Made by a program: the position numbers and the translations under genes | In this document: positions 1-64,000 of the stretch, piece after piece | Numbering within the stretch: the first letter of the stretch is position 1 | Layout of the letters: every line of letters starts with the position of its first letter | Assembly: GCF_011386835.1 (NCBI RefSeq) | Contig: NC_088792.1 | Location: 226,052,001-226,116,000 of the forward strand | Direction of reading: 5' to 3' | Source: Chrysemys picta bellii | Lineage: Eukaryota | DNA length: 64,000 nt | The notes under the pieces: model-generated | Seen by the model: the letters and a program-made list of their open reading frames with translations, nothing else | What the model was told of the DNA's origin: nothing | Database searches by the model: none

Positions 1-640
1 TCTGAGAGGTGCACATTTTGAAAACAAAGTTTGGCTGCTTTATTCCCTATACATCAGGTCTGTGGCAATGTAGTTTTGCATCAGCACATACAAGCATATG
101 GAAAATAAGCCCCTTACGACATTAGGGAGAAGCTATCCTCAGATGTCTCTGTAATGTAACCAAAGGTATTTAAAAATGTGCTATGTCATGAAAATGTAGC
201 GTATGGCAACTCCTGATCAGAGTTCAGCAGAAGAGCACACGGAGAGAGCTCTCTCTGGAAAAAACATCTTGCTCAATGCCATGACATCTGAACATTGCAA
301 GTACAGACCTACAGAACAATAAATAAAATGCCGACACAATATTATTTTTAATTTGAGCTTTCAAATCGATATCAGAGGTTACCTCTTCTCTTTTCATGTA
401 CATGTTGTTCAGAAACATAGAATAATATGGAAATCCCCAGAATTAAAGCACCTAAATCAGCTGACTTATGGCTGAATTACCAAAAAAGACTTTTGAAAGT
501 CTGAAATTGAAGTAATAAATAATACATATAATAATAAGAATAAGAATTAATAAATCCTTCTACTCTAGCTATGGGGTTACTTACTACACTGTTTTTGATT
601 GGAATTAGGACAGAGTTCCTGGAGACTATCCTGTTTCAAT

Positions 641-1057
641 CGGGGCCGGCTCTGGCTTTTTTGCCGCCCCAGGCAAAAAAGCCACCGGCGCCCCCCCCCC
701 CACGCGGCAGGGGAGGGCGCCAAAGGGGGGAGGACACCGGTGGCCAGAGCGCCGGGGGGAGGGTGGCGAGCCCTGGCCAGGGCTCCGCTCTCCCCGGCAG
801 CCAGAGCGCCGGGGGAGGGCGGCGAGCCCCGGCCAGGGCTCCGCTCTCCCCGGCAGCCAGAGCGCCGGGGGAGGGCGGCGAGCCCCGGCCAGGGCTCCGC
901 TCTCCCCGGCAGCCAGAGCGCCGGGGGGAGGGCGGCGAGCCCCAGCCGTGGCCCCGCTCTCCCCGGCGGCCGGAGCTGGAGCGCCGCACCGCGCCGCCCC
1001 CTTCCAGGTGCCGCCCCAAGCACAAGCTTGGTAGGCTGGTGCCTGGAGCCGGCCCTG
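641..1057. mobile_element. Non-autonomous hAT (Tip100/MER45-like termini) MITE with internal 56-bp GC-rich minisatellite
   Basis: TIR CGGGGCCGGCTC...GAGCCGGCCCTG. Exact 8-bp TSD GTTTCAAT at 633-640 and 1058-1065. About 4 tandem 56-bp units (units start at 781, 837, 893). Explains the overlapping GC-rich ORFs here. Confidence 0.9.
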
Positions 1058-4000
1058 GTTTCAATTAACTTCACACCCAGACCACTACTGCAGCCCTACA
1101 ATGATTATTGCTTTCTTTCATGGGAAAGTAAGAAATGCCAGTTGAAGAGCTGAAAAATCTGGTGAATGTTTTTATATTCTGATGTTGGAGGCTTCAAATC
1201 CAGAGCAATGGGAAACCCATGCTGAAGCCACAGGTCTGAGCTGGGGAGCAGAGCATAAGGTGAGAGGGGATATACAATGAAGCGGTCAGCACTGCATGAA
1301 GGAACTGATGGAACATCTGGAATATTATCATTCCTCAAATTAATTTGTTCTCTTTCCTGATTTTTTCCATTTCTTTTTGATATCTTTTAACTTTCTTTCT
1401 CTAATTTTCTTTCTTTCTTTTCATTTCAAAATCTTTATTTGCTTGTTCCAAAGAAGTAACAAAAACCTTTACTTTTTAAATTTGAGGCAAAAACGGTGGC
1501 TTTCTACTGGGAAAAAATAGTCATATTTTGTCTCCTGTGAGCACAGATAGAAACAATCAAAACTCATTGGATTCTTGTACTCTTACGAGTTCCCTGCTAT
1601 TCTCAAAGCAGTCATTTAAGCTCCGGTAGAAGATTCTATTCTCTAGATTTGGTCCTCTTCTAATTCCTCTAAAGAAAATGAAGTTATTTGAACCTACATT
1701 GCTTTGTGAAATAAGCAGCCGAAAAGCTCTACGCTATTTTGTTCTCTCTTTGAAGTAGGACATAAGGAAGTGCATGTGGTAAGTATACAAACACCGCTGG
1801 GTGATAAGAAACACAATTAAACCCATGAGTGATAATGAACAGATGCTTCCCTCACACAAATGCTTTTTCATATCAAATGAAATCTGGCTGTAAGATTTTA
1901 TCAATGCTAAGAGTTTACCGTTACATTTTGAGAAAAATGCGATCTACCTTGACACTGTCCCATCTGGTTATCTCCTCCTCTGGGCTTTTACCTTTGTGGG
2001 CATGTTCTTGTTTCTGTTAAACTGATTTTTCCGATCTGGGCAAAATGAAAAACAAAATGGCAGGTGACTTCTTGTGGGTCTTACAATAAACAAATCAAGT
2101 GCACATGTACTATCGGATAGAGAGCATTCCTCACTGCTTCTTACTGGCCTTATTACTTCTCTTTAACAAGTAAAGCTGACCAATAAAGACAGACACTCGG
2201 GTCAAATTGGCTGCAGCCTTTATTAATAATAAATTGAACTAAACTCAGTGCAACCCAAAGCAGTAAGTTCTTGCCAAGTACAATCTGGACCAGCATGTAT
2301 TGATAAACTGGACAGCTCTGTGCACCCATCCACCAAGGCTGGCACCATGGGCAAGTCAGACCCAGAGACTACCTGTCTGTCGTCCCCCCTGGTATGCTGG
2401 GACTTCATGCAGTCACCCCCACCCCCTAATCTGTTATTACTATTATTATTTGCATTGCAGCAGCATCTGATCAAAGCTCAGGACTCATTTTTACTAGGAA
2501 GTGTACACACTTACAGCAAACAATCCGAACCAAAGAGCTTACAATCTGTTGTAAATGGGGGGAGGGGCAGTTTGGTGCCGTGGCAAGGGCACTAGGCTGA
2601 ACTTAGGTTCTTACCCCATCTCTGCCCCTGATCTTGGGCAAATCACTTCACTGCTCTGTGCATCTGTTTCTACTCCCACCTTTGTCCATCTGGTCTGGTT
2701 TAAACTGTGAGCACCTCATGGCAGAGAAGGTCTTTTGTTATGTATTTGCAGAGTGCTGATCTTGGTTGGGGTTTCTTGGCACCACTTTGACACTAATAAC
2801 AATCATAATAATAAATGGTGAAGCCTTACCATATGGATGCTATTGTGGTAATGTCCTGTGCTGTGAGAGCAGGTTACTTTATACAGCTGCTTCTCTGGCT
2901 CATGCTTTATTGGAAAAGACACTCTTCAGCTTTGGTTTAAGTCTCTGTGAGGAGGAAAAGATAGAAAGCACATGCACTAACCCCACATGTCCTGGGTACA
3001 CATGCCCAAAATAAGCACCCCACCAGGACACAATAATTCCGGGCAGTCTGGAACAATACTCACACAGGGTATGAAACGAGCCACCAGTCTGACTTACAGA
3101 GTGCCTCTTCTCCCAACTGATCCTCTTCTTGGATCACTCCAGCTACGCCTGTGTGATTCCTGGAATTACTTGTCCTAGTCCTCCAAACAGAATAAACTCT
3201 TGTGCTTTTATTTAAGCTGGTGGTGACAGGATTATGACTTAGTAGTGAACCTCCTCATATCCCAGTCATTACCAGCTCTGGTTGCTGTGATGCGAGCCAG
3301 ATCAGTGGCACAGTGGAATCCCCCTCCTGCCTATCACAGTAAATTTACTGCTTGTGGATACTAATGCTAACTCTATTCCAGTTTTTTATCTAACAGACTC
3401 GTAAGTGCATTGGGATCAAGATATCACTATAACAGTAAGTCGCAGTATGAAACAAAACATAAATTAGAAATTACTTATGAGCTGCATAATTTACGTTGAT
3501 CAGCGTTTTCAAACATAGGCTTTTCATATTATAGAATGAAGCATAACTAATATGATGATAATTCACATGGCTGAATATAGTGCTACTGATAATAATAATA
3601 CTCAGCAGTGGGAAACTGTCAAATGCATAGCCTCAGTTCATAGCCATTATATTCTTTCATAAGCGGTTTTATTTTATTCCTTCTAGGTTTTGCTTTAACT
3701 ACTACAATATGCTTGGCACCAGTTACAAAAAAAATCCTATTTTATCTACAAATGTTATGAATTACTGCAGCAAAATTTGTCAAAATTGTATCTTATCTGT
3801 TCTACTTGGAAACTAAAACTTCTCCACCCCCACCACACCTGCTAATTCATCTTATCTAATCTGGGCTCTAACTCGATACATGATGAGCAAGAACAAGTCT
3901 ACAGGTCTTTCTTCTCTGGTGCTTACATCATGGTACCAATTTGTAAGACCCCTCCCCTCAATACATTATTAGATGTGTCTGAAGACCATATTGGGCCACA

Positions 4001-6736
4001 TTATATGTTTCTCCTTTTCTGCTGGGCACAGAAAAGGGGGAAGGGTATTAAGGTGGCTTTAAGCATGGAGGTGACTAATTCTTAATGGGAAATTAGTTTC
4101 GTTACCTGTCATTTTTGTTTCTCATACTAAGGCACCCAGTGGACTGGACATCACACCTTGTGTAGCTTGGCACTGCTAGGAAGTCATCTCAGGCTGTACC
4201 TCTTTTATCTTTGAGGTTTAGATTCCAGCCGGTGGGCCACGGCAGCACTGTCCTGAGGAGGAAGGATAGGGCCTTTGACTTTCTCCACTAGGTCCAGTGC
4301 TGGTGGAACTTTCAGCTGTAACACTGTAAATATAGATCTCTATCAGTGCATCCATAAATGGGATCTCTATCAGTGCATCCATAAATGGGAGCATCTTCTC
4401 CTTATGTTGCACATTAACTGGACTGAAGGTGGCCCTTGCTGAGGGCTAAGAAGGAAGGCTCTGTTTTGAGAACACAAGAAAATGTTCACCTTCTCTTGGA
4501 ACAGAGCTGGTGCACGGCAAGTGTTTATTGGCTTGTTTGCTGATATTTTGCCTTTCGAAGGATGCTGTTACTTGTGATGCATCAGTCCAACATTGCATTC
4601 AAAACATTCATTCTGCTTTTGGTTAATGCCTAAGCTCTCCTACACTTAGAAGCCTCTTTCTGGGCTTGATTCTATGTGCATTCAAATCAATGGCAAAACT
4701 CCCTTTGATTCCAGTGGTACAGGACAGGGCCTTTCTAAGAGATCAGCGTGGATTCAGACCTCTTGAACTGGATGTTTCCCTTAGGAAAAAATTTCTGATT
4801 ACTGTTGGAAAAAGTCTGAGTAATTTGAGAGAAACTCCCACTTGTCCTTCCCAGAGGAGCAAAACAGACCATGTGGGAAGATGATTATTCTAAATCTATG
4901 CAAATAATTCATATCAAATTATTGATTTGATGAATTGCGCCTCTTTTGCTATTTGGAAATTTACACCACAAGACCAATTTTCACAATTCTTCACCACAGA
5001 TTTCAGTTAATAGGTCTCAACCTGTAGTTTGTTCTTGGGAAGTTCATTGTGAGCGGTCAGTATTCAAACTATGTGCTCTTTTGAATGCTCACCCAGGTTA
5101 CATGATATGTTTATGTTCTCTGGTTGGACATGCATTACTCTTAAAAGGAGTTTTCTTGTGCAAATACTCATGATTACAAATTCAAAAGCCACATATTGGT
5201 CCGTATTGACATACTTGTGTTGAACATTCCTGCTATTTTGCAGAACAGTGTGGGGAGGAGGGATGCAAGCTCATACAAAATAATTGGTTTAGCAATTTCA
5301 TTGAGCTTTGGCAGAGTGTTTTTTACAACATTTAGCCAGCTTTAGATGTTCCTCTTCGAGTCCCTCTGACTCAGATATTTGTTTAACACATTATAATCTT
5401 AGCTCTACGGAGAGAGAAGTGCTGTGAGCCTGAAGCCACTCACTCAGAAGGAGGCAGAGTTGGCGTCAGGGGGAAATACTGCTGCAGTCCAGCAGAAGGA
5501 GTCTGAATTCAAGGATAATAAATAGCTATGGCCAGATCTTGCCCAGCTATGATGCCAGGCCTATGTATGAGATATTGATTCTTGACAAAGTATTTGAAAA
5601 ACTCCTGGTAACTGTAACTGTGGTGCTGGCATCTGGTCTGGATTCCTTTAGGGGAGTAACCATGAAGCGCTATGTCCCGTAATGCTCCTGTTTGCCATTT
5701 ACTATGTAAAATCTTCAGTTGATGCGGGTGATATCATTACAAAACTAAACATAGGCTCGGCCGCTGACTACGTTTGCTTTCATTTCACGTCGCTGGGCCT
5801 TGTGACAGCCTTTGCTTAGATTTTCCTGTGGCTGTGCACTGAGATTTTTTATTTTCCATCATTGCCTTTATGCAGTGACATGGATTAGCCCCAACAGCAC
5901 CACATGGGGTTTTTTACACACCCTGATGTTCACTAATTTACAATCTCATGAGTCTCATAACAAGTAAAATAATATGACTATATACATATGAAATCAAGGT
6001 CTGACACCCTATTGTGAAATTCCTGCAACCAGTATACTCATTAATGGAAATCCCCTTATTGCATGGAGAGTTCTGTAAAGAGGTTTCTGTTTACATATGC
6101 TCAAGTTCGCAGCACATTCAACAGAATCATACAGAGAAAAGGGGCCTTGCTTGTTCCTTTGCTCCTGTTCATTCCCAATCCAGCCACATTGCTTTACTCT
6201 GGGGGGAGGGACAGCAATTTTTTATTTATGTTTTTAACCTTTTTAAATTAGATTTAGCCGTCAGCATCGTACATCCTGGACCCAGTGTCCAGCCCAAGTA
6301 AGGGCCTGGGATGCTGGGTGTCTCCATAGGAATCCTCTCTCTCCAAGCCTCAGAGTGGCTCAACTGCCTTCATGTGACAGCCATTTCTTTCCAATGGCTG
6401 AAGTAGTCCTCTGGCCTTTTCCCTGGCTCAACTCTGCCTTGCCTCCAGCCAGCTCCCGGAACAATACCAGAAGATCCCACAGAGCTGGAACAACCTCTGT
6501 GCTGCCTCCTCAAAGCCAAACTTGCACATCACACAGCCACATGGGTTTCGGGGCCAGAGCAGCATCCGTGACTCCAGAGATGGGCTGGATTTGCCCGTCA
6601 GAGCTATTAGGGGTTTCCAGCACTGCGTGCTCTCCTGCTTTCACACACTAAACATATTCGGCAAAGTAATGCCATCAGGCCAGAAAAGCAAGAGAAAGGG
6701 CTTGCATCATTATGTTTGACAGAGCATATCTGCTAC

Positions 6737-6995
6737 CAGGGCTGGCTGCCGGCACCAGCGCAGCAAGCTGGTGCTTGGGGCGGCGAATGGAAAGGGGCGG
6801 CACGTCTGGGTCTTCGGCGGCAATTCAGTGGCGGATCCCTTGGTCCCTCTCGGAGGGAAGGACCTGCCGCTGAATTGCCACCGAAGAATGAAGCAGCGCA
6901 GTAGAGCTGCCGCCGAAGTACTGCCGATCACGGCTTTTTTTTTTTTTTTTTTTTTTCGCCGCTTAGGGGGGGCAAAAGCGCTGGAGCTGGCCCTG
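6737..6995. mobile_element. Non-autonomous hAT MITE (CAGGGC termini)
   Basis: Starts CAGGGCTGGCT, ends GAGCTGGCCCTG. TSD TCTGCTAC (6729-6736) / CCTGCTAC (6996-7003), 7/8. CpG-rich interior with an internal inverted repeat. Confidence 0.85.
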
Positions 6996-8296
6996 CCTGC
7001 TACTTATGCAGAAATTGAAATGATCATAACTAACCTCATGGAAAATTGCACACACACAAAGGTTGTGTGAAAAGATACATGCATCAAATGTATAAAGTAA
7101 TTTTAACACACTTTTGTGACATAAATTCCCTTTAAGAGGACTCATCAGCCACATTCTGGTAGGAGCACTTATTTGATGACAGGAATGACGATGATTAAAG
7201 TATTAGACACTAGCAAAACTTCCCCACTTCTGCAAAAAATGTTAAATCCAAGCCCTGAGGCAAAAACATTAAAAATAGGCATTTTTTTGTATGAAACCAT
7301 TTGTACAAATGAAACTAATAGGTTTTAGCTAAACCATCTGTTGGTGGAGAGGCATTAAAATGTGAAGTCACGTATGGAAGCCTCAGAGACTGCTTTTGAC
7401 TGCTAAACATTAAAAACAGAAAATCCTGTTTCTTTCCCCTCATTTATCCGTGGTTCCATACACTCACCAGAGTGCATGTTCAGGCCAATTAGCTTTGCAT
7501 TGGCAACTAAGATTATCCTTGTTTGCAGTGCTGTCTTTGCATGAAGGTTTGTGCTCCCAAAAATGCAAACCAGATTCATTTCTGGAAACTGTTCAGTGTG
7601 CTGGGGTTGGGAGGCGGGGCAGGGTTGGGGGAAGGGGGAGAAGAGCAGTTTAGGAGGGTTTTCCCCTTAAATAAACCTCCACAGGAAACTAGTACACAGA
7701 ATGACACTCACTTTTGCTTTTTCTGTTCTTGTAAAACCACGCTGTGAAACCCAAAGTTAAAATAGTACGAGTTACTGTAGTACATGAGATGATTTGTGTT
7801 TAACAGGAATTAACCAACAACTACAGCATCACTTCACTTCCTGTCCTAACTGGGGGGGCAAATTCTGATATCTTTACATAAGGCCAGATAGTTACCCCAT
7901 GACCTGCCTGGATTGTCTTCTGTCCAAGGTCTAGATCATACAACCCTTCCCTGTGAAGATCGCCCTTCCTCCCACATGTGGAGGATCAGCTGCCTCCTTG
8001 GCACAATCTCCCCTTACTCCAGAAAGTGCTATGCAGGACTGATATTTGCACAAGGCACAAAGAATTTGCATCTTGCTTTCAGGTGGCAGCTCTGTTTTGG
8101 AATTGACAGCTGGGCCAGTCCTATTCAGCCAACAGGAATACCTCACTCTTCCTGGAACACATGCACCTATTGAATCATACAGGCTTGAGAATATGTGTAC
8201 TGTTTCTTTAAATCTATAGCAGGAAGCCAAGCAAAAAGTAAGTTTGGGGGAATTCTAGGCAGAAGCTCTAAGTGAAGCAACAAGCAAGAATAGATC

Positions 8297-8621
8297 CAGT
8301 GTTGCCAACACCCATGATTTAGTTTTGAGTTCAATGAGATTTGATGTTTAATTTAAAGTCCAAGCACCTGGGGACAAGTGATTACCTGAGAATCACAGTT
8401 TCCATTTTTTTTCTTTTAAAGTGACACTTCTAGCCCTCAGAGTTGCAGAGAAAAGCTTGAAAATGTCATTTGATTGCATCTTAAAGATTAAAAAAACCAG
8501 GAGGCAAAGAAATAGACCCACCCATTTATTTTTTTAAAATCTCATGATTTTAAGCCAATCTCATGATTTTTCGGGGTGGGGTCTGACTCAGATTTTTGAA
8601 CGTTTGGGGTTGGCGATGCTC
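8297..8621. mobile_element. Old hAT-like MITE
   Basis: Starts CAGTGTTGCCAAC and ends in a degenerate inverse (GTTGGCGATGCT). Repeated AATCTCATGATTTT motifs. No clean TSD. Confidence 0.5.
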
Positions 8622-11191
8622 TACCACTGTTTGTTTCTTTCTTTTTTCTTAATAAAGTTTTTTAAGATGAAGAGAAGACGTGTAGCCTCGTGACTAAAGT
8701 AGGGGACCTCGGAACTCTTGGATTCTGACCAAGTCTGCCACTAAATTGCTCTGTGACCTTTTGCCCTAAACACTGCAGTGCTCTCAGTTTATCCTTCATC
8801 CTCAGGGTGCTGTAAAGCTTAGCTCCTTAATATTTAATGGCTTACAGATCTTTGAACCAAAGGAGCTATTGAAATATCAAGTACCACTGTGCTAATTATA
8901 CTGGTGAATACCCTTTGTTTATTTTTGAATGTATGTTGGAACGTCACATTCATATGTAAACGGTGATCAAATAGGAATCAGGAAAAAAAATTGCTCCATT
9001 AAGAAGTGGGGCATAGCCACCTAAATTCCCCTAATATAAGTACTGCATTCACAGGAGTATTACAGACTTTGCAAAGACACAAACTGCCGACTTTGTTGCT
9101 AGTGTAACTAACAAAAAGGTCAGAAGTTTGTGTCTTTGCAAAGTCTGTAATACCCCTGTTGCTTTGCAGATTTGGCATGTAACTAATATGTAAATGAACA
9201 TATCTTGGCTGTTACAATTTTTTCCCCTCAGGAACAGACAGAACATGGTCCACTTTAGTTCTACTGGCACCGGGCAGCTCAGAAAATTCTGATTCTTGCA
9301 ACCAAAATATGTAAGAACCAACTATTAACAAAAGTTTATGTTTAAAAATTGGAGCCATTTATTGTTGGGATATTGGGGAAATCTGTTTAAAATACCATCT
9401 AAAACACAATAATTGGTGACCTCATAGCTTTATAGATTTTAAGACCATGCAGGAACATTACAATAATTGTATCTGACCTGCTGCAGCATTCTGGCCATCG
9501 GATTTCACACAGTAATTCAATCATTGAGCCCAATATCTTGGGGCTGAACTAGAGCAGATCTCTTAGAAAGGCATCCAGTCTTGATTTAAAGACTCCACAT
9601 GGTAGAGAATCTATCACAGCCCATGATAAGCTCTTCCAATAGCTAATTTCCCTTAGAATTAAAAAATTGCATTTTATGTCCAGTTTGAAATGTTCTGATT
9701 TCAACCTCCACGCATGTTGTTATGAACCCTTTGGCTCTGCCTGCTGTGGGCATACCATATCTACTGGCCATAGCTATCCTAACTAGTCTTCTGGCTGGCA
9801 GCCTGGAAAATGCTAGCGTTCTAAGGGTTACTGGATTACAATTGTTCTTTGCATACAAAATTCACATCTGTTCTGACAACTTATTTCAGCCTGATGCAAC
9901 TTGAAAAGGTCGAGATTAATCCCAGCAAATCAGAGTTCTATTGGAAAGGCCAAATCAACTTTAATTGTAACACATTGGTATTGATATTGGCATTTAGCTA
10001 CAGTGGAATAGTATTCATTCCATTGGCCTTATTTGTTTGATTCTGAGCTATCAGTTATCATCTATAACAAATGCTAAACTGCCTTTTCAGTGACATCAAA
10101 AAAACCCAACAACCTATATTTTTCCTTTTACAGCTTTCCACTGACCCAAGATATACTATGTGTATGTTTTACGACTTTTGTTTATCTGCAGGCTGGGAAA
10201 GAATTGTAGATGAAAACCTTGGCTCATTTTATAAAGATTAATGGTGTTGTCTATACTTCTGCACATCATACTATTGTGTTGTCTTTATCCATGATGGCCC
10301 ACAGTGCATGTGCAAAAGCCTGAAGAAGCATTAATTTTGGAATTGTGTCTCTTATAAACCTTTGATCACAGATTCTGACAGTTTTAAAAACTCTTTGCAT
10401 ATAACAGTTGCAACCTGTGGTTTGTCTGTGTTCATGAGATGACTAACAGCATTACCCACTCTCTACATGTGGGCCATGTTCTTCTAGCACCTTTCTAACC
10501 ACCTACTGGCTTCCGGTATCTGTTATCAGCTCAGCCATCAGCCATAAACTGACATTTCAGCTTTCAGAACCCAAAAAAGTGACAGGAGGGGCAAAAGAGA
10601 CAGAGAGCAAGAGAGAAAAGGAGAGACTCATTTGGCAATACTTTGCTTTTGCTATTTGGCCTGGAGAAAGCTACTCAAAGTAGTATAAGATTGTTTAGTA
10701 ACAGCTGGCAAGCACCCGGGTGTGAGCCTGATTTTCAGATATGACAGGCACTTACAGGAATGTTGCCAGATACAGCTGTTTAAAGACTTAATAAACAGCA
10801 AGTCAATACTAATCTTTGCCAAATTAATCTTTTCCTTGACAGCCCATCAGAGCAATTATGCTCGGGCTCATTGTAAACACACAACTGTCAGTGTGCGAGG
10901 CTCCGATCTGCAGTATACTGTAGATTTGTGCACAGAGCCTTTTTTTCAGAACAGGAAGCTTTTTTTTCCTATTTTATTTTTCTAACTACCTATGTTTTTC
11001 CTTGCATTGGATCAGCGGGAATGAAATTTGCCTTATAAAGTGTCTTTCCCAGCAAACCCTTAATAGAATGTGAAATGTTGACAGTTGTAGGATCCATGTG
11101 GCTGTACATTTACGAGTAGGTTTCTTTAAGTAGGCAGTTACCATGACAGATTCTGAAATGTTCCAAGTCATCTTTCTCACTTGTCCCCTCA

Positions 11192-11437
11192 TCCTGGCCA
11201 GGTCTGTTTTCAATGACAACTTATTGCCTTTTACAAGTCATCAGAAGAGAAATGGTTGTTAATTTGCTTTAATGGAAGAAATGATCTCTGTCAGTGTCAG
11301 TTATTTTGATATCAAAGTTGGATGCCTTTGCCATGTTTGCATTATTTATCTTAGTTGTATTTTTGTAATTGATAGGTTGGTTTTGCTCCTGTATTCTTTA
11401 CCTGTCACTTGGCTCTACACATGTGACTTAGCTGAGC
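11192..11437 (+). repeat. 246-bp direct duplication, copy 1
   Basis: Aligns over its full length with 12456-12701 with only scattered substitutions and small indels. Confidence 0.95.
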
Positions 11438-11724
11438 TGAATCTATGGAGTAAGAACTACATATGAGTTGTGATTTGTTGTGCTGCTGGATAATAGCAAA
11501 CCAAAGCAAACATGAATTTGGGAAGGATTGCAAATTCTGTAATACGGGAGTGTTGATACAAAGCAAGGGCTCCATCCTTTGAGGTACTGAGTGCATCCTT
11601 TGAGGTACTGAGAGCCCTCCCCTCCCACTAACTTCAGGGACTCAGCAGCGTGAGGGATACGAGTTTTATGTTTTCTTCTATTGCCAGAAGAATCAGAGAC
11701 TAAATAAATCAAATACTTAGCTTG

Positions 11725-11740
11725 GTGAGTGAGTGAGTGA

Positions 11741-11776
<36 letters not shown>
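11725..11776. repeat. Compound (GTGA)n(GT)n microsatellite
   Basis: Directly visible. Confidence 0.98.
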
Positions 11777-11778
<2 letters not shown>

Positions 11779-12455
11779 AAAGGAGGTCACGCTTAAGGTC
11801 GATTGGTGTGTTCCATACAGCTACTTCTTGCTATCACTCTTCACTCTGTCAGCCACCTCACTGGCATTGTCCCCCTGTTCCCTCAGAGCATGTGAAGGGC
11901 ACTCCATGGGGTTGGGATATGTATGGGAGGGGTGAGTATTAAGCAGATAGGGCCAGGTAGTTGGGAGCCCAGCGCTGGATAGGGGCTGGTTGATGTGCAT
12001 TGTCCCCTCACCAGCTCTGCAGCGATTCTGTAGGAAAGATAAGCATGGTGCTGTTTTACCTTCCCAGTGAAGGCCCCTTCTGTTGGAGTCAGCAAATGGG
12101 ATGTGGGGGTTGCTCTGGGGCATGGATACACAAAGCCCTACTGTAGATGGCCCTGGCCCCTTATGCATCCAGCCAGACCTGCTGGCTTTGGAAAAATGAG
12201 GGGAGAGAAACTCTACAGTGGGTTCCTCACAGTGTTTCCCTCTCCTCCCATGGGATTTACTTTGGGAGGTATCAATCAGGCCCATTATTTGTTAAAACCC
12301 CCATTGATTTCAATGAGAGCAGGACTGGGACCCTAGTGGGTAGTGTGTCTCCAGGATGTATTGGGCAATTGCAAGTGGTGAATTCCAAAGGTTTTCCTTC
12401 TGGTAGCTCTTCCATACCTTGGGGACAATCAGATGGAGCTCATGTGTTACTATCG

Positions 12456-12701
12456 TCCTGGCCAGGTCTGTTTTCAATGACAATTTATTGCCTTTTACAA
12501 GTCATCAGAATGGAAATGGTTGTTAATTTGCTTTAATGGAAGAAATGATCTCCGTCAGTGTCTGTTATTTTGATATCAAAGTTGGATGCCTTTGCCATGT
12601 TTGCATTATTTATCTTAGTTGTATTTTTTTAATTGATAGGTTGTTTTTATTTCTGTATTCTTCACCTATCACTTGGCTCTACACATGTGCCTTAGCTGAG
12701 C
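12456..12701 (+). repeat. 246-bp direct duplication, copy 2
   Basis: Same start (TCCTGGCCAGGTCTG) and end (TTAGCTGAGC) as 11192-11437. Confidence 0.95.
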
Positions 12702-23809: not shown

Positions 23810-25290
23810 ACTAGAATTCTTTGAGTATGTCAACAGCTGATAAAGGAGAATCTGTTAAATAATGTATTTGTACTTTGAATAAACCTTTGACAAAGTTCCT
23901 CACCAGAAAGTATAAGGAAACTCTGGCAAGAAGTCATGGGGTGAGAAGTAAAGCACGGTCAAAGAACAAAAGTTAAGAGTAGGAATAAATGGTCAATTTC
24001 CAGATAGCAAAAGGTTATCAAAGGAGCACCTCCAGGATCTGCACTATGATTAGTGTTGTTTAATATATTTATTAATAATCTGGAAAAAAGGAGTGAAGTA
24101 TGAGGTGGTCTACTTTGCAGATGACAACAATTATTTAGGTTAGTCAAGACTAGAGAAGACTGTAAAGAATTTCTAAGAGATCTATCAGTGCTTGATGTAC
24201 AGGCAATGTGGTAATAGATGAAATTCACTTTGACCTATGCAAGTTACAAGACATTAGAAGGGATCATTTGAATTACTGGTACATATTAATGGGTTCTAAA
24301 TTAACTACAACCACTCAGGAAAAGAAGCTGACCATCCGTATGGACAGTTTAATGTAAACACATGTTTACAGTTTCAGATTATATTCAGGCTAAAGTTTGA
24401 TGCCAAATACATGTGAGGCTTCCCTCACATGTATTTGTACAGTTTAATGTAAACACATGTATTTGCACAGTTTAATGTAAACACACGTTCACTGTGCAGT
24501 GTTGAGTTGTTTCTGCTTTCTGGCTACTGGTGGCAGTGTTGTGGTGAATAAATGTTAGGATGTATAAATCTGGGATAGAAAATACTGAAAATATTATAGT
24601 CATTCTGTACATCGATGGAATGGTCTCACCTGGACTACTGTGTTCAGTTCTAGTCACCCCATCTCAACTATGATATAGCAGAAATAGAAGGGCTTTAGGG
24701 AAGCACAATGAAAATAATCAGGGGCAATAAAACAGCTCTATATGAGGAGAAACTGAAAAGGCTGGGACTGTTTAGTTCAGACTGGAGATGAATAAGAGGA
24801 AGTATAACAATAATGGACGCTATACAGGAGTTAATTCAGGCAGTCCTATTCACTCGCTAGAATGAGAAACCCTTTAATGAAACTCAAATACAACCAGTTA
24901 AAAATTGATAATGGATTTTGTTTTTTCCAATAGTGTAAAACTAACCTATGGAACTCTTTTGTACAAGATATCATTGCAACTAAGAGTTTAGAATAAATAC
25001 ATAAATAAAAAGCAGATATTTTTGTATGGATAATGAGAGCACGCACAGTTGTATTAGGTAGGATAAAAACATTAAGCATATCAACTTTCAATGTTTCACG
25101 TCAAAAGCCAGCCACTAATTCTAGGGCATTAGGAAAATACTTTCCTGATGGGCAGGTAATTCCACAATAGTCCACTGTGAGGTTACTCTCAAGTTCCTCG
25201 GAAGCATCTATTACTAGTGATTGTCAGAGACAAGATAGTGGACTGGATACCACTGGTCTGATCTGGTATGGCAATCCTTATGTTTTTAGT
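23810..25290 (+). mobile_element. Old 5'-truncated CR1 LINE fragment (RT C-terminus and 3' end)
   Basis: Degenerate CR1 RT motifs (cctttgacaaagttcctcac; tttgcagatgacaac = FADD; cacctggactactgtgttcagttctagtcacccc) and 3' tail ggactggataccactggtctgatctggtatggcaatccttatg. Confidence 0.8.
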
Positions 25291-28200
25291 ACAGCTACAG
25301 ATCTACAATTCTTAATGATACATTTATTTTTAAACAGTTTTATTCTTTTAAATTAATTTAAAATTATTTTAAAAGAATAAAATTTGTAAATATAGTAAAT
25401 TAATTATGTAATTAAACTAAATTTAACATTCTGTACGACAAGTTGTCTATCTGTTCTTAAAAATATACTTAAACATATAAATGAATGTTAAACAAACATT
25501 ACAAAACAAAGTCCATTGAATAGACTTTGCAGAGTCTCAGGCAGTTTGTAGCCTTCAAATACAAAATGGCACCATAAGATGTATGTACTCCATCCCACAC
25601 ATGCTTCGTGATATTTAGAGGGGAAATGTAGCCATTTTCCTAAGATCAGCAGCACAGCCTTTCAACAGCTAATAAGTACCTGTCACCATGAATGAAACTC
25701 AGAAACCTCTCAGAAAATGCACATTAGGAATCAGGCCTGCAGCAGCGCTAGTCTCTAGGCAACCCACAACAGCAGTTGGCCTGCAGCTGGTTGCCTGATT
25801 GGCTACACCACCACATTGGCTGGAAGGGCCAGCAGACTGACTCTTAAGCCAGCAAGCTCCAGAGCTCACTGGCTGCTCAATGCTCACACCCACCACTGTG
25901 AGGAGTGGGCTGACAGCGTGCCTTGATTCTCTTGAGACCGTCAGCATTCTTGTGCACAACACCCCAGCCATATCAGTTTTAACTAGCATTGGAATCCAGG
26001 CAAGTCCCCTAGACCCGCACACACCTCTCCAATGCAGAGAAGTACCGACACTGGATGTTAGGCCTATGCTTATACTGAGGGGATCCCAGCCATCTTGTTT
26101 TGAGATGCCTGGCATAGACTCTGGCAGCGCTGAGGCTGGGAAACACTAGGCTCCCAGCCCCAAGGAGCTGGTCTGTGCTGTCTAGGTCTTCCCCTCCCCT
26201 GGTAGTCCTCAGAACCCACAAGCCATAGTCGGCAGAGCCAGACCATCAAGCCAGTTTTTGATGATGCTCCACATATGTCTACTGATTCAACTATTTGCAA
26301 GCCCCAACATTCACCAAGAGGCCCTCGTTGACTTTGGGCCTTGGGTAATTTTATGGACCTGAACTTTGCTGAGGTCCATGCAATTCCCACCATACACAAG
26401 AATTCTCCAGATCTGGTTGAATCTGCTGATGGGTCCCTTCTCTCCTTGGGAGACAAGACCTGCCAGTGATAGTTGTCACTCTCTGGGGTCATCAGGAAAC
26501 CCTCAGATTTGGGCTAATCTGGGCCCCCCATGCTCTGGAAATCGTAGGTATGCCCTGGCTTACTATCCAATACCTCCACATTTGCTGGTGGAAGGAGACA
26601 CTACACTTTAGTTCTTGATATTGCCGGCTGTCCTGCCTCCCAGGATCCAAGAACTGGACTGGTACGCTCTACACGTGATAATGCAAACCTCAGAGAGCAA
26701 GGCACCAGGACCTCAGGGCCACTCACATCTCTGTCTGCCTCAGCTGAGATCCTCCACAAATACCGTGACTCTGTTAATGTTTTTGACAAGGGAAAGGCAG
26801 ACATTCTGCCCCCGCATCAGAATTATGACTCCCTCAATGACCTCCAACCTGTAGCAGAGATCCCAATAAGTCAGATATATGCCAGAACTTCAGACTCTCC
26901 CCATGTATTTTCAGGAGAACCTACAGAAGGGTTTCATCTGCCCATCCACATCTCCGGCAAGTGCCCAATATTTTTTGCCAAGAAGATGGATGACTCATTG
27001 TGGCCTTGTATCGATTATGGGGCCTCAACAAAGTGACCATACGAAACTGCTCACTGCTCCCCCTCATAAGCAAACTCAGACTGGCTACATGCAGCTCACA
27101 TTTTCACTAAGTTAGACCTGCAGAGGCCTATAACCTGGTGTTTGTGGGAGATGAATGGAAGACTGGCTTTCATACTCAATATGGTCATTATGAATATCTG
27201 GTCATGCCGCTCAGCCCATGCAATGCTCCAGCAACTTTTCAACACTTTATGAATGATATATTTTGGGATATACTGGACCAATCTGTCATTATTTACCTTG
27301 ACACCCTAATTTCTTCTGAGGGCAAAGTTCTTCAGGACCAGCACCTGGGCGGCATTCTTGAAAGACTATGCCAGAATCACCTATGTATCAAGCTGGAGAA
27401 ATGTGTATCTGACTGGGACATCCTTAAATTTCTCGGGGATATTATCTCATTTAACAGACTGGCAATGGAACCCCACAAAGTGGCAGCCAGCATGGAATGG
27501 GCGTGACTAAAGGATGCACACAGAATCCAATACTTCTTGGCTTTTGTTAACTTCTACGACTGATTAAGAGAGCTTTAAACTAGGAATTGGGGGAAGATGG
27601 TTGGGAGATGTCCAGGTAATCTCCACGCTGGATTTTAACATTGAAAGGGAAGAAAATGAAGTAAGAAAGGATACAGCTGTGGGTAGGAGAATGGACATAC
27701 GGAGGAAGGGTAGTGTAGATACCATTCTAATAGGTGATACTGGTGGTAGAATGTCTGGGCCTAATTGGGTAAAGAATGTGAGCGAAGCCAAACAGCAAGA
27801 ATTAAGATGTTTGTACACCAATGCAAGGAGCCTAGGTAACAAAATGGAGGAACTAGAGTTACTGGTGCAGGACGTGAAACCGGATTTTATGGGGATAACA
27901 GAAACATGGTGGAATAGTAGTCATGACTGGAGTACAGGTATTGAAGGGTATGTGCTGTTTAGGAAAGACAGAAATAAAGGCAAAGCTGGTGGAGTAGCAT
28001 TGTATATCAATGATGAGGTAGAAAAAAGCAGTGGTGGAATGGATAAGACTGTAAAGAAATAAGAAGGGATGGAATGGATAAGACAGAGTCTGTCTGAGCA
28101 AAAATCACATTGGGGAAGAAAGCTACTATAGCCTCCCCTGAGATAGTGTTTGGGGTGTGCTATAGACCACCAGGATCTGATTTGAATATGGATAGAGACC

Positions 28201-30176
28201 TTTTTAATGTTTTTAATGAAGTAAATACTAATGGGAATTGTGTGATCATGGGAGATTAACTTCCTAGATATAGACTGGAGGATAAGTGCTAGTAATAGTA
28301 ATAGGGCTCAGATTTTCCTAGTATGCGATAGCTGATGGATTCCTTCACCAAGTAATTGCTGAACCAACAAGAGGGGATGCCATTTTAGATTTGATTTTGG
28401 TGAGTAGTGAGGACCTCATAGAAGAAATGGTTGTGGGGGACAACCTTGGTTCGAGCGATCATGAGCTAATTCAGTTTAAACTAAATGGAAGGATAAACAA
28501 AAATAGATCTGTGACTGGGTTTTTGATTTCAAAAGGGCTAATTTTAAAAAAATTAAGGAAATTAGTTAGGGAAGTGGATTGGACTGAAGAACTTGTGATC
28601 TAAAGGCAGAGGAGGCCTGGAATTACTTCAAGTCAAAGTTGCAGAAACTATCAGAAGTCTGCATCCCAAGAAAGGGGAAAAAATTCATAGGCAGGAGTTG
28701 TAGACCAAGCTGAATGAGCAAGCATCTCAGAGAGGTGATTAAGAAAAAGCAGAAAGCCTACAACGAGTGGAAGATGGGAGTGATCAGCAAGGAAAGCTAC
28801 CTTATTGAGGTCAGAACATGTAGGGATAAAGTGAGAAAAGCCAAAAGCCATGTAGAGTTGGACCTTGCAAAGGAAATTAAAACCAATAGTAAAAGGCTCT
28901 ATAGCCATATAAATAGGAAGAAAACCAAGAAAGAAGAAGTGGAATCGCTAAACACGGAGGATGGAGTGGAGGTTAAGGATAATCTAGGCATGGCCCAATA
29001 TCTAAACAAATATTTTGCCTCAGTCTTTAATGAGGGTCTTAGGGATAATGGTAGGATGACAAATGGGAATGAGGAAATGGAGGTAGATATTACCACATCC
29101 GAGGTAGAAGCCAAAGTCGAACAGCTTAATGGGACTAAATCGGGGGCCCCAGATAACCTTCATCCAAGAATATTAAAGGAACTGGCACATGAAATTGCAA
29201 GCCCATTAGCAAGAATTTTTAATGAATCTGTAAACTCAGGGGTTGTACCGTATGTCTGGAGAATTGCTAACAGTTCCTATTTTTAAGAAAGGGAAAAAAA
29301 GTGATCCGAGCAACTACAGGCCTGTTAGTTTGACATCTGTAGTATGCAAGGTCTTGGAAAAATTTTTGAAAGAGAAAGTAGTTAAGGACATTGAGGTCAA
29401 TGGTAATTGGGACAAAATCCAACATGGTTTTACAACAGGTAGATCATGCCAAACCAACCTGATCTCCTTCTTTGAGAAGACAACAGACTTTTTAGACAAA
29501 GGAAACGCAGTGGATCTAATTTACCTCGATTTCAGTAAAGCATTTTATACGATTCCACATGGGGAATTATTAGCTAAATTGGAAAAGATGGGGATCAATA
29601 TGAAAATTGAAAGGTGGATAAGGAACTGGTTAAAGGGGAGACTACAACAGGTTGTACTGAAAGGTGAACTGTCAGGCTGGAGGGAGGTTACTAGTGGAGT
29701 TCCTCAGAGATCGGTTTTGGGACCAATCTTATTTAATCTTTTTATTGCGGACCTTGGCACAAAAAAGTGGGAATGTGCTAATAAAGTTTGCGGATGACAC
29801 GAAGCTGGGAGGTATTGCCACTATAGAGAAGGACCAGGATATCATACAGGAAGATCTGGATGACCTTGTAAACTGGAAAGTAATAGGATGAAATTTAATA
29901 GTGAAAAGTGCAAGGTCATGCATTTAGGGATTAATATCAAGAATTGTGGTTATAAGCTGGGGACGCATCAGTTGGAAGTAACAGAGGAAGAGAAGGACTT
30001 CGGAGTATTGGTTGATCACAGGATGACTATTAGCTGCCAATGTGATATGGCCGTGAAAAAAGCTAATGCGGTCTTGGGATGCATCAGGCGAGGTATTTCC
30101 AGTAGAGATAAGGAGGTGTTAGTACCGTTATACAAGGCACTGGTGAGACCTCATCTGGAATACTGTGTGCAGTTCT

Positions 30177-33166
30177 CAGAGGCGTAGCGAGCGCCCTCGG
30201 TACCCTCCAACCGGAGGGGGCCCCGCAAGGAAGGGGGCCCCTAAAAGTGGCAAAAAAAATGTAAGGTATAACTAGGTAAGTGACATTTATTGACGCTATT
30301 GCACAATCCATGTCGGTTTTACTGACAAAACCGTGAAGTCATTATGATACATCATAATGCTATTGGCTACATCAGTTGTCTGTCGGTCAGTTTCGAATTT
30401 TAGTTGGACCCATTCAAAGAATGTGTATTTGCGTTCATAATGGCGGTCGGCGGATAAATGTTATTAATTTAGTTGTTTAATTTTTTATCGTTTGAAACGA
30501 TTAGTTTCCAACGCAGAAGCATGCTTTGTGATGTCTAAGAGAACGTATAAGAGCGGAGCTGGTAAACGAAAGGCAGCAAAAGATGCCAAGAAGGAACTTG
30601 AGAAAATTCCAAAGTTGTCAACGTATTTTGCGCTGCAATCCAATGTACAGGTACAGGCACATGAAACGGACAGCGCTAGCAGCGACGAATCGTATCCAGA
30701 AGTATCCAGAAGTGCTTCAAGTGAGGTCGAAGGTGAATCCAGTTGTTCTACCAAACAAACTGTGACAGATATTCCAGCTGCTGCCGGGAAAGAAGTATCT
30801 GAATCTGAACCACTGACTGATGATCCAGGAGATTGGCCGTCTATAATATCGGACAGGCAAGTGTGTGACATTGTTGCACGTGGCCCACCGCAGCAGAATG
30901 AAAGTTACGAATTTCCATTTAACGAGGAAAGACGGAGGTTCACAAGTACTCATTTCTATCGAACCATGGCAAATGGCGAGAAAATAAGACGTTCATGGTT
31001 AATGTACTCAGTTCAGAAAGATGCCATTTTTTGTTTTTGTTGTAAATTATTTGGCACTGGCGACATACCGCTACGTCGTGGAACATCTGCTTGGAAAGCA
31101 CTGTCAAAAAGACTTCAGCAGCATGAAACAGGCAAAGGTCATCAAGCCTGTATGGTGAAATGGTTTGACCTTCGGTCAGGCATAGTAAACCGTACATCTA
31201 TTGACCAACTCGAATTGCAGGCTTTTCTGAAAGAAAGATTTCTGGAGAAATGTTGTCAAATGCATGGTTGATGTCGTTATTATCTTGTCCAAAAGAAACT
31301 TGCATTTCGAGGAAGTAATGAAAAGCTCGGCGATCCTTCGAATGGCAACTTTTTGGGACTCTTTGAATTGCTTGCAAAGTATGATACTGTCCTCAGCGAA
31401 CTTTTACAGAGGATTAAGAAGGCAGAGACACATGTTCAGTACCTCAGTCCACAGATCCAAAATGAGCTGATTCAACTTGTTGCCAGTAACATTCAAGAGG
31501 CCAACATAGCGCAGCTTAAAAAAGCAAAATATTATTCAGTTATTTTGGACTGTACTCCTGACGTGTCACATGAAGAACAGATGTCTGTGGTGTTACGTTT
31601 TGTTGAATGCAACGGTGAAGATGGTGTCAATATTCGTGAAGCATTTGTTGGTTTTCTTAATGTTCATGATACAACTGGCGAGGGCTTATTGGAAGCATTT
31701 CTTGAAAAGGCAAACAATTTAGGAATACACATTGCTGACATGAGAGGCCAAGCTTATGATAACGGCGCAAATATGAGAGGAAAGAATAAAGGAGTTCAAG
31801 CCCGCATGCTAGAAATAAATGACCGTGCCTTGTATGTACCATGTGGAGCTCACTCTTGGAATCTTGTGATCTCAGACGCGGCAAAGTCATCGAAATATGC
31901 CGTTGACTTTTTCGGTCTGATTAACAGAATATACGTTATCTTTTCTTCTTCACCTTCACGTTGGGATATACTTCAAGAACATATGCCAATATCTGTTAAA
32001 GGCTTATCGGACACTCGTTGGGATTCGAGAATTGATGCTGTGAAGCCATTGTGTTATCACCTTGAAGAATTGTGCAATGCTTTGTTATCTTTGCGAGAAT
32101 ATGCGCTCGAAAAGAAAGATGGCAATACAGCAACAGAAGCCGATGCGCTTTTAGACCATGTTACTACCTGGCCTTTTGTTCTGACTGTGTACACGTGGTA
32201 CGATATACTATTTCACGTCAATAAAACCACCAAATTAATTCAGTCACCAGATGTGTCAATTGACGTACTGCAGGCAGAAGTCAGTGCTACAAAGAAGTTT
32301 TTGGAAGACTATCGAAATACAGGATATATCTCTGTGGCCACAAATGCACGTGAAATAGCAGAGCATATGGGTATTGAGCAGGTGTTTCCAGAAACCAGGG
32401 TGCGACGTAAGAAGAGAATGTTTGATTACGAATGTGCTGATGATTCGAGTCGTCTTTCTGCCGAAGAAAAATTCAAATCGCAGTTCTTTCTTGTTCTCAC
32501 TGATCAGGCCATATCTTCTGTTTCGTCGTGATTTGACCAACTCGTGGAGTGGTATAAGTTGTTTGGATTTCTGTATAACGCTAACAGCCTGAAGCAGTGT
32601 CACAGAGAAAATGAACTGGAGAATCACAGCAAAAATTTTGAAAGAAAAATGGGAGACATTGATGCCAACGAACTCATAATGGAATTGATGCGTTTTATTT
32701 ATGTCATCGAGAAAGAGAGAGGACTTGTCACGGCAAACAATTTTTTAACGTACATATACAAGGCCTTTAGGAGATATATCCGAATCTTTCCATTTGCATC
32801 AGAATTCTTCTGACCACACCAGTTACTGTCGCTGGTGCTGAAAGGAGCTTCAGCAGAATGAAACTGATCAAGAATATCCTGCGCTTAACCATGACAGGCT
32901 TTCTGCACTTGCAGTTATCTCAATCGAAAACAAGATTGCCAGATCTCTGGACTATGACACATTGATTAACCAATTTACGGAGAACAAGGCTCGAAAGAAG
33001 CGCTTTGCGTAAATACGGAATACATGTACACTGTAGGCCTATGTATACATAATATGAACCCTGTATATTGTATAAAATAAATACCGCATTCCAGTTTCTG
33101 CATTGTAAGGGGCCCCACCCGGAAATATGTTCGGAGGGGGCCACGTTCTTTGTTGCTAGGGCCCTG
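30177..33166 (+). mobile_element. Full-length hAT DNA transposon (Tip100/ZMYM-like transposase type), 2990 bp
   Basis: Exact 8-bp TSD GCAGTTCT at 30169-30176 and 33167-33174; removing the insert restores the CR1 ORF2 sequence. Imperfect TIRs CAGAGGCGTAGCGA / CAGGGCCCTAGCAA (10/14). Contains a transposase gene. Confidence 0.96.
30531..33012 (+). pseudogene. hAT transposase pseudogene (~830 codons reconstructed)
   Basis: ATG 30531. TTF-type Zn finger (WLMYS...FCFCCKLF...LQQHE...H). Catalytic-domain motifs YYSVILDCTPD, QAYDNGANM, CGAHSWNL, LSDTRW. C-terminal dimerisation domain TPVTVAGAERSFSRMKLIK...RLSALAVISIE. TAA at 33010-33012, AATAAA at 33076-33081. Lesions: compensating frameshifts near 31238 and 31302, TGA at 32529-32531 (likely from CGA), frameshifts near 32765 and 32896. 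Confidence 0.93.
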
Positions 33167-35363
33167 GCAGTTCTGGTCTCCCATGTTTAAGAAGCATTCA
33201 AACTGGAACAGGTACAGAGAAGGGCTACTAGGATGATCTGAGGAATGGAAAACCTGTCTTATGAAAGGAGACTCAAAGAGCTTGGCTTGTTTAGCCTAAC
33301 CAAAAGAAGGCCGAGGGGAGATATGATTGCCCTCTATAAATATATCAGAGGAATAAATACCAGGGAGGGAGAGGAATTATTTAAGCTCAGTACCAATGTG
33401 GACACAAGAACAAATGGATATAAACTGACCATCAGGAAGTTTAGACTTGAAATTAGATGAAGGTTTCTAACCATCAGAGGAGTGAAGTTCTGGAACAGCC
33501 TTACAAGGGGAGTAGTGGGGGCAAAAGACATATCTGGCTTCAAGACTAAGCTGGATAAGTTTATGGAGGGGATGGTAGGATGGGATAGCCTAATTTTGGC
33601 AATTAATTGGTCTTTGACTATTAGCGGTAAATATGCCCAATGGCTTGTGATGGGATGTTAGATGGGGTGGGATCTGAGTTACTACAGAGAATTCTTTCCT
33701 GGGTGTCTCGCTGGTGAGTCTTGCCCACATGCTCAGGGTTTAGCTGATCGCCATTATTTGGGGTCGGGAAGGAATTTTCATCCAGGGCAGATTGGCAGAG
33801 GGTTTTTTTTTGCCTTCCTCTGCAGCGTGGGGCATGGGTCATTTGCTGGAAGATTCTCTGCATCTTGAAATCTTTAAACCATGATTTGAGGACTTCAATG
33901 GCTCAGATACTGGTCTGATACAGGAGTGGGTGGGTAAGATTCTGTGGCGTGCATTGTGCAGGAGGTCAGACTAGATGATCATAATGGTCCCTTCTGACCT
34001 TAAAGTCTATGATTCTATGATTTATCCCAGGATTCTCTGTGTTAGCTGCTCTGCTCACAGCCCTACTACGGAAGGGAATTCGATTTGTATGATCCCCAGA
34101 AGCTCAGGTTGCTTTTGATAATCTGAAGCAGAGATTCATCAACGGCTCCCATCTGGATTCACCCAGACCCTGCCACACTGTTTATGGTGGAGGCAGATGC
34201 TTTGAACATTGCACTAGGGACAGTTCTAGCCCAATCCGATGCTCTCGAAGAGTGACTTCACCCATGCACATTTTACTCGCGAAAACTCACTCCTGCTGGG
34301 GGGAAATATGACATCCTGGACAAATAACTGCTGGCCATCAAAATGGACTTTGAAGAATGGAGCCACCTTCTGGAAGAGGCTAGATTTCTTGTCCAAGTTC
34401 TCATAGATCATAAAAACTTGGAATACCTTAAGATGGCCAGGCACCTGAAAACACCTGCAGGCATGCTGGTTCCTCTACTTCACGCAATTCAGGTTTGTGG
34501 TCACCTACCCTCCTGGGACAAAGAACAGGAAGGCAGATGCATTGTTGTGGAAGGATGAGAACTTTGATCCTGGAAAAGAAACTAGGTCCACAATCCTCGA
34601 GCCCTCAAACTTCATTTCTTCCATCATAGCCTCCAACCTGATAACCTCTATCCATTCTTAGCTGCCCCACAACCTCTTTGCCATCCAAATCCATCAAGCC
34701 TTAGACCAAGAGCAGGACCAGACCTCTGCCGCATTCATGTTCCAGGACAGGATCTGGTATCATAAAGGATGCATATATGTACCTGAAGGGTCTACTGAGC
34801 TTCAAGTCCTACAACTCGGCCATGATGCTCCCGTGGAGGGCCACTCTGGCTGTTCCAAGATGCAAGACCTAGTGTCTGGGAGCTTTTGGTGGTCAGCTGT
34901 ATGTGTCTTGTTTTGCCTTACGTAGTCTCCTGTGATATTTGCACCCAGACCAAGACACCCTGTTCAAGACTGCTGGGTCTCCTCCAAACCTTACCCACTC
35001 TGCCCTGGTTTTGGGCTATCGTTTCCATGTACTTTATCATGGAATTACCACCCTCCCAAGGCCACACTACAATTCTAGGGATGATCAACCACTTAACCAA
35101 GATGCCACACTTTGTTGAATACCGGGCGCTTCCCTCTGCTCAGGAAACAGCCCACTTGTTTGTGAACAACATCTTTCCTCTTCATGGCTTACCTCTGAGT
35201 ATGGTATCTGTCTGGGGACCAGGGTTTATTTCCTGCTTCTGGTGGGAATTCCCATGCCACCTGAGTATAAACATGCTAACCTCTATGGCCTATCACCCAA
35301 GCAACACCTCAGTCTGAGGACGACAATTAGATCCTAGAACATAACCTATGTTACTTTCTAAAC

Positions 35364-35674
35364 CAGGGGCCGGCAACCTTTCAGAAGTGGTGTGCCAAGT
35401 CTTCATTTATTCACTCTAATTTAAGGTTTCACATGCCAGTAATACAGTTTAACATTTTTAGAAGGTCTCTTTCTATAAGTCTATAATATATAACTAAACT
35501 ATTGTTGTATGTAAAGTAAATAAGGTTTTTAAAATGTTTAAGAAGCTTCATTTAAAATTAAATTAAAATGCAGAGCCCCCCGAACCGGTGGCCAGGACCC
35601 AGGCAGTGTGAGTGCCACTGAAAATCAGCTCGCGTGCTGCCTTCGGCACACGTGCCATAGGTTGCCTACCCCTG
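35364..35674. mobile_element. hAT Charlie/Buster-type MITE inserted in the Gypsy integrase
   Basis: TIR CAGGGGCCGGCAACCT / AGGTTGCCTACCCCTG. TSD TTCTAAAC / TTTTAAAC (7/8) with central TA, typical of Buster-type targets. Confidence 0.88.
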
Positions 35675-37965
35675 TTTTAAACTATCATCAAGATGATTGG
35701 CTCTCTTTGATCCCTCATGCTGAGTTTATCTAAAATAATGCCACCAACACCTCCATAAAGCAGACCCTCCTTTGCTAATTATGGTCTCCATCCTCACGTT
35801 CATCCACAGATCGCCTTGAAATTGTCCATGCCCATTGTCACTGAACTCACTGCCCACATCTAGTAGGTATACTAAGAACTCCAGAAGTAGTTAGAAGTCG
35901 CCAAGGCAACTTACAAATGGTATGTGAAGTGGTCCCACCAGCCAACACCAGGCTTTGAGGTAGGGGATAAGGTTTGCTTGTCCACCCGGAACCTGCGATC
36001 GACTTGCCTCTCTGCAAAGCTGGACCATCAGTAACTAGGACCCTTCCAGATCACTAAACAGATTAACCTTGTTACATTTAGGATACAGCTACCAGATTTC
36101 CTCCAATTCAGCCCACCTTCCACATCTTTCTTCAAAAACCCTTAGTCAAGAATCCCTTCCTATTTCATTCTACTCCCTATTCCCCCGCCTATAACTATCC
36201 ACGTCCAAGAAGAATATGTTGTTCGGAATTTTCTAGACTTTTGCCGGGTCCGAGGAAAACTACAATATCTAATTCAATGATTCCTACTCCAATCACTAGG
36301 TTAGACTGCCTATGTCCCAGGCGCCTGACAGTGCATTTGGTATCTTTGATAGAAATGTCAGATTTCTTGAATGAGAAATACGGGTATTGATTCCCATTCC
36401 TATTTCAGGACACCATATTTTACACTGCTTTTTTAATTTTGTGGGGAGGAGGCAAAAAGGGTCACATAATTTTTTATCATATTGTATGTTATGTCAGGAA
36501 AGCGAAAGGTACAGTATAACACAGCTCTATTTATGGACTTCAGGATGCCTATTTTCTACAGTGTATGTTATGCCCCAGCTAGAAATGGCACTGCACAACG
36601 TATGTAATATGTCGTAGCCAGCAGCTTTTGTTTTAAGTGGCAGTTCTTTCATGCTGTTGAAATACATGCAACATACTACAAGAAGTGGTAGTCCCACTTT
36701 TTTCTTTCCTTCTGGGTAATGTTCAACATGATGTAATGGAAGCTACTGAAGTCACCTTTTATTTAATATATTTTGTTATATGTAATTTTTGAATAATGCA
36801 CCATGAAACAATGTTTAGATTTATGTGATGATGATGATCATGGCATGGTGCCAATAACCAGATATGCTATTTAAAACCATTCAACTCCTGCATTGCACCT
36901 TCTATTAAGTATAATTGTAATATCCATGGAATAATCACGGTGAGATTTTCAAACCTGGATTCATAAATTGTGCCCACAAGCTTTGTGCATACAAGGCATT
37001 TGTATGAATAAATTGGGTATTTCAGAAACCTGGAAGGGCATAAGAAAAGAGCAGAAAACATTGAGCATGAAATGCAGTGATGGGCCTGCACCTTGCCTAG
37101 CCATTTATAATAAGTGGGTGTAAAATACATCATTCTAACTTGGTAGGATTTTACACTCACTTTACAATGGTGCAAATGATTACACAAGGTGTAATGGAAA
37201 ATCAGGCCCAATTACATCTAAATCTTGCGATTTCAAGATACACACCTCCTTACTCCTCTCCCCAAAATAGTCAATTCTGGGCTATTTTTTAGAAAATAAA
37301 ACTTTATTTACTTAGAGCCAGATCCTCTGTAAAATTATTTAGCTCCAGTGAAGTTGCACTGCTTTACATCACTGGAGGATTGAGACCTGAAAGTCCGTAT
37401 CATGAGGTTTCCAGTATGTAGTCAGGCCATACTCCCACTGAAATTCAATGGGAATTTGTTAGAGCAGGGTCTGAGTACGAAAATGAATAAAACTTTAATA
37501 TGAACATCAGGAACTGGCCCCTTATTTCCAGTATCTTACTTTATAAACTGTGTCTTTAAATCAACATTTTTGAAATCTTAACATTTCACCTGTTCATTAG
37601 GTTATTTTCTACCTCACAGGCTGATTTCACTGAGTAACATTAATATGTTTTGTAAAAGAAACTCCCTTTCCTGTGGGAGATATGGAATTTTAATGTTCAG
37701 GAGCCAATCTTCAGGGGCACTTGGTTAACTTTACTCACATGAGTTGTCCTGGTACAGCTCATGAGACTAGTCATCTGAGTAAAGTTGCTCACGTGCTCAA
37801 GTAGCTGCAGGACTGGGAGCTAGGACTTCAGTACTGGAATGTTGCAAAATTAAAGCTAAACCATGAATCAAAAAAACCTACATTAACTACTGGAAGACCA
37901 GTTTTACGGATTCAGATGGAAATCTATTCCCCAAACAGATTGAAAGTTCGTGATTTAGAACTTAC

Positions 37966-38352
37966 TTGCTGCATTGTAGGTGAATGTAAAGCAGACTGGA
38001 CCTGCATTGGGAGTTGGTTTCCAATGGACTGCTGCATTGTAATTGGCTGGTGTTGCTGTATGTTGAGATGCTGGTGGAGAGGTGGGCTAATCTGAAGCGG
38101 TGGAGGTGGGGACACAGCCATATTTGCTATGGAAACAGTCACTGGCATTTGGTTGTTGGGCTTGGGTGCGATATTCCTGGGGATATTAGCGTGCATGGCA
38201 GTTATGTGCGGATTCATTCCGGGTTGTTGGTGATAATGGGAGCTTAGGTACAGTGCGGAATGAGCCTGTGTGGGCCCATGAAACACTGACTGTTTTGAAT
38301 TAATCATCTGAGGCGGTTGGGACGCCTTAACATCAACAGGTTCACTGTAGCT
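37966..38352 (-). CDS. TOX: TOX coding exon (exon 7), Pro/Gln/His-rich region
   Basis: Within ORF 37924-38379: SYSEPVDVKASQPPQMINSK...HSPTMQQ matches recalled TOX sequence. Acceptor ctcaacag|AGC, donor CAA|gtaagt, 387 nt, phase 0/0. Confidence 0.96.
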
Positions 38353-38957
38353 CTGTTGAGAAAACAAACAAACAAACAATCTTTAGAGACTGATAACAGC
38401 TGTTTTTCTGAGATCTATTTACTGCACAAATGAACCTCCGCATCATTCCATGCCTGACCAGAATACCTTAGTGTTCTGCAATAATAGTCTGAAGCACAGT
38501 GCAGTGGTAATTTCCCGTAGCATACTGGAGAATTTTGTTCTATAACAAATACCCACATTTCCCCTTTTGTTCTTTGCTCGTTAGATGAAGAACTCCTTTA
38601 TGACAGCACTCATCTCGGCAGCATACATCAGTCATGGAGATGCTACTTAAAATGTCCTTACAGCGGAGACTGGTTATTACTCTTAAATAAATAGAAATAA
38701 AGTTAACTCTCACACACCACACAGATTTTTCTTCACTCCTGTAAATACAGCCCCTCTGCTTCCTGGCTTGACATTTTGATATTGCAAAACTTGGAAGTGA
38801 TGTTACTGACATGATAAGCTACTCGACAAATGAAAATGTGGCTCCAAACCTGCAACCCTTACTCACATAAGCAGTCATTACTTCTGTTATTAGTCCCCTT
38901 TAATTCAATGGGACCACTCATGCGAAGAAAGATTATTTGTGAGGTAATAAGGCAATA

Positions 38958-39166
38958 AGTGAATAGAGCACTGGACTGGGTCTCAGAAGACTTGGTTCTG
39001 TTTCCATTCCTGGCTCTACCAGTGACCTGCTGGGTGACCGTAGGCACTTCCCTGCTCATAGCCTCAATTTGCACATCTGTAAAATGAGGCTAATGATACT
39101 GACCTCATTAGTAAAGCATTTTGATATCTACTGATGAAAGCACCAGATAAGAGGCCGGTATTATCA
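38958..39166 (+). mobile_element. CORE-SINE (MIR-like)
   Basis: tRNA-like head (agtgaatagagcactggactggg...attcctggctctacc) plus CORE (gcctcaatttgcacatctgtaaaatgagg) and an AT-rich tail. Confidence 0.75.
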
Positions 39167-40529
39167 TGAAGGGTGGCAGGACTGGGCACTACGGTTGTGT
39201 CACTGAATCAAACTAAAATTCCTGTGTTGGCATATTTTATTTTTAAAATATTCTGTGTTAGGATTATATCTATGTCCACATCAACTGTGTTTTGTAGACT
39301 GCGAGTTTGGAAATAGTATAGGCATACTGAATAATTAATTTTTAAGCAGAACCCTCTCAATGAATCCAATGAAGGAGTTCTGCTTAAAAACTGATGGTAC
39401 CATTTGGCCTATGTTTGACTACATGCAAACAAGAAAATTATCTCACTGGCCCTGAATAATACAGCACCAAAATAAATGAACTGAGAAAATAAATAGAGCT
39501 TTTCAAAATAATTGCAGAGTTTGTCTTGTTTTCTTGAAGCAGTTATGAATATTTTCAATAATAAATAGTTCTAATGTTTATACGTTGTTACTCTGAATTT
39601 CTACTAAATTTGTTCTGTTCCCCATGCACTCAGTTTCTTAGAACTTCCAATTGAGTTGTAAACTAGATATGTTCAAGTAAATGCCAAAAAGAGTTAAAGA
39701 TTAGCCACTTAGTGCTTATGTGTGGGTACCTGAATAATAATTTAGCAGTTAAGGAAAGGTTGTGAAGTATTTATAACCAGTGAAAGGTGAAACATGCTGG
39801 AAAAAATGGTAAATGTCTCTCTGGATAAAGAAGTCACTATATTAAAACACAAGCTGGAAGATGCATACATACTATTATCCTACCAATGCCATGTCATGTT
39901 TGTTTAGTTTATAAGTCAAAATAAGTTTCATGTTACTTTCAGCATCAGCTGAGCCTGTGAAAGTCTATTTGTATGCTTTCTGATGTATGTGCCATCACCA
40001 ATAATCAACTAATATGCACATTACAGAAACTGGTTCATTATCTGTGATGATATACAATGAAAAAGATTATAACTTAATTTTCCCAAGTCAAGTTACAATA
40101 CCGAAGCCAAAAACTTATTTTCTCCCGTAAACTAAGGAAAATTAAATAAAAATGATAAAAGGAATGCAAATCTTTTTCTCTCTCTGTGTACAGTATGCAC
40201 TACACACACCCACATATACAGATTAAGATACAGACAAATGCACACATACACAAAATGAAATATGATACCTGATAGCATATGCAAAATCCTTCCCAGTTTT
40301 ACCAACAGCACATGCATAGCAGCAGGGCAGGATAGCAAAGGCAGTGAGGACTGGCTAAGAGGCCTGCCAAAGCCTCATAGATCCAAAGGGTCTGCTGACT
40401 GAGGGGCCTAGTGAATATGCTGTGCTCCTCACACAGTAGGAGTAATGCTGTATCTTTTTTAGAAAAACAATAAGGTCCCCTCAGGGTACATATTTTCCAG
40501 CCCTCTGTGTTGTCAGGATGTTTCCTTGA

Positions 40530-41682
40530 TAGGGTGACCGTATGTCCCATTTTGGCTGGGACAGTCCCTTTTTTAAGCCCCGTCCCTGACATTGTGACTT
40601 TTTTTGTGGCAAAACTGGGCATTTGTCCTGTTTGCTTTTGCCAAATGAGTTGACAAGAGCAAACAGGACAAATGCCCAGTTTTGCAAAAAAGGTGGGGCG
40701 TGCCTCCCTAGGGAGATATGGAAGAATGTTGGGGTGTGTTGGGGCAACGTTTTGGGGAGGGGGACAGGAGCCTGGCCAGTCTGTCTCTGCTATGTTCTGC
40801 CCCCCAATCAGGGAGCAATGGGGTAACACGTGCTCACTGCAGCCCAATCAGAGGGCAGTGCAATCAGGGCCCTAATTCAAACTCTTCTCTGTCTGGGCCA
40901 TGGAGCCGCGACTTGTGGGACCCAGACCCTACCAGGCAACCTGGCTGGTAAGTGCCTGACTGGGTTCCGCATCATCTGCTTGTGCTGGGGCACCGAGTGT
41001 GGCATGGTCCCCCACCCCCGCCACAGCCTCCCAAGCAGTCCCCCCAGCTCCCACCCCGGCCTCATATCCTCCCCATTCATCATCCTTTGGGGCTGGTCCC
41101 CAGAGCCCTTTCCAGGCCTCCTCCCAACTCCTCAGTCTGCCTCTAGTTGCCTGCGTCTGCCACATCCCGGCAGGGATGCCATTTCGGGAGGGCGGTGGGG
41201 GACACCTGGCCCACCTGAGTTTCGTACTATTGGCCAGGAGTGACCTCCTCCTGGTCACTCCTCTCTCCCCTCCCCTCACCGGCCAGGAATCACCCCCTCC
41301 AATTACAAAGTTTGAAATGGCCCTGCATCCGGCCTTCCCCCACCTCCCCAAGGCTGCTCTCTGGAGTCTCCTTGATCTCACCCACTACCCGGAGCCTCCT
41401 TCCTGCCACTCTGCTATCCCAAATCCCAAAGGGGCATCACACTGCTAACTGGATCATATCCAATAGCTTCACCTCCTGGCTCCGAGCCCAAAAGTATTCA
41501 CACTTACACACTCAGATCCCAGCCCAACCCAGTCCTCTTCTCCCCGCTCCCATCTCTGCAACTTGGCCCAATTAGGGCCACAGAGGAACATTTGTGGGGG
41601 CGCAGGGGATGAGTGGCGATGCCAGGCGGCTTGGACCAGGCCCATGATCCTGTTTTCAGGCTAGGGAAATATGGTCACCCTA
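40530..41682. mobile_element. hAT Blackjack-type non-autonomous element
   Basis: TIR TAGGGTGACCGTATGTCCC / GGGAAATATGGTCACCCTA. GC-rich interior with a long internal hairpin. No matching 8-bp TSD found. Confidence 0.75.
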
Positions 41683-43184
41683 CCTGACCCTCCCACTGCT
41701 CTCCATGATGTATTTCCTTAGAGCAAGGCCAGGATTTCTCCCAATGTTTCTGAGGTCAGATAGGCTGAATAACCCCTCTTGAAGAGAAGCTGTCACATAG
41801 CTCTTTTGAATTCCACCCGTCTAAGGATTCTTCCATTGTGATATTTTTCTGTGTATATACAGCCAAAGATTCTGTCATACTCCTCTTTAAATAAGGAGAC
41901 ACACTGAACCAAATTCATTACTGGCGTAACTCCACTGCTTTCAATGCACTTATATAAAGGATGAATTTGGCCCATTATAATAAATTAATTTATAGGATAC
42001 TAGATCCTGTGGATCAAATAAGCAGATGCAACTCCCATTTCAGTTACTGGTAGTTGCACAGTCTTATGCTGGGGATGAATATCACTTTTTTTTACTTCCC
42101 AGAAGAGTGTCTGCCAGTTGGATCAAAAAGGATTTGCTCTGATTGTTTCAAGCCAGCAGTAATTCTTCTATATATTTTTCACAATATTCACAATTCACAA
42201 CACTCCAGCCCCAGACTAAGCAAGTATTTTACAGTGACTAAGAATGCTTTAAATCATATGTGATTTGAAGTCCCAAAGTGTCCAATATTAGTGTAAAAGA
42301 CATACATATTATCAGTTATTGGGAATCTGGATAAACAAACCCATTAACTATAATTCCCCAGCATACTACGCTTTTAGCTTTTTCTAAGGCTAGGGAAGAA
42401 ACCTTTTCTTTTGTAAGCAGCACTGGAGCTAATGAGATAGGTGATACTAAATATGTTACAGACTTTTCATATATGCCTTTATTATCTATTACATACAAAA
42501 ATGTGAGTATACAGCACAGGCCATATTCTGCCCTCCCCTGCCCTTCTATGGCCAGCTTGCACTGATTTCATTGATTTTCAACTGGAGTTGTACCTGTGTA
42601 ACAGAGCAGAATCTGTTCCTACATAAGGACACTACATGTTACTGATAAAATATGAATAATGACAGAGGGGATCTGACTGAGCCTCCAGCTGTTCAGGTAT
42701 CAGGCATAACTTTGCAGATCGAAACTCGTTAGCTAATATCGAAACTCGTTAGCTAATCTGCCATTTGAAAAGTCATTCTGCTTATCTAAGGAAAATAGTA
42801 CAGGAAAACATATTAAAGATTCCTATTCACTTGTTTAATTAGACTTTGGAGCATAGAAAACATGGAAGACATATATATTCATCCCCAGGGTTCAGCACTA
42901 AGGTTCAACATGAATTTATGACCATAGTCACAAGCTAATTTTTATGCCTGATACTACAGGTGTACAATTCTAGACCTTCTGCTCCTTACACAGGTCTCTA
43001 CCACCTGAGCTAAAGGAGAATCTTTTTTAGTTCTAGGAGTGGTAGGACTTAAAGGTTCTGTAGATCAGTTGCTAGAGGATGATAGAATCTCATATACAGT
43101 CTATCAGGTAGGGAGCACATACACATTAGCCAGTACATTACAGGATTGCAGATTAGAATACTAGTTTTTTCACACCAGTGCCCT

Positions 43185-43520
43185 ATACCTTCCAGTGGCT
43201 CCCACTCACTATTGAGTTTAATTCAAAGTCCTGGTCCTAATCTTTTAAGATTTTAATAGGCTGGGACCAGGCTATCTTAGGAATTGCCTCTCCATATGTA
43301 AGCCTCCAAGACTGCTGCATGCAGTGTAAACCTATCAGAAGATGGAGGGAAGCAGTTTTTGTGTCAAGTCTGAAGATATGGAACACCATCCCAAAAGATG
43401 TATGCCTGTCTTCTGGGCTCACTGCAAAACTCACCCTTTTCACAAGAGCCTACTATGCCAGAACACCCCTCCTCCCCCACTGTATTCACACCTTATACAC
43501 TATTGTAATAATCTTTGTTC
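43185..43520 (+). mobile_element. Decayed L2-type LINE 3' fragment
   Basis: Degenerate coding LQWLP.....FKVLVLIFK...G.GPGYL pattern (cagtggctcccactc...ttcaaagtcctggtcctaatctttt). Confidence 0.5.
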
Positions 43521-43566
43521 AAAATATGCCTTGAATATTTGAAACTCATAGTTTGCTGGTCACTAT

Positions 43567-44515
43567 TGTCCTGATAAAGTATGTGTGGCAAGACTGTATG
43601 TGAAGTTATAAGATTCCCCTGTATGGTGTTATTAACACATGTTCCAAACCCCACAGCCCTGCCCAAACAGAGGTTGACAAACAGGTCTGTCCTAAACAAA
43701 GATGTGTGCTCTGCTTAATTTTTGTTTAAGCAGTAAACAGAATCATCAAGCAGGAAGGGAAGACAAAGGAAGTTTAAACAGGTAAAAAAAAACAGCAGGG
43801 AACATCCTTCCACATACACTCTTTGTCTCCTGATATCTAGCTGGAAATGTTTTTCAAGAAGGGGGCTGAAACTATAAAAAGGAGGAACAAACTCCCCAAG
43901 TCACCCCCCCTCCCTGTCCATCACATTCACTGTACCCGAAGATACAAAGGAAGCAATGGTTGGACTTGGGGGAGGGGTCCTGATCTGAGAGTTTGGTCAG
44001 TAATGCTGCTGGGGCATGTGGTGAGAAACTTTGCTTGAATCTAATATAGCTTAAGTTAGGCATTAGTGAGTGTTTTATCATTATTGTTCTTGTAACAATT
44101 TCTGACTTTTATGCCTTATTACTTGTACTCACTTAAAATCTATCTCTTTGTAGTTAGTAAACTGGCTTTTTGTTTTATCTAATCCAGGGTGTTCAAGTTG
44201 AAGTGTTGGGTGACTCCATTTGGGGCAACAAGTTCCTTAAAGGAATAACAGACTCAGTATATCTGTACTGTCCAGGAGAGGGCTGGGGGAAAATCTGAGA
44301 CTGGGAGTGTATTGGGGTCACCCTGTGGTAAACTTTAAGGCTGGTAAGAGCCAAGGTGTGGCTGGCTGGCTAAGCACACAAACAGACATAGCTGGGAGTG
44401 ACTAACACACTGGAGGCTGTTTGTGAGCAGCAAGCCATTGTAAAGGGTACCCCAGGTTACAGGGCAGGGGGGACACAGTTACACATGAGCCTGGATTGTA
44501 TCCTGGTATGTCACA
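43567..44515 (+). mobile_element. Probable solo LTR
   Basis: TGT...TGTCACA termini and LTR-like U3/R/U5 composition resembling the LTR at 59973-61315. TSD not clean (CTAT vs CTTA). Confidence 0.6.
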
Positions 44516-45635
44516 CTTAGAACAAAAGCCCAGAGGAACAAAGAGAAAGAGAAGAAAATGGGCCATGTAGAAAGAAAGGAAAAGCAGGGGAGTGAGAAAT
44601 GAAAAGAAGCAAATAAAATAAAGAATACCTTTAAGTATAAGCAACCAAATACCAGGAGTATGAGAGCATAGCCCACTTTTGCCATTCTTATTTTACTGTA
44701 TATATTGGTGCTTGGTTGCTACACAGGTTGGGGCACTTTATAAATTAGAGAGATAATTTAGATAATAGAACTCCAGTCCCTTTATCTTTCCCCACCAATC
44801 TTGCTGCTCTCCTCTCCTGCTCTTGAGCAAAGTGAGGATTCCCTTTCACATTCAAAGCTCCCCTGTTCAATGCCACAACTCCTCATGCCTGCCTCCTAAA
44901 GCCAACCATCAGCACGCCTTGTCTTCTCACACCGAACTACTCTGAGAATCATGATGGTTCCTACCTGCCCCAGACCTGACCTCACAGTGTAGTACGCTCA
45001 CCTCCTCCCTGCTGGTCCTTATTCAGAGAGTCACACCATGAACGTGTGGTGGCTGGAGACAGGCAATGTCAACCAAGCAGGCAGGCAAAGGAGGGGATCA
45101 CATCAGAGGAAAGGTCGTACTGGAATTTGTTCCACCCTAGAGTCCTCACCGAGCTCCAGCTCCCCATGGCCAGAAACTCAGCTAAGAACAGACATTCTGA
45201 TCAATACAATGGTCCCACAGATACTAGCCGTCACTCAGGTGACATCCACCAGGCAATTTGATAGCTTCGTTAGGGTTAGGATTTTCTTCTTCAGTTTGAA
45301 TTAGTATAGACTATGGCTCCTCGGATCTGTAACTGGTTTTTTTAAACTATCACTTGTAGATCTTAGTAGGCAACCAGCAACTCAAATCTGTAAGTGAGAG
45401 TTTTTATTCTCATTCTGAGTTGTTTCTGCTTTCTGGCCACTGGTGGCTTTTCTGAGTGACTGAAAATAAAGCAAGGGTAAGTTTTTCATATGGCAGCATT
45501 CATATGTGCTTCCTTAGAAGTGTAAGTAGAAAATTTAAAATTAGTTACACTTTTTTTAATTTTGCCCTTTCAAGCCTTGTTTCTGCAGATAGTATGTTGG
45601 AAAAGCTGCCATACACAATCGCATGTGCACGCACG

Positions 45636-45638
<3 letters not shown>

Positions 45639-45669
<31 letters not shown>
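45639..45669. repeat. (AC)n microsatellite
   Basis: Directly visible. Confidence 0.98.
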
Positions 45670-45670
<1 letters not shown>

Positions 45671-46404
45671 CCAGTTGCTGAAAAAAGCTTTGGAATATAT
45701 TTGCTGTTATTTTCAACATTTTAAACTATCCAATTATATATATTTGAATTAAATTAATAAATACTTTTACAGTAATGTTATTGTTATTACTCAAAAAATA
45801 TTACAAAAACTCAACTTTTCCTAAGAGATACCACACAGTTACCACCATCGTTCTACATGCAGAGAAACACTGGTAACTCAGAGATCTCTGTGTGATGTCT
45901 GGCAAAATGGACAATGACCTGTTAAGAAAACTGTCCATGATGAAGACACATTTGCAGAGCCACATTTCTGTTCACAATCAGGGAAAAAGGAAGTTCGTAT
46001 TAAACTAAAATTATACGCTGCATTGTTGATTATATTTATTCAAGTAACAGACACAAAATACCCAAAATTGTGGCCAATATACTCACCAAGAATCAATTTA
46101 TTTTTAATTTTAGAACAGTTCTCTTTCAGAATCAGCAGCATTATCAGCAACAGATTCGGTGTTTTGTGGTATGAGGAAAATGTCTAAAGGATCCCAAACC
46201 TTCTGAATGGAGTACTGTAAATTGAGTGGTATCTAGACTAGCTAGGGCCAATATCATCAGAAATATTTCTTTATTAATGTGAGCAATTAGACTTCACTAC
46301 ATAATCAACTTTGACTAAACTTGAGGAATTGCTGAATGTTCATACATAAATGTTTCTGGTACCTTTGGCCATCACCAGTATCTATAAAATAAGTGACAGG
46401 GTCA

Positions 46405-46556
46405 GGGTCTGATTCTCATTAGCACTAATGCTACTTTATACCACTCTAGCAGTGTAAAGGGTTTATAAATGGGTGTAAATATAATATACTCCTACTTTCC
46501 CTTTACTCTGCCAGAATGGTGCAACACAGCCTTAGTGTAAAATGAGAATCAGGACC
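46405..46556. mobile_element. Small PIF/Harbinger (Chompy-like) MITE; one example of many similar decayed palindromic elements in the window
   Basis: TIR GGGTCTGATTCTCATT / AATGAGAATCAGGACC (14/16), TSD TCA on both sides. Similar remnants at about 37062-37209, 37317-37390, 47275-47360 and 63696-63783. Confidence 0.7.
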
Positions 46557-47480
46557 TCAGAGTTTGGGTTCTGTTTGGATTAGCACTGTAAAATCCGGAA
46601 GAGCAAAACTTTTATGTGAACATTTCAGAACGTCAAAAAAGTTATAGGTTGATGCAGGTTTTGGATGAAGGTTGTTAACACATGAGGTTTCTTATTTTAT
46701 TCATTCCAAATCACATATATTATACAAATGAATTGCACCACATGTGGCAGGCTCAAAAGTCTTTAGACACATCATTGATACTTGAGTACAAGATGGGTCA
46801 GCTACTGAATGTCATATACTGTTAGCCAATGTCGTTCTGAAGGAGAACATTTTAAATTCTGAAGATACATTTTATTATCATTTATGGGGGATTGTCATGG
46901 ATCCATTAAGGCCATTTATGAATCTAACCTGAATAAATATGCTGAAGAACATGTGACTTTAATTTGATACCAGTGTCTTTGTTCCCCAATTGAGAGGCAT
47001 AGGGAGGCTTTAAAAATGCAGTTCTAATAACCTTATACCAACTATTCAATCCCAATCACTTTAGAAACAAACAAGAGCCTTCTCAAAATCAAAAATCTCT
47101 CAAACTAATGTGATCTCAAAATCTCCACCAGTTTGGGCTTCAATCTTGTGAGAACATCTCTAGGTCTTGGCACTGCTGAAAGGGAAGCCTCACATGTATT
47201 TGGCGTCAAACTTTAGCCTGAATGTAATCTGAATGTTACCATCTCCGTCCATCTCTCGCTATTTAAAGTCTGTGAGAGATTGTTAGCTGGTGTAAATCAG
47301 CACAGCTCCCTTGGCTTCAAGGCAGCTATGCCAATGTACACCAGCTGAGAATCTGTTTCTATTTTGTTACTGGATGTTTTAGTAAATGTAGAACTTTCCA
47401 ATGCCAACGCTGGGTGGGAAATGAGGAGAATAGGATTCTTACTAGCTGCATATTAAAAACTCTAGTGAAATGGAAACTAA

Positions 47481-47750
47481 GGCTAGGTCTACACTATGTG
47501 GGGGGAGAGGGAGGATCGACCTAAGATACACAACTTCAGCTACGTGAATAGCGTAGCTGGAGTTGCGTATTATAGGTCGACTTACCTGGCTGGGAGGGCG
47601 GTGGCGAGTCGACCGCTGCTGTGCTACCGTCGACTCCGCTTCCGCCTCTTGCCGCGGTGGATTTCCGGAGTCGACGGCAGAGCGATCAGGGATCGATTTT
47701 ATCGCGTCTTCACTAGTGGGTGAAGACGTGCGGGTAGTGAAGACGTGCCC
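47481..47750. mobile_element. Young PIF/Harbinger MITE
   Basis: TIR GGCTAGGTCTACACTA / TAGTGAAGACGTGCCC (12/16), TAA TSD on both sides, strongly CpG-rich interior. Confidence 0.88.
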
Positions 47751-50171
47751 TAACTTAGATTCTTGTTTTACTGTTTGATGTAATTATTTCAAGTTAATTC
47801 AAGTTAAGTTGAAACATATTGTGTAAGGGTAAATTGCAACATTAAATGATAGACTTCCAGCAGAAGCATCAAAAGGAATGTGCATAAGGAAGGCAAACTG
47901 CCACCTGGAGCTCCTTGGCAGAGCAATTATTGCACTGCCCTTAAGAAGGTGCAACATTTGGTCTCCTTAGTGATTGACTGACTCAGTTCTGCCATGGCCC
48001 TGACACCTCATTACCACCTCCCTCCCATTCACCCTCACATAGGTGCCAGGCACCATCTACCCTTTAATGCTTGGCCTTTATTTCATGTATGTTTTGGATG
48101 ACGTTGTTAACTTTATGGACTGCCACCACAATGAGACCTCTGAACTAGAAAAGGATGGTGGACTCAGTGTATTAAAGGTTAGGCCAAACTGTAATACGAG
48201 TGAGTTCTCACAGTGATGGTATGCCTAACAGTTTTAATAATTGCTTAGAAATTTCCTTAGGTCTTTAGGATTTGTGGCTCTATAGGTTAAGAGGTTGAAT
48301 GGGATTATTCTTTGGCTATATGCATTTACTGGATTTTTTTGCTTCAAACAATGTTTTTAGGATTAGAAATTTCTTCTCTGACAGTTTGTGGATCTTTGAA
48401 GGGACATGACAACTGGTTTGTGAAAAATACATACATAAACAAGTCTGAAAATACCCAGTCAGTCAACAGGTAATTCGGATCTACGATATAGAGTTACATG
48501 CATAGTTTAAATGGTAATATACGGTTTTTGATATATGGTTCTTCAAACATTTTTGATATCACAATAATCACAAATGCAAAGATAGTGTGTCATAGAAACC
48601 TGAAATATCTACTGTTTATAGCCTTACATTACAATTTTCCTAGGTAGGGAAATTGATATTTGGGTACAAATAAAAGCTGCACATTAATGTGACTGCTTAT
48701 TATATTTTTCTGCTAAGGCAACAGTGCTAGTGATCCTGTAGGAGTTTAGCAGCTTAAAAAAAAAAGCTGTTAATACTTCAGACAGAGCTGCATTTCTCCT
48801 TATACGGAGAAAGCCACTATTGCTGTTTTGTAACGGTTTCCCTGAAAATAGCCTACACTAATCTTTAAAACTTCCAAAATGTCTGCACAGACTAAGTACT
48901 TTTCCAAGACAGTGGCTGGGAGTTCTGTTAGGGGAAGTCTGAGCCTACCATACAATCAAAGGGGCAACACTGTCACACGTTCATTAACTTCAAAAAATTT
49001 GCATTATTTCTAACACTCAAAGAGTGTCAAATGTGGTTGATAATGATGCTATGTGAGAGCACAAATTTGACCTAGCTATGCCATCATAGCTTTGAAAAAT
49101 TACCTTTTTTCCTACTTGAGGGTAGATGCAAGCCATAGTTGTTAAGTATGTCTTCAGAAAATATTTATATATGTATATATAAATAAATATTTCACATATA
49201 AAGCAAAAATCCTACTGCCAGCCAGCATACACAAAAACGCCAGGGTAAGCAATAAAAAGTGCTTGTTTTTTAAAAAGTCAAATTGCAATCACAGCATTTT
49301 AAGTAATGCTATACAAATTGCTATATACTGTAGGTTGCATTTCTGAGCCTAAACAGTACTAAAAGTTGCAACTAAGGGCAAATATAAAGACACTTGTTTA
49401 GAATGCAAAGGCTTAGTCAGTATTATAAACAATATGGCAATCTGCATAGCATTACATATAATGCTTTGTAATGTCATTTTGACTTCACATATTGATTTCC
49501 ACATAAATGAACAGGCTTGACTATAGCCCTATTAATTTCAATTTTTATAAAAAGAAAAGAAAAATGTTGAGAAAACATCTATCAAATACACTGATAGAGT
49601 TAATGGAGATTAATGCAAAGCTATGACATTAAATCCATACAATCAGATGTTCACCTTATTGGGTGTTAACCCTATTTAAAAACATATTACAGGTAAGGCT
49701 GATGGCACAGCCTATTGTTAAAGTTGCCTGACATGTCCAATTATAAGACCTTGCTTTCAGTTGCTTATTACTTGGCTAAACTTAAATCTTGTGGGTTGAC
49801 ATTTTACATGCCAGGTGTATACCTCAGCTGATTTTTTGGGGGCAAATTTTAGCCAGCATAGTTCAGCTGTTTTCAGGCTGCTACACGTGACTTGCCTGAG
49901 CAGTCATCATCCACACAGAACAGCTAAGCATGCTCCCTCCAGAGGTGAAGACAGACTTCTGGCATTTCCTAACTTTTGCATGCTTGCCTTTGCAACTGTA
50001 ATAACATTATTTTTAATGTAGTTTTTGTATGTGTAATAATAGAATAGATTTTAAACACAGAAAGTTTATATTCTGTTTCAAACAGATGCAATTTACATGG
50101 TGAATCTTAATATATCACCTATCCAGTTTGTAATTACATGCTTATTTAAAGTCCCAGTTTTATTTTTTTTT

Positions 50172-50358
50172 AATAGAGATATCCTATCACCTAGAACTGG
50201 AAGGGACCTTAAAAGGTCATTGAGTCCAGCCCCCTGCCTTCACTAGCAGGACCAAATACTGATTTTGCCCCAGATCCCTAAGTGGCCCCCTCAAGGATTG
50301 AACTCACAGCCCTGGGTTTAGGAGGCCCATGCTCAAACCACTGAGCTATCCCTCCCCC
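50172..50358 (-). mobile_element. Tortoise PolIII/SINE (tRNA-derived, CR1-tailed)
   Basis: Minus strand GGGGGAGGGATAGCTCAGTGGTTTGAGCA (box A) ... GTGAGTTCAATCC (box B), followed by a CR1-like tail GCAGGGGGCTGGACTCAATGACC...GGTCCCTTCCAGTTCTA. Confidence 0.9.
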
Positions 50359-52025
50359 ATCACATCTAAATGCTTAAAGTTAAGCAGATACTTAAGTTCC
50401 ACTAAAGCCAATGGGACCTAAGCACATAATTAAGTGCTTTCTTGACTAGGAATGGGCTTAAACATGTGTTCAAATGCTTTCCTACATTGACTTAGAGCCT
50501 CAGACACCAATATTTCTTTAATTGAATTTTCTCTTGAACCTTCCTCAAAGAATGCCATGCAGCTATTTTTTGTCCTTAAAAAAATCAGAGTAAAATTCTC
50601 AGTTTTACATATATTTACCTTATCAAAATAAAACAGTTTAGTGTTTCATATAAACAACGTATGATGGGCAAAGTAACGATACCTAATTCATTATTACAAG
50701 TGAAAAGCTGACTTTGTAATTCACATTAAAATGAGTGTGTTGGTCTTATTTTACCACTCAGTAAAATCTTACAAATAAATTAACACTCATGTACAGTGGA
50801 ACCCTGGGACAGTTCCACTGGTTTGAAAGAGTCTATTCTAAACATAGAGACTATCTCTGGAAGTTTACACTCATCAAGTGTAGAACAGGAATGACAGGCA
50901 TTTTGTACATGTTTTTAATAAATATCCTGGCATATATGATGCTAGATTTCAAGTATATAAGACAACACAGGAAAGCTATGAATAAGGTTACACTCATGTC
51001 TCAGAGTTTATCTACGTGAGGTTTGATCTCACAGGAGTCATATACTGAAAAACCTGAAGAAGTGGTACGATCACGTGGAAAACTGCATGAAAGACCCGGT
51101 GTTAATTATCTGTTAAATCTTTGTTTTGAAATGTCCCTAACAAGATGGTAAATATGTCGTGAAACTAACAAAAAGTGCTGCTCAGCCACACCTGTATAAA
51201 CTTCAAGCATTGCCATCCTCCCTCCTAACCTTTACTCACAACCACCGGACAGTCAAGTGCATCTAAACTTGACCTCATCAACACTTTGGATTCTGTGAAA
51301 TAGACACCAAAATGATCATCAACAATATGATTCTGCAAATTGCCCCATTAATGTTTCAAGTCTGCATGTTGCAGTAATCTTACCTTTGTCTGTGGGTTTT
51401 AAAACAGTGGTTTATATTATATCACTTGTGAAATCCTGGGCACTATGAATATCTCTATAAATCAAGGTCAAAAGTTTCTCTTAACTGTGTACAGTGGGTC
51501 CTGTGACATGCTGTTCCAAAGCGAGTGATTCACACTATGTCCTATACTGTGTTCGTCTACTTCATCTGAGGCATGCACAAAGAAAGTTCAGCTTATCATG
51601 GGAACGTTTGCATTGTGATACTGAGCATGATCATTGCTGTACAGTGCCTGCATTAAAAATGAGGCATTTTATGTGTGATACCACAGTTTCCCCCTATATT
51701 CAGAAAAGAGTATGACTGGTAATTGTGCAGTGCTGTGTGGCCCCTGCTGGCAAATGTGATCCTTTTACTGATGACCACTGGGTCTCTCATTTGCTTCATT
51801 GTGATTATAATCCCAGCCTGTAGATGTTCTATGAGTAGGAATAGATGGGCTGCAGTATGCCTATGTTGAGAGAGAACCGTTTGTATTGAGCACTAGAGCA
51901 GAGCATGGCTAAGATAGGTATAAGGTGGTAATGAGCAACAATATTTACACTAGATACCATGGCGCTGAGTATCATACAAATGCTGAAAATGGTTTACAAT
52001 CTATCACAATATATATATGTGTTAC

Positions 52026-52106
52026 CTTGGATACAAGGCTTGCTCTGTATGCAGCTAACTGCTTCAAATATTCCTTCTTAGCAGCTTCAGTTTTCTTTTT
52101 GTATAC
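52026..52106 (-). CDS. TOX: TOX coding exon (exon 6 by human numbering), C-terminal part of the HMG box
   Basis: Minus strand reads ag|GTA TAC AAA AAG ... GTA TCC AAG|gtaac = [27 protein letters not shown], the end of the TOX HMG box. 81 nt, phase 0/0. Not captured correctly by the ORF track. Confidence 0.96.
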
Positions 52107-54090
52107 CTATAAAACAACAAAGATCATTAGTAAAGAATCTGTTTCTATATGCAATTCTAATTGATATAATCAATCTGTTTCATGGATTTTCAGAACATCC
52201 TTCTAATTAAACAGCCATTCCTATTTCTCCAGGTTTTTTAGGAGATAAAGAGTAAGTAAAACACCAAGCATTTTCAAAAATATCGCTCACAGTAAAAGAG
52301 CTCCTTTGCCTACAGAGTGATCCTGATATGTCTGACTGAACTGAGGACATTACAATTGGTATGATAGCTTCAATTGACAAAGGGAGGTTAAATTCAGGGT
52401 ATCATTCCAAACTGGACCAGTGAGGGGTGCTCTTCATTGTGGCTCCCATCTGGCAGACCAGCTGAACTTATCTGGGAAATAGGAGAGTGGGTGGGTCCAG
52501 GCCTGCTGAGTTGGGAGGGAAAAAGGAAGAAGTGAGATGCAGAGGACAGGGAGGGGTTGGGGAGATATCAGTGCCCTTCAGCATGACTGAGAGACTTTTT
52601 TCCATTATTAGGTAAACTGTTGGACAGTCAGAGAATCCCAGTCCAAAGGAGGTCAGAGGCAAATCAAGGCTCAGGCGAGCTCTGTGCAGAAAGGAGAAGT
52701 TAAGGAGCCATGAAAAGAAGTTAGTGTAAATCACTGTTCCAATCTTGTGCTTGCAAAGTTCTGCTGAGCTCTTCAAGAGAGTGTACTTTTTCTGGTATAT
52801 TCCTCTCAATCCACTGTTCTGCCTACAGTGTAACTAACACAAGCAAGTATGCTCCACACAATAGCTTACAGAGTTATATAATTCAGTTCAAATTTCCCCA
52901 GACTTCAGAACTGAAGGTTATTTGCAGGGATTGGCAGGACACCCAGGCAAAATGACAATTGGAGCATTAAAAATATAGATAGATACTTGGGAGCTCGGCA
53001 CCTGTACAGGGGGTGCACAACCCTCTCAGCTACGAAGGCAAGCCCCCATAGAGGCTAATTTCTTGCCAATGTACATGCTGGGGATGGGTTTTGAGACAAC
53101 CTAAAAAAGACTTGCACTGTTACTAAACCTGCACCCAGTCTCTGATTAGTTGGGCTATGCACTCAAAGTGCAGCGGATGGCAAAACCAACTTAAAACAAC
53201 TTTGAGATGTCCTCATAAATTCTGCAGGTGAGAAGTACACACACATACACACATTTCCTTTGCAGTAAGGTAAACTTTATGAAACTTTAAATTGATCTCT
53301 TTTGATCCTCTTATTCTACAGTAAAGCCAGAGCATTCTCATAATGGAGAATACCTGGAAGCTGCAAACTGTACATACTCCGGATAATACAATTCCAAAAT
53401 ACAAAATCAGAGCAACAGTACTGGGCCAGAAGGATCTGGTGCTACATCATTTATAGAAAGAATATTCTTGTGAAATGTCTTTTATTTCAGTGAAGCTTTG
53501 CTTTCAGAGAAAGAACAATCCTCTGATCTAGGTTGGGAAAACTCAGAGGTTGCCTAACAGATTAAAGATTTTGCTTCCCAGGGAAGCATAAAATCATAAT
53601 GGAAAAAGAGGATACCAAAATTGTAAATATCTAGACAGAGAGAAAAAAGATTGTTTTTAGCTGTGCAACTATGTGTGTGCACTCTTGTAATTTCTTCAGA
53701 TTAGGATAAATATATGGCATATGCTGAGCTCATATTGTTTTTCAAAGAACTGGCAACAAGTTGCTTTTTAAATTGTGATTGTTTGCAGTTATAGGGCAAA
53801 TGTATTGTTTTTTTCAGAAAACAAAATGAGAATTAGTTGACAATCTGTTCCCACCTGCTAAAACGAATTAGCATGACCTACAGAACTAAGACGAATTCAA
53901 ATTATACTGTACATTTGAATACAGCTGCATCATTTTGCTATCCAGATTTTAAAATCACAACTGAGCATAATAACATCACATATATAGAGTCAAGATCATT
54001 AAAAGATCATGTAGGGTTTTTTCTGATATTGCAGTCCTGCTTCAATAGATCAGAAGTCTTATTTTGCATTATATGAATATCAAAATTTTA

Positions 54091-54310
54091 TGCAGTGTAG
54101 TTGTAGCCATGTTGGTCCCAGGATATTAGAAAGACAAGATGGGTGAGCTAATATCTTTTTTTTGGACCAACTTCTGTCCATACAGAGCCAACTTCTGAGC
54201 CACAGAGCTCTTCTCCTTTTCCAGATCTGAAGAAGAGCTCAAAAGCTTGTCTCTCTCACCAACAGAAGTTGGTCCAATAAAAGATATCACCTCACCAACC
54301 TTGTTTCTCT
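54091..54310. mobile_element. Probable Penelope-like element remnant (inverted terminal duplication) with 15-bp TSD
   Basis: ~55-bp inverted repeat (54122-54177 vs 54262-54316) and flanking direct repeat AATATCAAAATTTTA at 54076-54090 and 54311-54325. The family assignment is from recall of turtle repeats. Confidence 0.6.
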
Positions 54311-54933
54311 AATATCAAAATTTTAAGCAGGTCTACTGTGCATTTATAGTCAAAGCATATGGAAAAGGTTCTCAAAGAGATGGATTTCCCCCTCCCCCTT
54401 TTCAAATTGTGGTATTCAACAAAGCAATCTCATTTTATAGCATAAACCTAACAAAAGTTCTGTAAATCTTGTACCCAAACATCACTACTGCATATTCACT
54501 TAATTATATAGTCTTCATTTAATTATTTCCCAACTATCCAGCCATACTATTCAGCATTAACCATATACATCATTTTTCATATCTACTTTTCTCAGGCATT
54601 CTCTCAACCTGGTAATAGCAGTATAAATCCAAATTAGCACTATTTTTTTTAACTGACCCTGATACAGGATGTCACCATGAGTGCTGTGGCACACAACCCT
54701 TTATGTGTTATTCAGAGGCAGATTTACGTCCTTGGGTTTCTCACTCTGTTTTTTTGTATCTTTCTCAGTGTTTTTGGGGGGAAATCCCATTCCAGCTGAT
54801 TTGCATGTAGTGCAGTTCTATGGTGCAAGGGGTATTTGTTATGGTTCTTGGGCATGATGGCTTGGGCTCTTACAATTTTTTTGTTGGTCTTCTTCAAGAA
54901 TCCTAATATTTAGGCTATTTGTTAGGGGGTGGG

Positions 54934-55820
54934 TGATCCTGACGGTTGCAGTTCAGGGCAACTTCACCAGTATTTCCCCTCAGTGCTCCTGCCAAGGGCA
55001 CCCACTCTCAGGCTTCTGGCTCACCAGCTGTTGCCTTTCTTGGGGGGAGACCCACTTCTCATTCCCTTCTGACCAGGATATTTCCAGGCACAGTTCCCTG
55101 CCTTCATTGTATTAGCCTCTGCAAAAGACAGTCTGTCTGAGCAGGCTGGCTTGCTTTCCCTTCAGAGACGGCTAACAGTGTGAGTGCCACACAGCTCTTT
55201 TTATGCAAGCCAATTTCGTTCTTAACGTAAAAGCAGTAGAGAGGAAACATACTAAAAACAATAAAAGAACCTACACGCATGCTAATAAGCTTACCAGAAA
55301 TCACCCTAACCCTAACATGGCCTCTGGCTAGAGCAGTCCTTCAACACCTTATCCAAGGTAACCTCTTTGTGATTTCAAGTTCATCCCAACTTCAGCTCGG
55401 AACAAGCACACAGTCTTATGGGGCCTCAGTAGGTCTAGTTCTTCCAATCCTCTGAGGACTGGGGCCCTTGTGGACCAGGTGTCCTGCCCATTTGGTGGAT
55501 CAGCAAGAAGGCCCTGAGTCTGTTTAAAACCAGGCTATTTATCCAAAAATCCTTTCTTTGTCCATTGGTCCCTGGATAATCCAGTTTGAATTTGTATATG
55601 TGAGCCTCTCCAGGGAGATGGCTTTAAAGGCTGATAATCAGAGGAATTAGAGTAGCCTCCCCTGCCTAGTAGAGAAGTTACATACAATAACACATACACA
55701 ATTATGTTTTTAATACAATGGATCCTAAATGTATTAATCCTAATTCAATACGGTTTAATTTAAATCAAAAGTTTATTTTAATTTCATAAGGTTTGTTCAG
55801 CATATTGCGGGATATTGTCA
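54934..55820 (-). mobile_element. Probable decayed solo LTR
   Basis: The reverse complement of 55190-55300 resembles the R/U5-like region of the LTR at 59973-61315. Boundaries are approximate. Confidence 0.5.
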
Positions 55821-56579
55821 GTCTGCCCCACTGACATTGGTTGTTGAAATACTGATTGCTGATAGCTGCAACACAGGTAGGGTTGGGGTGGACGGGTAGG
55901 CTGAGAGTTGGCTGGTATCATGAGTAATGACAAGATTTAGTGTGTAGGACATTTTTCTAGTAGAGAACGTAGATGGCACTGGTAGCTGGTGCCAACACAT
56001 AGTCCTGGGTTTTGGCCTGGGCTCGCATATGGAATTTGAGCAGATGGGGAGACTAGGTGGGTGGCACTAGCAGTTCTAGCGTTATGTGCAACAGGTATAA
56101 GCAAGCCAAGGGCCCTTCCCATTCTGTTTTGGCAGCTGCCACAGCTTCTAGCCCTCAAGATTAAATACATAGTTGTAATAATTTAATAGACTTGATGCCT
56201 TACAGACATTTTAAATAGGCAAAAGGCTCATGTCATCATTCAAGTGTACCCGTGACAATGGTTTAAACTGTTTTGTGTATCTTAAGATAGTGAGGATTTC
56301 TGAAACACGGAAATACATTAAAAATTGTTCTCAGTCTGAGAAGGAGATTTCTGTTCTTTTGTTTAAGAGCAACAAACATTGTAGCTTAGTTATAACCTTA
56401 TGGTGCCAAGATTTACTTTTATTTTTAACACCTCCAAAACCACTTATGAGTCTTATGTTCCCCTCTGAAACGAGTAAACACTGGTGAACAAGTAGTTTGG
56501 ATGGCAGCACATTTTTATAGAACCTGGCCATTTCCCACTTGTTTTTTTAATTAATGTGATAATTAAATATAAATAGATT

Positions 56580-59171
56580 GGGTGAAACTCTGTTCCGACA
56601 GCTTCCTATTTCTGCTCCTGGCTTAAGTAGGGCCAGTGGGACAATCTGCCACTCTTGGGACTCTGCCAATTGGCCCTCAAGAGCAGATCCTCACACTGGG
56701 CGGGGCCTTTGTGGGTCCCAAGTAAGCAATTGTCAGCAGGCTGCCAGGCGGAGGGTTGGAGTGCAGTGGCTTCCATGAACCCAGCTATCCGAGGTTTGAG
56801 AGCCATGGGTCATGACATCATTTTCCCACCTCCAGGGGTTGCATTAAAAAATTATGGGACTTCAGAATATGGATTGGGGCCTTGTGGGTCAGAGCTATAT
56901 CTTTAGGACAAGGCGTTGGCCTTCACATTTCTGGTTCCAGGGTGGTAGGTCAAGTAAAGTTTAACTGAGAGAAGAATAGGGCATACTGGAACTGTTGTTG
57001 CTTTAGGACACTGACCCCACACAGTTACTCAAGGTTCTTGTGATCGGTAAACACCCGGACCGGACGATGGGCCCTTCCAAGTAGTGTTGCCACTCTTCGA
57101 AGGCAGTCTGAATTGCCCGGAGCTCCTTGTCAAATATCTTGTATTTGCTCAAATATCTCTCAGTAGGAGTAAACTTCCTTGTGAGGTAGGTGATGGGGTG
57201 CAGTATTTGTTCGGGTTCATGCCTTTGGAAGAGGACTGCCATGATCACTGTACTAAAGGCATTGGCAGAATTCTGACAGGAGAGTGACCTGCTCTCACCA
57301 GGGAATGAGGGGATCATGAAGGGTCAGTCAGTAGATGCCAAGGATCAGTGGAAAATTGCAGGGAATGGATCACGCTGAATTGTATTATTTCTCGGTGACC
57401 CCAAATAATGGGCTCCATGGAGACAACTCCTCCACAACTGGAACTGAAGACAGCAGGAAGCTGTCAACAATTTCAATCGTGTTGGGCATGGCTTTGTGTA
57501 GCAGGGGCACCTGTAGGGCCCGAGCTGTAGAGGCATCCATAAACTTGTCTACTGCTCTCGAATCGATGAGGACCTGTTGGAGGGGAATCCATCAGGGCTT
57601 CCCCAGGATACATAGATGGATAGGAATCTGCCAATGAGAAGCCCCTGAATGGGGCTCTGGTGCTTCTCAGTGAGGACTAGGGTGTGGGGAACTTCTCTTC
57701 TTTGAAGACTGAGGCTCTGTGCCTGGACTGGTTTGTTTCCCCAAGCCCCTTGGTGTTCGTACTGGGCTGGCCAAGATGGCATGGCCAGGTTCACTGCAGT
57801 AGAAGCACAGGTGGTGCTGATGGTGCTATTCCTTTTCTTCAGATGTGAGGCACTGACAAGCCAGATTGGCTTCCATGGGTTCGGTGGGCAATACAGAAAG
57901 TGAGTTCATGTACGCAGGTAGGGTGGGCTGCAGGGGACCTCTTTTCTCCTCTCTTCATTCTGAGAGCTGATAATCTATGTGGATGGCGAGGTCCAAAAGG
58001 ACATCTAGTCTGGTAAACATCTACGTGGGCCAATTTGTCTTTGATTTCTTCCCACAAGCCCCACTGGAACTGCTACATCTGCACTGCTTCGTTCAACTCT
58101 GTATCTGTTGTAAGGTGGTGGAAGTGCGCTGCATAGGAGGCCACGGTGCCTTGCCCATGCTGGAATCTCCTCAGAGTAGCCTCAGCCATTCAAGCTCAGT
58201 GTGGATCATTGAACATGCTGACATTGTTTGGAGAAAGAAATTCTAGTGTGACAGCACTGGGCTATGGCCTTCCAGCACTTGGGAGGCCCGGTCTGACATG
58301 TCTCCTATCAGCAGGCTGATTACCAAGGCCACCGTGGCCCAGGCAAAAGCATAGATTTTGGGATGCATCAGAAACAGAAAGTGGCACTGGTTCATGAAAC
58401 CCCAGAACCACCAATGGTTCCTGTCAAACCATTTGGGCCAGGGTATTGCAGGCCCCTATTCAGGGTAAGGTTCTGCAGGCTGTGTTGGCAGCATGATGTT
58501 CTTACTCCTGAGCTGCTTCACTTGCTCTTTCAGCCACTGGTTGTCCAAGATCAGCTGTGCAACTTGGGCCTGCAGTGCTTCATTAACCACCTAGAGTCAG
58601 GGCTTCATTCGGGCGAGTTCAATGTTTCTGGTGGCTGTGACGGTGCTGCTGGGTCCATCTTTCTCTCACTGAGCTCAATCCCACAGGGATATTGTGGTCC
58701 AAACAAGCTACTTCAGCTGGATCATGGATGGCCAGACTTAGTAGTCAGAGCCAAAGTCCACAGTCACGAGACAGGAGTCAAGAGTCAGCTGTGTCAGGAT
58801 ACCGGGTGGTCAGATGCAGGATACAAACTGTAGATAGAACTGCAAATTGGTAACCAGAGTCAGGAAGGGTCAGAATACCAGCAGTCAGAGGCAGAAGACA
58901 AATTGGAGGTCAGAAACCACAAAGTCAGATGCCAGGAGTCATGCTGGGATGGGATGCCAGGAAGTCAAGCCACAGGTGCAGGACCAGGAAGCACAAGGCA
59001 TGCAGTCCAGAGCAGGGTGGAGTCCAGTTGTTCAGACAGCTTCCTGTTCCTGTTGCTGGCTTAAGTAGGACCAGCAGGTCAATCAGACTGAAGGAATGGA
59101 ACTTCTTGCTGGGGTCCGGGCTTCATGGGTTTCAGGTAAGCAGTTGTCAGCAGGCTGCCAGGTGGCTGACA
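56580..59171 (-). mobile_element. Internally deleted Gypsy LTR element (LTR-gag-protease-RNase H-PPT-partial LTR)
   Basis: Related LTR segments at 59030-59171 and 56580-56817 (shared CTACTTAAGCCAG...AGGAAGCTGTC and CTGGCAGCCTGCTGACAA). Decayed gag starting ATG 58658. Protease VLIDSRA near 57560. RNase H LHPITYLTRKFTPTER...FDKELRAIQTAFEEWQHYLEG. PPT GGAGGTGGGAAAATGA directly before TGTCATGA at 56817. No RT or integrase. Confidence 0.85.
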
Positions 59172-59972
59172 TAAGGCTGTTCCCAGGAACCTTGTAGGGC
59201 CAGGTTCTTAGTTTATTTTTTATTCGTATTTCTAAAATGTGCCTAGTAAGAGATCTTCAGGTGCATGTACATTATTTCATAAGGCACCCAAAACTGGAAA
59301 AGACATTCCGCAAAGTAAACAAGCACCAACCCTTCCCAGTACCTTCAGGCAAGAGAGGTAAGATTTGAACTATGCCACAGGGAGAAGTGAATGTCAGAGT
59401 CCAGGGCTGTCCACTGACAATGTCCTGGTATCAGCTCAGAGCTTTTGGGGACTGTGCCCCCTTCCCTCTGTCCATGCCTCCCCACCTCCCCCTGTAGCTG
59501 GGCCAGGAGCGGGTCTGCGGCTCAGGGGGGGGGCATGGACAGGAGTAAGGGGGTGCCCCACAGTTTGGGGAACTCTGACTTAAAGGGACCAGGTCTCTCT
59601 CTATATATCACCATGAGAATCAAATCCAGCAAGACGCTTTTAGAAGCTTCGAGACAAGTCCCTAGTTTTGAACAGCTGAGGCTGGTGGGAGGGTGTCCAC
59701 AGATGCTACCATTACGGGCAAAGGTGGGGTTGATATTCCCAGGAGAGAGACTGATCTCTGGAATTTGTTTCTCATTTTGGTTTGACAAAGTTTGAGTCTT
59801 TTGACTTTCAGGGGACAGTAAAAACCTAACTTATTTTCCCGGTCTTTGCCTGAATGGTTGGTGCAGGAATGCATGGGTGGGGAAAGATGGTTTGGTCTAC
59901 CTCGTGGGAATCTCCTCAGAGTTGACAACAGTGGGCCTCTTATGTATTTTGTTTTTAAATTATGTAAAGATG

Positions 59973-61315
59973 TGTAGAAAATTTATGATGGACACTGTGC
60001 GAGATATTTGGAATCCCATTGTGGTATTTTGGGGAACCCCTGTATTAATTTTATGAATCACGTATGTATTATTGTGTTCTGCTCCATGGGGAAGGGTTAC
60101 CATAGCTCCTCCAGGAACTAAAAACAGAGTGGGGGTGATTGCCCTTGGGATTGTAAACAAATCCAGAGAGGTGGCTTGGGGGTGGCTTGCATAGATTGTT
60201 TCAAACTGGGTTTTCCAGAGACCAAGAGACAAAGAAAGGGATTTTGGTATAAAAGGATGAGTTTAAACAGACTCAGGGTTTTCCTTCTGAGGGTATGTCC
60301 ACACTGCAACATAAGCCCATGCTGGAGCCCAGGCTCAAGCCTAACCCTCCTTGCATCTACATTGTAATTATGCTAACCCAGGGCTTGGACCCAGGGTCCC
60401 AGGAGTCAGCTGAAAGTAGCCCACACTTCCATGGGACAACTTCCTTAGTCCTCTCAATCCCAACAATCTCCAGTCCACTCTACTGAAAACGGAAACCATG
60501 CCCACATCTTTGCAAACAGCAGCAGCTCAGGTCAGTATTAACCCATTCCGTTCTGATCACCGATCTGCAAACACACGGTCAGAAGGCCTCCTGGGTTAGT
60601 CAATGGAGAGTGAACTGAACAAGGCTTTTGCAAAGTAAGGTGGTAACATGCAGAGCGGACAGTAGTTTTCCCACAGTGCACCATGATCCTAGGGTTAGAG
60701 CAGCCACATTTCAGGTGTGTGTGGGGGCACTAGGAACTATGGGATATGGTTACTTGCACAATGCAGTGTGGACACCAGAGCCCTAGGTTCGAGCACCGTT
60801 AGAAAAGTGTTAACATAAGGTTAAAATACAATATAGACACTGAAGCCCAGGGTTCCCTAACATGGTCAGCAGACTCAAGTCTCACTAGCCCTGGGCTTAC
60901 ACTGCAGACATACCTTGAGTGAGCAAATGAACAGTACATTCTGTCCAAACGGGTACCCCAATCCTGCTGGAAGATTGGACAGACTTTGGCCTATAAGACT
61001 GAGGGCAATTCCTGGTACATTCCGTGTGTGTGTGCATAGGACCTGTTATTGTTTTATGCATATTTTCTCTGTAATGTTTTTATCCTAAGAATAAATGTAT
61101 TTTATGTTCCAAAGGCTGGTTGGTACCTAGTGTTCACTGTTGTAACCTCTGAAGAAAGGTTAACCACGGAGGCTGAACCCTGGTCAGACCTGCTGGGGAA
61201 ATCACAATGAAGTACAGAGGGACTGCAAGCCTAAACCCCTGGTCTGGAGTGATAGAGATGTGGGTCTCCACCTAAGAGAGGTGATGGCTAGGAAGGAAGC
61301 TTAAAAACTATGACA
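59973..61315 (+). mobile_element. Solo LTR with 4-bp TSD, carrying a nested Harbinger MITE
   Basis: TGTAG...TGACA termini, exact TSD GATG at 59969-59972 and 61316-61319, AATAAA near 61090. About 715 bp after removing the nested insert. Confidence 0.8.
60291..60915. mobile_element. PIF/Harbinger MITE nested in the solo LTR
   Basis: Starts GGGTATGTCCACACTGCA, ends CTGCAGACATACCT. TGA TSD at 60288-60290 and 60916-60918. Confidence 0.8.
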
Positions 61316-64000
61316 GATGCATTCCATACATCATACATACAAAGAAATAAGTGCTATCTGTGAAAGTCGTAATTCTAGGAGCAATGTCACCATCTCAGAG
61401 TGCTTTGAGTGATGGATGAAGTGATGTTACCCGTGGAAGTACCTTTTCCAGAGATCGAGCTTACAGTTTCTGGAAAAATACTACTGTGCTGCTATCAGAG
61501 TTGAATCCAACCTCCAAATCTCCATCCTCAGCACAGCTGAATGGGTTCCTTCATGCTCAGAGAAAGCTGAAAGTTTGCCAAAGCAGGAGGCCAGTGTTCA
61601 ATTTTAATCCTTTTATTTTGCAGTAGAAGCAGCATCCAGAACTCTATGAATTCCACTAAAATGTAGCTGTCATATAAACAATCCACAGAACTGGTTAATG
61701 GATAGTGAAATATGCCACCATTTGACTTTTAATCTAGGTACAAACTGTAACTGAGAGAGGCCCAGGGCTAGCTCTACAGTTCAACAGTCTCTTAGATGAC
61801 ATAGTATGAAAATAACACTGATGATCTATTAGAAGCTTGGAGAAAAGAATTCAGTCTTTCTGGCATGCAAAGTTAAGGTCACAGGCCAAATACAGCTCTA
61901 GTATTAACCAGGTTCAACTCAATTGATTTTGCTGGAGCTGGAGCCACTTACGCCAGGGCTGAATTTGATCTCATGAGGTTGGAATTTATAAGGTGAGGTT
62001 TGGTTTTTTTTAGATCAAATGCACATTTTGGATAACACCCGCACCCACAAACATTAAATGTGTGATTTACGTGGTAATTACTTGTACTCAGCTGTACTCT
62101 GCAAAACTGGATCTAAACCCAAATGGACTACAATTAGTGTAATTAAATCTGGCTGAGTACACAAATGATTTAGTGCCTGACTCCCATGGACTTTTAGTCT
62201 AGAGAATGGAGGGTGGGGGAAGGATGAGGAGGAAATCGTGATTATTATTTATATTGCAGTAGCACTTAGAAGCCTAGGTTCCATTGGGCTGGGCATACTA
62301 CAAACACATAAGAAACAATCCTGGCTCCATAGGTACATGTAGGATTTATTTAGTAGTTGTGTCTGTTGTTTGCACCACTTGGACATTTGAAATTCACCCC
62401 TGGTTTGGAGGGCTACCCTCTCTACCACTTTAGCACTCCAGTGACGCTGCAGAAAAGAAAAGGCTGTCAAGGCAGGCTGGAAGAGAGGCCAGTAGATCCA
62501 TGAATATACTGACTAAGTGGCCTTATCACCCTGTATAGAGGGTGTGCAGCAGTTACTATTCTGATGTACGTTGCTTGGGGGTGAAGTCAATCTTCCCAAT
62601 CCCAGGCTGGAAATCCTGTTTACCCTGGCAGCTTTGTGTGAGAGGGCTGGGTTTGATCTGCAAGAAATGTTGTGGAAAAAATGAACTGCAAAGTTGAGGT
62701 CTGATACTGCCCCCTTCTGAAGTTAGTAACAAAATTATGCACCTCAATGGGAGCAAGATCTGGCCCTTGCAGAAACTATTAGACTGCTTAATCATGTGTA
62801 GCATTTTGATACCTTAACAACATACATATATATATATTTTATTGACCTACTTGTGTTCCAGTTCATTAAGCCCAGCTGTTCTCAGAGGAGGAGAAAAAAA
62901 GCAGACAGCAATGGGAAGAGGGATCCAACCAACTAAAACAAACTGGAATAGTTGTTTTAAATGCCTCATGCGTTTATCTAGCACTTTCAAGGGAAAAAGC
63001 AGTTTTATTACAGAAATTTGCCAGTAAAACATGAGTTTCACTAACAGAAAAGGGGTAAAACGAATGACAAAAGCCTTTTTGCTGTTATAAATAGGGAGGA
63101 AGGAGGAAGCAGTTTAAGCTCTACTGATAGCAAATGGAGGAAAACACTCCCTCTTTCTTATCAGCCATTCAACATCTCAACATTGAGGTAGCTTTTATTG
63201 TGGAGGTTTCTGAATATATTTTGTTTTCTAATTCACAATGGCAGAATATACAAACAGATTTGTCTCTACTTCCTATTCTCGTTTATACAATAAAGTAAAT
63301 AAAAAGATTAAATTCCTCAATAATTGTATGCTACCCATAAATCTGAGGATATATTTCAATAATTTTGTGGTCTTCTTCAAAGTGTTTTATATTTATACTT
63401 TGGAGATGGCTTTATAAATGCATTGCGAGTTTTAAAAGTAAAGGTTGCTAAAAGGGAATTTTAGTGTGTGACATGAAAGCAGAGGAGAAAAAAACAACTC
63501 AACTCAATACTCTCTTTCTCACTGCATATGGTAGAGGCTTTACTTCATAAGCAACTAAATAACGAATAAACTGTGAATAAATGTTTTGAAAATGTAACTG
63601 TGTATTCTCACTTGAAAATCTGCACTCAATTTATACTATTTCAACAACTATATAAGGCCCTGCCAGAAAAATACCATGTATGCTCTAAAATGCTAGAGGC
63701 AGATCCTTAGCTGGTGCAAATTGTCATAGCTTCATTGAAGTCAGTAGAGCTATGGCAATTTACCTTACCTGAGGATCTTCCCTGCAATTTTAAAGACACA
63801 AAGGGGGTTAGGTGTCCAATTCCAATTGAAAGTAAATGGGAGCTGGGTTCCTAACTCCCCTTTGTGCCCCCACCCGCAGATTGCATATATTACATATATA
63901 TGATCAGATTATGTCTTGCCCTGAACCAAGCATACAAGGGGCAGAAAGAATGTAAAATGTGCAGGGGGTGAGCATATGTGCTCAGGGAGAGGTGGTGTTC

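What the first reader, a model, noticed from the sequence alone, without database searches (positions are those of the whole stretch)
24344..24485. Fossil complex repair junction: 53 bp captured in inverted orientation from 23 kb away, wrapped in snap-back and tandem copies
Seen: an old CR1 is interrupted by (i) a snap-back GTAAACA-CA-TGTTTAC; (ii) 24373-24425, the reverse complement of 47181-47233 at 51/53 identity (both differences C>T, one at a CpG); (iii) a second snap-back CCTCACATGTATTTG, inverse of 24404-24418; (iv) a 28-bp unit twice (24426-24481). The local target ACAGTTTAATGTAAACAC appears three times. The donor lies in TOX intron 6 and is not recognisably repetitive; the recipient is in intron 7. 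Established: iterative microhomology-primed templated insertions are the signature of polymerase-theta end joining and of MMBIR/FoSTeS. Inference: a germline break here copied from a distant part of the same gene, recording either physical proximity (intragenic loop) or use of TOX pre-mRNA as template.
Basis: partly seen in the sequence, partly recalled or inferred. Interest (0 to 1): 0.8.

Follow-up and report, generated by a model that had tools for sequence, protein, structure and literature searches.

The report
Fossil multi-template DNA repair scar
A dead LINE element in a turtle TOX intron carries an old, fixed repair scar in which a polymerase copied two short pieces (53 and 32 bases) from 21-23 kb away in the same gene; it is a clean example of a known mutation type and has no evident function.

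Summary
24373-24425 is the reverse complement of 47181-47233 (51/53). The 15-nt fold-back, the 28-bp tandem pair and the three target copies are all present.

It is not a dispersed repeat. In independent short-read assemblies of four other organism labels, exactly two contigs cover the 53-mer, while the neighbouring LINE parts reach hundreds to thousands. It is not a misassembly. One independent contig spans 24030-24800 with no differences, and related species carry the same junctions.

New here:
- A second fragment 78 bp downstream (24503-24534) equals 45416-45447 in direct orientation (31/32). The scan had also noted it (s1-329958). These are the only dispersed short high-identity pairs in the 64 kb. 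Recipients are 78 bp apart and donors 1.8 kb apart, which points to one multi-switch event.
- Two species have a single 28-bp unit, so the tandem changes by slippage.
- T at 24382 is a later substitution.
- The first "snap-back" is mostly native LINE sequence.
- The two fragments have opposite polarity relative to TOX (minus strand), which argues against pre-mRNA as the template.

Best reading: a germline replicative or end-joining repair event with about five template switches at 0-3 nt of microhomology. It is a known kind, is neutral, and predates the split of five organism labels. The pathway (MMBIR/FoSTeS versus polymerase theta) is not resolved.

The parts
24238..24354 (+). Left flank: LINE (CR1-like) ORF2 remnant
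   Evidence: tblastn with the window's own LINE ORF2 piece 29888-30187: residues 8-46 align here. RT matches lie further upstream at 23787-24082.
24341..24372 (+). Target copy 1 (duplicate of the native target, 28/32 to 24464-24495).
   Evidence: the repeat finder family D1; junction table.
24373..24425 (+). Captured fragment 1: inverted copy of 47181-47233, 51/53
   Evidence: Exactly two contigs cover it in each of four other assemblies. 24382 is C in organisms B, C, D and in the donor.
24423..24437 (+). Fold-back arm: reverse complement of 24404-24418 within fragment 1. Shares 3 nt (CCT) with the end of the donor copy.
   Evidence: the repeat finder I1, 15 nt, 100%, 4-nt loop.
24426..24481 (+). 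28-bp unit in tandem twice (27/28). Each unit is the fold-back tail plus a restart of the target. Single copy in organisms B and C.
   Evidence: table 4: 28 nt left out at 24439 in X6 and X7. X9 contigs keep the unit-to-unit joint.
24464..24502 (+). Native target (copy 3) running into the first copy of the 7-nt GCAGTGT
   Evidence: Collinear with the LINE ORF2 reference once the inserts are set aside.
24503..24534 (+). Captured fragment 2: direct copy of 45416-45447, 31/32
   Evidence: (0 expected by chance). Depth arithmetic gives exactly one further contig over 24503-24534 in each run.
24533..24546 (+). Second copy of the 14-nt target repeat (12/14 to 24496-24509), where native LINE sequence resumes
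   Evidence: the repeat finder D2.
24552..24650 (+). Right flank: LINE ORF2 remnant
   Evidence: tblastn residues 62-96 of the reference ORF2 piece.
47181..47233 (-). Donor 1, single-copy intronic DNA. A gapped 7/9 homeology extends to 47242.
   Evidence: No LINE ORF2 similarity in 44000-48500. Held by runs of eight studies.
45416..45447 (+). Donor 2, single-copy intronic DNA, 1.8 kb from donor 1
51975..52106 (-). Context: end of the TOX HMG-box exon, which fixes the gene on the minus strand
   Evidence: phmmer against PDB: 2co9_A, thymus HMG box protein TOX, residues 66-92, E 1.1e-9.

Best explanation
This is a single ancient germline repair or replication accident inside a dead CR1-like LINE in a TOX intron. 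A growing 3' end left its template and restarted several times at very short matches.

Read on the + strand, the steps are:
1. Native LINE sequence is copied up to 24372.
2. The end jumps 22.8 kb and copies 53 nt of the opposite strand (47233 down to 47181).
3. It folds back on its own product for 12-15 nt, with a 3-nt CCT overlap.
4. It returns to the native target 29 nt upstream of where it left, which duplicates that stretch.
5. It copies native sequence to 24502.
6. It jumps to 45416-45447 and copies 32 nt in direct orientation, with a 2-nt TG overlap.
7. It returns 7 nt upstream in the native target, with a 2-nt GC overlap.

A 28-bp unit bounded by CACA(T/C)GT was also doubled, either in the event or soon after. 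It later contracted in one lineage.

Shown here: the copies, their uniqueness in the genome, their presence in five organism labels, the junction overlaps and the interruption of the LINE frame. Inferred: one event, a duplex-DNA template, and the replicative (MMBIR/FoSTeS-like) pathway. The scar is most likely neutral.
For: - Both fragments are near-identical to single places elsewhere in the window, with 0 chance matches.
- An ungapped self-comparison of the whole window finds no other dispersed short pair at 93% or more. The two recipients lie 78 bp apart and the two donors 1.8 kb apart.
- Logan contigs of four other organism labels show the same junctions. X15 has one 1860-nt contig with 0 differences over 24030-24800. 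X6 and X7 have one contig across 24000-24568 that differs only by a 28-nt gap and 4-5 letters.
- Depth over each fragment equals the locus contig plus exactly one other contig. LINE parts of the same stretch reach 10^2-10^4.
- The host LINE frame is interrupted. Reference ORF2 residues 46 and 62 are 45 nt apart, but 197 nt apart here. The excess of 152 nt compares with 123 + 37 = 160 nt of inferred inserts.
- The donor region has no LINE similarity, so the LINE site is the recipient.
- Junction overlaps are 0-3 nt exact, plus 70-78% homeologies of 7-9 nt. These match the microhomology and microhomeology reported for replicative template switching (PMC2621351, PMC6902434).
- Human germline MMB-TI events copy from up to five templates (PMC8421209).
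- The target shows net duplication rather than deletion, and the two donors have opposite orientations. Both fit serial switching on duplex DNA.
Against: - No species with the empty site was seen, so 'one event' and the recipient direction of fragment 2 rest on parsimony.
- Junction 1 has no exact microhomology, and junction 3 has one unexplained letter.
- Copy 1 differs from the native target at 3 of its last 11 nt, more than the roughly 2-3% seen in the captured fragments. This needs error-prone synthesis or a mosaic with the donor homeology.
- An alternative alignment makes the last 15 nt of fragment 2 look weakly LINE-like, 13/22.
- Known small MMB-TIs were searched only within 100 bp (PMC8421209). 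Polymerase-theta inserts are mostly under 25 bp and come from within about 10 bp, with about 3% from distant sites (PMC5068794). Neither described class exactly covers 32-53 nt from 21-23 kb.
- The pathway cannot be read from sequence.
Confidence: 0.72

Rival explanations
1. Two or more separate events. A fragile, hairpin-prone spot in the LINE broke repeatedly over time, and each time it borrowed sequence from the same 2-kb region 21-23 kb away because the two places are habitually close in germline chromatin.
For: - The 28-bp tandem varies between species, so the site does mutate repeatedly.
- The site folds strongly as single-stranded DNA.
- The two fragments are separated by 77 nt of native sequence and have separate target repeats.
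Against: - All five organism labels carry both fragments.
- The two fragments have similar divergence from their donors, 1-2/53 and 1/32.
- Two independent hits 78 bp apart using donors 1.8 kb apart are much less likely than one multi-switch event.
Confidence: 0.12
2. An RNA- or cDNA-templated patch. Pieces of TOX intron RNA were reverse-transcribed, by LINE reverse transcriptase or polymerase theta, and used to mend a double-strand break. This is the class 2 templated sequence insertion type.
For: - Both donors lie in one transcribed intron.
- Class 2 TSIPs are short patches from distant transcribed DNA with microhomology at the junctions (PMC5110952).
Against: - On the recipient + strand, fragment 1 has the sense polarity of TOX and fragment 2 the antisense polarity. 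A single-stranded sense RNA cannot template both from one end.
- Class 2 events lack target duplications (PMC5110952), while this site has 29-nt and 7-nt duplications.
- There is no poly(A) and no TTTT/A target, so it is not class 1 either.
Confidence: 0.08
3. End joining that captured two free DNA fragments released from the 45-47 kb region, followed by local slippage.
For: Insertion of stray genomic fragments at breaks is known (PMC5110952, PMC7969033 abstract).
Against: - Ligation of fragments explains neither the 29-nt and 7-nt target duplications nor the fold-back sharing 3 nt with the end of fragment 1.
- It also leaves the native stretch between the two fragments unexplained.
Confidence: 0.05
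4. Not an event at all: the fragments are pieces of a dispersed repeat, or the structure is an assembly artefact.
For: - The host is repetitive LINE DNA.
- A palindromic MITE-like element lies 30 bp from donor 1.
Against: - Only two contigs cover each fragment in four genomes at 85% likeness or more, against hundreds to thousands for true repeat parts.
- An independent contig has 0 differences across all junctions.
- Run word shares are 0.91-1.00 in other samples and studies.
Confidence: 0.02

Closest known systems
MMBIR/FoSTeS templated insertions (MMB-TI; Hastings 2009 PMC2621351; Osia 2021 PMC8421209; microhomeology, Bahrambeigi 2019 PMC6902434)
   Same: - Serial template switches at 2-3 nt of microhomology or 70-80% homeology.
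- Both direct and inverted copies.
- Several templates in one event.
- Return to the original locus with local duplication.
- Present as germline variants without a large rearrangement.
   Different: The described small germline MMB-TIs were searched only with templates within 100 bp. Here two templates lie 21-23 kb away, and there is no accompanying copy-number change of kilobase scale.
Polymerase-theta end-joining scars (van Schendel 2016 PMC5068794; Kent 2016 PMC4912351)
   Same: - Reiterated priming and snap-back synthesis in cis, with copying in trans.
- Error-prone copying, about 1 error per 30 nt, which could explain the 1/53 and 1/32 differences without any age.
   Different: - Those inserts are mostly under 25 bp, about 85% come from within 10 bp of the break, and they accompany a deletion.
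- Only about 3% come from distant sites.
- Here the inserts are 32-53 nt from 21-23 kb, with net target duplication.
Templated sequence insertion polymorphisms (Onozawa and Aplan 2016, PMC5110952)
   Same: A short stretch templated from a distant, transcribed region and inserted in the germline.
   Different: - It is not class 1: no poly(A) and no TTTT/A site.
- It is not class 2: it has target duplications, fragments of opposite polarity and a same-gene donor.
- It is fixed across species rather than polymorphic.
Short-range template switch mutations (Loytynoja and Goldman 2017 PMC5453318; Walker 2021 PMC7954356)
   Same: The 12-15 nt fold-back that creates a perfect hairpin is exactly this kind of local inverted copy.
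   Different: That model covers switches within tens of bases and does not cover the two distant donors.

Membership tests
MMBIR/FoSTeS-type templated insertion | Inserted letters are copies of sequence present elsewhere in the genome | tested here: met
   51/53 and 31/32 matches, 0 expected by chance. All letters of 24341-24546 are assignable to a donor, a fold-back or the native target, except 24438 and 24466.
MMBIR/FoSTeS-type templated insertion | Microhomology or microhomeology at the switch points | tested here: inconclusive
   There is 3 nt at J2, 2 nt at J4 and 2 nt at J5. J1 has none exact but a gapped 7/9 homeology. J3 has 1-2 nt plus one unexplained letter. Overlaps this short are also expected fairly often by chance.
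MMBIR/FoSTeS-type templated insertion | Several switches, templates in both orientations, return to the starting locus | tested here: met
   One inverted donor, one direct donor, one fold-back and two returns with 29-nt and 7-nt duplications.
MMBIR/FoSTeS-type templated insertion | Dependence on a broken or stalled replication fork and its polymerases | not testable with these tools
   A historical event; there is no experimental handle.
Polymerase-theta (TMEJ) templated insertion | Short insert templated from the immediate flanks of the break | tested here: not met
   Only the 12-15 nt fold-back fits. The 53-nt and 32-nt fragments come from 22.8 and 20.9 kb away. The typical values are in PMC5068794.
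Polymerase-theta (TMEJ) templated insertion | Accompanied by loss of sequence at the junction (delins) | tested here: not met
   The target is duplicated rather than deleted. The LINE frame shows an excess of 152 nt.
Class 1 TSIP (LINE ORF2-mediated) | Target-site duplication plus poly(A) tail plus TTTT/A insertion site | tested here: not met
   Duplications are present, but there is no A-run at either end of either fragment and no TTTT/A target.
Class 2 TSIP (RNA-derived DSB patch) | No target duplication; patch derived from an RNA | tested here: not met
   There are 29-nt and 7-nt target duplications. The two fragments have opposite polarity relative to the TOX transcript.
Dispersed repeat / transposable element fragment | Many copies in the genome | tested here: not met
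   Exactly two contigs per fragment in X15, X6, X7 and X9 at 85% likeness or more. There is no Rfam family in the window.

The most novel reading that the evidence does not exclude
Two donors 1.8 kb apart were used by a break 21-23 kb away. This scar may therefore record a specific, stable germline chromatin contact (a loop) inside TOX. If so, such paired 'captured fragment' fossils, mined genome-wide and across species, could serve as a record of ancestral germline three-dimensional genome contacts.
Probability: 0.15. Interest if true: 0.55.

Novelty: new member of a known kind. Interest (0 to 1): 0.3.

Why it matters
The scar is a well-preserved natural example of a multi-template repair event. 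Every letter can be assigned to a source, it is fixed in the germline, and it is shared by several related species.

It shows that small templated insertions can draw on templates tens of kilobases away. That range is excluded by design in the main human survey of such events (templates within 100 bp, PMC8421209).

For annotation it is a neutral scar in intronic junk DNA, with no sign of function. Its wider value would come only from a genome-wide census of such pairs, recording donor distance, orientation and relation to chromatin contacts.

Tried and rejected
- **A third captured fragment.** 24431-24475 matches 45764-45721 at only 73% over 45 nt, is AT-rich and has E 0.02. I treated it as chance.
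- **Direct DNA alignment of the recipient to the window's LINE copy.** It gave an uninformative, gap-ridden alignment. Protein-level tblastn was used instead.
- **An alternative reading in which the last 15 nt of fragment 2 are native LINE sequence.** The match is 13/22 to the reference. I rejected it because the first 20 nt of the fragment would then have no source, and it fits the length excess worse (predicted 123 against 152 observed, compared with 160).
- **Other LINE copies in the window covering this ORF2 part.** None were usable.
- **Rfam on the whole window.** No hits.
- **ESM Atlas look-up of the 37924-38379 (-) ORF.** It returned only a 0.77 'amelogenin' lead, which is uninformative. 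Pfam found nothing for it, so its TOX identity stays unverified.
- **Earlier notes of the scan.** A search by words for similar scars found nothing.
- **Dating from donor-recipient divergence.** I judged it unreliable, because repair polymerases make about 1 error per 30 nt (PMC5068794).

Full report
**1. The observation**

- 24373-24425 equals the reverse complement of 47181-47233 at 51 of 53 positions. Identity stops abruptly on both sides in an ungapped comparison.
- Allowing 3 mismatches, the 53-mer has these two places only in the window. None occurred in 100 dinucleotide-preserving shuffles.
- The repeat finder returns:
  - three copies of a 32-nt target at 24341, 24436 and 24464;
  - a perfect 15-nt inverted repeat, 24404-24418 / 24423-24437, with a 4-nt loop;
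  - a 14-nt direct repeat, 24496-24509 / 24533-24546.
- The 28-bp unit is present twice at 27/28.
- As single-stranded DNA, 24341-24500 folds at -29.6 kcal/mol, z = -4.6 against shuffles.

**2. Repeat family or misassembly?**

Runs of eight studies hold the recipient stretch. I laid Logan contigs of four of them on 24000-24800 at 85% likeness. They were chosen for different organism labels (B, C, D, E) and none comes from the source sample.

- In X15, one 1860-nt contig covers 24030-24800 with no difference.
- In X6 and X7, one contig covers 24000-24568 with 4-5 substitutions and a single 28-nt gap at 24439.
- In X9, three overlapping contigs cover it, and one of them contains the joint between the two 28-bp units.
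- Depth over the 53-mer is the locus contig plus exactly one other contig in every run. For example, in X15 6.87 + 8.62 = 15.5, and in X6 40.7 + 42.4 = 83.1.
- LINE parts of the same stretch reach several hundred to 29,000, so the method does detect dispersed repeats.

The 53-mer is therefore two-copy in all these genomes and the junctions are real.

**3. A second fragment**

- The self-comparison also showed 24503-24534 = 45416-45447 in direct orientation at 31/32. Again there were only two places and none by chance.
- A first-stage note on this window had flagged the same thing (s1-329958).
- From the bin depths, the extra depth over 24486-24539 equals one further contig covering just 24503-24534 in each run. 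The fitted contig depths are 7.4 (X15), 40.5 (X6), 3.5 (X7) and 36.8 (X9).
- An ungapped self-BLAST of the whole window lists 8 pairs of 26 nt or more at 93% identity or more. Six are tandem or local repeats. The other two are these fragments.
- The recipients lie 78 bp apart and the donors 1.8 kb apart.

**4. Which site is the recipient?**

- The window holds a better-preserved LINE at 27.6-30.2 kb with endonuclease and reverse-transcriptase domains.
- Residues 8-46 of its ORF2 piece 29888-30187 align to 24238-24354, and residues 62-96 align to 24552-24650.
- The 15 intervening residues predict 45 nt, but 197 nt are present.
- The excess of 152 nt matches the 123-nt first complex (the spacing of target copies 1 and 3) plus the 37-nt second complex, within 8 nt.
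- The donor region 44.0-48.5 kb has no LINE similarity.
- Each fragment has only two copies and is foreign to the LINE, so it must be native at the 45-47 kb sites.
- This is firm for fragment 1. For fragment 2 it is somewhat weaker, because a 13/22 alternative alignment exists.

**5. Anatomy and junctions**

On the + strand the order is:
1. native LINE to 24372;
2. fragment 1;
3. the fold-back tail, 24426-24437;
4. one letter;
5. native target restarted 29 nt upstream (this restart, together with the fold-back tail, forms the 28-bp unit that is doubled);
6. native sequence to 24502;
7. fragment 2;
8. native sequence restarted 7 nt upstream.

Exact overlaps at the junctions:

| Junction | From → to | Exact overlap |
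|---|---|---|
| J1 | native → fragment 1 | none |
| J2 | fragment 1 → fold-back | CCT |
| J3 | fold-back → native | G or TG, then one unexplained letter |
| J4 | native → fragment 2 | TG |
| J5 | fragment 2 → native | GC |

Homeologies lie next to J1 (7/9 with a 2-nt gap), J4 (5/7) and J5.

Copy 1 differs from the native copy 3 only in its last 11 nt, at 3 positions. Two of those three letters equal the donor homeology.
- as native sequence, since copy 3 holds the same imperfect palindrome, altered by error-prone synthesis; or
- as a mosaic at the switch.

**6. History**

All five organism labels carry both fragments, so the event predates their common ancestor.

| Position | Organisms A/E | Organisms B, C, D | Reading |
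|---|---|---|---|
| 24382 | T | C (both contigs, and the window's donor) | T is a later change in the A/E lineage |
| 24477 | G | A | A is most likely derived, because copies 1 and 2 have G there |
| 28-bp unit | double | single in B and C, double in D | see below |

- The most parsimonious reading is ((B,C),D),(A,E), with two units in the ancestor and a slippage loss in B/C. The opposite reading (later gains) is not excluded.
- Divergence of the inserts from their donors (1-2/53 and 1/32) cannot date the event, because repair synthesis is itself error-prone (PMC5068794).

**7. Template and pathway**

- 51975-52106 on the minus strand matches the solved TOX HMG box, so TOX is transcribed from the minus strand.
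- On the recipient + strand, fragment 1 equals the sense transcript and fragment 2 its complement. One 3' end copying sense pre-mRNA cannot yield both, while duplex DNA can.
- Three features fit replicative template switching (PMC2621351, PMC6902434, PMC8421209) better than typical polymerase-theta scars (PMC5068794):
  - net duplication of the target;
  - five switches;
  - donors at 21-23 kb.
- Polymerase theta does perform snap-back and in-trans copying (PMC4912351), and about 3% of its inserts are distant.
- Class 1 and class 2 TSIP criteria (PMC5110952) are not met.

**8. Verdict**

This is a real and tidy fossil of a known mutational process. The loop idea is untested, and the pre-mRNA idea is disfavoured by the opposite polarity of the two fragments.

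Noticed in passing
window 11192-11437 and 12456-12701: A 246-bp direct duplication at 94.7% identity, 1264 bp apart, is the largest non-tandem repeat pair in the window.
   Followed up: no
window 737-976 and 19399-19636: Two GC-rich minisatellites with a period of about 56-57 bp and 91-98% identity between units. Their long ORFs translate to similar Pro/Gly/Arg-rich repeats, so they may belong to one repeat family.
   Followed up: no
window 47262-47361 and 63694-63794: Palindromic MITE-like elements about 70% alike, matching each other in both orientations. One ends about 30 bp from donor 1 but does not include it.
   Followed up: partly
The LINE tail resumes at 33245.
   Followed up: partly
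window 45413-45420 and 45450-45457: At donor 2 the copied stretch is bracketed by an 8-nt direct repeat (TTCTGAGT) spaced 37 nt apart. That is the same spacing as the 14-nt target repeat around fragment 2 in the recipient (24496/24533). Donor 1 is likewise bracketed by TTCAG. This may be coincidence or a clue to how the switch points were chosen.
   Followed up: partly
runs X25-X29 (organisms F, G): Organisms F and G hold 0.70-0.75 of the donor stretch's words but were not listed among holders of the recipient stretch. This could be a listing limit or a real difference at the recipient locus, in which case they are possible outgroups for dating.
   Followed up: no
window 24401 (table 3): The donor contig should read C where the recipient has T, but no row for 24401 appears, although the X15 donor contig is reported with two other letters. 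The listing rule or the donor state in those genomes is unexplained.
   Followed up: no
window 37924-38379 (-): A 151-aa Gln/Pro-rich ORF on the TOX strand looks like a coding exon between the donors and the recipient. Pfam and the Atlas gave nothing, so its identity is unverified.
   Followed up: partly

What the first reader, a model, noticed from the sequence alone, without database searches (positions are those of the whole stretch)
24496..24541. Second captured fragment, 32 bp from 21 kb away, ~80 bp from the first
Seen: 24503-24534 (TGAGTTGTTTCTGCTTTCTGGCTACTGGTGGC) matches 45416-45447 at 31/32 in direct orientation. It is flanked by a 9-bp direct repeat GCAGTGTTG (24496-24504 and 24533-24541) whose ends overlap the insert by microhomology. 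This donor is 1.7 kb from the donor of the 53-bp piece but was copied in the opposite orientation. Inference: two independent template visits to the same distal neighbourhood make coincidence unlikely and favour a spatially close DNA donor. Opposite orientations argue against a single RNA template.
Basis: partly seen in the sequence, partly recalled or inferred. Interest (0 to 1): 0.7.

Follow-up and report, generated by a model that had tools for sequence, protein, structure and literature searches.

The report
Second copied patch in repair scar
A 32-base piece inside a dead CR1 retroelement was copied from 21 kb away, most likely in the same old DNA repair or replication accident as a nearby 53-base piece; this is a clean example of a known mutation type with no evident function.

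Summary
24503-24534 equals 45416-45447 at 31/32 in direct orientation. The 9-mer GCAGTGTTG flanks it on both sides and shares 2 bases with the donor match at each junction. In the whole 64-kb window, only this match and the 53-mer (24373-24425, reverse complement of 47181-47233) are short, high-identity, non-self matches.

New here: contigs of four related, name-coded organisms were laid on 24000-24900. B, C and D carry both pieces. E, the most divergent, has the orthologous empty site: one copy of each flanking repeat and neither piece. So the inserts are derived, they are not CR1 consensus, and they co-occur in every organism sampled. Depth over the 32-mer equals the recipient plus one further contig, so it is not a common repeat.

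The same branch also lost 13 bases 8 bp to the right. The 28-bp tandem unit differs in copy number among carriers.

Best reading: one microhomology-guided template-switching event (MMBIR/FoSTeS-like or Pol theta-like) that copied DNA in cis. This is a known kind of mutation with no evident function.

The scan reported this scar before on this same window (s1-329900), not on other DNA. Its "turtle TOX intron" context was not tested here.

The parts
23760..25290 (+). Host element: an old, 5'-truncated CR1 LINE copy with many stops and frameshifts. The boundaries are approximate.
   Evidence: The translation shows CR1 ORF2 motifs (FADD...; HLDYCVQF). tblastn links it to a second CR1 fragment at 29999-30175. 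Hundreds of paralog pieces pile on its conserved parts.
24496..24504 (+). Left copy of the 9-bp target duplication GCAGTGTTG. Its last two bases (TG) are shared with the donor match.
   Evidence: Organism E has only one copy.
24503..24534 (+). The 32-base match to donor 2. Of these, 28 bases (24505-24532) are donor-only and 2 bases at each end are microhomology.
   Evidence: Present without change in B, C and D and absent in E.
24533..24541 (+). Right copy of the 9-bp target duplication. Its first two bases (GC) are shared with the donor match.
45416..45447 (+). Donor 2. It is still in place, and its surroundings have no other copy in the window.
24373..24425 (+). First insert: the reverse complement of donor 1, 51/53.
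   Evidence: At 24382, B, C and D have the donor's C, so the T is a later change in this genome's lineage.
47181..47233 (-). Donor 1, 1,734 bp from donor 2.
24404..24437 (+). Snap-back hairpin with 15-bp arms and a 4-nt loop. The second arm (24423-24437) equals 47188-47202 in direct orientation.
24344..24366 (+). Left copy of the 23-bp target duplication that flanks the first insert. The right copy is at 24467-24489 (22/23).
   Evidence: E has one copy.
24426..24485 (+). 28-bp tandem unit, 2.1 copies here. C also has two copies; B and D have one.
   Evidence: table 4: '24439 left out 28' in X5 and X9, not in X7.
24549..24550 (+). Site of a 13-bp deletion relative to organism E, 8 bp right of the second 9-mer. 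E keeps AAAGCAAAAAAAA here, which aligns with CR1 codons of the paralog.
   Evidence: table 4.

Best explanation
The 32-base piece is one leg of a single complex, microhomology-guided template-switching event. The event happened in an ancestor of organisms A-D, after the split from E.

Proposed course, all inferred: a nascent DNA strand was copying this dead CR1 element and repeatedly left its template.
1. It copied 53 bases from 47.2 kb on one strand.
2. It snapped back on itself.
3. It returned 23 bases behind where it had left.
4. It copied 38 native bases.
5. It jumped to 45.4 kb on the other strand, primed by a 2-base match (TG), and copied 28 more bases.
6. It returned 9 bases behind its departure point through another 2-base match (GC), which duplicated GCAGTGTTG.
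7. It possibly then skipped 13 bases forward in an A-rich run.

Shown:
- The inserts are copies of sequence that still sits 21-23 kb away.
- They are derived.
- They co-occur in all sampled carriers.
- They are flanked by target duplications and short microhomologies.

Inferred:
- That this was one event.
- That the template was DNA.
- That the donor region lay close in space.

The enzyme cannot be told from sequence. It could be break-induced or fork-restart synthesis, or polymerase theta. No function is evident.
For: - Match and statistics. These are the only two short high-identity matches in 64 kb, and both link the same roughly 170-bp recipient to one 1.8-kb donor neighbourhood.
- Empty site: an organism E contig (381 nt, about 98% alike in the flanks, depth like its neighbours) joins 24366 to 24533 with only CACTGT between them (tables 5c and 8). 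That equals the window with both inserts removed, apart from one base.
- Carriers: B, C and D carry both inserts with no change in 24496-24541.
- Outgroup position: E is about twice as divergent as B-D. I count about 13 differences in 783 aligned bases for E, against about 0.8-1% for the others, table 8. It therefore behaves as the outgroup.
- CR1 collinearity: the in-window paralog is collinear with the empty allele.
- Junctions: 2-nt microhomology at each end and a 9-bp duplication.
- Companion features: snap-back hairpin and 23-bp duplication at the first insert; a 13-bp deletion on the same branch, 8 bp away.
Against: - Co-occurrence in four sampled lineages shows one branch, not one event.
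- Two-base microhomologies are weak. By my estimate, both junctions reaching 2 nt or more by chance has p about 0.02.
- Most described small templated insertions copy from within about 100 bp, and the tool of PMC8421209 looks no further than that. These donors are 21-23 kb away.
- No donor contig of organism E was laid on the stretch (depth 0 in 24372-24526). I therefore could not show that the donors predate the insertion in E. The tool warns that a hole proves nothing.
- Organism names are coded, so the tree is inferred only from divergence.
Confidence: 0.7

Rival explanations
1. Two separate templated-insertion events on the same branch. A break-prone spot in the CR1 copy was repaired twice, each time copying from the same donor neighbourhood, because the two regions were held together in a stable chromatin loop.
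For: The two inserts are separated by 38 native bases, and each has its own flanking duplication. The species sampling resolves only one branch. The 28-bp unit shows that this spot kept changing afterwards.
Against: No sampled organism has only one insert. If the donors were picked independently, a second donor within 1.8 kb of the first has a chance of about 6% even when restricted to this window, and about 1e-6 genome-wide (my estimate). Three lesions lie within about 185 bp on one short branch.
Confidence: 0.12
2. RNA-templated patch. Intron RNA of the host gene, or antisense RNA, was reverse-transcribed by a LINE enzyme or by polymerase theta and used to fill a break, as in human templated sequence insertion polymorphisms.
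For: A flanking duplication of at least 5 bp is one feature of class 1 TSIPs, and microhomology is a feature of class 2 (PMC5110952). Recipient and both donors lie within 23 kb of each other.
Against: There is no poly(A) tract, no AATAAA signal and no TTTT/A-like target at 24496, and class 2 events have no target duplication. On a single nascent strand the two pieces need templates of opposite sense. The snap-back arm and the 5-7-nt abortive copies look like DNA-polymerase switching. Expression was not tested.
Confidence: 0.08
3. Excision footprint of a DNA transposon that made a 9-bp target duplication, with the gap filled by copied 'filler' DNA.
For: The pattern 9-mer, filler, 9-mer is what such a footprint looks like.
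Against: No terminal-repeat remnant lies between the 9-mers; all 28 inner bases come from the donor. This does not explain the 23-bp duplication or the first insert, which used the same donor neighbourhood. E shows a clean single 9-mer.
Confidence: 0.04
4. Not an insertion at all. Either the inserts are ancestral and organism E lost them, or the match is chance or a shared repeat.
For: Deletions between direct repeats do occur, and both inserts are flanked by direct repeats.
Against: E would need two precise deletions that restore a sequence collinear with CR1. None of 100 shuffles gave such a match. Depth over the inserts is one to two contigs, not repeat-like.
Confidence: 0.03

Closest known systems
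Microhomology-mediated template-switch insertions (MMBIR/FoSTeS; 'MMB-TI' of PMC8421209)
   Same: The inserts are copied and the donors are kept. There is microhomology at the switches, several templates are used in both orientations, and the strand returns to the original template. Such events are known to accumulate as harmless germline variants during evolution, with up to five templates in one event.
   Different: The catalogued small events have inverted templates within 100 bp, which is the limit of the detection tool. Here the templates are 21 and 23 kb away, one of them is direct, and each return is displaced backwards, which leaves 23-bp and 9-bp target duplications.
Polymerase theta end joining / synthesis-dependent MMEJ templated insertions (PMC4912351, PMC2943611, PMC5068794)
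   Same: Short microhomologies, repeated abortive copying, a snap-back hairpin in the companion insert, and a small deletion next to the insertion.
   Different: Typical inserts are shorter and are copied from the immediate flanks of the break. A two-ended break does not easily give the order 'repeat, insert, native stretch, repeat, insert, repeat' seen here (inference).
Templated sequence insertion polymorphisms (TSIPs) of humans (PMC5110952)
   Same: [quoted passage not shown] It shares the flanking duplication with class 1 and the microhomology with class 2.
   Different: It lacks the class 1 poly(A) tract, polyadenylation signal and TTTT/A target. It has a duplication, which class 2 lacks. 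TSIPs are thought to come from RNA and from anywhere in the genome. Here two donors in cis and in opposite orientations point to DNA.
Short-range template switch mutations (PMC5453318, PMC7954356)
   Same: A replication-linked switch to another template and back, visible as a mutation cluster in species comparisons.
   Different: Those events are local, within tens to hundreds of bases, and inverted. This one is long-range.

Membership tests
MMBIR/FoSTeS-type templated insertion | The inserted sequence matches a template elsewhere, and that template is retained (copy, not cut) | tested here: met
   31/32 match to 45416-45447, which is still in place.
MMBIR/FoSTeS-type templated insertion | The insertion is derived: an empty site exists in a relative | tested here: met
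   An organism E contig joins 24366 to 24533 with CACTGT between. This equals the window minus both inserts.
MMBIR/FoSTeS-type templated insertion | Microhomology at the switch points | tested here: met
   TG on the left and GC on the right. This is short; both reaching 2 nt or more by chance has p about 0.02 by my estimate.
MMBIR/FoSTeS-type templated insertion | Several switches within one event | tested here: inconclusive
   Both inserts are present in B, C and D and absent in E, and the donors are 1.7 kb apart. One branch is shown; one event is inferred.
MMBIR/FoSTeS-type templated insertion | Replicative origin (fork collapse or break-induced replication; dependence on those enzymes) | not testable with these tools
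   Sequence alone cannot show it.
Polymerase theta end joining templated insertion | Template in the immediate flanks of the break (tens of bases) | tested here: not met
   No local template exists within 24300-24620. The only match is 20.9 kb away.
Polymerase theta end joining templated insertion | Dependence on polymerase theta | not testable with these tools
   This would need genetics.
TSIP class 1 (LINE ORF2-mediated) | Target-site duplication of at least 5 bp | tested here: met
   9-bp GCAGTGTTG on both sides, single in E. Definition taken from PMC5110952.
TSIP class 1 (LINE ORF2-mediated) | Poly(A) tract, upstream AATAAA signal, and TTTT/A-like target | tested here: not met
   None of the three is present at 24496-24541.
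TSIP class 2 (RNA-derived patch at a break) | No target duplication; end-joining features | tested here: not met
   A 9-bp duplication is present. Only the microhomology fits.
TSIP class 2 (RNA-derived patch at a break) | Donor is transcribed; RNA intermediate | not tested

The most novel reading that the evidence does not exclude
The scar is a fossil record of a germline chromatin contact. The recipient at 24.4-24.5 kb and a 1.8-kb donor patch at 45.4-47.2 kb were held together, for example at the base of a loop, so that a wandering strand end found the same neighbourhood twice. If so, long-range templated insertions with backward-displaced returns would form a class that current detectors (templates within 100 bp) miss. 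Slowly evolving genomes such as this one could then be mined for them as a map of ancestral 3D contacts.
Probability: 0.1. Interest if true: 0.5.

Novelty: new member of a known kind. Interest (0 to 1): 0.3.

Why it matters
This is a well-resolved natural example of a multi-template insertion. The pre-insertion allele is preserved in a living relative, so donor, recipient, duplications and microhomologies can all be read base by base. It shows that small templated insertions in the germline can draw on templates more than 20 kb away, twice from the same neighbourhood. It has no evident effect on any gene. Its value is as a teaching case and as a seed pattern for systematic mining, not as a new mechanism.

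Tried and rejected
- Chance match: rejected. None of 100 shuffles gave a match, and these are the only two such matches in the window.
- CR1 consensus or common repeat: rejected. See the empty site in E, the single-copy depth over the inserts, and the collinear in-window paralog.
- Greedy exact-match parsing of 24340-24550 against the rest of the window: chance 9-10-mers swamped it and it added nothing beyond the BLAST segments.
- Excess of copying errors as a mark of error-prone synthesis: dropped. In B, C and D no difference is reported at 24401 or 24525, although a second contig is laid there, and 24382 carries the donor's letter. The original copy was therefore probably exact. This rests on the absence of rows in a table and is an inference.
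- 28-bp tandem copy as part of the original event: not settled. A and C have two units, B and D have one, and the letters at 24477 and 24466 fit neither a simple later gain nor a simple later loss without extra steps.
- Gene context: an ORF list and a composition profile showed no recognisable host-gene exon.
- A findings search by words returned nothing relevant.
The N runs (15560-15838, 21843-21974, 21994-22134) were left as they are.

Full report
**1. The observation**

- 24503-24534 matches 45416-45447 on the same strand at 31 of 32 bases. The one difference is at 24525, T here and C in the donor.
- With up to three mismatches the pattern occurs only at these two places. None of 100 dinucleotide-preserving shuffles produced any match.
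- GCAGTGTTG occurs exactly twice in the 64 kb, at 24496-24504 and 24533-24541.
- The donor match overlaps the left 9-mer by TG and the right 9-mer by GC.
- The companion 53-mer, 24373-24425, is the reverse complement of 47181-47233 at 51/53. A further 15 bases (24423-24437) repeat 47188-47202 in direct orientation. This forms a hairpin with 15-bp arms and a 4-nt loop.
- Donor 2 ends 1,734 bp before donor 1 begins.
- A self-comparison of the whole window finds 16 non-self pairs. Only these two are short (80 bp or less) and at least 94% identical.
- The donor neighbourhood (44.5-48 kb) has no other copy in the window except a CA microsatellite.

**2. The host**

The recipient lies in an old, 5'-truncated CR1 LINE copy at roughly 23760-25290. 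Its translation is full of stops and frameshifts but shows the usual ORF2 motifs.

**3. Evidence from other organisms**

One search found DNA runs of six name-coded organisms that hold 23000-26000. The shares of sampled words were A 0.90, F 0.89, B 0.64, C 0.62, D 0.49 and E 0.48. I laid contigs of B, C, D and E on 24000-24900 at 88% likeness.

*The empty site in E.* A 381-nt contig of E aligns to 24131-24366 and to 24533-24665, with only CACTGT between the two parts. Its depth (10.7) is like that of its neighbours (11.7 and 11), and its flanks are about 98% alike. CACTGT is window 24490-24495. E's allele is therefore the window with both inserts and both duplications removed, apart from one base, T instead of C at 24486. 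The 31-mers that cross this junction cannot exist in a genome carrying the inserts, so this is not an assembly shortcut (inference).

*The carriers.* B, C and D carry both inserts. No difference from this genome is reported anywhere in 24496-24541.

*The position of E.* From the listed pieces I count about 13 differences in 783 aligned bases for E, against about 0.8-1% for B, C and D. E is thus the most distant and behaves as the outgroup. Because names are coded, the tree rests on this alone.

**4.

*Part of the CR1 consensus?* No.
- The orthologous copy in E lacks the 32-mer.
- A second CR1 fragment in the window (29999-30175) is collinear with the empty allele and has no counterpart of the 32-mer. 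tblastn gives E = 0.017, with the clear motif ...LGCI...PLY...RPHLEYCVQF, and DNA identity is 60%.

*Common in the genome?* Not in B, C or D.
- The bin 24496-24526 has the depth of the recipient contig plus about one more contig. For X5 that is 72.2 against 40.7, which fits a second contig of depth about 41 covering 24 of the 31 positions.
- Bins over conserved CR1 parts reach depths in the thousands.
- This genome's own assembly could not be searched outside the window.

**5. Further detail from the same table**

- *Later substitutions.* At 24382, B, C and D have the donor's C, so the T is a later change in this genome's lineage. No row appears at 24401 or 24525, although a second, donor-derived contig is laid there. 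Records X5-11 and X9-26 cover 24369-24425. This suggests that the donors of B-D carry the recipient's letters, that this genome's donors changed later, and that the original copy was exact. It rests on the absence of table rows, so I rate it as an inference.
- *The 28-bp tandem unit.* The unit at 24426-24485 is present twice in this genome and in C, and once in B and D. It varies in copy number, and I could not decide whether it belongs to the original event.
- *A 13-bp deletion.* E has 13 extra bases (AAAGCAAAAAAAA) behind 24549. They align with the 'VKKA' codons of the CR1 paralog. The A-D lineage therefore lost 13 bp, just 8 bp to the right of the second 9-mer, on the same branch as the two insertions.
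- *A gap in E.* No contig of E was laid on 24372-24526 at all, not even a donor contig. The tool warns that a hole proves nothing, and E's donors may simply differ enough to escape seeding. This is a gap in the evidence.

**6. Mechanism**

Call the 23-bp box a, the next six bases b, and the 9-mer c.
- The empty allele reads a-b-c.
- The derived allele reads a-[6 nt + 53 nt reverse copy of donor 1 + 12-nt snap-back + 1 nt]-a-b-c-[28 nt direct copy of donor 2]-c. A 13-bp gap follows 8 bp further on.

The simplest path is one nascent strand that repeatedly left and rejoined its template. Each time it landed a little behind where it had left (by 23 and by 9 bases), and it finally skipped 13 bases ahead in an A-rich run. 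Microhomology at the two switches of the second insert is 2 nt each.

On one nascent strand, the two donor pieces need templates of opposite sense. If two broken ends primed separately, that argument weakens. I could not build a simple two-ended break model that gives this order of pieces (inference).

The pattern fits microhomology-mediated template switching during fork restart or break-induced replication. The snap-back and the abortive short copies also fit polymerase theta. Sequence alone cannot name the enzyme.

**7. Comparison with what is known**

[quoted passage not shown] That catalogue is limited to inverted templates within 100 bp.
- *Human templated sequence insertion polymorphisms (PMC5110952).* Class 1 has a target duplication plus a poly(A) tract, a polyadenylation signal and a TTTT/A target. 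Class 2 has no duplication and shows end-joining features, and these insertions are thought to come from RNA. The present insert has a duplication but none of the other class 1 marks, and it has microhomology but not the class 2 lack of duplication. It is a member of neither class.
- *Polymerase theta and SD-MMEJ work (PMC4912351, PMC2943611, PMC5068794) and short-range template switching (PMC5453318, PMC7954356).* These describe the same kinds of steps at shorter range.

**8. Relation to earlier work of this scan**

A note on this same window (s1-329900) already called 24344-24485 a fossil multi-template repair scar and mentioned the 32-base piece. My results agree with it and add four things:
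- the empty site in E;
- the co-occurrence of both inserts across organisms;
- the variable 28-bp unit;
- the neighbouring 13-bp deletion.

Its statement that the locus is a turtle TOX intron was not tested here. An ORF list and a composition profile showed no recognisable exon.

**9. Verdict**

This is a new, well-documented instance of a known mutation type, with no evident function. Interest is modest.

Noticed in passing
window 24426-24485: The 28-bp tandem unit differs in copy number between related organisms: two copies here and in C, one in B and D. The letters at 24466 and 24477 differ among them in a way that neither a simple later gain nor a simple later loss explains without extra steps.
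   Followed up: partly
window 24549-24550: Organism E has 13 extra bases (AAAGCAAAAAAAA) that align with CR1 coding sequence. The lineage of this genome plus B, C and D therefore deleted them, 8 bp from the second insert, on the same branch as the insertions.
   Followed up: partly
window 25325-25394: AT-rich quasi-palindrome (71 bp, 84.5% self-complementary) just past the 3' end of the CR1 copy, about 800 bp from the scar. It could be a fork-stalling or break-prone site, but this is speculation.
   Followed up: no
window 29999-30175: A second CR1 ORF2 fragment (…LGCIRRG…PLYKALVRPHLEYCVQF) ends right where the hAT element noted by the scan (30177-33166) begins. The hAT probably inserted into a CR1 copy.
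   Followed up: no
window 23330-23740: G-rich, low-complexity repeat block (GGGGCAGGGG-like units with periods of 9-21) directly upstream of the truncated CR1 5' end.
   Followed up: no
window 45628-45669 and 11729-11776: CA/TG microsatellites. This is the only other in-window match of the donor neighbourhood.
   Followed up: no
window 24202 and 24856: Organism E also differs by an 8-bp gap at 24202 and a 9-bp insertion (CTTATAATA) behind 24856. Their polarity is unknown, and the number of indels relative to substitutions looks high for this stretch.
   Followed up: no

Follow-up and report, generated by a model that had tools for sequence, protein, structure and literature searches.

The window analyzed here, a 64,000-nucleotide stretch of contig NC_088792.1 of Chrysemys picta bellii to which all coordinates refer, contains a hAT DNA transposon of 2,990 bp (30177–33166, plus strand) within an intron of the turtle TOX gene. 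The element is full length but dead. An exact 8-bp target-site duplication was found on both of its sides, and after in silico excision of the insert both flanks merged into a single LINE reading frame (...LEYCVQF/WSP...). The near-complete hAT element with an exact duplication proposed in the first-pass annotation was thus confirmed. The features of the locus are as follows.

29234–30168 (+): host LINE, upstream part; RVT_1 at 29234–29794 (1.3e-23), very high multi-copy depth
30169–30176: left target-site duplication GCAGTTCT, identical to 33167–33174
30177–33166 (+): hAT transposon, delimited by ends, domains and collinearity with copies L002 and L004
30177–30188 (+): left terminal inverted repeat CAGAGGCGTAGC; the metagenome relative L001 opens with the identical 12 bases
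30213–30241 (+): two subterminal GGAGGGGGCCCC-like motifs (motif count in the window)
30531–31235 (+): frame segment 1, with a TTF-type zinc-finger region at 30987–31151; relatives are named "TTF-type domain-containing protein" in UniProt
31236–31301 (+): frame segment 2, shifted frame between the 2-bp and 1-bp deletions
31302–32528 (+): frame segment 3, DUF4371/RNase-H-like putative catalytic core (PF14291, 1.8e-18), with blocks ILDCTPD (31542–31562), GQAYDNGANMRG (31746–31781), CGAHSWNL (31842–31865) and SDTRWDSR (32007–32030)
32529–32531 (+): private in-frame stop codon at a former CpG
32532–32762 (+): frame segment 4, in the frame of segment 3, ending at the 4-bp deletion
32763–32890 (+): frame segment 5, shifted, hAT dimerisation domain (PF05699) with AGAERSFS at 32831–32854, ending at the 7-bp deletion
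32891–33012 (+): frame segment 6, third frame, C-terminal tail and TAA at 33010–33012
33133–33144 (+): third subterminal motif, GGAGGGGGCC(A)C (motif count in the window)
33155–33166 (+): right terminal inverted repeat (reverse complement CAGGGCCCTAGC), from end comparison
33167–33174: right target-site duplication GCAGTTCT, identical to the left copy
33175–34012 (+): host LINE, downstream continuation; the high multi-copy depth stops near 34012–34077

The terminal inverted repeats have a length of 12 bp, of which 9 bases match between the left and the right end of the TOX-intron copy, and they are conserved across turtle copies and the metagenome relative. The subterminal motif GGAGGGGGCCCC occurs three times versus 0.3 expected by chance, always within the element ends, and is possibly a binding site of the transposase. 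End to end, the copy is collinear with those of Chrysemys picta (L002) and Malaclemys (L004), with an identity of 95–96%. The interrupted LINE has a CpG o/e of ~0.24 and is a putative CR1, judging by a CR1-like C-terminal motif. Being high-copy, this LINE provides flanks at which Logan contigs of other animals break. The element was excised by its transposase at the 12-bp terminal repeats and inserted into the old LINE with duplication of 8 bp; the copy has since gained substitutions, four deletions and one nonsense change, and decays neutrally. It has no evident effect on TOX.

The transposase and known hAT systems

The transposase frame runs from ATG at 30531 to TAA at 33010–33012 and would have 831 codons if its lesions were absent. 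It is broken by exactly five of them, namely, four small frameshifting deletions (2 bp after 31235, 1 bp after 31301, 4 bp after 32762 and 7 bp after 32890) and one nonsense codon (32529–32531) that arose by a C-to-T change at a former CpG. All five lesions are private to the TOX-intron copy: they are absent from the other turtle copies covering each site, from the outgroup where it reaches, and from the collapsed contigs of four sequencing runs. Analysis against Pfam detected DUF4371 (PF14291, 1.8e-18) and Dimer_Tnp_hAT (PF05699, 5.6e-8, on 32771–32962). PF14291 and PF27073 match relatives of the element, for which the hAT dimerisation domain is also precomputed. A search of solved structures (PDB) by sequence gave no transposase match. 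The blocks ILDCTPD, GQAYDNGANMRG, CGAHSWNL, SDTRWDSR and AGAERSFS fall in nearly invariant columns of the family alignment, and the element has a DDE RNase-H-like core with D, D, E, CxxH and RW blocks, whose residues are predicted to be catalytic. An earlier description of a transposase of ~830 codons with all motifs and five lesions therefore proved accurate.

This architecture (TTF zinc finger, DUF4371/RNase-H-like DDE core, hAT dimerisation domain) is that of Tip100 or "ZMYM1-like" proteins. The Tip family of hAT transposons (Tip100, AeTip100-2, hAT-12_HM, BuT2; Rossato et al. 2014, PMC3942097) has the same domain order and shares with the turtle element the 12-bp terminal repeats, the 8-bp duplications and the non-autonomous copies that arose by deletion. 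Among named relatives, the nearest come from Hydra (51–54%) and plants (~45%), both hosts of Tip-family elements, and these best matches together with the architecture suggest placement in the Tip100 clade. The turtle element differs in that its identity to any named relative is 54% at most.

Another hAT with 8-bp duplications, hAT-6_XT, is reported to have entered several turtles by horizontal transfer (Hassan, Galbraith & Adelson 2024, Mob DNA 15:7; PMC11008031), and the reasoning in that case was the same as here: copies are highly similar, occur patchily among hosts and have diverged little although the host evolves slowly. Membership was defined there by hAT-6_XT termini and at least 75–80% DNA identity. 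The possibility that the TOX-intron element is hAT-6_XT was rejected on the termini, the only part of the two elements compared, and on host range. hAT-6_XT starts with CAGGGGTGTCAAACC..., whereas the TOX-intron element starts with CAGAGGCGTAGC, and a search of the window for the hAT-6_XT end CAGGGGTGTCAAACCTCAAT with up to 3 mismatches gave no match. hAT-6_XT is scored as absent from Gopherus, Chelonoidis and Mauremys (Table S1, PMC11008031), whereas the TOX-intron family is present in all three, and the pond-turtle copies of hAT-6_XT are <1% diverged versus 1.4–2.5% for the family studied here. Two more hATs, SPIN and OC1, entered several tetrapod lineages in waves and left near-identical founders in distant hosts. 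By their Charlie-type transposases and termini, they belong to a different hAT subgroup from the turtle element.

CpG content and age of the TOX-intron copy

Comparison of the insert with its surroundings gave a CpG o/e of 0.874 for the element (113 CpG) versus 0.231 for the rest of the window and 0.24 for the flanks on each side, which bore out the CpG richness noted in the first pass. In background 3-kb windows, the mean was 0.22 (sd 0.08) and the maximum 0.42. For the family founder, whose CpGs were counted on the majority-state sequence of the copies, the value was 0.97, i.e., there was no CpG depletion.

Relative to this founder, the TOX-intron copy has 1.38% private substitutions, and 14 of the 39 private changes are CpG transitions (CpG-to-TpG/CpA). 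The rate of private change is ~5.5% per CpG site versus ~0.9% elsewhere; only ~11% of the founder CpGs have been lost so far. Per site, CpG loss is about sixfold faster than change elsewhere, so the copy is methylated and in decay rather than protected. The same decay pattern was found in copies at unrelated loci of four species. The host synonymous clock points to an age of ~25 My (range 15–45). With 1.38% private substitutions, this age and CpG decay already under way, the earlier wording that the element had arrived "fairly recently" was too strong.

The family in turtles and its relatives elsewhere

In a search of annotated proteins, close relatives (89–94% identity) were found only in Chrysemys, Terrapene, Malaclemys, Mauremys, Gopherus and Chelonoidis. 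These hosts belong to the Emydidae (pond turtles), Geoemydidae (Asian pond turtles) and Testudinidae (tortoises), all of them testudinoid. The next-best proteins were those of Hydra and unnamed sequences, at 51–54% identity, and no protein above 55% was found among the annotated proteins of sea turtles, softshells, archosaurs and other vertebrates, a set from which annotation pipelines often mask transposons. RefSeq and UniProt already list members of the family from several turtles, under the names "ZMYM1-like" or "TTF-type domain" protein.

The family is multicopy. In four sequencing runs, the depth of collapsed element contigs is 16–27-fold that of the single-copy contig next to them, and the element termini reach 100–400 times single-copy depth. 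An internally deleted derivative with the joint 30251->33074 is present in sequencing contigs, and a deleted derivative of the family has multiplied in the Galapagos tortoise. Of the Chelonoidis copies, three lie at different sites, each flanked by a perfect 8-bp duplication of its own. No flank orthology was found among seven turtle loci, a sample too small to expect shared sites.

The K2P distance between the TOX-intron copy and the Chelonoidis copies is 2.3–2.5%, with 2.8–4.5% for other cross-family pairs and 3.3–4.4% within Emydidae. The tree of copies is star-like (tortoise stem 0.17%, tortoise tips 0.35–0.47%) and has no host-specific clades; the Chelonoidis copies nest among pond-turtle copies with support of 60–90, which is weak, and the tree holds little signal. 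Over 1,730 bp, the Chelonoidis derivative and the pond-turtle founder have just 3 real fixed differences, and the copies of the three turtle families derive from what is almost a single founder sequence. Emydidae and Mauremys have similar root-to-tip distances (1.4–2.5%), and Gopherus copies look older (3.5–8% private or shared amino-acid change).

As the host control, the per-gene Ks table of Tollis et al. (PMC5451010) was used. Between C. picta and G. agassizii, the host Ks of 106 genes has a median of ~0.083, and across 17 genes of more than 3 kb it spans 0.040–0.129. The transposon dS between pond-turtle and Chelonoidis copies, calculated by NG86 as for the host, is 0.029–0.046. The first-pass annotation anticipated a dS far below that of host genes; the difference from the host median is only about two-fold, and ~8% of the 106 host genes are as low. 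The small difference at founder level, 3 in 1,730 bp, carries far more weight. Among turtle copies, dN/dS is 0.37–0.84; the neutral simulation gave 0.70 (range 0.43–1.20), and the copies fit neutral decay. These values are from a repeat run that covered all in-frame blocks and included a neutral simulation with CpG hypermutability. Purifying selection and a host-like dS among turtle copies, suggested by the initial run on one block of 212–409 codons, were dropped after this repeat.

The only close non-turtle relatives found were metagenome contigs (L001, L006, L007 and L011), which align from the first base of the element, have the identical terminal repeat and show 81–86% DNA identity to the turtle family. 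The K2P distance of the metagenome relative from turtle copies is ~18.5%, with dS of 0.31–0.38 and dN/dS of 0.23–0.34; being so diverged, it is not the direct source. This divergence counts towards horizontal transfer only if the host of the metagenome element was not a turtle. The flanks of the metagenome relatives have a CpG o/e of 0.59–0.80, i.e., weak CpG depletion, and the contigs are eukaryotic. For a pogo-like element in the metagenome flank, named relatives come mostly from invertebrates and none exceeds 50%. The JGI series behind these contigs may represent marine gutless oligochaete worms. Contaminating host DNA was looked for in contigs of bacterial and archaeal genomes, with no find, and viral contigs, scanned for a virus that could act as a vector, contained no relative of the element.

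Origin of the family

The TOX-intron element is most likely a dead copy of an autonomous hAT whose family was acquired horizontally by turtles. A horizontal origin of the family is well supported, because the finds are restricted to testudinoids, the copies share practically one founder, and the nearest other relatives occur in a non-turtle metagenome eukaryote. The family would thus have entered turtles from outside and would not be an old resident of amniote genomes. The earlier proposal of horizontal acquisition from a lineage with little CpG depletion gained from the testudinoid-only distribution, the founder o/e of 0.97 and the weakly depleted metagenome relatives.

Other origins of the TOX-intron copy were also considered. 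Foreign DNA placed in a turtle scaffold by contamination or misassembly would explain a composition foreign to the flanks, and the name "zinc finger MYM-type protein 1-like" given to relatives in RefSeq would suit a domesticated host gene, a ZMYM1-like paralogue. Both readings have a negligible probability. An artefact is contradicted by the exact 8-bp duplication and the LINE that is seamless without the insert, by contigs that carry the family under nine organism labels in nine studies, and by copies, each with flanks of its own, in the chromosome-scale assemblies of four further turtle species; domestication is contradicted by the terminal repeats, target duplication and multicopy state, by five disabling lesions and neutral drift of the copies, and by the location of copies at unrelated loci. 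It is also very improbable that an old resident element kept its CpGs by escaping germline methylation in a CpG-island-like manner. An o/e of 0.87 is indeed typical of unmethylated DNA, but 14 of the 39 private substitutions are CpG-to-TpG/CpA changes at the rate of methylated decay (~5.5% versus ~0.9%), divergence from the founder is just 1.38%, and the pattern is identical at unrelated loci in four species.

The number of entries is a closer matter. The turtle families compared split only ~74 My ago, and Zhang et al. (2020; PMC7070016) made no transfer calls below 120 My, as slow vertical copies can mimic transfer. This caution favors a single entry into the Testudinoidea stem followed by a burst and vertical descent only, with low divergence reflecting the slow turtle clock. 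The star-like phylogeny without host-specific clades and the root-to-tip distances that are alike in Emydidae and Mauremys agree with it, and one ancestral burst also predicts the broadly similar molecular ages in all three families. Gopherus copies are more diverged and approach the host per-lineage value, seven loci are too few to expect shared orthologous sites, and the host median exceeds the transposon dS by no more than about a factor of two, a level that some host genes share. Against this, copies from different families lie only about half as far apart as the host Ks, though a CpG-rich element should evolve faster. The Chelonoidis derivative was inserted at no fewer than three sites only 0.35–0.47% ago, yet it differs from the founder at 3 of 1,730 positions, whereas a vertical master lineage would have gained ~17–34 neutral changes as estimated from host Ks. 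A clock that runs fivefold slower in tortoises in general is contradicted by the Gopherus copies. Descent from one entry therefore appears rather unlikely. More than one entry into the turtle families is somewhat the better-favored reading, and they would probably have been reached by more than one transfer after their split. A more specific scenario is put forward tentatively and is rather doubtful as a whole: repeated jumps of one Tip100-like hAT family in the last few tens of My into pond turtles, Asian pond turtles and tortoises, with mobility persisting until ~8 My ago on the line leading to the Galapagos giant tortoise and an invertebrate reservoir whose DNA is present in host-associated metagenomes.

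Turtles were long thought to be nearly closed to incoming transposons. In the literature searched, transfer of a hAT into turtles is documented in detail for one family (hAT-6_XT), and SPIN is additionally listed in the genome paper of the painted turtle (PMC4054807); transfer of this kind is thus already known, and the TOX-intron family is not reported there. The locus illustrates how CpG o/e can rapidly point to young DNA of foreign origin where the genome is heavily depleted in CpG. If a second hAT family, unrelated to hAT-6_XT, bears the same signature, hAT-6_XT was not a one-off, and its presence in land tortoises weakens the idea that an aquatic habitat is a requirement. If the reading of a worm reservoir is true, the same route would deliver DNA to both aquatic and fully terrestrial long-lived reptiles.

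Structure of the element and its insertion site

The hAT insert lies within a retroelement, since its excision in silico restored a single LINE reading frame across the flanks (...LEYCVQF/WSP...). In addition, the window contains three copies of the motif GGAGGGGGCCCC, all of them subterminal in the element, compared with a chance expectation of 0.3.

Features of the hAT insert and its insertion site (window coordinates)
29234-29794: RVT_1 reverse-transcriptase domain just upstream of the insert (E 1.3e-23)
30169-30176 and 33167-33174: target-site duplication GCAGTTCT, exact 8-bp match
30177-33166: hAT insert, 2,990 bp, bounded by the exact 8-bp repeat
Element ends: terminal inverted repeats, 12 bp, imperfect, CAGAGGCGTAGC and CAGGGCCCTAGC
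30531 (ATG) to 33010-33012 (TAA): transposase reading frame, interrupted by five lesions
After 31235: lesion 1, 2-bp deletion
After 31301: lesion 2, 1-bp deletion
32529-32531: lesion 3, nonsense codon at a former CpG
After 32762: lesion 4, 4-bp deletion
After 32890: lesion 5, 7-bp deletion

Without the five lesions, the transposase frame would comprise 831 codons. The frame pieces were searched one by one, and natural relatives served as further queries. Pfam analysis of the pieces detected DUF4371 (1.8e-18) and the hAT dimerisation domain (5.6e-8). A conserved-block alignment of the element with relatives from Hydra, fishes, plants and an aphid contained nearly invariant columns holding ILDCTPD, GQAYDNGANMRG, CGAHSWNL, SDTRWDSR and AGAERSFS, and the N-terminal region (30987-31151) follows the same pattern as the TTF-type zinc finger assigned to relatives in UniProt. 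The first-pass annotation, which described an intronless transposase of ~830 codons with five lesions and an exact target-site duplication, was thus right in all testable respects. Every defining hAT superfamily feature that was tested is present in the element; by architecture and best named matches, the Tip (Tip100) family described by Rossato et al. 2014 (PMC3942097) is a candidate placement.

A second RVT_1 fragment (27111-27503, 2.2e-8), located upstream of the interrupted LINE in a different frame and context, is probably a separate old retroelement. Runs of N occupy positions 15560-15838, 21843-21974 and 21994-22134 of the window.

Copies and derivatives in turtles

Word-based protein searches with a 419-residue piece and a 793-residue natural relative as queries found proteins with 83-94% identity only in Chrysemys picta, Terrapene, Malaclemys, Mauremys mutica, Gopherus agassizii, G. 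evgoodei and Chelonoidis abingdonii. The next-best proteins, from Hydra vulgaris and unnamed sequences, fall to 51-54%, and among the annotated proteins searched none of intermediate identity came from a sea turtle, softshell, crocodilian, bird or other vertebrate. This suggests that the family is absent outside the listed turtles, as judged from annotated proteins, from which transposons have often been masked beforehand. One database protein with 52% identity to the query (P0013), named in NCBI as 'MAG: DUF4371 domain-containing protein [Cyanophyceae cyanobacterium]', is a eukaryote-type hAT transposase, and probably represents eukaryotic DNA wrongly binned in a cyanobacterial metagenome-assembled genome.

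The DNA of seven turtle copies was compared. Copies from C. picta (L002) and Malaclemys (L004) are full length, with 95-96% identity to the window copy, and the Mauremys copy (L005) has an internal deletion. A common deletion characterizes three copies of C. abingdonii.

Chelonoidis abingdonii derivative (~1.78 kb, element 1739 joined to 2928)
L003, 9661-11445
L009, 9661-11445
L010, 9661-11436

These three copies occupy different sites with their own perfect 8-bp duplications (GGCAGGGA, CCTGTGCC and ACTTCGGC, respectively) and differ from one another by 0.9-1.0%. The derivative constitutes a non-autonomous subfamily that was mobilised in the lineage of the giant tortoise fairly recently, which implies that a working transposase existed there at that time.

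Several individual copies are irregular. The target sites of the full-length C. picta bellii copy L002 are mismatched (GTACACAC on the left, 9587-9594; TAAGTGAG on the right, 12583-12590), which suggests a post-insertion rearrangement or recombination between two copies. The first 38 residues of P0122, the RefSeq model of the C. picta copy, derive from a non-transposase frame when compared with window positions 30583-30696; therefore, this copy is frameshifted near its start and the N-terminus of the model is not native. Two G. agassizii proteins (P0128 and P0003) have 13 amino acid changes in common that are absent from the other turtle copies. Because several of these are radical, the pair is likely to represent a decayed copy that was later duplicated, either segmentally or through redundant assembly, rather than an active subfamily.

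Read depth was assessed in four public runs whose contigs differ from the window by 0.6-1.3% over the adjacent single-copy DNA. The interior of the element was assembled there as collapsed contigs, without any of the five lesions and ~1.4% different from the window copy, at 16-27 times the depth of the adjoining single-copy DNA; depth is not copy number, and this value is only an indication of some tens of copies. The depth at the extreme termini was 100-400 times that of single-copy DNA, so short derivatives are probably far more numerous than full-length copies. One such MITE-like derivative, internally deleted to ~170 bp (ends 30178-30251 and 33074-33166), was identified by the joint 30251 to 33074 in contigs of three of the four runs. 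Approximately 61% of the 31-mers of the element are present under nine organism labels from nine studies, as predicted by ~1.5% divergence from a common majority sequence.

CpG content and a relative in metagenome contigs

The CpG o/e of the element is 0.874 compared with 0.231 in the remaining window and 0.24 in either flank, and none of the background 3-kb windows exceeds 0.42, which bears out the CpG richness relative to host DNA noted in the first-pass annotation. The majority sequence of the turtle copies contains 131 CpGs (o/e 0.97), and the window copy 113. Of the 39 private substitutions of the latter, 14 are CpG-to-TpG/CpA changes; since the loss is ~5.5% per CpG site versus ~0.9% at other sites, the copy is decaying like methylated vertebrate DNA. 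Two causes account for the high CpG content, namely, the moderate youth of the copy and a founder without CpG depletion.

A relative from a probably non-turtle host was found in contig L001 (ENA metagenome assembly ERZ27247802). Its element is collinear with the window copy from the first base, has an identical 12-bp end, and shows 81% identity overall and 86% in the core. The locus or family occurs further in ERZ27247800 (L006, 98.5%) and JGI 3300027544 (L007, 98.6%); JGI Ga0056116 (L011) contains the L001 locus itself (99.6% over 5.2 kb), and more distant versions were detected in Ga0056115, Ga0081606, Ga0209366 and Ga0209782. The L001 organism recurs in two independent metagenome projects. 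The JGI series may represent gutless marine oligochaete metagenomes.

The metagenome relative differs from the turtle copies by ~18.5% (K2P), with dS of 0.31-0.38 and dN/dS of 0.23-0.34, and the two lineages therefore diverged as working transposases. The relative is surrounded by a nest of pogo-like (DDE_1) transposons (L001, 1-3090 and 5691-10258), and positions 2133-2576 hold the C-terminal part of another, unrelated hAT. Close relatives of the pogo-like elements are unnamed metagenome sequences only; their named relatives (≤50%) are mostly invertebrates and a few fishes, with no turtle. Judging from these relatives and the CpG o/e of the L001 flanks (0.59-0.80 versus 0.23 in turtle), the host of the L001-type contigs is probably not a turtle. 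Given the 18.5% divergence, the L001 organism is at best a cousin of the donor. The source lineage with little CpG depletion proposed in the first pass fits both the founder and the metagenome relatives (CpG o/e 0.92-0.93); these values do not identify which lineage it was.

Descent, transfer and age

Within Emydidae, pairwise K2P divergence is 3.3-4.4%; across families it is 2.3-2.5% between the window and Chelonoidis copies and 2.8-4.5% in the remaining pairs. The maximum likelihood tree is a star with tips of 1.2-2.7% (pond turtles), 1.7% (Mauremys) and 0.35-0.47% (Chelonoidis) and a tortoise stem of 0.17%. By private substitutions, the window copy has changed by 1.38%, the remaining pond-turtle copies by 1.7-2.5%, the Mauremys copy by 2.1% and the Chelonoidis copies by ~0.4%. 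The dN/dS among copies (0.37-0.84) indicates neutral drift, since a neutral simulation with CpG hypermutability gave 0.70 (range 0.43-1.20).

It appears rather probable that more than one transfer took place after the turtle families split. According to the per-gene table for C. picta and G. agassizii of Tollis et al. 2017 (PMC5451010), host Ks has a median of ~0.083 in the first 106 genes and is 0.040-0.129 in 17 genes longer than 3 kb, whereas the element dS between pond-turtle and Chelonoidis copies, calculated with the same estimator (NG86, ~440 codons), is 0.029-0.046. Although a CpG-rich element should change faster, its copies are approximately half as diverged as the synonymous sites of hosts whose families split ~74 My ago. 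A single invasion of the stem with vertical descent thereafter is unlikely, even though one ancestral burst is expected to give copies of similar molecular age, as seen across the three families, Ks falls to the level of the element in ~8% of the host genes sampled, Gopherus copies look older, and Zhang et al. 2020 (PMC7070016) explicitly distrust transfer calls for hosts that split <120 My ago.

The comparison of founders provides a stronger argument than copy-versus-host divergence. Only ~0.4% ago, the Chelonoidis derivative moved to three or more sites. Its ancestor and the pond-turtle founder show 3 differences over ~1,730 sites, whereas by our own estimate from host Ks, masters separate since the host split would have accumulated ~17-34 synonymous or non-coding differences. 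Six other 'fixed' differences were set aside as misalignment at the deletion breakpoint.

Under a clock of host Ks 0.083 per 74.2-My split, the private substitutions would date the window copy to ~25 My, with a range of 15-45 My to cover the CpG excess and the uncertainty of both estimator and split date. By the same clock, the Chelonoidis derivative would be ~8 My old.

Transfer of another hAT, hAT-6_XT, into turtles was published in 2024 (PMC11008031). Identity with it was ruled out: hAT-6_XT starts with CAGGGGTGTCAAACC..., an end that has no match in the window at up to 3 mismatches, whereas the present element starts with CAGAGGCGTAGC, and Gopherus, Chelonoidis and Mauremys, in all three of which the present family occurs, were scored as lacking hAT-6_XT. 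Proteins of the present family are already listed in RefSeq and UniProt; no description of the family or its transfer was found in the literature searched. The element works as any autonomous hAT, as in the case of hAT-6_XT, but belongs to a different family by its termini and hosts. Horizontal transfer of hATs is commonplace, these elements accounting for ~30% of 6,043 transfer events in 247 animal genomes (PMC12400950).
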